Shown: in pieces, positions 1 through 26,455 of the stretch | How the letters are laid out: each line of letters begins with the position of its first letter | How positions within the stretch are numbered: position 1 is the first letter of the stretch | Origin: a virus | Direction: 5' to 3' (one strand) | IMG/VR virus record: IMGVR_UViG_3300029582_000347 | Span: 1 to 26,455 of that record | DNA length: 26,455 nucleotides | Position numbers and translations under genes: made by a program | Notes under the pieces: generated by a model | Seen by the model: only the letters and a program-made list of their open reading frames with translations | Databases searched by the model: none | What the model was told of the DNA's origin: nothing

Positions 1-282
1 CAGCATGGGATGGGAGTTTGTGAGGATGTATCATTTTCATTGCTCACGTCCTCGCCTCATTGCGTGGCCTACAATTATGTCGTGCGCCGCCTGACGCCGC
101 GGGAGTGCGAGCGTTTGCAGGGGTTCCCGGATGACTGGACATTGATTCCGTGGAGGGGCAAGCCCGCCGCGGATTGTCCGGATTCCCACCGCTATAAGGC
201 TGTGGGAAACAGCATGGCGGTTCCGGTCATGTGGTATATCGGAAGGAGAATTCAGATTGTAGAAAGGAGAATGGCGGCATGA
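1..282 (+). CDS. DNA (cytosine-5)-methyltransferase, C-terminal fragment (5' end outside window)
   Basis: Frame 1 is open from the window edge. It carries C5-MTase motifs IX/X: RLTPRECERLQGFPDDW and GNSMAVPV. Stop TGA at 280-282. Confidence 0.85.
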   Translation, partial: QHGMGVCEDVSFSLLTSSPHCVAYNYVVRRLTPRECERLQGFPDDWTLIPWRGKPAADCPDSHRYKAVGNSMAVPVMWYIGRRIQIVERRMAA

Positions 283-749
283 AAGCTGTACTTGATGCCT
301 GCTGCGGCTCCCGCATGTTCTGGTTTAACCGCCGCCATCCCGACGTGGTGTTCATGGACCGCCGGGAGGAAACGCACACGCTTTGCGACGGGCGCACCCT
401 GGAAATCAAGCCGGACGTCGTCGGAGACTTCCGGGAGATGCCTTTCAGTGACGGGGCGTTTCGCCTTGTCGTGTTCGACCCTCCGCACCTGATTCACGCC
501 GGGGAATCGTCCTGGCTGGCCAAGAAATACGGAAAACTGGACAGGGAGACTTGGCAGGAGGATTTGAAGGCCGGTTTCCGGGAGTGTTTCCGGGTTTTGG
601 AACCGGGCGGCGTTCTGGTGTTCAAATGGTGTGAGGATCAGGTCAGCACGGCAGAAGTGTTGAAGCTGGCCAGCCATGAACCTTTGTTCGGCCACCGCCG
701 CGGGAAGACCGTCTTCCTGGTATTTATGAAATCTACAACCCCCAACTGA
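279..749 (+). CDS. SAM-dependent methyltransferase, probably an amino (N6-A/N4-C) DNA methyltransferase
   Basis: ATG 279 overlaps the upstream stop (ATGA), with AGGAGA at 265-270. Motif I-like VLDACCGS and motif IV-like FDPPH are present. The track start at 231 lies inside the upstream gene. Confidence 0.6.
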   Translation: MKAVLDACCGSRMFWFNRRHPDVVFMDRREETHTLCDGRTLEIKPDVVGDFREMPFSDGAFRLVVFDPPHLIHAGESSWLAKKYGKLDRETWQEDLKAGFRECFRVLEPGGVLVFKWCEDQVSTAEVLKLASHEPLFGHRRGKTVFLVFMKSTTPN

Positions 750-761
750 CGCTTTTTTGAT

Positions 762-1529
762 ATGGCCGGAGACTGGATCAAAGTTGAACACACAACGCCC
801 GACAAACCCGAAGTGGTAAAGCTGGCCGGCATCCTTGGAATTGATCAGGATGCCGTGGTTGGCAAGCTTCTTCGCCTCTGGATTTGGGCCGATCAGCAAT
901 CCGTCTCTGGTAACGCCATTACCGTTACAAATTCGTTTCTCGACCGTCTCGTATTCTGCCCCGGCTTCGCCGCCGGGCTTGTCAAAGTCGGCTGGTTGAA
1001 TGGACGCGAGGGCCTCCTTTCAATTCCCAATTTTGACCGCCACAACGGCCAAACCGCCAAAAATAGGGCCAATACGAACCGCCGTGTTGCGAATAGTAGA
1101 AAAGCTCATAATGAGCGAGTTGCAAAAACATGTAACGCAAATGTAACGCTCGGAGCGTTACAAAAACCGTTACCAGAGAAGAGAAGAGAAGAAGATACTA
1201 CTACTACAACTACAACCGGGCGCGAAGTCCGCCAATTTCCGCAGGACGTTTCCGAGGTGGACCGTTTTATGGCCGCCCAGGCTTTACACCCGATCGGAGA
1301 CGAGCTGACACGGTGTGCCGAACGTTTTTTCAACGAGCAATCCGCCGTTGGGTGGCGGAACAGGCACGGCGTGCCTCTCTTGGATTGGCGACCGATGGCC
1401 CGCCAATACGCCGCTACCTGGGCACGGAACAATGCGGACGCATCCGGGCTGAAACCCTCCCATGCTGCGGGATCCCCGCCAAAATCAACATTCAAACCCT
1501 CAAGAAGAGATGACCTCTGGAAAGATTGA
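762..1529 (+). CDS. Putative replication initiator / replisome organiser
   Basis: 255-aa ORF directly upstream of the DnaC-like loader. It has an N-terminal DNA-binding-like region, a poly-Thr/acidic linker, and a GTAACG iteron cluster inside the gene. Function is inferred mainly from position and the internal repeats. Confidence 0.4.
   Translation: MAGDWIKVEHTTPDKPEVVKLAGILGIDQDAVVGKLLRLWIWADQQSVSGNAITVTNSFLDRLVFCPGFAAGLVKVGWLNGREGLLSIPNFDRHNGQTAKNRANTNRRVANSRKAHNERVAKTCNANVTLGALQKPLPEKRREEDTTTTTTTGREVRQFPQDVSEVDRFMAAQALHPIGDELTRCAERFFNEQSAVGWRNRHGVPLLDWRPMARQYAATWARNNADASGLKPSHAAGSPPKSTFKPSRRDDLWKD
909..1173. repeat. Iteron-like (T)GTAACG(C) repeats, candidate phage origin
   Basis: GTAACG/CGTTAC occurs at 910-915, 923-928, 1132-1137, 1143-1148, 1157-1162 and 1168-1173. 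The last four lie within 45 bp as two direct plus two inverted copies. They include a perfect palindrome, TGTAACGCTC-g-GAGCGTTACA (1142-1162). Confidence 0.45.
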
Positions 1530-2253
1530 CGACCCCATTGACGCCCGGAAAGTCCTGGACGGAAAAATAGACAGCCTCCTGACGTCGCTGGAAGCGCTGG
1601 CTGCAGATGACGGAAAAAGCATCGAAGAGATGGAGGCGGAAGCGATGGCTGCCGAGAAGCAGCGGGAAGAAGAACGCCGGGCGACGTACGAACGCCTGGG
1701 CCTGGTGGACCGCGGCTTTCCCCGACGTGCTCTTGATTGTCTCGATGAAGTAACCGGAGAACCGTGGAAGAAAGCTCTCCGTGATGCCTACCGCACCGTT
1801 TTAACGCCTGGGAGCATCATTGTGCTGAACGGGCGCTATGGCACCGGGAAAACGGTATTGAGCACGTTTCTGGGGCGTGTCATGTACAGGCGGAAGAAGC
1901 GCGTCCTTTATTCCAAGGCTTACGATTACACGATGGCTTTGAGGGAAACGTTTAACGGAAATGGATCGGAATCCGCCGTCATGGCCCGATACAAGGCGCC
2001 GTATCTGTTGGTGCTCGACGAATATCACGAGGTTAAGGATACGGAATTCACAGGCCCAGCACTGGAAAGGCTCATTGATTACCGGCACCAGAACGGCAAG
2101 CCGACTATCCTTATCGCCAACTACAACCCTACAGCCCTGGAAGATCGTCTTGGCCCCGCCATTGTTTCCCGCATCCACCTTTGCGGCATCATCATCACCT
2201 GCGACTGGGAATCATACCGGGAGATCAATTACCGGCGGAAAGCCGAACAATGA
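1510..2253 (+). CDS. DnaC/IstB-like AAA+ ATPase (helicase loader)
   Basis: Walker A GRYGTGKT and Walker B LLVLDEY. ATG 1510 is preceded by AAGAAGAGA. An alternative ATG at 1462 would overlap the upstream gene by 68 nt. Confidence 0.75.
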   Translation: MTSGKIDDPIDARKVLDGKIDSLLTSLEALAADDGKSIEEMEAEAMAAEKQREEERRATYERLGLVDRGFPRRALDCLDEVTGEPWKKALRDAYRTVLTPGSIIVLNGRYGTGKTVLSTFLGRVMYRRKKRVLYSKAYDYTMALRETFNGNGSESAVMARYKAPYLLVLDEYHEVKDTEFTGPALERLIDYRHQNGKPTILIANYNPTALEDRLGPAIVSRIHLCGIIITCDWESYREINYRRKAEQ

Positions 2254-2345
2254 GGGAGAAAATGGGACTGGGAGGATGAAGGATAAGCGACTGTATCCAC
2301 CTTGAATCTTGATTCCGTTTCCTTGAACCAGTAAACTTCAACCGC

Positions 2346-2861
2346 AGGAAAAAGAAAGCATCACCTACAACCAAAAGAAAACCGGGGAGGCCGAGCCTCT
2401 ACACCGAGGATTTAGCCCAGGAAATAGCCGTCCGGCTAGCCAATGGCGAAACCATGAAAGCCATCTGCGCCGACGCTCACATGCCGGACGTCTGGACCGT
2501 CTGGCACTGGCGGGAAACCAGGCCGGAGTTTTCCCAACTTATTCAATGCGCGCGGGAAGCGCAGTCGGAAGCCATGCTTGACGCCTGTCAGGAGCTGGCC
2601 GACGAGGCCGCGAAAGTCGCCCTCGACCCGGAATGCGGCTCCGCCGCCGTCGCCGCAAAAAAGCTGGCCATTGAAACGCGGCTGAAAGTCGCCGCCCGAT
2701 TCGCGCCGGAAAAATTCGGCGACCGGGTCCGTCAGGATGTCGCCGGCGTTCCCGGAGCGCCGCTGGAACGGAAAATCACCCTGGACCCCGATCAGCTGGC
2801 CCAGCTGCAGGAAGACGAGAAAACCGCGCTGGAAACCATCGCCGGCAAACTCCAAGCTTAA
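2346..2861 (+). CDS. terS: Terminase small subunit (N-terminal HTH type)
   Basis: KRKPGRPSLYTEDLAQEIAVRLANGETMKAICADAHMPDVWTVWHW...FAPEKFGDRV matches the common GRPSKYTPE...IC...MP...W...KYGD small-terminase pattern. The first canonical start (ATG 2454) falls inside the HTH. There is no ATG/GTG/TTG in frame between the stop at 2310 and 2454. The start given here is the in-frame AGG at 2346 and is a hypothesis. Confidence 0.8.
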   Translation, partial: RKKKASPTTKRKPGRPSLYTEDLAQEIAVRLANGETMKAICADAHMPDVWTVWHWRETRPEFSQLIQCAREAQSEAMLDACQELADEAAKVALDPECGSAAVAAKKLAIETRLKVAARFAPEKFGDRVRQDVAGVPGAPLERKITLDPDQLAQLQEDEKTALETIAGKLQA

Positions 2862-2867
2862 CAGACC

Positions 2868-4241
2868 AGGACACGCCTCCCCGTCAGCTTCTTCCTCCGC
2901 CATGTCCTCCGCCTGGATCCCTATCCCTGGCAGGTGGAGGCCATCAAGGCGTTGTCCCTCGGAAAGCTGACCCTGGGAGGGAAAAGCGTGGCTCTGGTCG
3001 CCCCCAACGGATCCGGCAAGACGAGCAACTGCATCGCTCCGGCCATCCTGTACTTCCTCACCTGCTTCCCGAAGGGCCAGGTGCCAGTCACGTCGTCGTC
3101 GTGGATGCAGGTGGAAAAGCAGCTCTTTCCCGCGCTCCGCCGCTACATGGACAATCCCTTCTTTGACGGCTGGACCTTCAACAAAACCGAAATCCGCACG
3201 CCGGAGGGAGGCTTTGCCGTGGGCTTCTCGACCGACAACGCCGGCCGCGCGGAAGGATGGCACCCGAAAATCTCGCCCGACGTGGACCCCGTCTTTTATG
3301 TTCTTGACGAGGCCAAAACCATCCCGGACTCCATCTTCACCGCCGTTTCCCGCTGCACGCTCTTCCACGCGTTCATCACCTCGTCGCCGGGGGCCGATTC
3401 CGGCACCTTCTACGACTGCTTCCACAAAAATTCATCTCTCTACTACAAAATCCGCGTCAAATACGAGGATTGTCCCCACATTGAGATCAACGACCCGGGC
3501 AAGGCCGAACGCCTGAAAAAAGAATACGGCGAACAGTCCTCCTTCTACCGCTCCGCCATCCTCGGCGAATTCACCGACCTCGACGGTCAGTCCGTCATTC
3601 CCCGGCGCGCCCTCATGGAGCTGGTCAACAACCCGCCTCCCTTTCTGGACACCGGGGAGACCTGCGGCGGCTTCGACTTCGCGGCCGGAGGCGACGAAAA
3701 CGTCTTCGCGGCCGGGCAGGGCAACCGATTCTTTATAGCCGACCACTGGTCGGACCCGGACACCGTAGGAGCGCGCGGACGGTTCCGCCGCCGGGCGTCC
3801 GAACTCGGCATCCCCGCCGACCGCATTTACGCGGACGGAGACGGCCTTGGACTACCCATCATTGACGACTTCCGCGCCGAGGGCTTCCCGGTGCACTCCT
3901 ACCGGGGCGGCTTCCCGGCTGACGACACTCAAGCCTTTGTCAACCTCCGCGCCCAGGCGTGGCGGGCCCTGGCACGCGCCATCGAAGAAAAGGAACTCAT
4001 CCTCGACATTGACGAGGACACGATTGAACAGCTGGTAGCGCCCCGGCTTCAAACCGACGCGATCGGCCGCGTCAAAATCGAAAGCAAGGAAGACATGGCG
4101 AAACGGGGCGTCCGTTCTCCCGACCGCGCCGACGCCCTCGTCATGGCCTGGCACGCGCGCCGGCACAGCGGACTGGCCCGGACGCTGGGAGCTTGGTACT
4201 CGCGTCCCGTGTCATCCAAACGCGCCATCGGGAGATATTAG
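2868..4241 (+). CDS. terL: Terminase large subunit
   Basis: Walker A VAPNGSGKT and Walker B FYVLDEA. Nuclease-domain acidic motifs ADGDGLG and SPDRADAL. The track start is GTG 2934, but the conserved LDPYPWQ lies upstream of it. The start given here is the in-frame AGG at 2868, which is the only shared candidate start. Confidence 0.9.
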   Translation, partial: RTRLPVSFFLRHVLRLDPYPWQVEAIKALSLGKLTLGGKSVALVAPNGSGKTSNCIAPAILYFLTCFPKGQVPVTSSSWMQVEKQLFPALRRYMDNPFFDGWTFNKTEIRTPEGGFAVGFSTDNAGRAEGWHPKISPDVDPVFYVLDEAKTIPDSIFTAVSRCTLFHAFITSSPGADSGTFYDCFHKNSSLYYKIRVKYEDCPHIEINDPGKAERLKKEYGEQSSFYRSAILGEFTDLDGQSVIPRRALMELVNNPPPFLDTGETCGGFDFAAGGDENVFAAGQGNRFFIADHWSDPDTVGARGRFRRRASELGIPADRIYADGDGLGLPIIDDFRAEGFPVHSYRGGFPADDTQAFVNLRAQAWRALARAIEEKELILDIDEDTIEQLVAPRLQTDAIGRVKIESKEDMAKRGVRSPDRADALVMAWHARRHSGLARTLGAWYSRPVSSKRAIGRY

Positions 4242-4243
4242 GG

Positions 4244-4272
4244 TTGACAATATATCAATATATCCGTATATG
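4244..4272 (+). promoter_or_regulatory. Sigma70-like promoter for the phage tRNA
   Basis: TTGACA (4244-4249), a 17-nt AT-rich spacer, then TATATG (4267-4272). The -10 ends 17 nt before the tRNA 5' end. The candidate host tRNA-Cys promoter has the same geometry. Confidence 0.4.
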
Positions 4273-4288
4273 AAGATATGTAATCAAT

Positions 4289-4362
4289 CGCAGGGTGGTG
4301 AAACGGTATCACGCGGGGTTCCTGTCCCCGAGTAGGAGGTCCAATTCCTCCCCCTGTAACCA
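4289..4362 (+). tRNA. Phage-encoded tRNA, anticodon CCU (formally Arg/AGG) with initiator-tRNA-like features
   Basis: Hand-folded 74-nt cloverleaf: CGCAGGG TG GTGA AACGGTA TCAC G CGGGG TTCCTGT CCCCG AGTA GGAGG TCCAATT CCTCC CCCTGTA A CCA. All stems pair fully except C1xA72 and G2-U71. The CCA is encoded. Confidence 0.85.
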
Positions 4363-4385
4363 CCATTTTCTTTCGCTTCCGGCTC

Positions 4386-5750
4386 AGGTTCAACGCATTA
4401 AAAAATATCCTCAACGCCCCGAAGCTAGTCGCCCAACAGGAGACCAGAATCAAGGAGCTGGAGACGGATCTCGCCCGGCGAGCCCTGACGGAACAAAGCC
4501 GGCAGCCCAACCGTCCCCAATGGTACGAATACTGGGACCCGTTACAGGGAGCCGACTTGAGCACTCTTGTGGAGGCCCGGAATGAAGCCCGGCGGGGAGC
4601 CTTTGCCCGGCAAATGCTGATCTGGGATGAAATCATTTATTCGGACGGGCTGCTGGGCATGCTCTACTCCCGCTTGATCGAAAGCGTCGCCATGCAGGGC
4701 TGGAAGATTGACGCCGCGGACGAAAGTCCGGAGGCCCAGCGCCAGAAAACCGCCCTGGAAGAATTCTACCACTCCGTCAACGGGCTGCAGCAGTCTTTTG
4801 GACAGCTGGCTTCCGCCATGTTCTACGGTTACGCCCATCTCCAATACATCGAGGATTCCTGGGGCCGCCGATTTGAATTCATCCCGCAGCGTTATTGGGT
4901 GCGGCCGGGAGAGTTGAATCAATGGCAGTTCAACCCCCAGTGCTATATCGGGGTCGATACTGGCGAAAGCGTGGAAGAAGAAACGCTCGTCGTGATGGAG
5001 CACCGGTATCCCATCCTGTTCCCCGCCGCCCGCGCCTCCTTTGAGCGCAACCACGCAAAGATAACGTGGGACAACCACATGGACCGCTACGGGAGCGCCC
5101 CGGTCATCATCACCGCCCCCAAGGACGCGAGCGCCGCCGTCATGGACGCGCTGGAACGGGCCTGCGAACAGCTTAAATCAGGCGCCTCCATCGTGCTGCC
5201 TCCTGACTGTAAGGCGGAACCGCTCAAGGCGTCCAACATCAACGAAAACTATTTTCTCTCGCGCATCAACATGGCCGACAAGGACCAGGTGCGTTTTGTG
5301 ATGGCCGGAACCCTGACCGTCCTAAACGAATCAGGATCCGGCACGCTAGCCGGGTCCGCCCATACGGACAGCTGGAACGCGGTGGTGTCCGCCGTCTGCT
5401 CCAAAGTGGCGGAAGCGTTCAACACCGCCATCAGCCCGCTTATATTGGAAGACGGCGAACCGCTGGCCCGCCTCCACATCACCTTTGACACTGTCCAGAC
5501 GCCATTGCAGAAGGCCGAGGAAATCGCCGCCCTTGCGGACGGAGGCGTCCGTCCGGAGAAAACGGAAATCGAAGAAAAGATCGGCATGTCGATCGAGGAT
5601 TCGAGGGAGCCCGTGCCGACGGCGGCGGCAGCCAACAGGGAGTCGGGAGACTCCCTCATTCCGCCCGACGCCTACGAACAGCTGCAGCAGATGATTTACG
5701 CCGGCCTCATGAAAGGATTTAACGATGATCAGTACCAGACAAATCAATGA
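4386..5750 (+). CDS. Portal protein (Mu gp29 / DUF935-like)
   Basis: Lies downstream of terL with appropriate size. It carries the DUF935-like core LLGMLYSRLIESVAMQGWKI...AMFYGYAHLQYIE. The track start is TTG 4557, but the frame stays open and protein-like back to the tRNA. The start given here is the in-frame AGG at 4386. Confidence 0.7.
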   Translation, partial: RFNALKNILNAPKLVAQQETRIKELETDLARRALTEQSRQPNRPQWYEYWDPLQGADLSTLVEARNEARRGAFARQMLIWDEIIYSDGLLGMLYSRLIESVAMQGWKIDAADESPEAQRQKTALEEFYHSVNGLQQSFGQLASAMFYGYAHLQYIEDSWGRRFEFIPQRYWVRPGELNQWQFNPQCYIGVDTGESVEEETLVVMEHRYPILFPAARASFERNHAKITWDNHMDRYGSAPVIITAPKDASAAVMDALERACEQLKSGASIVLPPDCKAEPLKASNINENYFLSRINMADKDQVRFVMAGTLTVLNESGSGTLAGSAHTDSWNAVVSAVCSKVAEAFNTAISPLILEDGEPLARLHITFDTVQTPLQKAEEIAALADGGVRPEKTEIEEKIGMSIEDSREPVPTAAAANRESGDSLIPPDAYEQLQQMIYAGLMKGFNDDQYQTNQ

Positions 5751-6837
5751 CCTGTCCAGGCCCGCCAACGGCTGGTTCCACATTGAAAAAAGCGGGGACC
5801 ATGACGTCGACTACGGCGAAGGCCCCGCCTTGCTGCGCATCGACGAGCAGGCGATCAGGGACATGGTGGACGACTTCAACGCCCGCACCTTTGACGGCCC
5901 CGGCATGCTCATCGACGGCGACCACCTGAGCCACGACCTTTCCCGCGATACGCGGGCGCTCGGATGGCTCAAGAAGCTGGACACCTACCGAGACCCTTCC
6001 GGCACGCTGGAACTGTACGGTTTCATCGAATGGACGCCGCGCGGACTGAAGATGCTGGAGGACAAAGAATACACGCAATCCTCCACGGAATACGGCGACG
6101 GGATGTCCTTCAAAGACGGCGTTTACCGCCCGTCACGGCTGACCGGATTCGCCTTGACCAACCGCCCCCGCATCAAGGGAAAGCGGCCGTTGGTCAACCG
6201 ACAGACTTCCCCCGACTCTGACGAGTCCGGGGGCGACACCAAAAGCCCCGAAGAGGGGGAAACAACCCAGAAAATCAATATGGACAACGACGATAGATAC
6301 CATCCGTCCGAGGAACTAAGCAGGCAAAGAGATATTTTGCTTGATACCATCCTTGACAAAGCGGGCATCGAATTCGATGGAACCGACAAAATGCTCAAGG
6401 AAATCCTGGAACGTGTTGATCACCTTTTCGATTTGGAAAAGCGTGAGAAAGACCACGTGAACGCCGAAGTGGACGACGCCGTCAGCACGTACGAAAACGC
6501 GCTGGACGAAGAAGAACGCGAGGAATTCACGGAAGAACGCCGGGAAGAGCTGAAAAACTCTCTCCGGAAAAGCCCCGCCGCGCTGGACGCCTTTGTCAGG
6601 GCGCTCAACCGCCAGACTCAACCCAGTAACAAAGAGGAGACGGAAAAGAAAGAGCCGCCGAAAAGGCAGCCCCTGAACCGCCGCGCTACCCTGACGCCTC
6701 CCAACCCGTTCCGCAAAAAGGAATCCATAGACGGATTCCAGAACCGCGTGGACGAACTGATGAAGGGAGGCATGGAACGCTATGAAGCCTTCCAAAAAGC
6801 CACCGAGGAAGGATTCATTGTCGCCTCCGAACGCTAA
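5725..6837 (+). CDS. Head maturation protease fused to scaffold (Mu gpI-like)
   Basis: N-terminal half matches the Mu-like_Pro pattern: GWFHIEKSG...LIDGDHLSHD...ALGWLKKL...IEWTPRGLKMLEDKEYTQSSTEY. The C-terminal half is an acidic coiled coil typical of scaffolds. ATG start overlaps the portal end. Confidence 0.7.
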   Translation: MISTRQINDLSRPANGWFHIEKSGDHDVDYGEGPALLRIDEQAIRDMVDDFNARTFDGPGMLIDGDHLSHDLSRDTRALGWLKKLDTYRDPSGTLELYGFIEWTPRGLKMLEDKEYTQSSTEYGDGMSFKDGVYRPSRLTGFALTNRPRIKGKRPLVNRQTSPDSDESGGDTKSPEEGETTQKINMDNDDRYHPSEELSRQRDILLDTILDKAGIEFDGTDKMLKEILERVDHLFDLEKREKDHVNAEVDDAVSTYENALDEEEREEFTEERREELKNSLRKSPAALDAFVRALNRQTQPSNKEETEKKEPPKRQPLNRRATLTPPNPFRKKESIDGFQNRVDELMKGGMERYEAFQKATEEGFIVASER

Positions 6838-6858
6838 CCATCAACCTGATCAAAACAA

Positions 6859-7290
6859 ATGCCATCAATCAATATCACCCAAACGGACGCCGAGGTCTAC
6901 TTCAACGCGCCGGAAGGCGTTGACCTGTCCACGCTGGAAGGATCCGTCGTATCGCTGACCGGGAACCCGGATATCCCCGAGCTTGTCGGCAACCCGCTGA
7001 CGGCTCTTCCCACGCAGACGCAGCTGCTCGGACTTGTCACGCAAATCCAACCCGACCGGGGCACCTGCTGCGCCGTTCTGGTCGGCATGTATGCCGGACT
7101 GGTCAAGGCGTCTCTTGCCGAGACTCCCGGAACCATCAGCGTAGGTACTCCTGTGACTGTTACCGCCAACGGGACCTGGAAGGCCGCCGCCAGCGGCGAC
7201 ACCGTCTATGCCCGTGTCATTCATGAACCGTGGGAACCGGGAAAAATAGAAATCGGGTTCGTCGCTCCATACCAGGTTGCGGCCGCCTGA
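6859..7290 (+). CDS. Small head protein (DUF2190-like position, possible decoration protein)
   Basis: 143-aa ORF with ATG start, between the protease/scaffold and the major capsid gene, as in BcepMu-type head modules. The family call is by position only. Confidence 0.45.
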   Translation: MPSINITQTDAEVYFNAPEGVDLSTLEGSVVSLTGNPDIPELVGNPLTALPTQTQLLGLVTQIQPDRGTCCAVLVGMYAGLVKASLAETPGTISVGTPVTVTANGTWKAAASGDTVYARVIHEPWEPGKIEIGFVAPYQVAAA

Positions 7291-7324
7291 TCATCACCTC
7301 TAACAATTAGAAAGACCAACAACA

Positions 7325-8248
7325 AGGGCTAATCTATTTTATTCAGCTGTTCAGTTTACCGATGTCCTGACCGCCTTTTCCGTGGGAGCGGGGAATACGG
7401 AACGGGACTCCATGATCAACCGCATCGCTCCGCTCGTCCCGGTATACGATATTTCCTTCCAATATATGGTATTGGACACGCCGGCCGCGTTTACGGTGGA
7501 ACCCATCCAGGTGGCGCCCGGTGAACCTCCCCGCCAGACTTCCATGCTCGGACGGACCGAAACCGATACCCTGCAGGCGTACGCGCTTACGGATCCGATT
7601 CCCGATATTATGCTGGGGGTCAACAGGGAAAAGGCGCAGGCGATTCTGCTCGCCCATGCCCGCTTCCTGGAATCGAAATTCGTCACATCTTACGAATACC
7701 AGCGCGCCAAGCTCATCGAGAGCCAGGTTCCGGCAGCGTCCGGTTATGGAGATTGGGACAATGCGCAGAAAAACCCGCTGACGGATTTGGACAACGCGAT
7801 CCGCACCATCAATGCCACTGCCGGGAAAATGCCGAATACGATTGTTTTCGGCGCCAATGCCTGGGCCCGGCTTCGGTCGAACCCGCTGGCAAGGCAGGTA
7901 GTGTCGCACAACAGCGTCGGCCTGTTCGACGAAGATCTGCTGAACAGATCGCTGTATACGCGGATGAAGGAAGTCTACGTCAACAACATGCCTTTCTACG
8001 ACCCCTCCGGTCAAGGGAAGACAATGATGGAAGACGACGTCTACATCCTCTACAAAGAAGATTCTCCGACGCAGTTTGACGCCTCGGCTATCAAGACCTT
8101 CGGGCTGAACGGACAGTTCCGCCGGGAAGTAACGACGGAATACTTCCCGACCAACAAGGAAACAAAGGTGACCAACCGGGTTTACTCGTTGACCAAGCTG
8201 ACCAACCCCGGCGCGATTATCCGCATCAACACGGCGTCCGCCGATTAA
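7325..8248 (+). CDS. Major capsid protein (protein E-like)
   Basis: E-family-like pattern: DWDNAQKNPLTDLDNAIRTINATAGKMPNTIVFGANAWARLRSNPL. Size and position fit. Canonical candidate starts are GTG 7382 and ATG 7412. The start given here is the in-frame AGG at 7325, the weakest of the AGG cases. Confidence 0.7.
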   Translation, partial: RANLFYSAVQFTDVLTAFSVGAGNTERDSMINRIAPLVPVYDISFQYMVLDTPAAFTVEPIQVAPGEPPRQTSMLGRTETDTLQAYALTDPIPDIMLGVNREKAQAILLAHARFLESKFVTSYEYQRAKLIESQVPAASGYGDWDNAQKNPLTDLDNAIRTINATAGKMPNTIVFGANAWARLRSNPLARQVVSHNSVGLFDEDLLNRSLYTRMKEVYVNNMPFYDPSGQGKTMMEDDVYILYKEDSPTQFDASAIKTFGLNGQFRREVTTEYFPTNKETKVTNRVYSLTKLTNPGAIIRINTASAD

Positions 8249-8268
8249 CCCCAACGCCCGCCTCCATC

Positions 8269-8745
8269 ATGTCCGCCTTTCCCGCCTGGTCCACAATCTC
8301 CACGGATGAAGCCGACCGCCTTCTCGGCCTCAATACCATGGAGCGCAACGCCCTGGTGAAGGCCGGGGAGCAGCGCAGCCTGGACTACCAGGGCGTCATG
8401 ATGGAGGCGGTCAACGACGTCTGCATGACCATCCGCGGGGCGCTGGCCAACAACCTCGCCCTGCGGCAATCGCTCCAAAACAGCGGCATGTACGACATTC
8501 CGCAGAGCATGCGCGCCCTGGCATGGCCGATGATCATCCGGCAGCTCTACCTGCGCTACCAGCTCAACCTGACCGAAACGCGCCAGAAAGCCGCCGAATC
8601 GGCCGACGCGATGCTGGCTCTCTATGCCCGGGGCGACATGCTGCCCGAGAGCGTGGACGGATCCGCTCCCGCGGACCCCGCCTACATGATGCCGCGCTAC
8701 ACGCGCCGGCCCTGGTTCAACCCGATGCGAAGCACCTACCGATGA
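8269..8745 (+). CDS. Putative head completion / head-tail connector protein
   Basis: 158-aa ORF with ATG start immediately after the capsid gene. The DUF1320-like assignment is by position and loose pattern only. Confidence 0.45.
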   Translation: MSAFPAWSTISTDEADRLLGLNTMERNALVKAGEQRSLDYQGVMMEAVNDVCMTIRGALANNLALRQSLQNSGMYDIPQSMRALAWPMIIRQLYLRYQLNLTETRQKAAESADAMLALYARGDMLPESVDGSAPADPAYMMPRYTRRPWFNPMRSTYR

Positions 8746-9878
8746 TGACCGCCGCCCAGAGAGAGATGATCGCCAACGACTACGCCGAGCGCGCCTTTTT
8801 CGTCTCCGGCGTGGAACCCGGCGTCATCCTGTCCGATTTCGAGGATAAGGCTGCGAAAGTCGCGTCCGGCGCCTTGAGCTACGAGGAAGCGCAGCAGGCC
8901 ATCCGCGAAACCCTGCGCCAGCAGGGCTACCGTCCCCCGGCGACGGGTCAGGGAGGCATTCGGGATTTGTCTTCCTGGGTCCGCATCCAGGTCGTGATGG
9001 AAACCAACGCGGCCATGGCCCACGGATACCGGAACTGGTACAACTGGACGCAGGATGAAGACACGGCCGCCTTCAAATTTTACCGCTCCCAGGGCAGGGA
9101 AGACCCGCGCTATTGGGCCGAACGCTGGAACCGGGCCAGAGCGGGGCTGGAAGAAGAAGCCACGGAGGCGGTATCCTCCGGATTCATCCGGGGGGAGACC
9201 GTCGGCTATGCCCTGGCGTCCTCCGACATCTGGGTCCGTCTGTCGCGGTTCGGCACGCCTTACCCTCCCTTTGACTACCTGTCCGGAATGAACATCGCTC
9301 CCATCGGAGCCGAAGAAGCCCGCGCTGCCGGGCTGGACGTTTCCCGCGTCCGTCCCGCTCCGGCCAGCTTCAACGCCACACTGGAAAGCAATGCCCAGGG
9401 CGTGACGGAAGCCAACAAGAAGAAGATCCGCGGCATCCTGAAAGACGCCCTGCGCGTCAACAACGAAAACGACGGCAATACCACCTTTGTCTATACCGAC
9501 CCCAACGGCACGCGGCCTTACACGGACGCGGAACTGGCGGAACTCCTGTCCGGGGATTTCCCGGAAGAGATTCCCTTGCGGCAGGCCCAGGCCTTCCGCC
9601 TGGCGGCAGCCGGGGGAGCGGTGGCCGGAACGCTGGCATCCCTCTACCTGGACCGCCTGCTGGACCGCCTGTTCTCCGAGCCGGAAGGCGTCTGGTTCGC
9701 CCGCCCGGCGGATGTGGCTGCCGCGTCGTCCCGCCAGTTCATCCCCGTCTCCCGGAAGGAAGAGGGGGAATTCACCTGGCGCCTTGCCTCCGGGCACGTC
9801 AAAAAAGTGGAAGACGTCGCCGGAGCTCTCCGCGTGGAACTGGCAACCCCTTACGTTTTGCCCGTCAAATGGCTGTAA
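8742..9878 (+). CDS. Virion morphogenesis protein, unknown family (possibly minor head protein)
   Basis: Start MMTAAQ at 8742 overlaps the upstream stop (ATGA). The track start at 8523 is out-of-frame overlap with the previous gene. Codon usage is good throughout. Confidence 0.55.
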   Translation: MMTAAQREMIANDYAERAFFVSGVEPGVILSDFEDKAAKVASGALSYEEAQQAIRETLRQQGYRPPATGQGGIRDLSSWVRIQVVMETNAAMAHGYRNWYNWTQDEDTAAFKFYRSQGREDPRYWAERWNRARAGLEEEATEAVSSGFIRGETVGYALASSDIWVRLSRFGTPYPPFDYLSGMNIAPIGAEEARAAGLDVSRVRPAPASFNATLESNAQGVTEANKKKIRGILKDALRVNNENDGNTTFVYTDPNGTRPYTDAELAELLSGDFPEEIPLRQAQAFRLAAAGGAVAGTLASLYLDRLLDRLFSEPEGVWFARPADVAAASSRQFIPVSRKEEGEFTWRLASGHVKKVEDVAGALRVELATPYVLPVKWL

Positions 9879-10534
9879 CCATCCATATCGACAAGACCGC
9901 GATTGACCGGGCGTTTGCCGAGATGGAGTCGTCTGCGGCCCGGCACAAAACGGCCATCCGCAAAGCGGGCGTCGCCCTCAGCCTGCTTATTCAGGAAACC
10001 CTGCGGCAGCAGGGCAAGGACTACTACGACGGCGCGGCGGATGCCACCTCCATGGAAGAAACCGCCGAGGGCGTCAGCGTCTCCATCGCCTGGCGCGGCA
10101 TCGGCCTGCACTGGCTCGGCACGCAGGGCTATCTGGGCGGCCCGCTCCGGCCCACCGGGCGCACCTCGGAAATCACGGGGCAGCCGATCCAAAACCTTGC
10201 GATTCCCACCATCAACGCCCCGCGGGGGCATGGAGGAGCCCGGAGCATTTACAGCGCCGGGTTCCGCAAAGATGATTTGCAATTCATCCCCTCCAAAAAC
10301 GGAGGACGCAACGGCAATGTGACTGGCGTCCTCATCCTCAAGACGGCGCAGTCGTCCACCGGAAAGAAAGCGGCCCGGAAACTGTTCCGCAAAGGCGCCA
10401 GGACCGGGGACGTCCTCTACGTGCTGTGCCGCGAAGTCACGATCCCGCCCACGCCGGGGATTCTCCCGACGCTGGACCGGATGGCGCAGCGCGCCGCGGA
10501 AACCTACCTCGCCAACATCGGAAACGAATCATGA
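9869..10534 (+). CDS. Hypothetical head-tail joining protein
   Basis: 221-aa ORF with ATG 9869, overlapping the upstream end by 10 nt. Located in the head-tail adaptor region. Confidence 0.5.
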   Translation: MAVTIHIDKTAIDRAFAEMESSAARHKTAIRKAGVALSLLIQETLRQQGKDYYDGAADATSMEETAEGVSVSIAWRGIGLHWLGTQGYLGGPLRPTGRTSEITGQPIQNLAIPTINAPRGHGGARSIYSAGFRKDDLQFIPSKNGGRNGNVTGVLILKTAQSSTGKKAARKLFRKGARTGDVLYVLCREVTIPPTPGILPTLDRMAQRAAETYLANIGNES

Positions 10535-11043
10535 TCCCCTCCCTTGACCAAACCATGTGCCGGCGCATCATTGAGCGCCTGCAGAGCCTCGGAACATTGG
10601 ACTGCCATATCTTTGAGCGGCCCTTTGATCCCCAGTACGCCGCCAATGACATCATCATGTCGGCGATGGGAAACAACGGCGTGGTGCTGGTGTGTCCGGG
10701 AGACGCGGACGAATACCAGGACGGGCACGGGCAGACGGAAGCGCCGACCATGTGGCGGCAGTATTTCATCATTGCCGCCGTCTACCACAACGCGGCCCTG
10801 TTCCCCCCGGAATGCCTGACGCCCGACTACTACCTGCGGGCGGTAGGCGACGAAATTGAAGAAGCCCTGTGGAACTGGAACCCTTTTCCCTTTGCCGCGC
10901 CTGCGATGATGAAACCGAAAATCAAAGGCCGTTTTTCCTCTTCCGCCGTCATCGACGGCGAGAAGCGGCAAATGAACGTTTTGACCGTGGATTACCGCGT
11001 CCCGGTCAATATTAACATCAGAAACAACCCGCAATTACAATGA
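10531..11043 (+). CDS. Hypothetical head-tail joining / tail completion protein
   Basis: ATG 10531 overlaps the upstream stop (ATGA). The track start at 10426 lies inside the upstream gene. Confidence 0.5.
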   Translation: MIPSLDQTMCRRIIERLQSLGTLDCHIFERPFDPQYAANDIIMSAMGNNGVVLVCPGDADEYQDGHGQTEAPTMWRQYFIIAAVYHNAALFPPECLTPDYYLRAVGDEIEEALWNWNPFPFAAPAMMKPKIKGRFSSSAVIDGEKRQMNVLTVDYRVPVNINIRNNPQLQ

Positions 11044-11348
11044 GCAGAAGAGCAACAAAGAAGAAACAGGACGCCAGGCAAGTCCCGGCGGAACCCGAAG
11101 CAGCCGGGGAATCTCCGGATCAAACGCCGGCAACGCCGGATGAACTCTCTGGATCCGACGATGAACCATCGTCCACGCCCGACCAAACGCCGGCAACGCC
11201 CGGCAAGAAGGCCGTCCGGGTCATTCGCACCCGTGCGGAACTGGACGGGGGGCTGATTATCAGCCTTTCCATGAAAACCGATACCCCGGAACTTCCCGCG
11301 CCCGTCGCGGAAGCTCTGCAAACCCTCAACCTTGTTGACATTAAATGA
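11040..11348 (+). CDS. Hypothetical protein with Pro/acidic repeat N-terminus
   Basis: ATGA-coupled start. Contains two PDQTPATP repeats, from a 17-nt direct repeat at 11121-11137 and 11184-11200. Confidence 0.5.
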   Translation: MSRRATKKKQDARQVPAEPEAAGESPDQTPATPDELSGSDDEPSSTPDQTPATPGKKAVRVIRTRAELDGGLIISLSMKTDTPELPAPVAEALQTLNLVDIK

Positions 11349-11542
11349 GCAAAGCAACTGCCGCCAATACAGAACCGGACAAAAAGACGGAGCAGGCCGC
11401 CGTCATCGACACGAACATCCTCATTCTCGCCAAAGAAGTGCGGATAGGGCGTTCAACGTTCTTGAAAGGAGCGCATATTCGTGTTACGAAAGAACTCGCC
11501 AATAAACTGGAAGCCGACGGCAAGGCATCCATCATCTACTAA
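11345..11542 (+). CDS. Hypothetical small protein
   Basis: 65-aa ORF with ATGA-coupled start, same strand, within the structural operon. Confidence 0.45.
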   Translation: MSKATAANTEPDKKTEQAAVIDTNILILAKEVRIGRSTFLKGAHIRVTKELANKLEADGKASIIY

Positions 11543-11556
11543 CCATTTCAAGCATC

Positions 11557-12207
11557 AGGGCTACTACATACGACCCCACTTTTAGCAACCGCAACGTGAC
11601 GCCGCAGATTACCGGCGTTCTGGCTATTTTCCTTCCCGACGGGATCAAGGTGACCGAGGACGAGGGAGCTTCTTACGTCACCGGGCCGGACCAGTTTCCG
11701 ACGCCTCCGACATCTCCGCCGACGGATCCGACCGCCGGGCCCGAAGCGCCCTGGGTGAGCTTCGGGCTGCTGGGCGCGTTCCAGTCCGTCGCCACGCAAG
11801 TCGAAGGAGAAGTGACGCGCTTTTACGGCGGCGCGCTGGGCTACCGCCAGCAGCGCAAGAACACGACGACCGGCAAGCGCCTGACCTTTACCACGCCGGA
11901 CATGTCCCCCGAATGGTTCCAGCTGTCTTTCGCTCTGGGAGCGCCTCCCGCCAATGGAGAGGAATCGACCACCGTCGGACATGGCGGCGACAACAAGATT
12001 GAGGGGTATCTTCACTTCTGGTACCAGAACGACGTCGGCACGATCTATCTGGTCGGAACGGCGCATGGCGCGTTGCGCCTCCTTCAGGATCCGGAACATA
12101 CCACGGCGATCGCTTCGCCCCAGTTCGAGTTCGAGATGGATTACCGCGGCAAGTACCAGTTCACGCCTTCCAATGTGCAGGACGTGACGCCGACGCCGGG
12201 TTCCTGA
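11557..12207 (+). CDS. Putative major tail protein
   Basis: About 216-aa ORF after the head-tail joining genes, followed by a hairpin terminator, which is typical for a highly expressed major structural gene. The track start is GTG 11596. The start given here is the in-frame AGG at 11557, giving MATTYDPTFSN. Confidence 0.45.
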   Translation, partial: RATTYDPTFSNRNVTPQITGVLAIFLPDGIKVTEDEGASYVTGPDQFPTPPTSPPTDPTAGPEAPWVSFGLLGAFQSVATQVEGEVTRFYGGALGYRQQRKNTTTGKRLTFTTPDMSPEWFQLSFALGAPPANGEESTTVGHGGDNKIEGYLHFWYQNDVGTIYLVGTAHGALRLLQDPEHTTAIASPQFEFEMDYRGKYQFTPSNVQDVTPTPGS

Positions 12208-12219
12208 CGTGTTTCACCA

Positions 12220-12254
12220 GGGGGCGGATGACGCCCCCGCATCCTTGTTTTTTT
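12220..12254 (+). terminator. Rho-independent-type terminator/attenuator after the major tail gene
   Basis: GGGGGCG (12220-12226), loop GATGA, CGCCCCC (12232-12238), then GCATCCTTG and T7 (12248-12254). The U-tract sits 9 nt from the stem, so this is only moderately canonical. Confidence 0.5.
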
Positions 12255-12255
12255 C

Positions 12256-14259
12256 AGGCAGCAGGCAGGCAAATATGATATCAGGACCGTCACGGGGCTG
12301 AACCAGTCCCTGGTCGTCCGCGTCGTGGATTTCCAGGGTGACCCCGTCGATATGAGCGGCGTCACCCTGCGCGGAGCCGTCCGCCTCAAGACGGGCGTGA
12401 CGGAGTTCGGCTTTTCTCGAGACGACGAGGGCAACGGCGTGATTTCCTGGGAGTCGGTGCCTGCGGGCATGTGGTCCTATGACGTCTTCATGGACGACGG
12501 CAGCGAAGAAAGCCCCCTTCTCTACGGTTGCTTTGTTTCTTCGGGCCGGGTAACGCCGGACTTGCCCGGCGAGCAGCAGGCCGTGGCGGGCGCGGTCGTC
12601 GTGCAGCTGCCGGAAGGAAGCGGCTGCGTGCAGGTAGTGCTTGATAATGCGTCCAGCGCCGCCTGGTACGCGGAACAGGCCAAGAAGTACGCGGAGAATT
12701 TTAGCCTGTCCGTTGACGAAGTCACCACCGGGGAACCGGGGACGGCCGCCGCTGCGGAAGCCGTCAAAGGGGAGGCTGCAGGCTCCTATAAGCTCTCCTT
12801 CACCATTCCCCGGGGGGATGTCGGTCCCGAAGGGCCGGCAGGCCCGCAGGGAGAACGGGGCGAAACCGGACCCGAAGGGCCTCAGGGCCCCCGCGGCGAA
12901 ACCGGGGAACGGGGGCCGCAGGGCGAAACGGGAGAGCAGGGCCCGAAGGGAGATCCGGGCCCGGCCGGACCGCAAGGTCCCGAAGGCCCGCAGGGGCCGG
13001 AAGGTCCGGTGGGGCCCCAGGGCCCTCAAGGGGAAAAGGGAGATCCTGGTACTCTGACATCCAACGTTGGCGATGTGAATATCGGGGGAGCCCTGACCGC
13101 GGAGTCAGCTACCGTGAACGGGCCTCTGGTGGTCAACAACCCGGACGGCAGCGGAAGCGTCGGCACGCTGAATCAGATTTACGGGATCACCCGGTTTTAC
13201 CAGTCGGTCGATCTTCGGTCGGGCGGATGGCTGAGAGGGACATTCATGGTAGAGACTGGAATCCTGAATATCAGCCAGGGCGCCAGCTTCAACTGCGCGG
13301 GGACATCCACGTTTTCAAGCGCCCTCAACGCCAATGGAGGCGTCAACATCCCGTTGGCCGTGGGTGCGCCGACCGATACGTCAGCGGTCAATCGCCTGTA
13401 TGCCTCGGGCATGGGAGGCGCAGCCAATGCTTATACGGCGGCGGCTTTCCTGAATACGGACACGCTGACAACTACCGGCACGGCAACGGTGACTAAAACG
13501 GTTCCCTACCAGATGGCCCGCATAGGCATTCCCGCGGGCGCTCACACGACTATTCAGGCCCCCTTTGAAGGCCCCAGTTCCCAATGGAATTATTCTTCCT
13601 GGGCCGGCTTTTCGTTTGTCTGGCGGGCCACGGCCGCAGCGAAGATAACGATGGGCATCGGACGGGGAGCGAAAACAATCAGGGCGGACCTTACCACCGA
13701 CTCCTACACGATTATTCCTGGCAATGACCTGGCATTTAATTCCGGGGAGATTCTGGACATCACCTTTGACAACGTGCGCGATACAACGCGCAACGGATAT
13801 ACGGTGCGGGTGCGGGAAATTTATGCGCTGACGTCCGCCGATGGATGGCAGGTCAAGACGACGACCAGCTTTATCCCGGCGACGCAGAACGAGCCCGTCC
13901 CGTGGACGGTGTGCAAGATTATTTACCAGCAGCAGACGGTTGCCAACAGCAGCGTTTATGAAAACCTGGGAGGCCTCTGGCTGCTGGTCACGGGGGCACA
14001 GACCAACAACCTGTTCAAGATCGCCACCTGCCGGGGCGTCTCCAATTTTGAGACCGGCGTCGGCATTTCCAGATGGGTGACGGATGTGATCAACACCACC
14101 AGCGGCACGGCTTCCGTTTATGCAGGGCCCGGGGAATATGCCTATTACCAGCCGGGCAATGTGAACCCCCTCTTTTACGGGTTGGACGCGATAGGAACGA
14201 ATGCCATTGAATCCGAGGCAACCGCCGCTTTTGAAGATATTAACGTACCAATAGAATGA
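12256..14259 (+). CDS. Tail fibre protein with collagen-like triple-helix repeat
   Basis: 26 uninterrupted G-X-Y triplets, an N-terminal Ig/BppU_N-like segment ([30 protein letters not shown]) and a long C-terminal beta-rich region. The track start is GTG 12325. In-frame AGGs occur at 12256 (used here) and 12283. Confidence 0.8.
12814..13050 (+). repeat. Collagen-like (G-X-Y)26 coding repeat
   Basis: [18 protein letters not shown] ... GEK GDP G, read directly from frame 1. Confidence 0.95.
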
Positions 14260-14660
14260 ACAGCGCAGAAATACAAATACAGTTCCCGAAACCCGGCGAA
14301 TGGGGAGAATTCACCCTGACGGCCATTTACCCGGACGAGGAAGGGTACACACGCATAGACCGCTATCAACAGAATGATGTACCAGCGGAGCAGACCCCGG
14401 CCATGGCCGCCGTAGTTGCTGCGCTTGTGGGATTGGGTGAGGATTGGCAGGCCGTCCAGGTGTGGGCAACACAGGATTGGTATTACCCGGATCCTGCCAA
14501 TGAGGATGACCCCATTGTGGGAGTGGAGGCGGTGTATCTGGCCGTGGAAGCCGTCAATCCACAGGGCGGGCGCAGGATTTTTACGGACCGCGACTACCCG
14601 GAGTTCATCATTACCGCCCCCGCCGCCGTGGACTTTTTCAAATACTTCACCAAACAATAA
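14256..14660 (+). CDS. Hypothetical protein (possible fibre assembly/accessory protein)
   Basis: 134-aa ORF with ATGA-coupled start to the fibre gene. No recognisable motifs. Confidence 0.45.
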
Positions 14661-14663
14661 ACC

Positions 14664-14948
14664 ATGAATATCAGCAAAGAAGACATCGAAAAGGCCCAGC
14701 AGGCGGCATCCGCCCGTTGGGGGAATTGGGTCAAGTACGTGATTGCCGCCATCATCGGCGCTCTGGCCACAGCCGGTTATATCACCGTCACGGGGTGCGG
14801 CCATTCCGTGGACGTAACGCCGGACAAGACGGTGGTCTGCAAGGACGGCTCCTGCCTGGTGCTGGAACCGGGCCATATCTCCTATTCACAGGCGCAACCC
14901 GAAACGGACGTTCCGCCCGTTGTGCAGGTAATTCCCTCCAAGAAGTAA
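14664..14948 (+). CDS. Small membrane protein with lipobox-like VTGC (holin or spanin candidate)
   Basis: One hydrophobic helix, WVKYVIAAIIGALATAGYITVTGC. Lies just upstream of the endolysin. Confidence 0.45.
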   Translation: MNISKEDIEKAQQAASARWGNWVKYVIAAIIGALATAGYITVTGCGHSVDVTPDKTVVCKDGSCLVLEPGHISYSQAQPETDVPPVVQVIPSKK

Positions 14949-14952
14949 AACC

Positions 14953-15204
14953 ATGTGCAAACTCTCCGAAGTACCGGCGCGTTTCATGGATTTTGCCAAG
15001 GCGTCACCCGTGTTTGCCTGCGTCATGCTGTCGCTGGTCATTTGCGGCGCGTCCTGCTGGTACATCGGGGATGTCATGGGACACCATAATGACCGGCTGT
15101 GTGACCTGATGACCATGCAGACACAGGCCCAGGTCGAGACGGCCAAGGCGATCCAACTTCTTGCCGTCAGAATTGAGAATATCGAACGGAAGTTGGAAAA
15201 ATAG
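14953..15204 (+). CDS. Small membrane protein with C-terminal coiled coil (holin or i-spanin candidate)
   Basis: TM segment FACVMLSLVICGASCWYIG followed by a heptad-like region QAQVETAKAIQLLAVRIENIERKLEK. Adjacent to the endolysin. Confidence 0.45.
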   Translation: MCKLSEVPARFMDFAKASPVFACVMLSLVICGASCWYIGDVMGHHNDRLCDLMTMQTQAQVETAKAIQLLAVRIENIERKLEK

Positions 15205-15269
15205 GCAACAGTAAAGTTTTTCTTACAAGTTCAATCATATTAACAACCAACCATTAAAGGAGAATACTC

Positions 15270-15800
15270 ATGAAAATAGCCATTGATATTGGCCATGCCA
15301 ACAACACCGGATCCCGCGGGAACGGTCTTGAAGAACACGCCGTCGCCGTGACGATCGCCGAACGCCTTGCCCCCATGCTTCAGAAACTGGGCCCCAAGGT
15401 GGACGTGATTGACTTTCCTGGCATGAGCAATGCCCAGGATTTGAACGCCACCATCAAGGCCGCCAATGAAGGCGGCTATGACTTCGGCATCTCCCTTCAT
15501 TGCGACGCGTCAGACAATCCCCAGGCCCACGGCGCCCATGTGTGTTTTTACCCGGGCAGCGTCAAGGGCAGCAGGCTGGCCATATGCATCGCGGAACCTC
15601 TTTCCCGCCTGCTTCCCGGCCGGGCCAATACCGTGCAGTCGCGTCCGGGCCTCGCCGTCCTGAAAAGGACCCGCTGCCCGTGGGTGCTGTGCGAATGCGG
15701 CTTTATCACCAATCCTGAAAACGCCGCCCTGATGAAGGACCATCCCGGACGCATTGCCGAAGCCATTGCCGAAGGGGTGAAGGACTACCTCAACCAGTAA
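15270..15800 (+). CDS. N-acetylmuramoyl-L-alanine amidase (Amidase_3 family endolysin)
   Basis: IAIDIGHANNTGS...EH...ISLHCDA...GAHVCFY...VLCECGFITNPE matches the Amidase_3 zinc-ligand and fold pattern. AAAGGAGA RBS lies 7 nt upstream of the ATG. Confidence 0.9.
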   Translation: MKIAIDIGHANNTGSRGNGLEEHAVAVTIAERLAPMLQKLGPKVDVIDFPGMSNAQDLNATIKAANEGGYDFGISLHCDASDNPQAHGAHVCFYPGSVKGSRLAICIAEPLSRLLPGRANTVQSRPGLAVLKRTRCPWVLCECGFITNPENAALMKDHPGRIAEAIAEGVKDYLNQ

Positions 15801-15806
15801 CCGCCC

Positions 15807-17051
15807 ATGACCTACCAGGCCCCCTACGCAGCCCGCTACGTTTCCGCCGCCGGCAACCAGATCCAGCTGCTCAACCTCTGGGACGATACGCCGGAGCCGC
15901 CCCGCTTCGGCGGTTCCATGGAGGCGTTTGAAACGTCGCTGGTGGACGGCCCCAGGGCGTTCGCGCAGGGGCTTGGAAGCGCCGTGGAGCAGCGTACCAT
16001 CGCGTTTTACCGCTGGTTCGTTGATTTTCAGGACATGGCCTCCTATCAGGAGAACATGGCTCTGTGGCTGGCCAGCAACCAAAACGGCTATCTCTACCTG
16101 CAGTTCGCCGAACAGCCGCAATGGCGGTTTGCCGCCGTCATCACCGGCTACCAGTTTGAAACGGAGAACTTCGTCCCGCCTCCGTCTCCCGAGGACGGCT
16201 ATCTGTGCCTGCTGGTCACGCTGACCATGACCGTCACCGACAGGACACCGGACAATTCCAACTGGGTTTTTGACGTGACGCCCGCTTCCGTGTCCGCGCC
16301 CGCGTCGGGAGGCCAGTATACTTTTTCTGTCGCGTCTTATTTCAGCCCGGGAAACGGGCAGAACACCGTCGGGCAGGGGTGGCAGGCCGTGCCGGGCGAC
16401 GGCGTCACCGTATCCAACGTTGTCAACGGCAACAACGGATCTTTCCGCGCCACGGTATCAACCAATGAAACCACGGAGGAACGGAGCCTCTATGTCACCG
16501 TCATCCAGGACGGAACCGGATTGTCCAAACTGGCTGAAATCATTCAGGAAGCCAATGCGCCTCAGGAAAAAACGGTCGGTTCCCCCATCTTCATGCAGGG
16601 GAATTCTTCCGCGATTGCGGCCTTGGGAAAAATGAACTGGCAGCAGTTCCGGTTAAGCTGGGGGGAACAGATGGCCGAGATTCCTCCATCCCCCGTTTCC
16701 ATCAAGTCCGTGACCGTTCCGCGCGGCAATTCCAATGAGATCAATACCACGCTTTCTATTTACGCCCTCAACGAGGACGGATCCGGGACGACCCTTCTCG
16801 GGACAAGCGCTGCGGCCGTCAATATGGGAGACAGCGAAGGAGCGTGGAGGGCGACTTTCGCATTTGAGACTCCGGTACAGGTAAATCCCAACCAGAAGCT
16901 TATCTTCCAGCCCGGAACGGCGATTTACACCAGTATCGAGACCGTCACGCCCTATGAATGGGGCGGCCTCTCTTTCCGGCCTTATCCGGAAGCCATCACC
17001 ATTACCGACCACATGGCCGCCATGTCTCTGGATATTGAATACATCGGATAG
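15807..17051 (+). CDS. Tail-associated protein with internal BACON-like Ig domain
   Basis: The segment SAPASGGQYTFSVAS...GWQAVPGDGVTVS...GNNGSFRATVSTNETTEERSLYVTVIQDG fits the BACON pattern (GG..tf.V.s..W......g.....v..N.....R...i.v.Q.g). Confidence 0.55.
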   Translation: MTYQAPYAARYVSAAGNQIQLLNLWDDTPEPPRFGGSMEAFETSLVDGPRAFAQGLGSAVEQRTIAFYRWFVDFQDMASYQENMALWLASNQNGYLYLQFAEQPQWRFAAVITGYQFETENFVPPPSPEDGYLCLLVTLTMTVTDRTPDNSNWVFDVTPASVSAPASGGQYTFSVASYFSPGNGQNTVGQGWQAVPGDGVTVSNVVNGNNGSFRATVSTNETTEERSLYVTVIQDGTGLSKLAEIIQEANAPQEKTVGSPIFMQGNSSAIAALGKMNWQQFRLSWGEQMAEIPPSPVSIKSVTVPRGNSNEINTTLSIYALNEDGSGTTLLGTSAAAVNMGDSEGAWRATFAFETPVQVNPNQKLIFQPGTAIYTSIETVTPYEWGGLSFRPYPEAITITDHMAAMSLDIEYIG

Positions 17052-17075
17052 CAGCATCTTCCCAAACATAACATC

Positions 17076-17357
17076 ATGAACGAACAACAAGAACACGGAA
17101 TAGAACGGCTTTTCGTCGAATTCGCCGAAGAATGCAACAAGAACCCGAATCTGAAACAGGCAGCGCAGGAGATGCGTGAAGGCGTTTTTGAGGCTGCGGA
17201 ATCCGCCGGCGTCAATCCTTCCCATGCCTTCGGCGTCATCATCCGCGATATGATGATTCTGGAATCCTTGCAGAAACGCGTGGAAGAATCCCGCAACGCC
17301 CTCACCGCCGGGAAACTGCCCGCTTTCGTCATCGAAGAAGCCCGCGAACAACAATAA
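17076..17357 (+). CDS. Hypothetical protein (tail assembly chaperone by position)
   Basis: 93-aa acidic ORF immediately upstream of the tape measure gene. No frameshift extension is evident. Confidence 0.35.
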   Translation: MNEQQEHGIERLFVEFAEECNKNPNLKQAAQEMREGVFEAAESAGVNPSHAFGVIIRDMMILESLQKRVEESRNALTAGKLPAFVIEEAREQQ

Positions 17358-17375
17358 CCCTCCACCTTTACCACC

Positions 17376-19262
17376 ATGGCCACCAAGAAAGAAATTGAAA
17401 TCAAACTCAAGTCCACGCTGGACGGAAAAGGCGTGGAAGAAGCCAAACAGCAGATCGACGCGCTGAACAAGTCTACGGAGCAGTTGGATAAAGACAGCAA
17501 GCAGGCAACCAGGAGCGTGAAGAACATGGGTCAGGGGGCCTTGCAGGCTGCCTACTTCTTCGATGACTTGCAGTACGGCATCCGGGGCATCATGAACAAT
17601 ATTCCGGGGCTGGTGATGGGCTTCGGAGGCGGCGCAGGTCTGGCCGGCGCGATGTCGCTTGCCGTTCTGGCCGGGGCGAAGCTTTACGATTGGATGAGAA
17701 AAACGGAAGACAAGTCGGCGGATCTCGCCAAAAAAATGAAGGAGCATAGCAAAGAGATTGCCGAAGCTTCTCGTCAGGCTATCCGGGCAAGTTATCAGGC
17801 TTTGCAGGAATTCAACCAGCAAGAACGCACCAAGACCGTTAATGAAGAGTATCAAAACTATGTAAAGGGAATTACCCGGGAATTTGAATATCAGACGGAA
17901 GAGCTTGAAAAACAAATTCGCTTGAGACGGGAGGAAGCGGCTCGCCAGAAAGGCATTGATACACGCCAGGCGGAGCTTGACCGCGTCAACTTGGAAGTGG
18001 GCTACCAGGAAGGAAGAATCACTAAGAGGCAGCGAGATTACGGCTTGATGATGGTTGATCAGAATCTGGACCAGAAAATCAGACAGCGTGATTTAGGCGT
18101 GGAGCAGGCTAATTATATGGATATTGGCAAACAGCTTGCGGAGGCAGTCAAGGCCCGAGATGCTGCGGAAGCTCATGCTTTTGATATGCAATTCAAGCAA
18201 GGGAACCTTCCTTCTCTTCAAAATGTTCTTGGCCTTTTACAGCAGCAAGAACGATCTCAACGGAGTATTGATAGCTTAGAAAGTCAACTTCCTGATTTAC
18301 GCGGGGAAATATGGGAGAAAAATAAAGAGTATAATAAAGTTTTGAAGAGAAATGGTGGTTATGAAACTACATATTCCAGTCTAGTAAAAAAAGAAATTGA
18401 TGATTTAGTTGCGAAGCAGGATCGGCTTGTTGAATTAATCAAAACGGCGAGGGAAGAGGCTAATCAGGCAAATGATCAGTTGAAATCTTTTCAAGATGTG
18501 CTTGGAGAAGGAGGCGTAAATCTTGAATTAGACTATAGCCAAGGAACAGATGTCAATAGTCGCTTCAAACAAGTATCAGATGCAGTAGAAGAGTTTAAGA
18601 AGAATACGGATGCCGCGAAAAAACAGTTTGATAAATTAACGGAGAAAGCCGGTTCTTTGGGGGATGCAATGGCTTCGACCGAAGCATCTATCAAAAACAT
18701 GGAACAAATTGATGCTATTCAAAATCAAATAGACGCCGGCAAGGTTAAATCATTTAACATGCAAAGAGACAGGGAAGAAGCAGAGGAAGCCCGAAGAAAT
18801 GAAGAAAAAATAAAGAAGGCTCGTGAACGGGCCGAAAGGGAGGCTCAAAAGCAGACTGCCGAGAGGCAGCAGGCGATGATCCGCGGCATTACTCTTGAAG
18901 GCGTTCCCGAGCATCCTACAGCCCAGCAACGCGCCCGGATTGCGGCTGCCCGCGAAGCTTTGAATGCAGGGAAGAAACGCCTTGCGGAAAGCATTTCTGA
19001 CAAAGATACGGAAATCGACCCCAGCGAGATTCAAGGGGCGTTTGACGTGATGGAAAACGTATTGAGAGAAAGCGGACAATACACTAAAAAATTGATGGAT
19101 TATTTGAAAATCATAGCAATAGCACAGGCTAGTAAGGTAAATGCCGTGCAAGCAGATACAAAAAAATATGTAGATGCTAAATTCGAGGAAATCTTGAAAA
19201 TAGTACAGAAGGGCAACGGAAGATTGCAAACAGGGATAAACCGGCTTGCCGGAGGCTTTTAA
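17376..19262 (+). CDS. Tail tape measure protein
   Basis: 628 aa. Has a Gly-rich hydrophobic segment (NNIPGLVMGFGGGAGLAGAMSLAVLAGA) and long coiled-coil Lys/Glu/Gln-rich stretches. Position is upstream of the tail-tip gene. Confidence 0.8.
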   Translation: MATKKEIEIKLKSTLDGKGVEEAKQQIDALNKSTEQLDKDSKQATRSVKNMGQGALQAAYFFDDLQYGIRGIMNNIPGLVMGFGGGAGLAGAMSLAVLAGAKLYDWMRKTEDKSADLAKKMKEHSKEIAEASRQAIRASYQALQEFNQQERTKTVNEEYQNYVKGITREFEYQTEELEKQIRLRREEAARQKGIDTRQAELDRVNLEVGYQEGRITKRQRDYGLMMVDQNLDQKIRQRDLGVEQANYMDIGKQLAEAVKARDAAEAHAFDMQFKQGNLPSLQNVLGLLQQQERSQRSIDSLESQLPDLRGEIWEKNKEYNKVLKRNGGYETTYSSLVKKEIDDLVAKQDRLVELIKTAREEANQANDQLKSFQDVLGEGGVNLELDYSQGTDVNSRFKQVSDAVEEFKKNTDAAKKQFDKLTEKAGSLGDAMASTEASIKNMEQIDAIQNQIDAGKVKSFNMQRDREEAEEARRNEEKIKKARERAEREAQKQTAERQQAMIRGITLEGVPEHPTAQQRARIAAAREALNAGKKRLAESISDKDTEIDPSEIQGAFDVMENVLRESGQYTKKLMDYLKIIAIAQASKVNAVQADTKKYVDAKFEEILKIVQKGNGRLQTGINRLAGGF

Positions 19263-19309
19263 CCAGCTTTTAGGCTTGCACTAACGCCGATTTATAGCAC
19301 CATACCACT

Positions 19310-19894
19310 ATGGCTAATTATTACGTTGCTTTTGACTCAAACCATGTTGATGGGCCTTACTCATTTGAAGAACTTGAAGCCTTGTACAAGGAAGGGAAAA
19401 TCTTGTCAGAAACTCTTGTTTGCCCTGAAGGAGGTCAGGAGTGGCTATCCTTTGGAAGGATTTATCATCTGACCAAAAACACCAACAGAAAATCAGAAGA
19501 AAAAGAAACGGAGTGGCAACCAAAGAAGAGATTTGTTGACATTCTTTTAGATAAGTCAGAAAAAAGAAGAGAAGAAAGACTATTAAAGGAAAAAGTTCCT
19601 AAAGGGAATCTTATTGAGTCAAAAAAAGAATCTATTTTAGAAAAAGATCCTTCTTGGAAAGAAAGTCAAGAATGGGATGAACAAGAACCTCTAAAAATTA
19701 CAGTTGAAGGTATATTTCGTTTTGTAGGCATAATTGCCCTCATTGCTGGATTTATATTGTTTTGTAACAATGTAGAAGAAAAGCAAACCGAAATAGGCTT
19801 TATTTACTTGGTTTCCGGGGCCTTCTCCTGCCTTGGCTGTTTCTGGTGTGCAAAGGTTCTGACGTTGCTCCAAAAGATCGCCGATAAGAAATAA
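19310..19894 (+). CDS. GYF_2 (DUF4339-like) domain membrane protein, probable moron
   Basis: N-terminus YYVAFDSNHVDGPYSFEELEALYKEGKILSETLVCPEGGQEWLSF. Lys/Glu-rich linker. Two C-terminal hydrophobic helices (FRFVGIIALIAGFILFC and IGFIYLVSGAFSCLGCFWCAKVLTLL). Very low local G+C. Confidence 0.65.
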   Translation: MANYYVAFDSNHVDGPYSFEELEALYKEGKILSETLVCPEGGQEWLSFGRIYHLTKNTNRKSEEKETEWQPKKRFVDILLDKSEKRREERLLKEKVPKGNLIESKKESILEKDPSWKESQEWDEQEPLKITVEGIFRFVGIIALIAGFILFCNNVEEKQTEIGFIYLVSGAFSCLGCFWCAKVLTLLQKIADKK

Positions 19895-19918
19895 ACCACT
19901 AACCATTTTACAAGCAGC

Positions 19919-22090
19919 AGGAACCACGACATCACCATCAATGACTTGCTGGCCCTCAAGCCGTCGAGCCTGACCCACGACCAGCAAAGCTTTTCCGTCT
20001 CCACCATCACCGCGGTTTATCCCGTGCGAACGCTGGGGGAGGTCTTGCCCTTCCAACAGTTCGATACTGTCGCCATCTCCCAAAACGGGAACACCATTCT
20101 TTCCGGCCTCGTTTCCAGCATCGAAAAGGCCTACAGCGGCTCATCCCGTGCGTGGAAAATCGTCTTTTCCGATCCCTGGTATTGGCTGGACAACTGCTTT
20201 GCGCTGGATTCCGAATGGAAGCCGGTCTTCTCCATGTGGAATAAAGTCAGCGGAGGGGGCGGCATCATTCCGAAGATAAGCATTTCCTCCGCGCTCTCCC
20301 GGGTGCTGAACCTCGCCAAACACCACCCGGCGGACTACGAGCTGCGTATCAGCGACGACAAGATGCTGATTCCGTGGAACGCCTCCTGCGATACGCTGGG
20401 CAGCCTCCTTCAATCCATCCGCCGCTGGTCGCCCCGGATGGTCTCGTACTACGACTACAGCGGAGCGCGCCCCAAGCTCATCATCACGGACTATGACGCC
20501 CTGACGCCCATTGCGCTTCCCTTGCAGCCGACGGAAACGGTCAAGTCCATGGACGTCTCCCTGATCCCCCGGGGCGACCTCGTTCCGCCCTGCGTGGCTA
20601 TCGTCGCGGAAACGACCGGCAGCAACGGCTACCGCGTCTCCTACCTGTCCAAATACCCGGAAGACGGGGACCCGACCTTGCCGCACTCCATTGTTTACCG
20701 AACGTCAGTAGACTTCTACTACTCCAAATACAGTTCTACGGGGGAGCCGGTAGAAGATCCGCAGCCGGTGCAGGGCACCAGGGCCGGCAGCCTGTCTTAC
20801 CAGCGCATGAAAGTGACGGGGACCAGGATTGACCAGAACGACATGATCAACAGTTTCTGGAAAAATCATTTCCCGTGGATGAAAGATGTAGGAGCAATCG
20901 CCGTCTATGACCAGGATCCGACCATCACCGGGAAGCCCTGGGACGGAACGGAGGAAGACAAGCCGCGAGGCTACAACACCGCCGCCACAGGCTATGAACT
21001 GACGGACGGGCAAATTCATACCAAATCCATCCGCCCGCAATGGTGCAATGCCACTATCAAGCAGCGTCTCGCCATCCCGGAAAGCGCCCCTGCCAAGTGG
21101 CGGGAGAAATTCAAGAATGTGGGGACCTTGCAGGGTGTGCCCTGCTTTTGGGAAGAATTCTCGGTAGATCTGGTCACCATGGACCGCCCCTTTGCGAGCT
21201 ACCCCATCGACGGCATCTACAACGGGGAGCAGCCCTCCAACGGGCCGGAAGAAGGGGAATCGCCGGAACCGTCGGAAGGTGTGCCCTATGGGGACATTGC
21301 AAAAACGGTGTGGGAATCCATGCAGGAATTGCCCTGGGACGGCTCTATTTCCTTTGTCGCGCTGGGGGATGCTCAAACGCGGCAATACATGGGCCGCCGC
21401 GTCTCGCTGCTGGGAGGGAACCCCGCATGGCAGAATATCAACACCATGATCCAGACGGTGAACCGCGACCTGCAGACCAACGTCATTACGTTATCCTACG
21501 GCGCGCCGGAACAACTGGGAATTGAAGAATGGGTAGAATTGAAGCGCGTGAATGCCACATCACGCAGATCCTCCACGCTGGAAAACATGCAGGGCGCGCC
21601 GGAATCGACGGAATACGCCTTTGACCCCAAGCCGGAATCCCCCACCATCAGCCAGCATATTACCAAGTCCACCGGGGAAGCCACGCCCGCGCCGGAATAC
21701 GGCTTCCAGGTGCGGGTACAGAAAGATACGGAGGGAGCCGTCACCGGGGCGCAAATCAAGCCCGGCGCGCTCTACCTGAACGGGAATCTGCTCGGCAAAT
21801 ACCCGCAGGGGGGCAGTTCCGGTTCCTCGTGGGTGCAGCTCACCCAAACCAGCGGGGAAGTATGGCTCAACGTCCACTTTGACCAGGACGCCAAATTGAC
21901 GGGCGTTGACGTCTCCGGCATTCCGGGGACGGTGTACCCAATCAGGCTTGCCGGAGAAAAACCGGGCGTCAACTTCGACTATTCCTTCCTGATTGCCGAC
22001 ATCGAAGATGACCAGGTGACGCAATACGCCCTGGGCATGATTCAGATTCCGGTCTTCGGAGGAACCTTCTACCCCTACGGACCAGCATAA
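19919..22090 (+). CDS. Tail tip / distal tail (host-specificity) protein
   Basis: About 723-aa ORF after the tape measure. The track start is TTG 19946. The start given here is the in-frame AGG at 19919, giving MNHDITINDLLALKPSSL. The family is not recognised; the call is by size and position. Confidence 0.5.
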   Translation, partial: RNHDITINDLLALKPSSLTHDQQSFSVSTITAVYPVRTLGEVLPFQQFDTVAISQNGNTILSGLVSSIEKAYSGSSRAWKIVFSDPWYWLDNCFALDSEWKPVFSMWNKVSGGGGIIPKISISSALSRVLNLAKHHPADYELRISDDKMLIPWNASCDTLGSLLQSIRRWSPRMVSYYDYSGARPKLIITDYDALTPIALPLQPTETVKSMDVSLIPRGDLVPPCVAIVAETTGSNGYRVSYLSKYPEDGDPTLPHSIVYRTSVDFYYSKYSSTGEPVEDPQPVQGTRAGSLSYQRMKVTGTRIDQNDMINSFWKNHFPWMKDVGAIAVYDQDPTITGKPWDGTEEDKPRGYNTAATGYELTDGQIHTKSIRPQWCNATIKQRLAIPESAPAKWREKFKNVGTLQGVPCFWEEFSVDLVTMDRPFASYPIDGIYNGEQPSNGPEEGESPEPSEGVPYGDIAKTVWESMQELPWDGSISFVALGDAQTRQYMGRRVSLLGGNPAWQNINTMIQTVNRDLQTNVITLSYGAPEQLGIEEWVELKRVNATSRRSSTLENMQGAPESTEYAFDPKPESPTISQHITKSTGEATPAPEYGFQVRVQKDTEGAVTGAQIKPGALYLNGNLLGKYPQGGSSGSSWVQLTQTSGEVWLNVHFDQDAKLTGVDVSGIPGTVYPIRLAGEKPGVNFDYSFLIADIEDDQVTQYALGMIQIPVFGGTFYPYGPA

Positions 22091-22101
22091 CCAGACACAT
22101 C

Positions 22102-22857
22102 ATGATCAGAATTTACCTATTCACCTATGCCGGCGACGCCGATGAAGCTCTCGTCTGCGTCCGGTGCGCTGCGGCGGCCCTCCCGGAAGCCGTCATCACG
22201 GTGGTGGACGATGAATCCGCCCCCATTGCCGAACGCGCCAGAACCGCCCTTGTTGAAGCCGGGGCGCGGTATTGTCAAACCAGCTGGCCAAGGAACGGCA
22301 ACTTGCGCGGGCCGGAATGCGTCCGGGGCATCATTTCCACGTTGGCCCGTGGAGCGAGAGACCACGACATTATTGTCAAAATCGACTCCGACACGCTCCT
22401 GTTGTCGGGGGACTGGGTTCGCGACATGAGATACACCGGGCTGGTGTTTCATGCCTCAGGCTACCAGGTCCCCAGCCATCCTTCCGAACGCTCCGCCTAT
22501 GGTCCGTGTTACGCCATAAAAGGATGGGCGGCCAGACTGGCGGCGAAGGAGCTGGAACAGGCTGACCTTCCTCCGCTCGCGCCGGAAGACCTCACCATCT
22601 GCCGGGCGGTTCAGAATCACTTCCCCGCCGAGCAGATCCGCCTTGATGAACCCTGGACGCCCTTTTACCGGGAAGGGAAATGGACGGCCTGGAACTGGTT
22701 CAGCATCGCCGTGACTCCGCAGAAATACGCGGATTTCTGGATGGTTACCTTCGGTAACCCGCGTCCCTCGAACATCCCGAAATCCGAGCGGGCCCGCGCG
22801 ATGGACGCCCTGTTCCGCTACCGTTTCCCGCAAAACGCAGACGGATCATCTTGTTGA
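22102..22857 (+). CDS. GT-A fold glycosyltransferase-like protein (candidate lysogenic-conversion gene)
   Basis: IYLFTYAGD...VITVVDDESAP...IIVKIDSDTLLL resembles the GT2-type nucleotide-sugar binding region plus a DxD motif. It is the last phage gene before the integrase. Confidence 0.45.
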   Translation: MIRIYLFTYAGDADEALVCVRCAAAALPEAVITVVDDESAPIAERARTALVEAGARYCQTSWPRNGNLRGPECVRGIISTLARGARDHDIIVKIDSDTLLLSGDWVRDMRYTGLVFHASGYQVPSHPSERSAYGPCYAIKGWAARLAAKELEQADLPPLAPEDLTICRAVQNHFPAEQIRLDEPWTPFYREGKWTAWNWFSIAVTPQKYADFWMVTFGNPRPSNIPKSERARAMDALFRYRFPQNADGSSC

Positions 22858-22889
22858 CGCCAACAACATGATCGGGGCAGGAAAGGAGG

Positions 22890-24077
22890 CTAACGGGCCA
22901 CGCCGACTGCGATCTTGCTCATGGCCGCCTGGACGTCCGCAGAATCCGGACGGAAATAGACCCGTTCAATTTCTTCGGAATCGTGTCCGACGATGAAGCG
23001 GCATAAATCCGGGGACACCCCGGCCAGGCGCAGGACGGTCACGGCGGTCGCCCGGAGGCTGTGGAAGCTCTTTTCCGAAAGCCGGTGACGGTCGCCTCTT
23101 ACTTCCCCGGGCATTTCGCGGATGATTCCGTACGTTTTCAAGAGTGTGGTGAACTCCGTGGAAAGCTTATCGGAACGCCCGCCCGCATGGGCATGGCGAA
23201 GTGCCGCCAAAGGGAACACGTAATCGTTCACCCGGTTGAGCAGACGCCTTTCCAACACCTCTTTCAAGGGCTGGATGATCGGCTTGTTCATGCGGCGCCG
23301 GCTCTTCTGCGTGGTCATGAACAGGAAGGAGTTCTTCAAGTCAATCTGCTCCCATTTCAGCGTCGCCAGGTCTCCGAGGCGCTGGCCTCCGGTGTAGAGG
23401 CACACCCGCACCAGATCCGGCCATTCGTCCGGGAAGCATTCAATGATGGTATTTACTTCCTCCATCGTGAACGCGCCGCGCAGCTGCTTTTCCGCCTGGT
23501 GGTCCGACCGGGAAGGCATGACGCCCCGGAACGGATTCCGGGAAAGGATCTCCCGGTCTACAGCGACATTGAACGCCGTGGAAAGCGTGGACACGTAGCG
23601 GATGACGGTACCTGCGGAAACGCGCTCTAATTCAGTTTCTACAAAATCTTTAGCCATGCCTTTATTCAAGGCGGCCAGGGGCATATTCCGTCGGTCTCCG
23701 AGGTACGCCAGCAGCCGGCGGACGGCCATGCCGTCCCGCTCATAGGCCCGCTTCTTGTTTTTCCGTCCGTCCAGCCAGTCAAACAGGAACCGGCTCACCG
23801 TCATGCCGTTCATGGTGGCTTTCAGCACGCCCGCTTGATCTCCGGCAATGGCCTTCACCTTGTCCAGGTCAAAAACCCCATAGCGGGCTTCCTTCTCCAT
23901 CTCCTGGGCGACGAGACGCGCCCGCGCTTCATTCTGGGACATGACCGATTTTTTATTCGCTCCCGGGAGAAGCGCCCTGGGAACCACGTCGATTCCGGTG
24001 GTTTTCCGCAGCTCTTTTCCGTCCAGAGACCGGAAGACGGCCACCCATTTATTGTTGCGTTTGATGATGCCTGCCAT
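22890..24077 (-). CDS. int: Tyrosine recombinase / phage integrase
   Basis: N-terminal arm-binding-type domain (MAGIIKRNNKWVAVFRS). Catalytic region includes GGQRLGDL, HSLRATAVT, VGHDSEEIERVYFRP (R..HxxR..H..Y). Adjacent to a tRNA gene. Confidence 0.95.
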   Translation of the reverse strand: MAGIIKRNNKWVAVFRSLDGKELRKTTGIDVVPRALLPGANKKSVMSQNEARARLVAQEMEKEARYGVFDLDKVKAIAGDQAGVLKATMNGMTVSRFLFDWLDGRKNKKRAYERDGMAVRRLLAYLGDRRNMPLAALNKGMAKDFVETELERVSAGTVIRYVSTLSTAFNVAVDREILSRNPFRGVMPSRSDHQAEKQLRGAFTMEEVNTIIECFPDEWPDLVRVCLYTGGQRLGDLATLKWEQIDLKNSFLFMTTQKSRRRMNKPIIQPLKEVLERRLLNRVNDYVFPLAALRHAHAGGRSDKLSTEFTTLLKTYGIIREMPGEVRGDRHRLSEKSFHSLRATAVTVLRLAGVSPDLCRFIVGHDSEEIERVYFRPDSADVQAAMSKIAVGVAR

Positions 24078-24082
24078 AGTGC

Positions 24083-24170
24083 TGTACAGTCCTTAGACAA
24101 TGTACAGTCGCATGTACAGGGTACTTTTTTCTGTCAGGTGCTTTCAGGTGCGCTCAAAACTGCGCAAAAC
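24083..24170. repeat. Short direct repeats in the int-proximal att arm (candidate Int/Xis arm sites)
   Basis: TGTACAG at 24083, 24101 and 24113. TCAGGTGC at 24134 and 24144. TGCGC(T)CAAAAC at 24149 and 24161. Confidence 0.45.
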
Positions 24171-24212
24171 GTAGGAAAATCAAGACCCATTCCGTCGTGT
24201 GCTGACGAAAAT

Positions 24213-24288
24213 TGGCATCGCGTACGGGACTCGAACCCGTGTTGCCCGCGTGAAAGGCGGGAGTCCTGGACCGCTAGACGAACGCGAC
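24213..24288 (-). tRNA. tRNA-Glu (anticodon UUC)
   Basis: Reverse complement is GTCGCGTTCGTCTAGCGGTCCAGGACTCCCGCCTTTCACGCGGGCAACACGGGTTCGAGTCCCGTACGCGATGCCA. Canonical cloverleaf, anticodon loop CTTTCAC, close to E. coli tRNA-Glu. Confidence 0.95.
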
Positions 24289-24311
24289 TTGAACCGGCTT
24301 TGACAACATCT

Positions 24312-24386
24312 TGGAGGCGGGAGCGGGAATCGAACCCGCGAATAACGATTTTGCAGACCGTCGCCTTACCACTTGGCTACCCCGCC
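24312..24386 (-). tRNA. tRNA-Cys (anticodon GCA)
   Basis: Reverse complement is GGCGGGGTAGCCAAGTGGTAAGGCGACGGTCTGCAAAATCGTTATTCGCGGGTTCGATTCCCGCTCCCGCCTCCA. Anticodon loop CTGCAAA. U73 discriminator is typical of tRNA-Cys. Confidence 0.95.
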
Positions 24387-24403
24387 GCTGATGCTGTGCG
24401 CGG

Positions 24404-24432
24404 ATACTAGGGAAAAGAACCGCGGGTGTCAA
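24404..24432 (-). promoter_or_regulatory. Candidate sigma70-like promoter of the tRNA-Cys/tRNA-Glu operon
   Basis: On the minus strand: TTGACA (24432-24427), a 17-nt spacer, then TAGTAT (24409-24404). The -10 ends 18 nt upstream of the tRNA-Cys 5' end. Confidence 0.4.
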
Positions 24433-24649
24433 TCTCGTTTTTGGAAAAGATGCTTTGTTTTTAAGTGAAGGACTCTCTGGAAACAGCCTTTTTCTTTGGC
24501 GGAACGGACAGAGAAGGAGAGAATGCTTGTTTTTTAAGGCATCATGATTGTGCGGCGGAATGCCGCCCGTGCCTGTTGTCAGATCTATATGGAGCAACTT
24601 TGTTCCAAAATGGCGTGAATCAGGATATAAAAATGCACCAGGAGTTTTT

Positions 24650-24676
24650 TTGCAAGTTCACGGCAGCACGTAAAAT
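24650..24676 (+). promoter_or_regulatory. Weak candidate promoter for the downstream host gene
   Basis: TTGCAA (24650-24655), a 15-nt spacer, then TAAAAT (24671-24676), about 135 nt upstream of ATG 24812. The spacer is short. Confidence 0.25.
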
Positions 24677-24811
24677 TAGAGGGGAGGTCGTTCCTCTTCG
24701 TTCCGAATGAGGGGGGACTACGCGTTAAACGTGTTGATGGGTTCAGGGAACGCCGCCAGAATACCGGAAGTCTGATGGTTCAGTCTTTCCAAAAAGTAAA
24801 CAACAATAGCA

Positions 24812-26455
24812 ATGAACAATTATATACCAATCAACAAGGCAGTTAATCCCGTCTGCATTTATCAAGGGAATGAGCCTCTTATCAGCAAGACGCTCGGAGT
24901 TGACGCGATGACGTTCAACTTTGACGGTTCGGCGTGCGAACACGCCACTTGCGCCGGAGCGCCGGAAATGTTCATCAAGGTCGAGGAAGACGGCCTGTAT
25001 TATTTCGGCGTAGAAGCCGACGACACAGGCAGCCTGACGATTGCCGGTGAGCAAGCTATAAAAAAGGATGGGACACCGCCCAACGGCAAGCTGAATATTG
25101 AAACCGATTCCAGGTTTCTGAAAGCTGGCTATTACAAGGTGGCCCTGTCGTGGACCAACAACTCCTACACCCCCGTCAGCAACAACGCTGCCGCGTTCAA
25201 CGTCACGATGGACAGGGAACCCATTCAGGCAGGGAAGTATGAAGGCAACTCGACGATGAAGCGCGAATTCTCGTCGTCCCCCAAAATCAAATTGTGGACG
25301 ATTGAAAAGGAATCCACTATCACCTGTGAGCCATCCAAGGAAGTGGAACTGGAATTTGAGAAACCGGAACCCGTCTATTTGGAAGGGAATGGTGACTGCA
25401 ATGTAAGTAGCTTGAGACCTAAGATTTGCGTAACGGTTTGCAAAGATGAATCGGAAAACGTATGGAGGTGTCGTGTTGTTTCCGTTTCTGCCGGAGCCAA
25501 GCTAACTATGTATGAAGGCATTTACGTGAATCCCTATGTTGATCCCCCTCTCAATGAAGAAGAAGCCGTCGAAGCGGTCAACGAAATGAACGGCTACCAG
25601 GCCCGCGGAAGAGTGGGCACATGGCACACGCCGCAGGCTTCCCTCGCCCACGAAGAACACCACCGCCGTCAATGGGAGGATGCCTACAAGTTCTACTGGA
25701 AGGACTCCAAAATACAGGAAATGCTTGAAAATCAGACTATCTCCTGCGACAAAGAACCGAACATGGATAAAGCCGTGAAGTTCATGCAGGCTCTTGCCAA
25801 TGAAATGGCATTGGATCTTTGGACGGAGACATCAGCCTATGTACTGGCGTTGCCGGATGATGCCAATGACAGACCCTATTGCGCCGGACAGGAAGCCCTG
25901 AACGAGGCAACCGCCTATGTCATTCGTCTGGCCGACGCGATGGGGTGGAACAATGTGCCCAGGTTTATCACGAAACCTGGAACGATCGAGCCTCCCTGTT
26001 TCATGCCTCCGGTCAGCGAAGGTGAAACCCGCAGCATGGCTGTTGCGGAGGAACCGGCGCCCTTGACCCTCTCCATTGCGGATACTTCCCAATTCACGGA
26101 AGGCAAAATCACAGTCCGCTTCCGCAACGAAGGAAACGAGCCTGTCCGGATTCCGGACGAAATCAACGACGAAACGTCCGATTTCTTTTTCGTGACGGTG
26201 TTGAGGACGCAACAGGGGAAAATGCGCGTTCTGAACAGGGAAATTGGCACTATGACCTTCCAGCGACCCTTGAACTACCGGGAGTTTGCACCCGGTCAGG
26301 AATACAGCGTCACGATTCCGGTGTGTCTGGATGAAGTCGATCTGGAAGGCTGGAAACAATGTTCTTGTGAACTCGAAACGCGCTACTATAATCAGCAGGG
26401 TAAGGATTGTTTCCTGGGGGTTCTCCGGGCAACGGCCAGGCTCACGCTGCAATGA
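24812..26455 (+). CDS. Host hypothetical protein with PA14-like N-terminal domain and an HExxH motif
   Basis: 547-aa ORF ending at the window edge with TGA. EDGLYYFGVEADDTGSLTIAG...GYYKVALSWTN resembles PA14/GLEYA beta-barrels. HEEHH lies at 25649-25663. No obvious signal peptide. Confidence 0.6.
   Translation: MNNYIPINKAVNPVCIYQGNEPLISKTLGVDAMTFNFDGSACEHATCAGAPEMFIKVEEDGLYYFGVEADDTGSLTIAGEQAIKKDGTPPNGKLNIETDSRFLKAGYYKVALSWTNNSYTPVSNNAAAFNVTMDREPIQAGKYEGNSTMKREFSSSPKIKLWTIEKESTITCEPSKEVELEFEKPEPVYLEGNGDCNVSSLRPKICVTVCKDESENVWRCRVVSVSAGAKLTMYEGIYVNPYVDPPLNEEEAVEAVNEMNGYQARGRVGTWHTPQASLAHEEHHRRQWEDAYKFYWKDSKIQEMLENQTISCDKEPNMDKAVKFMQALANEMALDLWTETSAYVLALPDDANDRPYCAGQEALNEATAYVIRLADAMGWNNVPRFITKPGTIEPPCFMPPVSEGETRSMAVAEEPAPLTLSIADTSQFTEGKITVRFRNEGNEPVRIPDEINDETSDFFFVTVLRTQQGKMRVLNREIGTMTFQRPLNYREFAPGQEYSVTIPVCLDEVDLEGWKQCSCELETRYYNQQGKDCFLGVLRATARLTLQ

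What the first reader, a model, noticed from the sequence alone, without database searches (positions are those of the whole stretch)
2313..2456. Small terminase HTH domain is encoded upstream of the first canonical start codon
In the frame of ATG 2454, the 47 codons after the stop at 2310-2312 read FRFLEPVNFNRRKKKASPTTKRKPGRPSLYTEDLAQEIAVRLANGET. The GRPSLYTEDLA...RLANGE...IC...MP...W block is the conserved N-terminal HTH of this small-terminase family. Starting at ATG 2454 would therefore cut the domain in half.

I found no ATG, GTG, TTG, CTG, ATT, ATC or ATA codon upstream of the GRPS motif in this frame. The only plausible initiator is AGG 2346 (context CGC-AGG-AAA), giving KKKASPTTKRKPGRPS directly after residue 1. 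That resembles a typical terS N-terminus.
Basis: partly seen in the sequence, partly recalled or inferred. Interest (0 to 1): 0.75.

Follow-up and report, generated by a model that had tools for sequence, protein, structure and literature searches.

The report
Phage genes that start with AGG
This Akkermansia prophage appears to begin its small-terminase gene and six other late genes with the arginine codon AGG instead of ATG, and it carries its own initiator-like tRNA with the matching anticodon, which would be a natural reassignment of the start codon.

Summary
The terS frame is open from 2313, and its only canonical start is ATG 2454. That ATG lies 18 codons inside the Sf6-type terminase domain, so it cuts the domain.

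AGG is invariant at the 5' edge of protein conservation in seven late genes: terS 2346, terL 2868, portal 4386, major head 7325, 11557, tail fibre 12256 and 19919. This holds across dozens of related contigs. Ordinary internal AGG codons are retained only 33% of the time on average.

In terL, the major head gene and the endolysin gene, some relatives carry ATG at exactly the codon where others carry AGG.

Between terL and portal (4289-4362) every relative encodes a tRNA with anticodon CCU. It has the hallmarks of a bacterial initiator tRNA: an invariant C1xA72 mismatch, A73, and G:C pairs in the anticodon stem. All 20 other stem pairs are maintained, nine of them by compensatory changes.

A conserved promoter ends 6-9 nt before the terS AGG, so that mRNA is probably leaderless.

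I found no natural precedent in the literature searches. All evidence is computational. The amino acid carried by the tRNA and its use at initiation are inferred.

The parts
2309..2314 (+). -35-like hexamer TTGATT of the terS (late operon) promoter. It contains the in-frame TGA 2310-2312.
   Evidence: 22 of 23 distinct upstream contexts have TTGAYW, a 17-18 nt spacer and TAnnnT at a fixed distance from the AGG, with unrelated spacer sequences. The tool's stricter consensus scan did not call it.
2332..2337 (+). -10-like hexamer TAAACT. It ends 8 nt before AGG 2346, so the predicted transcription start is about 2344-2346.
   Evidence: the distance from the -10 to the AGG is 8 nt in 15 contexts, 6 nt in 5 and 9 nt in 2. 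The transcription start is inferred, not measured.
2346..2348 (+). AGG, proposed start codon of terS.
   Evidence: Invariant in all terS lineages. In-frame stops lie 1-3 codons upstream in many. No canonical start lies between it and the conserved HTH.
2346..2861 (+). terS, Sf6-type small terminase, 171 aa when started at AGG.
   Evidence: PF20901 E=2.6e-27. PHROG 1482. Aligns to Sf6 gp1 3HEF residues 5-131.
2346..2453 (+). Lys-rich N-terminal arm plus the first part of the HTH (KRKPGRPSLYTEDLAQEIAVRLANGET).
   Evidence: Under purifying selection: 74% of codon differences are synonymous and third-position variation dominates. Homologous to the Sf6 gp1 N-terminus.
2454..2456 (+). Internal ATG (Met37). 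Gene callers use it as the start, giving 135-aa products.
   Evidence: The equivalent residue is Leu in Sf6 gp1 and in distant homologues.
2868..4241 (+). terL, 457 aa. AGG start lies 2 codons after the terS stop. Callers use GTG 2934.
   Evidence: AGG in 18 of 20 contexts. L015 has ATG at the same codon and L011 has ATG one codon away. terL has no internal AGG.
4244..4272 (+). Promoter-like element for the tRNA: TTGACA, 17 nt, TATATG, with ATATCAA-type direct repeats.
   Evidence: Conserved in 8 distinct upstream contexts. Function is inferred.
4289..4362 (+). tRNA with anticodon CCU and an initiator-type acceptor stem (C1xA72, A73, C3:G70, CCA encoded). Proposed AGG-reading initiator tRNA.
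   Evidence: ARAGORN and Rfam. Found in the same terL-portal position in all 15 loci first fetched; 72 copies and 16 variants in the loci held. All 20 stem pairs are 100% paired and 9 have compensatory changes, while 1:72 is C.A in 18 of 18 sequences.
4386..5750 (+). Portal (Mu-type), 454 aa, AGG start. Callers give 378-484 aa.
   Evidence: AGG in 23 of 23 contexts and 71 loci. Sequence upstream is unrelated between lineages; the 57 codons downstream are conserved with synonymous changes and no conserved canonical start. phrog_113 positions 27-437 align to residues 27-428.
7325..8248 (+). Major head protein, 307 aa, AGG start.
   Evidence: AGG in 47 of 48 loci. L057 has ATG at exactly that codon. 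phrog_1005 positions 14-273 align to residues 13-263.
11557..12207 (+). Late gene of unknown function, 216 aa, AGG start.
   Evidence: AGG in 17 of 17 contexts. The 13 codons before the first GTG are conserved with synonymous changes.
12256..14259 (+). Collagen-repeat tail fibre, 667 aa, AGG start.
   Evidence: AGG in 11 of 11 contexts. Poly-T indels upstream break the frame between lineages. The next AGG (12283) is CGG in most relatives.
19919..22090 (+). Large late protein, 723 aa, AGG start.
   Evidence: AGG in 13 of 13 contexts and 24 loci, with in-frame stops 5-8 codons upstream.
15270..15800 (+). Amidase_3 endolysin. It starts with ATG here, but 8 related loci have AGG at the same codon behind the same AGGAG Shine-Dalgarno site.
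   Evidence: The Pfam domain begins at residue 3.

Best explanation
The terS gene starts at AGG 2346, not at ATG 2454. The phage encodes its own initiator-type tRNA with anticodon CCU (4289-4362). That tRNA pairs with AGG in the ribosomal P site and lets AGG act as a start codon.

Seven late genes in this window use it: terS, terL, portal, major head, g11557, tail fibre and g19919. In some relatives the endolysin gene does too.

The terS mRNA is probably leaderless or has a leader of about 2 nt, because a conserved promoter ends 6-9 nt before the AGG. terL is probably reached by re-initiation 6 nt after the terS stop. Only 2 of the 23 genes examined have a Shine-Dalgarno-like motif, so codon-anticodon pairing would carry most of the start-site specificity.

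The likely consequence is that virion genes cannot be translated unless the phage tRNA is made. That would be a translational lock on late genes. This consequence is inferred.

Shown here: the AGG positions, their invariance, ATG/AGG interchange, and the tRNA's structure and conservation.

Inferred: that this tRNA is the decoder, its amino acid (probably Arg), formylation, the transcription start site, and the regulatory purpose.
For: (1) Six AGG starts tested were retained in 100% of 18-43 aligned loci. Of 13 internal AGG codons only 1 was fully retained, and mean retention was 33% (Fisher p about 3e-4 by my own calculation). With g19919 added, seven starts are invariant. A scan of 120 AGG triplets found no further in-frame candidates.

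(2) ATG and AGG interchange at the same codon in three genes: terL in L015, major head in L057, and the amidase behind an unchanged AGGAG Shine-Dalgarno site with the Pfam domain starting at residue 3.

(3) Translation cannot enter from upstream. In-frame stops lie 1-3 codons before the terS AGG. Frame-breaking indels precede AGG 12256. Sequence before the portal AGG is unrelated between lineages.

(4) Family N-termini coincide with the AGG positions: Sf6 gp1, phrog_113 and phrog_1005.

(5) The tRNA sits between terL and portal in all 15 loci first fetched; 72 copies and 16 variants were found in the loci held. C1xA72, A73 and C3:G70 are invariant. G2:C71 holds in 15 of 16 variants. G30:C40 is invariant, and all three G:C pairs are present in 13 of 16 variants. 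Twenty of 20 stem pairs are 100% paired, 9 with compensatory changes, and 0 of 500 shuffles reach the observed values. ARAGORN draws the same unpaired top pair for E. coli tRNAfMet but not for the window's Glu and Cys tRNAs. Identity to tRNAfMet is 67-69%, against 47-57% to those elongators.

(6) AGG is only 9.7% of internal Arg codons, and terL has none. An extra elongator tRNA would therefore be of little use.

[quoted passage not shown] 2006). They need the 1:72 mismatch and the G:C pairs (PMC2268962).

(8) The terS promoter geometry is conserved.
Against: There are no experimental data: no N-terminal peptides, no tRNA charging data and no mapped transcription start.

The tRNA has U11:A24 rather than the initiator-type A11:U24. 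It also lacks A20, a major ArgRS determinant in E. coli by my own knowledge, so its amino acid is uncertain.

Three of 16 variants have a U.G or A:U pair in place of one of the three G:C pairs. The T-loop is unusual (C55), and D-loop position 19 varies freely.

The tool's promoter scan did not call the terS promoter; my call rests on a looser comparative criterion.

Metagenomes contain other tRNAs with the same acceptor stem and CUG or CUC anticodons. For these I found no matching CAG or GAG starts. This type of acceptor stem may therefore have another role in mobile elements.

I could not obtain the Akkermansia tRNAfMet or its tRNA-Arg(CCU) for comparison.
Confidence: 0.77

Rival explanations
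1. AGG is the start codon but is read, inefficiently, by the host's ordinary tRNAfMet as a near-cognate codon. The phage tRNA(CCU) is just an elongator that supplies a rare Arg codon.
For: AGG differs from AUG at one position, and bacteria do initiate weakly at near-cognate codons (own knowledge; PMC5499595 was listed but not read). The tRNA has the elongator-like U11:A24 pair and the Arg-type C35 and U36.
Against: The genes concerned include the major head protein and portal, which are needed in large amounts. The 1:72 mismatch is kept in 18 of 18 sequences while every other pair is maintained by compensation; in E. coli this mismatch prevents use as an elongator (own knowledge; the G72G73 data are in PMC2268962). 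Internal AGG is rare and absent from terL. The tRNA co-occurs with AGG starts in every locus examined.
Confidence: 0.1
2. ATG 2454 is the true terS start. The upstream 108 nt are a 5' UTR or the remnant of a decayed N-terminus, and the protein works without a complete HTH.
For: The ATG is invariant in this clade, and gene callers choose it.
Against: The upstream segment is under stronger purifying selection than the downstream 50 codons. It aligns to the Sf6 gp1 N-terminus and to Pfam profile positions 1-19. The same anomaly occurs in six other genes that have no conserved internal start codon.
Confidence: 0.04
3. Translation enters the terS frame by recoding from upstream: a programmed frameshift or hop on the A-rich tract, or TGA read-through from ATG 2250.
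For: A-rich tracts (AGGAAAAAGAAA) resemble slippery sites. ATG 2250 overlaps the upstream gene's stop (ATGA), and both intervening stops are TGA.
Against: No frame has a start codon between 2335 and 2350, and each frame is closed by a stop just upstream. Relatives have unrelated upstream DNA, often divergently transcribed, with TAG or TAA directly before the AGG. A promoter sits immediately upstream. The upstream DnaC-like gene itself ends at TGA.
Confidence: 0.02
4. Sequencing or assembly error, or a pseudogene in a decaying prophage.
For: A single window cannot exclude an indel.
Against: The same layout appears in dozens of independent assemblies from different samples and in a deposited phage genome, Akkermansia phage DTMo-2021a. 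The sequence is under purifying selection.
Confidence: 0.01

Closest known systems
Engineered anticodon mutants of E. coli initiator tRNAfMet (CUA reading UAG, GAC reading GUC), from the RajBhandary laboratory; later orthogonal initiator tRNAs (PMC2268962, PMC11744186)
   Same: An initiator-type tRNA body with a non-CAU anticodon makes the complementary codon a start codon. According to PMC2268962 this works in de novo initiation and in re-initiation, and that paper cites its use on a leaderless mRNA. It depends on the 1:72 mismatch and the anticodon-stem G:C pairs.
   Different: Those tRNAs are laboratory constructs. The tRNA here is a natural gene conserved across a phage lineage, paired with seven or more natural AGG-start genes. 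Its D stem (U11:A24) and T loop differ from tRNAfMet. An AGG/CCU pair was not among the cases I could find.
Stop-codon recoding of late genes in gut phages by phage-encoded suppressor tRNAs (PMC10879173, PMC11210395)
   Same: A phage-encoded tRNA changes the meaning of a codon for phage genes while the host keeps the standard code. The affected genes become untranslatable without the phage tRNA.
   Different: There a stop codon is reassigned during elongation. Here a sense codon would be reassigned as a start codon at initiation. There are no in-frame stops in this window's genes.
Phage Sf6 small terminase gp1 (PDB 3HEF, 4DYC; Pfam PF20901)
   Same: The terS protein is a clear homologue over residues 8-141, including the N-terminal GRPS...HTH region.
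   Different: The match is to the gp1 protein sequence, whose own start codon I did not examine. The Akkermansia gene has AGG where a start codon belongs, and an internal Met where Sf6 has Leu.
Near-cognate initiation by the normal initiator tRNA (GUG, UUG, AUU and others)
   Same: A non-AUG start codon.
   Different: Those codons are read by tRNAfMet(CAU) through mismatch. Here a dedicated tRNA with a fully complementary anticodon is present.
Leaderless mRNA translation (PMC9031893, listed; abstract only)
   Same: The terS promoter geometry predicts a 5' end at or about 2 nt before the start codon.
   Different: That review's abstract describes leaderless initiation at an AUG at or near the 5' end; that GUG can also serve is my own knowledge. 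This mRNA would begin with AGG.

Membership tests
Sf6-type small terminase (PF20901) | Scores above the Pfam gathering threshold over the full profile | tested here: met
   95.4 bits against a cut-off of 27, profile positions 1-105 of 106, when translated from upstream of M2454
Sf6-type small terminase (PF20901) | Sequence homology to solved gp1, including the N-terminal DNA-binding region | tested here: met
   3HEF E=2.3e-16; residues 8-141 align to gp1 residues 5-131
Sf6-type small terminase (PF20901) | Located directly upstream of a large terminase gene | tested here: met
   terL (phrog_2) follows 6 nt after the terS stop
Bacterial initiator tRNA (tRNAfMet) | No Watson-Crick pair at 1:72 (C1xA72) | tested here: met
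   C.A in 18 of 18 distinct sequences, while the 20 other stem pairs are 100% paired. ARAGORN draws the same feature for E. coli tRNAfMet.
Bacterial initiator tRNA (tRNAfMet) | Three consecutive G:C pairs at 29-31:39-41 in the anticodon stem | tested here: met
   All three present in 13 of 16 phage variants. G30:C40 is invariant. The three exceptions each have a single U.G or A:U pair.
Bacterial initiator tRNA (tRNAfMet) | A73, G2:C71 and C3:G70 (formylation determinants) | tested here: met
   A73 and C3:G70 are invariant. G2:C71 holds in 15 of 16 phage variants (16 of the 18 sequences); the window's own copy has G2.U71.
Bacterial initiator tRNA (tRNAfMet) | A11:U24 in the D stem | tested here: not met
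   U11:A24 in all variants
Bacterial initiator tRNA (tRNAfMet) | CAU anticodon, charged with Met and formylated | tested here: not met
   The anticodon is CCU in all 72 copies. Charging and formylation cannot be tested here. The tRNA therefore works like an initiator tRNA but is not tRNAfMet.
Elongator tRNA-Arg(CCU) | Paired 1:72 position, as EF-Tu use requires | tested here: not met
   C.A mismatch is invariant
Elongator tRNA-Arg(CCU) | ArgRS identity elements C35, U36 and A20 | tested here: inconclusive
   C35 and U36 are present. Position 20 is U in all variants (D loop AACGNUA). The identity rules of Akkermansia ArgRS are not known to me.
Leaderless mRNA | Transcription starts at or within a few nt of the start codon | tested here: inconclusive
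   The conserved -35/-10 pair ends 6-9 nt before the AGG in 22 of 23 contexts. The 5' end has not been mapped.
Phage alternative genetic code by suppressor tRNA | In-frame stop codons within phage genes, read by a phage suppressor tRNA | tested here: not met
   ORFs are intact under table 11. The only phage-internal tRNA reads AGG.

The most novel reading that the evidence does not exclude
A temperate phage lineage has evolved an orthogonal start code. A virus-encoded initiator tRNA(CCU) makes AGG the start codon of its packaging, head and tail genes, possibly starting proteins with Arg rather than Met. This locks virion synthesis at the level of translation until the tRNA is expressed.

The device also appears to be exploited by others. 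A satellite-like island integrates at the tRNA gene, carries its own copy of the tRNA, and starts its hijacker terS homologue with AGG. The host in turn targets the tRNA gene with a CRISPR spacer.

Initiator-bodied tRNAs with CUG and CUC anticodons in inovirus-like elements hint that start-codon reassignment may be a wider, overlooked trait of mobile elements.
Probability: 0.35. Interest if true: 0.97.

Novelty: categorically new. Interest (0 to 1): 0.93.

Why it matters
Every known natural initiation system uses a single initiator tRNA with the CAU anticodon. Non-AUG starts are mismatched readings by that same tRNA. A natural second initiator tRNA with a different anticodon would be the first case of start-codon reassignment. 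It would be the initiation-side counterpart of the stop-codon recoding seen in gut phages.

- **A testable question.** Can cells naturally start proteins with an amino acid other than Met? The system offers defined genes, a defined tRNA and a phage with a deposited genome, whose record names A. muciniphila NBRC 114322 as host.
- **Regulation.** It suggests a new kind of late-gene control and a new kind of phage-satellite dependency.
- **Synthetic biology.** It would provide a naturally evolved orthogonal initiator tRNA and start-codon pair.
- **Annotation.** Gene callers systematically truncate or mis-start the key structural genes of these abundant human-gut prophages: terS is called at 135 aa instead of 171, terL at 435 instead of 457, and portal at anything from 378 to 484 aa.

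Tried and rejected
- **TGA recoding or read-through from ATG 2250.** Rejected. Relatives have TAG or TAA directly upstream and unrelated flanks, and the upstream gene ends in TGA.
- **Frameshift or hop on the A-rich tract.** Rejected. No upstream start exists in any frame, and a promoter lies immediately upstream.
- **AGG as a Shine-Dalgarno element for a downstream start.** Rejected. No start codon follows at a suitable distance.
- **Other candidate AGG starts.** 10303, 10393 and 12283 vary (CGG or GGG) in relatives. 22060 and 21 other fully retained AGG triplets are off-frame inside real genes.
- **Four-base CAGG:CCUG pairing through G37.** The -1 base is C in 6 of 7 AGG starts and in 9 of 16 ATG starts, p=0.35. 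Not supported.
- **L006-type upstream ATG (the 186-aa terS call).** It lies upstream of or inside the conserved promoter, so it is probably not in the mRNA.
- **My first regex-based tRNA table.** It was wrong because it matched a second ACCA. I redid it with ARAGORN boundaries.
- **Wider pattern searches.** A canonical-acceptor, non-CAU pattern gave 0 hits in viral contigs and 43 in metagenomes. Of those, 29 are not tRNAs.
- **GAG and CAG starts in the CUC and CUG elements.** No evidence in a quick comparative look.
- **Host tRNAs.** I could not retrieve the Akkermansia tRNAfMet or tRNA-Arg(CCU) with the tools available.
- **Literature.** Four searches found no natural precedent. One search failed on a term that was too short.

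Full report
**1. The observation**

The window is an Akkermansia prophage. Bases 2255-3299 are 95.6% identical to Akkermansia phage DTMo-2021a. In the frame of ATG 2454 the preceding stop is TGA 2310-2312.

The upstream segment is part of the protein. Pfam Sf6_terminase aligns from profile position 1 at nt 2400, and a start at M2454 would delete profile positions 1-19. PHROG 1482 agrees. The sequence also aligns directly to the solved Sf6 small terminase gp1 (3HEF), residues 8-141 against 5-131 when the protein is counted from AGG 2346. The window's Met37 corresponds to a Leu in Sf6.

Distant homologues that have ordinary ATG starts begin with a Lys-rich tail followed by KRKPGRPSLYT.

**2. Not an error or a pseudogene**

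Related contigs from many independent samples share the layout. The frame is open, S/N-R-R-K-K-K...KRKPGRPSLY is conserved, and there is no canonical start. Public gene callers produce 135-aa products. NCBI invokes an ATA start in one lineage.

Among 36 distinct 5' regions, 74% of codon differences between GRPS and the internal Met are synonymous, against 51% in the next 50 codons. Variable sites fall 12/5/22 by codon position. The segment is therefore translated and under purifying selection.

**3. What marks the start**

The only invariant feature at the 5' edge is AGG followed by AAA-AAx. In many lineages an in-frame stop lies 1-3 codons upstream.

In 22 of 23 distinct upstream contexts there is a -35-like hexamer (TTGAYW), a 17-18 nt spacer and a -10-like hexamer (TAnnnT). 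The -10 ends 6-9 nt before the AGG, most often 8 nt, and the spacer sequences are unrelated between lineages. In the window these are TTGATT 2309-2314 and TAAACT 2332-2337. The tool's stricter scan did not call this site.

This geometry predicts an mRNA that begins at the AGG or about 2 nt before it. It also places the upstream ATG of the 186-aa terS calls outside the transcript.

**4. The tRNA**

ARAGORN and Rfam find a tRNA with anticodon CCU, which reads AGG, at 4289-4362 between terL and portal. All 15 related loci first fetched carry it in the same place. In the loci held there are 72 copies in 16 sequence variants.

Its acceptor stem is CGCAGGG/CCCUG(C/U)A-A-CCA, against CGCGGGG/CCCCGCA-A-CCA in E. 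coli tRNAfMet. I verified the E. coli sequence in 5,426 genomes.

- C1xA72, A73 and C3:G70 are invariant.
- G2:C71 holds in 15 of 16 variants.
- G30:C40 is invariant, and all three anticodon-stem G:C pairs are present in 13 of 16 variants.

On 18 distinct sequences, all 20 cloverleaf pairs are paired in every sequence. Nine pairs show changes on both sides, and 0 of 500 shuffles reach the observed values. Position 1:72 is C.A in 18 of 18.

ARAGORN draws the same unpaired top pair for tRNAfMet but full 7-pair stems for the window's Glu and Cys tRNAs. The phage tRNA is 67-69% identical to E. coli tRNAfMet and 47-57% identical to those two elongators.

Some features do not fit an initiator. The D stem has U11:A24 rather than A11:U24, the T loop is unusual (C55), and position 20 is U, so the A20 determinant for ArgRS is absent.

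A TTGACA-17-TATATG element precedes the gene.

**5. terS is one of seven**

A survey of all ORFs found other late genes whose conserved N-termini lie upstream of any canonical start.

| Gene | AGG position | Retention across relatives | Other evidence |
|---|---|---|---|
| terL | 2868 | 18 of 20 contexts | AGG lies 2 codons after the terS stop. L015 has ATG at the same codon; L011 has ATG one codon away. |
| Portal | 4386 | 23 of 23 contexts, 71 loci | Upstream sequence is unrelated between lineages. The 57 codons downstream are conserved with no conserved canonical start. |
| Major head | 7325 | 47 of 48 loci | L057 has ATG at exactly that codon. |
| g11557 | 11557 | 17 of 17 contexts |. |
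| Tail fibre | 12256 | 11 of 11 contexts | Frame-breaking poly-T indels lie just upstream. AGG 12283 is mostly CGG in relatives. |
| g19919 | 19919 | 13 of 13 contexts |. |

The Amidase_3 endolysin starts with ATG 15270 in the window. Eight related loci have AGG at that codon, behind the same AGGAG Shine-Dalgarno site, and the Pfam domain begins at residue 3.

PHROG profile numbering matches the AGG-initiated numbering for portal (27 to 27) and major head (13 to 14).

In the quantitative control, six of six start AGGs were 100% retained. Only 1 of 13 internal AGGs was, and mean retention was 33%. Among 120 AGG triplets scanned, the only fully retained in-frame ones are the seven starts.

Internal AGG makes up 9.7% of Arg codons and is absent from terL. 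In total, 17 confident phage genes start with ATG and 7 with AGG. Only 2 of the 23 genes examined have a Shine-Dalgarno-like motif.

**6. Mechanism**

The best explanation is that the phage tRNA(CCU) acts as an initiator tRNA that reads AGG.

Laboratory work supports this as feasible. Changing the anticodon of tRNAfMet moves initiation to the complementary codon. This works for de novo initiation and for re-initiation, and the same paper cites its use on a leaderless archaeal mRNA. It needs the 1:72 mismatch for formylation and the G:C pairs for P-site binding. The new amino acid is set by the new anticodon (PMC2268962).

By analogy the initiating residue here would be Arg, but this is uncertain. 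The regulatory reading, a translational lock on late genes, is also an inference.

Rival explanations, with my probabilities, are:
- near-cognate reading by host tRNAfMet (0.10);
- a true start at M2454 (0.04);
- recoding from upstream (0.02);
- sequencing or assembly error (0.01).

Each is contradicted by the results above.

**7. Distribution and novelty**

A pattern specific to this tRNA found 29 viral contigs, many of them contigs of this Akkermansia phage group already fetched. Among 185,579 species-representative genomes it occurred only in one Akkermansia genome.

Four literature searches found engineered precedents but no natural one. The nearest natural analogue is stop-codon recoding by phage suppressor tRNAs.

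I rate the finding categorically new as a natural phenomenon. The caveat is that all the evidence is computational.

**8. Side findings**

- **A satellite-like element.** It consists of an integrase, a terS homologue, a primase and other genes. It is integrated at the 3' end of the phage tRNA gene in two contigs, carries its own tRNA(CCU), and starts its terS homologue with AGG.
- **A CRISPR spacer.** An Akkermansia CRISPR array holds a spacer identical to tRNA nucleotides 8-41.
- **Other initiator-bodied tRNAs.** Metagenomes contain such tRNAs with CUG and CUC anticodons, next to Rep genes of inovirus-like elements. I found no matching CAG or GAG starts for them.

Noticed in passing
L098 5406-14459; L099 4627-13680; L096/L097 5357-14429: A satellite or PICI-like element: integrase, terS homologue (about 60% identical to the phage terS), small ORFs, Toprim primase, a 568-aa protein and an ERCC4 protein. 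In L098 and L099 it is integrated directly after the CCA of the phage tRNA(CCU) gene, inside the prophage. It carries its own full-length tRNA(CCU) with its own TTGACA promoter. In L096 and L097 it sits next to a host tRNA-Tyr with no CCU tRNA in the fetched region. There its terS homologue has only an AGG (TCC-AGC-AGG-AAA) and no canonical start before the HTH, so it may depend on a helper phage's tRNA.
   Followed up: partly
L101 250-760 (Akkermansia MAG CANQLV010000011.1): A CRISPR array of 8 repeats (GTTTCAATCCACGCACTCGTGAGAGTGCGAC). One spacer is identical to nucleotides 8-41 of the phage tRNA(CCU). The host therefore targets this tRNA gene, which implies it has no identical gene of its own.
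   Followed up: partly
L102, L104, L141, L127, L131, L135, L144 (anticodon CUG); L116, L123, L126, L128, L142 (anticodon CUC): Twelve metagenomic tRNAs have a full initiator-type acceptor stem (CGCGGGx...xCCCGCA-A-CCA, C1xA72) and GGG/CCC in the anticodon stem, but anticodons CUG or CUC. In the contigs examined they lie just downstream of replication-initiator genes in small elements; the one CUG contig tested (L102) also has a rolling-circle Rep-like and a Zot-like protein, suggesting inovirus-like elements. They are 64-77% identical to the Akkermansia phage tRNA. A quick comparison found no CAG or GAG starts, so their role is unexplained.
   Followed up: partly
L114 608-684; L117 (minus strand, about 596-669): Two metagenomic tRNAs are otherwise canonical tRNAfMet with a single anticodon change: CAU to CCU and CAU to CGU. 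They could be real variants, mutations or sequencing errors.
   Followed up: no
window 4289-4362 and the 16 variants: The tRNA elbow looks relaxed. D-loop position 19 is G, C, A or T in different variants. The T loop is UCCAAYU (C55 instead of the usual U55), and one variant has U56. The usual G19:C56 and G18:U55 tertiary contacts are therefore not conserved.
   Followed up: no
window 24213-24386 (minus strand): tRNA-Glu(UUC) and tRNA-Cys(GCA) genes with ordinary 7-pair acceptor stems lie at the right end of the phage region. The same pair flanks several related loci. This is probably the host junction or attachment region.
   Followed up: no
window 2255-2345: Homology to phage DTMo-2021a begins abruptly at about 2263, just after the DnaC-like gene. 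The 120 nt before the terS coding region are more conserved than the coding sequence itself. Other lineages instead share an ATCAAGAACAAACAA block upstream of the -35, possibly a binding site for a late activator.
   Followed up: partly
window 4250-4285: Direct repeats of ATATCAA(C/T)ATATC lie between the -35-like TTGACA and the tRNA gene. They are conserved among relatives and could be an operator controlling tRNA expression.
   Followed up: no
window 1462 and relatives: At the ATG start of the DnaC-like gene, 12 related loci in 3 contexts show ATA in my ungapped extraction. This may be an alignment offset or a rare ATA start.
   Followed up: no
window-wide gene starts: Only 2 of the 23 genes examined have a Shine-Dalgarno-like motif (5725 and 15270). 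Many starts are preceded by A/C-rich stretches such as TAACCAT. Initiation here is therefore largely independent of Shine-Dalgarno pairing.
   Followed up: no
window 12232-12255: The tail-fibre AGG 12256 follows directly after a GC-rich segment and a T7 run that looks like an intrinsic terminator. The length of the T run varies between lineages.
   Followed up: no

Follow-up and report, generated by a model that had tools for sequence, protein, structure and literature searches.

A C1xA72 mismatch and three consecutive G:C pairs flanking the anticodon loop are the hallmarks of bacterial initiator tRNAs (PMC11497404). Engineered initiator tRNAs derived from E. coli metY (amber i-tRNA-CUA, i-tRNA-AAC and i-tRNA-CCU) share a common logic, in which an initiator body with a new anticodon directs cognate non-AUG initiation and the codon keeps its elongation meaning (bioRxiv 10.64898/2026.04.16.719103; PMC11744186). 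The CCU version initiates efficiently at AGG in E. coli, where this pair was the best of 12 and the top performer in six strains (bioRxiv 10.64898/2026.04.16.719103). Phages also carry ordinary elongator tRNAs with codon-usage or anti-defence roles (eLife 2023, PMC10264068). Natural non-AUG starts, such as GUG, UUG, rare CUG or AUU (as in infC) and the GTC of Streptomyces sigR, use first- or third-position wobble with tRNA-fMet(CAU). In stop-codon recoding phages, TAG or TGA is reportedly reassigned in late genes by suppressor tRNAs. In the literature searched we found no natural precedent for an AGG-reading initiator tRNA, only the engineered i-tRNA(CCU)/AGG pairs.

Here, we analysed a window of 26,455 nucleotides (IMG/VR record IMGVR_UViG_3300029582_000347), in which all features described below lie on the plus strand. 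The window is from a temperate Akkermansia muciniphila phage that would encode a second initiator tRNA, with the anticodon CCU instead of CAU. Because a perfect P-site match between this tRNA and AGG is predicted, the codon would be a phage-private start, whereas internal AGG codons would still be decoded as arginine by a host elongator tRNA. We assign a probability of about 85% to the reading that a phage-encoded orthogonal initiator tRNA(CCU) makes AGG the private start of seven late genes. Unlike the engineered constructs, the phage tRNA is natural, has a different body, sits in a phage late operon and would serve several essential genes. Natural non-AUG starts share with this system only a non-AUG codon at the start; at AGG the mismatch with CAU falls on the second position, and a dedicated cognate tRNA is provided. 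As in stop-codon recoding, a phage tRNA would alter the meaning of a codon concentrated in late or structural genes, plausibly tying their translation to the phage programme. Recoding, however, concerns elongation and stop codons, which lie in frame within the genes, whereas the AGG system would concern initiation at a sense codon, once per gene; the late ORFs of this phage are open under table 11 and its sole tRNA is the CCU one.

The terS-terL junction (2859–2936) was described in the initial annotation, and direct reading agreed with it. The terS stop is the TAA at 2859–2861, terL lies in the same frame, and 24 sense codons with a conserved PYPWQ motif separate this stop from the first canonical start, GTG 2934. 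These codons begin CAG ACC AGG, end CCC TGG CAG and translate as QTRTRLPVSFFLRHVLRLDPYPWQ. The AGG, at 2868, is thus preceded by two codons after the TAA and followed by 21 further sense codons before the GTG, and together with CTG 2913 it accounts for all candidate starts in this stretch. The remainder of terL was said to lack AGG, and its arginines are indeed encoded by CGC (23), CGG (9), CGT (2), CGA (1) and AGA (1), with an AGG count of 0. The alignment with homologues that had been proposed places the TerL N-terminus upstream of both PWQ and GTG 2934, as anticipated: the W-(Q/N) position is covered in 117 of 120 TerL homologues, with a median of 23 residues (range 10–59) upstream of the tryptophan, and a start at AGG 2868 gives 20. 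Across the 21 codons from AGG to GTG, 21 distinct sequences have 6, 3 and 18 variable sites at the first, second and third codon positions, respectively, and no stops. Judged by sequence, the AGG-to-GTG pattern at terL is beyond chance. In the closest relatives whose TerL starts with ATG, the methionine falls exactly at the AGG (P0005) or is offset by one to two residues (P0002, L002 and L035). CTG 2913, by contrast, is not conserved, its position being isoleucine in P0002 and P0003. AGG 2868 is almost certainly the terL start codon.

The resulting gene (2868–4241) was identified as a large terminase by a match to phrog_2 (E = 8e-26) and encodes a Walker A motif, APNGSGKT, with the Y-x-W-Q motif upstream. 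In a PDB sequence search for a solved ATPase domain in which to place PWQ, only the C-terminus found a match, the large terminase nuclease domain 8dkr. Six further genes repeat the pattern, and a cognate initiator-type tRNA(CCU) lies 48 nt downstream of terL, so that the oddity at terL points to a mechanism.

This tRNA gene (4289–4362), with an anticodon that reads AGG, is located between the terL and portal genes. ARAGORN labels it tRNA-Arg(CCU), and Rfam matches it to the tRNA family with 48.7 bits, flagging the 1:72 pair as non-standard. It features the C1xA72 mismatch, G2:U71, C3:G70, A73, an encoded CCA and G29-31:C39-41. In an alignment of 13 variants, six stem pairs show compensatory changes, and position 1:72 is unpaired in every variant. 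G29:C41, G30:C40 and G31:C39 are likewise invariant in 13/13, with a further copy (L211) carrying U31:G39. The formyltransferase determinants C3:G70 and A73 are found in all 13, and two metagenome copies carry T73. Position 2:71 is G:C in 12 of the 13, the window copy having G:U.

The tRNA shares C1xA72, C3:G70, A73-CCA, G29-31:C39-41 and, in most copies, G2:C71 with bacterial initiator tRNA-fMet (e.g., E. coli metZWV/metY). Its acceptor stem, CGCAGGG/CCCUGCA, is one base pair apart from the common initiator stem CGCGGGG/CCCCGCA. It differs from tRNA-fMet in being phage-encoded, in its anticodon (CCU in every copy versus CAU) and in having U11:A24, in 13/13 variants, instead of A11:U24, a minor initiator determinant in E. 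coli. Further differences are a short 7-nt D-loop (AACGGUA, which places U at position 20), G37 (U in L004 and A in L081), C55 in most copies versus the near-universal U55, and an attached amino acid that is probably not methionine.

A putative promoter (4244–4272) precedes the tRNA gene and is composed of TTGACA (4244–4249), a 17-nt spacer and TATATG (4267–4272). Both hexamers are kept in most of 33 distinct upstream sequences of the family. A consensus promoter scanner was silent here because the last base is G and the scanner requires T.

Seven late genes appear to start at AGG, namely terS (2346), terL (2868), portal (4386), major capsid (7325), g11557, tail fibre (12256) and g19919; the remaining ~20 phage genes start at ATG. 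In terL and five other genes no ATG, GTG or TTG occurs for 13–57 codons after the AGG, and profile coordinates are compatible with the AGG starts. The first canonical start of terS (2346–2861; small terminase of the Sf6_terminase family) is ATG 2454, 36 codons downstream of AGG 2346. Position 1 of the Pfam PF20901 profile aligns 18 residues upstream of this ATG, position 3 of phrog_1482 aligns to residue 6, and the AGG is kept in all relatives. In the portal gene (4386–5750; Portal_Mu), the first canonical start is TTG 4557, 57 codons downstream of the AGG, and residue 25 aligns to position 26 of phrog_113. The portal AGG is present in 31/31 loci, and the orthologue in L002, a relative in which we found no tRNA, has TTG at the aligned codon. 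For the major capsid gene (7325–8248), GTG 7382 lies 19 codons downstream of the AGG, and residue 12 aligns to position 14 of phrog_1005. In the capsid orthologues of L002 and L035, ATG takes the place of this AGG; L035 reads ATG gct aat cta ttt where the window reads AGG gct aat cta ttt.

The gene g11557 (11557–12207) is a conserved structural gene of 216 codons with no family assignment. The AGG is found in 12/12 loci, and in L002 an orthologue with 81% identity carries ATG at the corresponding codon (ATG-ATTLSPEYANRNVSPQITG). The collagen-repeat tail-fibre gene (12256–14259), assigned by matches to tail-fibre families in PHROG and to the Collagen repeat in Pfam, has its AGG in 9/9 loci and an ATG at the aligned codon in L002. 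A second AGG in this gene (12283) is an ordinary arginine codon, represented by CGG, CGA or AAG in relatives. The large tail-region gene g19919 (19919–22090; 723 codons) probably starts at AGG 19919, although this start is less certain than the other six, with a TTG nine codons downstream. The AGG is shared by L001 and the L055/L057 homologue, no orthologue lacking the tRNA turned up among the relatives, and the leader resembles that of g11557 (taaccatttcaagcatcAGG versus taaccattttacaagcagcAGG). Over the stretches between AGG and the first canonical start in terL and the five other genes, variable sites total 50, 33 and 136 by codon position with no in-frame stop, and from residue 2 onwards the stretches match orthologues one residue to one. 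By this pattern, they are under coding constraint. No Shine-Dalgarno sequence was found before the AGG starts, nor before the late genes that start at ATG.

We compared about 80 Akkermansia phage contigs. The tRNA and the AGG starts occur together in all 43 of the close TerL relatives whose sequence continues beyond terL. Start AGGs are kept in 119 of 121 cases, both exceptions being ATG, whereas internal AGGs of the same genes are kept in only 102 of 304 and otherwise give way to CGN, AGA, Lys or Gln codons (Fisher p = 4e-40; because the loci share ancestry, these counts exaggerate their independence). For terL, the start is AGG in 24 of 25 tRNA-bearing loci, the exception being ATG in L004, where the portal gene retains AGG. 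In the other intermediate, L035, the tRNA is present, yet terL and capsid start with ATG, that of terL one codon downstream of the AGG position. L002, whose TerL is 69% identical and whose 21 kb contain no tRNA, has ATG or TTG exactly at the AGG-aligned codon of the portal, capsid, g11557 and tail-fibre orthologues and an ATG two codons upstream of it in terL; in L003, where the tRNA was also not found, the terL ATG likewise lies within two codons. AGG starts lacking the tRNA were never seen among the relatives examined. At the level of sequence comparison, these data show the AGGs to be true N-termini that evolve as start codons and are always accompanied by a cognate tRNA with initiator hallmarks.

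A search pattern that left the anticodon free returned CCT in every genuine tRNA copy (25 IMG/VR contigs and 43 metagenome copies), and sibling tRNAs with other anticodons were found in neither IMG/VR, metagenomes nor genomes. Two CRISPR-spacer matches to the tRNA also carry CCT. In one representative genome per species, the same scan found no genuine copy, only a matching CRISPR spacer. Akkermansia CRISPR arrays contain a spacer against the phage tRNA gene. We also observed a satellite-like element with its own copy of the tRNA.

Could the AGG starts be read weakly by host fMet-tRNA(CAU) as near-cognate codons, the phage tRNA being an ordinary tRNA-Arg(CCU) that supplements a rare codon? Non-canonical starts do exist in bacteria, AGG initiation in E. 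coli reporters occurs, weakly and repressed by IF3 (PMC6868393), and the ARAGORN label is Arg. We nevertheless consider this unlikely. Initiation suffers most from a mismatch at the second position, yet high output is required of capsid and portal, and among the relatives AGG starts were never without the tRNA. As to the tRNA, C1xA72 together with three G:C pairs is absent from all 101 elongator tRNAs checked (three G:C pairs in 0/101; standard 1:72 pair in 99/101). With U20, neither the A20 nor the A37 typical of bacterial tRNA-Arg that reads AGG, and no Watson-Crick 1:72 pair as used with EF-Tu, it fits an elongator tRNA-Arg(CCU) in its anticodon only, and it shares with ordinary phage elongators the phage-carried gene and the ARAGORN label but not the initiator hallmarks. 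AGG makes up only 0.53% of the internal codons of the phage, and we discarded codon supplementation as a role for the tRNA on these grounds. It is very unlikely that the real starts are downstream canonical codons (GTG 2934, ATG 2454, TTG 4557, etc.), giving shorter proteins and untranslated upstream in-frame stretches. Gene callers do choose these codons, as in the truncated public predictions of the 435-aa ORF and P0001, but the upstream stretches vary mostly at third positions, lack stops and match orthologues from residue 2. Both the Y-x-W-Q motif and the start of the Sf6_terminase domain would be left outside the proteins.

The shared frame of terS and terL and the gap of only two codons between TAA and AGG would suit production of TerL by readthrough of the terS stop (as a TerS-TerL fusion), by frameshifting or by reinitiation with no defined start codon. 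Such routes are still less probable: the portal gene is preceded by a tRNA gene; capsid, g11557 and the tail-fibre gene at 12256 are in other frames than their upstream genes, after gaps of 15–49 nt; and neither the start of terS nor the invariance of the AGGs and their exchange with ATG only would be explained. Finally, since ATG and AGG differ by one base, we considered a sequencing or assembly artefact, a modified base read as G, and a host-wide reassignment of AGG to methionine. We regard these options as close to negligible, since identical AGGs are present in an isolate phage record as well as in about 80 contigs that were assembled independently. At internal sites AGG is exchanged for CGN and AGA, which indicates that it encodes arginine there, and the scan of one representative genome per species yielded a spacer match instead of a tRNA gene.

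Under the preferred reading of a phage initiator tRNA(CCU), the C1xA72 mismatch would exclude the tRNA from elongation and permit its formylation, and the three G:C pairs would confer acceptance by the P site and IF3, by analogy with known initiator tRNAs (PMC11497404). Host enzymes would charge it. ArgRS is the likeliest of these, given that the anticodon bases C35 and U36 are arginine identity elements and that MetRS needs CAU. Proteins that start at AGG may therefore carry (formyl-)arginine rather than methionine at their N-terminus. In E. coli, A20 is a major ArgRS identity element, so that efficient arginine charging of a tRNA lacking A20 is not assured, and basic aminoacyl groups are reportedly poor formyltransferase substrates. 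Searches of the window and of the full phage L001 found no phage-encoded synthetase or formyltransferase; a sub-threshold Leu/Phe-transferase match in a RecT-like protein (16.9 bits versus a cut-off of 22.7) was treated as chance. The likely purpose, speculatively, would be to make translation of packaging and virion genes dependent on the phage tRNA as a gate on particle production. We hold the fuller scenario only tentatively, a little short of an even chance: that the host charges the tRNA with arginine, that terminase, portal, capsid and tail proteins start with (formyl-)arginine, and that one tRNA gates virion production, with a satellite-like element copying the tRNA and host CRISPR targeting its gene.

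Two further ideas were dropped. Four-base pairing of G37 with the base before AGG was suggested by a C in 6/7 starts, but C also precedes ATG starts (10/20; Fisher p = 0.18), and L081, with A37, keeps C at -1. Nor are anticodon changes widespread in classical initiator tRNAs borne by phages, as all 121 classical initiator bodies on viral contigs have CAT.

If confirmed, the system would be a natural exception to methionine initiation at AUG, GUG or UUG via a single initiator tRNA species, and one in which the initiator tRNA for a sense codon comes from a virus. If the arginine reading is true, no earlier case of a naturally reassigned start codon, or of natural initiation in bacteria with a residue other than methionine, would precede it, and natural non-methionine protein starts would become directly testable. 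For synthetic biology, the system would offer an orthogonal pair of initiator and codon optimised by nature, and CCU/AGG is also the pair that performed best in engineering work. In a widespread family of Akkermansia phages, gene callers truncate or miss the genes for terminase, portal and capsid, as is visible in the public predictions P0001, P0004, P0007 and P0008. For the phage, our analysis suggests a new level of late-gene control, in which all virion production would need one tRNA gene, a new Achilles heel. The therapeutic interest in Akkermansia muciniphila makes the control of its prophages relevant.

The terS frame of the window ends at a TAA codon (2859–2861) and, as described in the initial annotation, remains open past this stop for 24 sense codons, QTRTRLPVSFFLRHVLRLDPYPWQ, up to GTG 2934, the terL start in the mechanical ORF list (435 aa). 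Direct reading also confirmed that the only start-like codons in this stretch are AGG 2868 (context ACC-AGG-ACA) and CTG 2913, and that terL contains no second AGG, its arginine codons being CGC (23), CGG (9), CGT (2), CGA (1) and AGA (1). CTG 2913 is not conserved, an isoleucine codon taking its place in the homologues P0002 and P0003.

A search with the extended TerL as query identified 676 homologues, the best 120 of which were aligned. The W-(Q/N) position was covered by 117 of these 120, in agreement with the earlier proposal that the TerL N-terminus lies upstream of the PWQ motif; the other three are truncated or incomplete gene predictions, P0004 and P0008 among them being 93–95% identical to the window TerL. 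The median number of residues before the tryptophan is 23 in the 117 homologues, compared with 20 counted from the AGG start. The methionine of the closest canonical-start relatives falls at or adjoining the AGG: that of P0005 (M-NYVPPVYFLRHVLG) aligns with it exactly and that of P0002 (M-KIPAAWFLREVLKIDPYPWQ) is one residue off. Across 21 distinct sequences, the segment between AGG and GTG showed 6, 3 and 18 variable sites at the first, second and third codon positions, respectively, and no in-frame stop. On this comparative evidence, the stretch before GTG 2934 is to be read as translated, with the TerL N-terminus at the AGG. Public gene calls for this TerL family (P0001, P0004, P0007 and P0008) are N-terminally truncated or use ad hoc start codons, which indicates that standard pipelines mis-annotate these genes; P0001, of 448 aa, has 967 member sequences.

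The original suspicion regarding AGG 2868 was supported, and the phenomenon proved much larger than first noted. In a stop-to-stop ORF survey of the window, the first canonical start of the terS frame is ATG 2454. An AGG lies ahead of it at 2346, with KKKASPTTKRKPGRPSLYTEDL directly after, and the Pfam Sf6_terminase domain already starts 18 residues before ATG 2454. The portal gene has AGG at 4386, the next canonical start (TTG 4557) being 57 codons on. The corresponding codons are AGG 7325 and GTG 7382 in the major capsid gene, AGG 11557 and GTG 11596 in g11557 (a conserved structural gene), AGG 12256 and GTG 12325 in the collagen-like tail fibre gene (g12256), and AGG 19919 and TTG 19946 in the tail-region gene g19919. 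PHROG profile coordinates are consistent with the AGG starts, with terS residue 6, portal residue 25 and capsid residue 12 aligned to profile positions 3, 26 and 14, respectively. The remaining approximately 20 phage genes in the window start with ATG. A second AGG in the tail fibre gene (12283) is CGG in Akkermansia phage DTMo-2021a and is therefore an ordinary arginine codon. Shine-Dalgarno sequences are absent before the late genes of the window, AGG- and ATG-starting alike, and the late-gene leaders are A/C-rich; unlike these, the early methyltransferase gene is preceded by a GGAGG Shine-Dalgarno sequence. Between g11557 and AGG 12256, the region 12220–12254 resembles an intrinsic terminator, with a G+C-rich hairpin (GGGGGCG-gatga-CGCCCCC) and a T-run after it.

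Between terL and the portal gene, ARAGORN and Rfam identified a tRNA with the anticodon CCU (4289–4362; CGCAGGG-UG-GUGA-AACGGUA-UCAC-G-CGGGG-UUCCUGU-CCCCG-AGUA-GGAGG-UCCAAUU-CCUCC-CCCUGUA-A-CCA). This tRNA(CCU) features a C1xA72 mismatch, G2:U71 (G2:C71 in relatives) and C3:G70 pairs, A73 with an encoded CCA, and three consecutive G:C pairs (G29-31:C39-41). A 1:72 mismatch and three G:C pairs are the features that separate bacterial initiator tRNAs from elongators (PMC11497404). In a family alignment of 13 distinct sequences, compensatory changes at six pairs support the cloverleaf (for example GGAGG/CCUCC, GAAGG/CCUUC, GAAAG/CUUUC, GGGGG/CCCCC and GAUGG/CCAUC in the T-stem), a standard 1:72 pair occurs in none of the 13, and the three G:C pairs are invariant. 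One copy, on the contig L211 (6279–6352), carries U31:G39 for G31:C39 and a D-loop GG-to-GT change in a phage that is still AGG-starting, and may represent an assembly error or a decaying copy. Among the tRNAs of other viral contigs, our reference set, positions 1 and 72 form a standard pair in 99 of 101 elongators with encoded CCA, the other two being apparent delimitation artefacts, and the G:C triplet is absent from all 101. Classical initiators on viral contigs mostly have the acceptor stems CGCGGGG/CCCCGCA or CGCGGGA/UCCCGCA, one base pair away from that of tRNA(CCU).

Compared with the E. coli initiator, tRNA(CCU) differs in U11:A24, G37 and, in most copies, C55; compared with bacterial tRNA-Arg, it differs in its 1:72 mismatch, U20 and G37. 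Position 37, normally A in tRNAs reading A-initial codons, is U in the L004 copy and A in that of L081, and position 55, nearly universally U in tRNAs, is U in the copies of L004, L023, L030 and L035. Because tRNA(CCU) has both features that define an initiator, together with the principal determinants of formylation, but lacks the CAU anticodon and A11:U24, we call it an initiator-type tRNA whose anticodon has been reassigned rather than a tRNA-fMet. A conserved TTGACA, 17-nt spacer, TATATG element (4244–4272) closely follows the end of terL and leaves 16 nt before the tRNA. Most of 33 distinct upstream sequences retain this element, a candidate promoter for the tRNA itself; a promoter scanner run on the window did not flag it.

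The window is 94–96% identical to DTMo-2021a (CP084202.1; host A. muciniphila NBRC 114322; record unannotated), in which tRNA(CCU) and all seven start AGGs are retained. The tRNA and AGG starts occur together in 43 of 43 close TerL relatives with sequence beyond terL at this locus, the three close relatives without the tRNA being contigs that end at terL; distant relatives (24–30% TerL identity) have neither. In the contig L002 (TerL identity 69%), where no tRNA was found in 21 kb, orthologues start exactly at the AGG-aligned codon with TTG (portal) or ATG (capsid, g11557 and g12256), and the terL ATG lies two codons upstream of it. The tRNA-bearing L004 (TerL identity 74%) is intermediate, with ATG at terL and AGG at the portal gene. 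L035/L247 (IMGVR_UViG_3300010163_000397), also tRNA-bearing, has ATG at terL and capsid, and L035 retains AGG at terS, portal, g11557 and g12256. Its capsid gene begins ATG gct aat cta ttt versus AGG gct aat cta ttt in the window, and we interpret L035/L247 as an evolutionary intermediate with AGG/ATG exchange at the same codon. The L035 tRNA copy has a D-loop GG-to-GC change.

Across 32 tRNA-bearing loci, AGG is kept at the start in 119 of 121 cases, with ATG in the other two. For the 15 AGG codons inside these genes, it is kept in only 102 of 304 cases, the alternatives being CGN, AGA, Lys or Gln codons (Fisher p = 4e-40, indicative only as the loci are related). An anticodon-free pattern matched 25 IMG/VR contigs and 45 metagenome copies (two of them CRISPR-spacer matches), with CCT in all; the only additional hits to a looser pattern were five more variants of this family. 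Where the record name of a metagenome contig gives its origin, the contig is from a human-gut assembly.

These comparisons show that the coding sequence of these genes begins at AGG, which behaves in evolution like a start codon and exchanges with ATG alone; genomes with AGG starts always also carry a tRNA that matches this codon perfectly and has the hallmarks of an initiator. We consider it highly probable (approximately 0.85) that AGG serves as a start codon and that the phage initiator-type tRNA reads it. Near-cognate reading of AGG by the host initiator, with tRNA(CCU) a plain tRNA-Arg, fails against the initiator features of this tRNA, its co-occurrence with AGG starts and the rarity of AGG, which accounts for 39 of 7,300 internal phage codons (0.53%; 9% of Arg codons); given the same rarity, codon supplementation does not account for tRNA(CCU). 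Translation from the downstream canonical starts is contradicted by the coding constraint upstream of them and by domain completeness. Readthrough of the terS TAA could yield TerL only, being inapplicable to the other AGG-start genes. Approximately 80 independent assemblies speak against an artefact, and internal AGG codons behave as Arg, contrary to a host-wide reassignment.

CRISPR arrays on two Akkermansia chromosomal contigs (L046, 372–482; L086, 1519–2335), with the 32-nt repeat GTCGCAC[C/T]CTCACG[G/A]GTGCGTGGATTGAAAC, each contain one spacer identical to positions ~8–41 of the tRNA(CCU) gene (window 4296–4329); host immunity thus targets this gene, confirming the host link. The same tRNA is found in a second, satellite-like element (L054, L055, L057, L059 and L066; e.g., on the L057 reverse strand), ordered as integrase, terS-like gene, sometimes a g19919 homologue, tRNA(CCU), Toprim/DnaG-like primase and ERCC4 nuclease. 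Its terS-like gene appears to start at AGG, the g19919 homologue has AGG, and neither terL nor portal adjoins the tRNA in this element. In L059 it directly follows the phage's own tRNA, with tRNA copies at 565 and 3253, 2.7 kb apart, which may reflect integration at the tRNA gene. In the window, a tyrosine integrase (22893–24077) and the host tRNA-Glu(UUC) (24213–24288) and tRNA-Cys(GCA) (24312–24386), all on the minus strand, probably mark the prophage right end beside a tRNA attachment site, and host sequence appears to make up the ORF that runs on from 24812. The early region (window 1–2253, compared with 1–10800 of the full phage L001) is mosaic, with only 261–766 and 2265 onward matching DTMo-2021a, and encodes a C5-methylase fragment, a SAM methyltransferase and an IstB/DnaC-like ATPase.

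Based on established initiator biology, the 1:72 mismatch would bar tRNA(CCU) from EF-Tu-mediated elongation and permit formylation, and the G:C triplet would license P-site binding under IF3 scrutiny; with these roles, tRNA(CCU) would initiate at AGG, and the host elongator would still read internal AGG as Arg. That the ribosome accepts this pair is indicated by an engineered E. coli initiator tRNA(CCU), which induced AGG-start reporters 35- to 402-fold and ranked first among 12 pairs in all strains but Nissle 1917; there UAA/i-tRNA-UUA ranked above it, and both exceeded AUG (10.64898/2026.04.16.719103). Our literature search, with most subscription-journal papers outside its coverage, returned no natural case; the initiator tRNAs with altered anticodons that it did return (CUA, AAC, CCU and others; PMC11744186, 10.1101/2021.05.25.445580) were all engineered. 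The closest natural parallel in logic is the use of suppressor tRNAs to recode phage late genes, which differs in acting at elongation and on stop codons. MetRS depends on the CAU anticodon, and C35, U36 and A20 are identity elements for ArgRS; A20 is missing from tRNA(CCU). Arginine is our best guess for the amino acid it carries and its formylation is uncertain; neither a synthetase nor a formyltransferase gene was found in the phage. Speculatively, the purpose of this system would be a translational gate that ties the packaging and virion genes to the phage tRNA.

Follow-up and report, generated by a model that had tools for sequence, protein, structure and literature searches.

A conserved phage tRNA with anticodon CCU accompanies AGG codons at the start positions of virion genes in an Akkermansia prophage family

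Comparison of an Akkermansia prophage with its relatives and with unrelated gut phages revealed that AGG occupies the start position of six virion and packaging genes, that these starts co-occur with a phage-encoded tRNA with anticodon CCU, and that the start codon changes with the anticodon from genome to genome. The window is the whole stretch of DNA analysed (26,455 nt; IMGVR_UViG_3300029582_000347, positions 1 to 26,455, one strand), which comes from an Akkermansia prophage; L-numbers (L004, L022, L063 etc.) are the labels of fetched loci of its relatives. The explanation that we consider likely is that the tRNA is a phage initiator that starts terS, terL and the portal, major capsid, tail protein and tail fibre genes at AGG. 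All of the evidence for AGG initiation is comparative, without expression, aminoacylation, formylation or N-terminal protein data. The features of the window and the evidence for each are:

2346..2861, + strand: small terminase (terS), AGG 2346-2348; conserved N-terminus, terS PHROG profile, substitution pattern
2868..4241, + strand: large terminase (terL), AGG 2868-2870; homologue alignment, family conservation, substitution pattern
4244..4272, + strand: TTGACA-N17-TATATG, resembling a promoter, 16 nt before the tRNA; read from the sequence, conserved
4289..4362, + strand: tRNA, anticodon CCU, encoded CCA, proposed phage initiator for AGG; ARAGORN, Rfam, fold, homologues
4363..4385, + strand: U-rich spacer, 23 nt, from the tRNA 3' end to the portal AGG; variable, with indels
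4386..5750, + strand: portal (Mu-like, PF06074), AGG 4386-4388; homologues, substitution pattern, PHROG profile
7325..8248, + strand: major capsid, AGG 7325-7327; homologues, PHROG profile, substitution pattern
11557..12207, + strand: virion (tail) protein, AGG 11557-11559; 79% identity to the L124 homologue, AGG on M1
12256..14259, + strand: tail fibre (collagen-like repeats), probable AGG 12256-12258; alignment extrapolated by 6 residues
19919..22090, + strand: possible seventh AGG start, 19919-19921; undecided, TTG 19946 being equally conserved

In all six genes, the first ATG, GTG or TTG lies 13-76 codons past the AGG and within conserved protein sequence, and the stretch from the AGG to this first canonical start varies mostly at third codon positions, with coding-type substitution starting at the AGG. 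For the portal gene, the conserved protein begins exactly at AGG 4386, preceded by a variable spacer with indels, and the distribution of variable columns between this AGG and ATG 4614 (27, 15 and 66 of 76 at codon positions 1, 2 and 3) is the signature of coding sequence. The same interval holds no conserved canonical start, and L004 has none whatever; TTG 4557, the earliest canonical codon in the window copy of the gene, reads CTG in most relatives, and ATG 4614 is the first conserved ATG. The first canonical start of terS, ATG 2454, lies inside the conserved domain, downstream of the conserved N-terminus that follows AGG 2346. The terL AGG follows the terS stop at a distance of two codons, and the gene reaches a canonical start only at GTG 2934, inside the conserved motif PYPWQ[VM]EA.

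Alignment with the relative L124 placed AGG at the codon matching M1 of the portal, capsid, tail protein and fibre, and two codons inside the M1-aligned position of terL; the remaining window genes with an L124 counterpart have ATG at the M1-aligned position or a few codons from it. PHROG profiles were colinear with the proteins read from AGG (residue to profile position: portal 27 to 27, capsid 13 to 14, terS 7 to 3). The AGG starts of the window are retained across the family; the capsid start, for example, is AGG in 101 loci and ATG in L022 and L063, and where members depart from AGG they switch solely to ATG, as L022 does at both capsid and terL and L064 does at terL. Shine-Dalgarno (SD) sequences are generally missing from the genes of the Akkermansia phage, and start assignment therefore rests on homology and substitution pattern only.

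Two other readings of the AGG codons were rejected. A portal start at the conserved AUC 4407 is not supported, given that the six codons from AGG to AUC evolve as coding sequence and that L064 has no such AUC codon. Nor is AGG the remnant of an SD sequence, as no start codon lies at a suitable distance downstream and the phage genes generally lack SD sequences.

The tRNA itself is real, conserved and under selection, as judged by sequence comparison. ARAGORN called 4289-4362(+) as tRNA-Arg(cct), and the general Rfam tRNA model, the only Rfam model applied, matched it with 48.7 bits (E 9e-8) and flagged 1:72 as non-standard. The cloverleaf is the minimum-free-energy fold of this segment, with position 1 unpaired; its energy z-score is just -1.56, so that energy by itself is not decisive. 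The acceptor end, both read and parsed by script, consists of C1xA72, G2.U71, C3:G70, A4:U69, G5:C68, G6:C67, G7:C66, A73 and CCA. The D-arm GUGA/UCAC gives U11:A24 and the D-loop AACGGUA gives U20; the anticodon stem CGGGG/CCCCG places GGG:CCC at 29-31:39-41 around the loop UUCCUGU, and the T-loop UCCAAUU gives C55.

Alignment of 113 related loci, representing 22 distinct sequences, indicated which of these features are constrained. C1xA72, C3:G70, A73, CCA, the anticodon CCU and G30:C40 were unchanged in 113/113 loci, and G2:C71 was present in 110 of them, the window copy itself having G2.U71. The flanking pairs of the anticodon stem varied (29:41 was A:U in 19 loci and 31:39 was U.G in 8). 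U11:A24 was found throughout the family, the A11:U24 of bacterial initiators never being met, and most members have C55; C55, like the G19 variants, is odd for any tRNA. Among the 22 distinct homologues, 9 of the 21 stem pairs changed on both sides and 95% of cells pair, a level of covariation reached in 0/500 shuffles, indicating structure beyond chance. Though nine stem pairs covary, 1:72 was unpaired in all 22 distinct sequences. The strict absence of pairing here, irrespective of which bases occupy the two positions in different lineages, hints at selection that keeps the tRNA out of elongation, favours its formylation or does both, an inference made from sequence alone. In L072, L104 and L127, 14 nt of the tRNA are left beside a portal gene with an AGG start, something having been inserted at the tRNA 3' end.

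The sequence-only reading had described a 74-nt cloverleaf with anticodon CCU, C1xA72 and G29-31:C39-41, and every listed feature is present, as are U11:A24, C55 and U20, which it had set against an initiator. Its checks turned out as follows: tRNA identity was confirmed by ARAGORN and Rfam, ARAGORN labelling it Arg; none of the 113 loci restored a 1:72 pair, C x A being found throughout; and variation at 29-31:39-41 was confined to 29:41 and 31:39, with G30:C40 invariant. Its claim that U11:A24 speaks against an initiator failed for phages, because a tRNA-Met(CAU) of Stenotrophomonas phage RAS14 has both C1xA72 and U11:A24; this pair is thus no argument against phage initiator function. Its doubt about ArgRS charging stands, U20 being confirmed and the amino acid carried still not shown. 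The proposal that CCU points an initiator-type tRNA at AGG is supported, with biochemical function inferred only. AGG start codons, present in at least six virion genes, had not been sought.

Outside the family, the closest full-length matches in the phage collection were tRNA-Met(CAU), including that of RAS14. No BLAST match to tRNA(CCU) was found in E. coli genomes, and a scan of IMG/VR yielded no initiator body of the E. coli type that carries anticodon C[C/G/T]T. We gave no weight to the finding that tRNA-Met ranked first in similarity to tRNA(CCU) among the 47 tRNAs of the fetched loci, because those loci had been fetched with a pattern from tRNA(CCU) itself and the ranking is circular. 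A tRNA-Met(CAU) with the same D-arm in L061, which adjoins an ORF that looks integrase-sized, was uninformative on ancestry.

AGG starts co-occur with the tRNA in close relatives, with an exception in the variant L062 and further ones (L147 and L148) among the phages with SD sequences. The tRNA-less relative L063/L124, with a portal 61% identical, has TTG at the codon aligned to the portal AGG, and L124 has neither a tRNA within the 13 kb examined nor an AGG start, all of its starts being canonical. In L064, with a portal 63% identical, the tRNA is present and lies 26 nt ahead of a portal gene that starts with AGG. The exceptions run both ways: L147 has a portal AGG start behind an SD sequence and no tRNA(CCU) within 10 kb, and the tRNA is present yet the portal starts with ATG in the variant L062 and in L148. 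When the extended portal was compared with the phage collection by tblastn, Akkermansia phage DTMo-2021a was the sole match. A scan of a genome collection for portal relatives returned one Akkermansia MAG locus.

Independent groups of unrelated gut phages showed the same pairing of anticodon and start codon, with AGG and with other codons. In these genomes, the codon of portal, capsid, tail tube and terL that aligns with M1 is AGG, AGC or AGU, 6-7 nt past GGAGG or AGGAG. The genomes with tRNA(CCU) (L141, L148, L149 and L150) have SD-AGG starts and no SD-AGC/AGU, those with tRNA(GCU) (L143 and L146) have SD-AGC/AGU starts and no SD-AGG, and no crossed case of anticodon and start codon was found among the genomes examined. 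Behind SD sequences, AGG and ATG occurred 7 and 6 times in L149 and 8 and 9 times in L150, and the GCU genomes had no AGG in this place; in L144 the SD sequence and spacer match those of L141 but the start is ATG. For the tail tube of L139 and L141, a start at ATG 10001 (L141 coordinates) was considered and rejected, AGG 9959 being favoured by the SD scan and by homologues.

Position 1:72 is mismatched, with varying identity, in six tRNAs of a second phage group and in L131 (seven from other lineages). The second-group tRNAs have G2:C71, C3:G70 and A73, with G:C at 30:40 and 31:39 only, and those with GCU keep C35 and U36 and lack the long variable arm of tRNA-Ser; in this group the tRNA lies about 8.5 kb downstream of the portal gene. 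An anticodon-arm scan with CGTGGCTNNNTTCCACG returned mostly matches outside anticodon arms and was useful only for L182, a further lineage with the same pairing of anticodon and start codon, in which the 1:72 mismatch was read by eye.

Inspection of the terL/portal junction suggested how the tRNA may be expressed. TTGACA (4244-4249), a 17-nt spacer and TATATG (4267-4272) were missed by a consensus scanner, because it accepts a second hexamer only if this ends in T; the TTGACA hexamer is retained in 19/20 distinct aligned relatives. The motif proposed earlier as the tRNA's own promoter is thus present, and its private ownership is doubtful: tRNA-less L063 has an equivalent site, TTGACA-N17-TATGTT, at the same junction, which indicates that the promoter is probably that of the portal operon. 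No terminator-like site was found between tRNA and portal. The spacer between them, 15-26 nt in relatives, is not significantly structured, and that of the window (4363..4385) contains no SD sequence. It is likely that this promoter drives tRNA and portal as one transcript, although co-transcription is inferred only.

We propose that this promoter transcribes the tRNA together with the portal gene and that excision of the tRNA from the 5' leader would leave a short leader without an SD sequence. The tRNA would then be aminoacylated, most likely by ArgRS reading C35 and U36. The unpaired 1:72, together with G2:C71, C3:G70 and A73, may lead the host formyltransferase and IF2 to accept it and allow it to avoid EF-Tu, and G30:C40 with its neighbouring pairs may license binding in the ribosomal P site, where CCU would pair with AGG, a codon that host tRNAfMet is expected to read poorly. 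As to purpose, we can only guess that tying virion-protein synthesis to expression of the phage tRNA serves timing or safeguards lysogeny. Among the features that argue against parts of this scheme, G2.U71 in the window copy is a weaker fit to formyltransferase determinants, and the tRNA lacks A20, on which ArgRS chiefly relies in E. coli. An arginine-loaded initiator is perhaps a poor formyltransferase substrate, by analogy with Lys-charged initiator tRNA.

The alternative that survives best, which we nevertheless regard as unlikely, is a tRNA with two uses, serving initiation at AGG as well as the decoding of internal AGG codons during elongation. In its favour, the T-stems are G:C-rich and internal AGG codons occur in the same genes; in E. 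coli, a 1:72 mismatch lowers and does not abolish EF-Tu binding. Against it, the strict lack of pairing at 1:72 hints at exclusion from elongation, formylation or both; otherwise dual use cannot be distinguished from the best explanation.

There is little to recommend the view that the AGG starts are real but are weakly read by host tRNAfMet to limit expression, the tRNA having an unrelated role such as replacing a host tRNA cut by a defence nuclease or serving as an integration target. Near-cognate initiation at many codons, including AGG, has been reported in E. coli (earlier work cited in bioRxiv 10.64898/2026.04.16.719103), few portal copies are needed, the insertions in L072, L104 and L127 lie at the tRNA 3' end, and L147 has its AGG start without a nearby tRNA(CCU). 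However, AGG also begins the gene for the major capsid, of which the virion contains more than of any other protein, and tRNA-less L124 has no AGG starts. Moreover, starts become AGC/AGU exactly where the anticodon is GCU, and host tRNAfMet therefore cannot account for the pattern.

Equally hard to sustain is an ordinary elongator tRNA-Arg(CCU) for a rare codon, with the 1:72 mismatch as noise and the start AGGs coincidental. The ARAGORN label is Arg, C35, U36 and A73 suit Arg identity, phages often carry tRNAs for rare codons, and internal AGG codons exist (37 in about 7250 codons). However, AGG is not enriched in the phage (8.3% of Arg codons; 5.1 per 1000, compared with 12.8 per 1000 in the single host gene within the window), and this scarcity gives a weak motive for a supplementary elongator. 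The 1:72 mismatch is invariant amid covarying neighbours and recurs with other nucleotides in other lineages, A20 is lacking, and five or six AGGs at M1-aligned codons are far above expectation for a codon of 0.5% frequency. In addition, the GCU versions co-occur with AGC/AGU starts and lack the tRNA-Ser long variable arm.

Finally, a tRNA acting mainly as an RNA-processing signal, at which RNase P and 3' processing make the 5' end of the portal mRNA without any need for charging, would suit its place between promoter and portal start with no intervening terminator-like site and the promoter kept at the same junction in tRNA-less L063, but is all but excluded, since such a signal would not require the invariant CCU, A73 and CCA or any match to the start codons of genes kilobases off, and since in the second group the tRNA lies about 8.5 kb downstream of the portal.

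Under the preferred reading, a phage initiator for AGG, the tRNA can be compared with several known systems. With bacterial tRNAfMet (E. coli metZWV/metY type) it shares an unpaired 1:72, C3:G70, A73, U20, G30:C40, G2:C71 in nearly all family loci, and G:C at 29-31:39-41, and direct P-site entry is presumed for it too. Of these G:C pairs, G30:C40 is reported to be indispensable and sufficient, au/GC/GC and GC/GC/gu both occurring in natural initiators (PMC5389676). Unlike tRNAfMet, it is phage-encoded, has CCU rather than CAU, U11:A24 rather than A11:U24 and, in most members, C55, and it reads an Arg codon; with this anticodon it should not be charged by MetRS and is not tRNAfMet in the strict sense. 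The phage tRNA-Met(CAU) of RAS14 and of Streptomyces phages such as CeilingFan share its compact body, the D-arm GUGA-AAYGGYA-UCAC, U11:A24 and the CGGGG stem. The RAS14 copy parsed as initiator type, with C1xA72 and GGG:CCC, and the 1:72 mismatch of the Streptomyces phage copies was seen by eye. In contrast to tRNA(CCU), however, these tRNAs keep CAU, read AUG and imply no start-codon recoding. The tRNA resembles tRNA-Arg(CCU) of the E. coli argW type in its anticodon, C35, U36 and A73, and differs in its unusual T-loop, in lacking A20 and a 1:72 pair, and in that no excess of AGG codons accompanies it.

The proposed arrangement has laboratory counterparts in the engineered i-tRNA(CUA), i-tRNA(AAC) and i-tRNA(CCU), in which the initiator body is kept and anticodon and start codon are altered to match (bioRxiv 10.64898/2026.04.16.719103; PMC11744186), and an amber initiator tRNA has been used for engineered phage containment (bioRxiv 10.1101/2024.07.29.605542). 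The E. coli initiator tRNA(CCU) with AGG gave the largest fold-change in 4/5 quoted strains and was termed the most robust of 12 pairs tested (bioRxiv 10.64898/2026.04.16.719103). Those initiators are constructs on E. coli metY, whereas the phage tRNA is natural, is found in more than 100 metagenomic contigs and accompanies several recoded virion genes. Phages of the crAss-like and Lak groups are reported to recode stop codons with phage suppressor tRNAs, mainly in late or structural genes; as there, a phage tRNA would alter codon meaning in late or structural genes, suggesting control of lytic-gene translation, but stop-codon recoding acts at termination (TAG or TGA as sense) and the AGG system would act at initiation (a sense codon as start). 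Bacteria and their viruses are not known to use start codons other than AUG and codons close to it, for which a single tRNAfMet serves, and to our knowledge the literature searched holds no natural initiator tRNA with a non-CAU anticodon and a matched private start codon.

A bolder reading, which we also consider likely, is that a class of gut-bacterial phages has reassigned the start codons of virion genes by means of their own non-CAU initiator tRNAs, with CCU in the Akkermansia prophages and several more gut phages and GCU in others. If true, the standard code would be departed from in a new way, affecting initiation instead of termination, and the phages would have a natural orthogonal translation-initiation system, offering synthetic biology naturally evolved parts that include the very pair engineers find most robust. 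Gene callers would misplace the starts of the main structural genes, and phage annotation pipelines would need AGG, AGC and AGU starts wherever such a tRNA is present. Unrecognised AGG starts would explain why public calls for the portal differ, a single gene being given lengths from 378 to 493 aa and sometimes read through the tRNA, and second-family homologues are cut short at an internal Met. Synthesis of portal, capsid, terminase and tail proteins would be confined to the places and times at which the phage tRNA is available, and a temperate phage could keep terminase, portal and capsid untranslated unless its own tRNA is made, a proposal that can be tested. The host is Akkermansia muciniphila, a species of medical interest, and a sequence has been deposited for an inducible phage of the family (CP084202).

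Sequence comparison showed a conserved initiator-shaped tRNA, codons cognate to its anticodon at the starts of virion genes, and the co-occurrence and covariation of the two. The window, a prophage of Akkermansia muciniphila, matches Akkermansia phage DTMo-2021a (CP084202) at 96% identity across 3.1 kb. ARAGORN placed the tRNA, anticodon CCU, at 4289-4362(+), between the large terminase gene and the Mu-like portal gene. The likely prophage end and attachment site, within a host tRNA cluster, comprise the following features.

22890-24077, minus strand: tyrosine-integrase gene, adjoining host tRNA-Glu and tRNA-Cys
24213-24386, minus strand: tRNA-Glu(UUC) and tRNA-Cys(GCA), directly beside the integrase gene

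Host DNA, including a PA14-domain protein, runs from 24812 onward.

The Rfam tRNA model gave the phage tRNA 48.7 bits and marked 1:72 as non-standard, and its minimum-free-energy fold was a cloverleaf with nucleotide 1 unpaired. The sequence-only reading had claimed an initiator-like acceptor end (C1xA72, G2.U71, C3:G70, A73, encoded CCA), an anticodon stem CGGGG/CCCCG, non-initiator features (U11:A24, U20 and T-loop UCCAAUU) and a TTGACA-N17-TATATG promoter. All of these held, the promoter lying at 4244-4272, where a consensus promoter scanner made no call owing to the final G of the second hexamer.

Searching with the portal across IMG/VR, metagenomes, a single Akkermansia MAG and further assemblies yielded more than 110 family loci. 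The 74-nt tRNA(CCU) occupied the same place in 113 of 116 loci examined, in 22 distinct sequences; the remainder were the tRNA-less relative L063 and truncated copies in L072 and L104. C1xA72, C3:G70, A73, CCA, the CCU anticodon, U11:A24 and G30:C40 were invariant across the 113 copies, while both sides had changed at pairs 4:69, 6:67, 7:66, 27:43, 29:41 and three T-stem pairs. Covariation was found at 9 of 21 pairs, with an observed score reached by no shuffle, and 1:72 was never paired. These comparisons show that the tRNA is under selection, with the tightest constraint on its initiator-like end. Two outcomes had been named as refuting an initiator: a restored 1:72 pair in relatives, seen in no family copy, and variation at 29-31:39-41, which affected flanking pairs only (A29:U41 in 19 loci, U31.G39 in 8). 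PMC5389676 reports G30:C40 as the essential pair and lists au/GC/GC and GC/GC/gu forms among natural initiators. The best full-length matches outside the family, in a phage collection, were tRNA-Met(CAU); that of Stenotrophomonas phage RAS14, of the C1xA72 / GGG:CCC initiator type, has its D-arm and U11:A24 in common with the window tRNA. Position 55, almost always U in tRNAs, was C in 18 of the 22 distinct sequences (window T-loop 4340-4346), and three variants lacked G19 and one lacked C56 (window D-loop 4302-4308); contact between the D- and T-loops seems to be under relaxed constraint.

The conserved portal protein sequence begins at an invariant AGG (4386), 23 nt past the tRNA and behind a variable spacer with indels. 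The frame is open from 4302, and its first ATG, GTG or TTG is TTG 4557, which is CTG in most relatives; the relative L004 has no canonical start before a conserved ATG at 4614. Over the 76 codons after the AGG, variable columns at codon positions 1/2/3 numbered 27/15/66. The 61%-identical portal of the relative L063/L124, with no tRNA in the region covered, starts with TTG, precisely where the AGG aligns (MIKTLKNLF versus [AGG]FNALKNIL in the window), and ATG occupies this codon in the variant L062. In L064, a relative with 63% identity, a tRNA(CCU) with C1xA72, G2:C71 and C3:G70 lies 26 nt before an AGG at the portal start codon. Public calls of this single portal gene span 378-493 aa (P0001, P0003, P0006, P0014, P0015, P0016, P0020-P0031), long calls being translated across the tRNA gene and short calls starting at internal codons. 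In a second portal family (P0066, P0097, P0098, P0122), the methionine of an internal SGMDD is the called start in many cases.

Comparison of the window with the 17 called genes of L124, all with canonical start codons, revealed AGG at the codon aligned to Met-1 in portal (4386), major capsid (7325), tail protein (11557) and tail fibre (12256). With AGG at about 0.5% of phage codons, four exact matches among 16 alignable gene pairs are expected by chance at about 1e-6, by our own arithmetic. In terL, AGG 2868 lies two codons past the terS stop and the first canonical codon, GTG 2934, falls within the conserved PYPWQ[VM]EA motif; in terS, AGG 2346 precedes a conserved N-terminus that is itself upstream of the first ATG. 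PHROG profiles were colinear with the AGG-start proteins, and in each of the six genes the stretch between the AGG and the first canonical start evolves like coding DNA. In all but a few of the family members covering the site, AGG was kept: terL (99 loci), portal (114), capsid (101), tail protein (11), fibre (8) and every terS variant examined. The few exceptions were ATG at or immediately beside the codon (capsid and terL of L022, terL of L064), an Arg-to-Met toggle expected of a start codon and odd elsewhere. Because most genes of the Akkermansia phage lack a Shine-Dalgarno (SD) sequence, the start assignment in this family rests on homology and substitution pattern. Upstream of terS (window 2296-2348; family members L037, L043, L070, L123) lie unrelated promoter-like sequences, such as TTGAAT-N18-TATAAT in L037; in each, 6-8 nt separate the end of the second hexamer from the AGG, raising the possibility that terS mRNA is leaderless or nearly so, starting at the AGG.

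A looser tRNA pattern scan revealed similar tRNAs in unrelated phages that use SD sequences. Contig IMGVR 3300045988_164163 (GC 46%; T4-type terminase, DUF4055 portal, P22-type coat) has, after its tail-tube gene, a tRNA(CCU) with A1xA72, G2:C71, C3:G70 and A73. Its portal starts AAGGAGG-ctgcca-AGG-TCT-GTT-TTT-GAT, homologues start M-S-V-F-D, and a 92%-identical relative has the SD and spacer unchanged, then ATG. Five more genomes of this second group were read, and the tRNA sat just past the tail-tube gene wherever the contig extends that far.

Table. Anticodon and start codons in second-group genomes (genome; tRNA; portal; capsid; tail tube; terL)
L141; CCU; AGG; ATG; AGG; not compared
L148; CCU; ATG; AGG; ATG; AGG
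L149; CCU; AGG; AGG; AGG; AGG
L150; CCU; AGG; AGG; AGG; not resolved
L146; GCU; AGC; AGC; AGC; not compared
L143; GCU; AGU; ATG; ATG; ATG

No crossed anticodon/start-codon case occurred among these six genomes, and every non-canonical start lay 6-7 nt from its SD; in L143, the gene caller's TTG abuts the SD with zero spacing. An unbiased scan (an SD, then 4-10 nt, then a codon opening a long ORF close to where the frame opens) found AGG about level with ATG (7 versus 6 in L149, 8 versus 9 in L150) and no AGG behind an SD in the GCU genomes. The two GCU tRNAs are 71 nt without a long variable arm and are thus not ordinary tRNA-Ser. In second-group tRNAs 1:72 was mismatched with differing bases (AxA, CxA, CxU, UxU), indicating selection for non-pairing rather than for particular bases, while G2:C71, C3:G70, A73, G30:C40 and G31:C39 were constant. 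A further lineage, L182, combines a tRNA(CCU) bearing G1xA72 with four SD-AGG starts, read by eye.

Several other observations concern these phages. L149 (3394, 3951, 5311) and L150 (3539, 4317, 5670) each carry three paralogous small genes with SD-AGG starts and Gly/Ser-rich N-termini (GGRGSS...), so recoding there is not confined to virion genes. The L146 tRNA(GCU), 20398-20468, has C at position 33 (loop GCGCUUG), where U is near-universal. An intein (PF14890) lies within the second-group head-morphogenesis gene (L141 3121-5589, L143 11315-14014). In another metagenome, a 4.7-kb contig (L131) carries a tRNA(CCU) with U1xC72, G2:C71, C3:G70 and A73 at 4055-4126(-) in a structural module; no AGG start was evident in this short sequence.

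Among alternative explanations, dual use of the tRNA in initiation and elongation is unlikely but cannot be excluded. An elongator supplementing AGG decoding is not supported and very improbable: AGG makes up just 8.3% of the phage's Arg codons, and both the conserved 1:72 mismatch and the start-position AGGs would be left unexplained. Equally hard to sustain is reading of AGG starts by host tRNAfMet, which explains neither their absence where the tRNA is missing nor the shift to AGC/AGU starts alongside the GCU tRNA. A pure RNA-processing element is all but excluded by the invariant anticodon and the start-codon matches at distant genes.

Some cases are awkward for the initiator reading. The window's own tRNA has G2.U71, a rare state (G2:C71 in 110 loci). 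L062 and L148 have the tRNA, yet their portals start with ATG; this is compatible with the model, in which AGG starts need the tRNA and not the reverse. L147 is a prophage carried on a large contig of bacterial DNA (ERZ12289767 NODE_1, 568 kb); its portal start is AGGAG-7 nt-AGG, and within 10 kb there is no tRNA(CCU), the sole tRNA being an ordinary-looking tRNA-Gly(UCC). In L072 (~2985-3000), L104 (~2975-2990) and L127 (564-577), the tRNA next to the AGG-start portal is reduced to its final 14 nt (TTCCCCTGYAACCA). This remnant follows an AT-rich element with sequence related to the window low-GC module at 18.1-19.9 kb. This element may integrate into the phage tRNA gene, and an intact copy may lie at its far end. 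The module itself (17376-19894; 39-47% GC versus ~58% elsewhere) has two genes without a family match. It looks like a mobile cassette, given that related sequence adjoins the truncated tRNA on its upstream side in L072 (1-1466) and, as short stretches, in L104 (2406-2454).

We infer that, in the initiator model, the most likely one, the junction promoter would transcribe through the tRNA into portal, since no terminator-like site lies between them and tRNA-less L063 carries the same promoter; the tRNA would be excised from the leader. Charging by ArgRS is likewise inferred, without charging data and despite the missing A20: the CCU and GCU anticodons differ only at position 34, keeping C35 and U36, the nucleotides that ArgRS reads in E. 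coli. The determinants at 1:72, 2:71, 3:70 and 73 would be predicted to direct formylation and IF2 binding, and EF-Tu binding would be weak. Given anticodon CCU, an E. coli initiator tRNA does initiate at AGG, and the authors of that work describe this pair as the most robust among the 12 they tested (bioRxiv 10.64898/2026.04.16.719103). Non-AUG initiator tRNAs in the open-access literature and bioRxiv searched were engineered ones; no naturally occurring initiator tRNA, of phage or cell, that combines a non-CAU anticodon with recoded starts was found there, and a prior report elsewhere is not excluded. The recoded window genes are packaging and virion genes, portal being the most consistently recoded across lineages; the purpose is not established, and this set suggests that production of assembly proteins is coupled to expression of the tRNA that the phage itself encodes.
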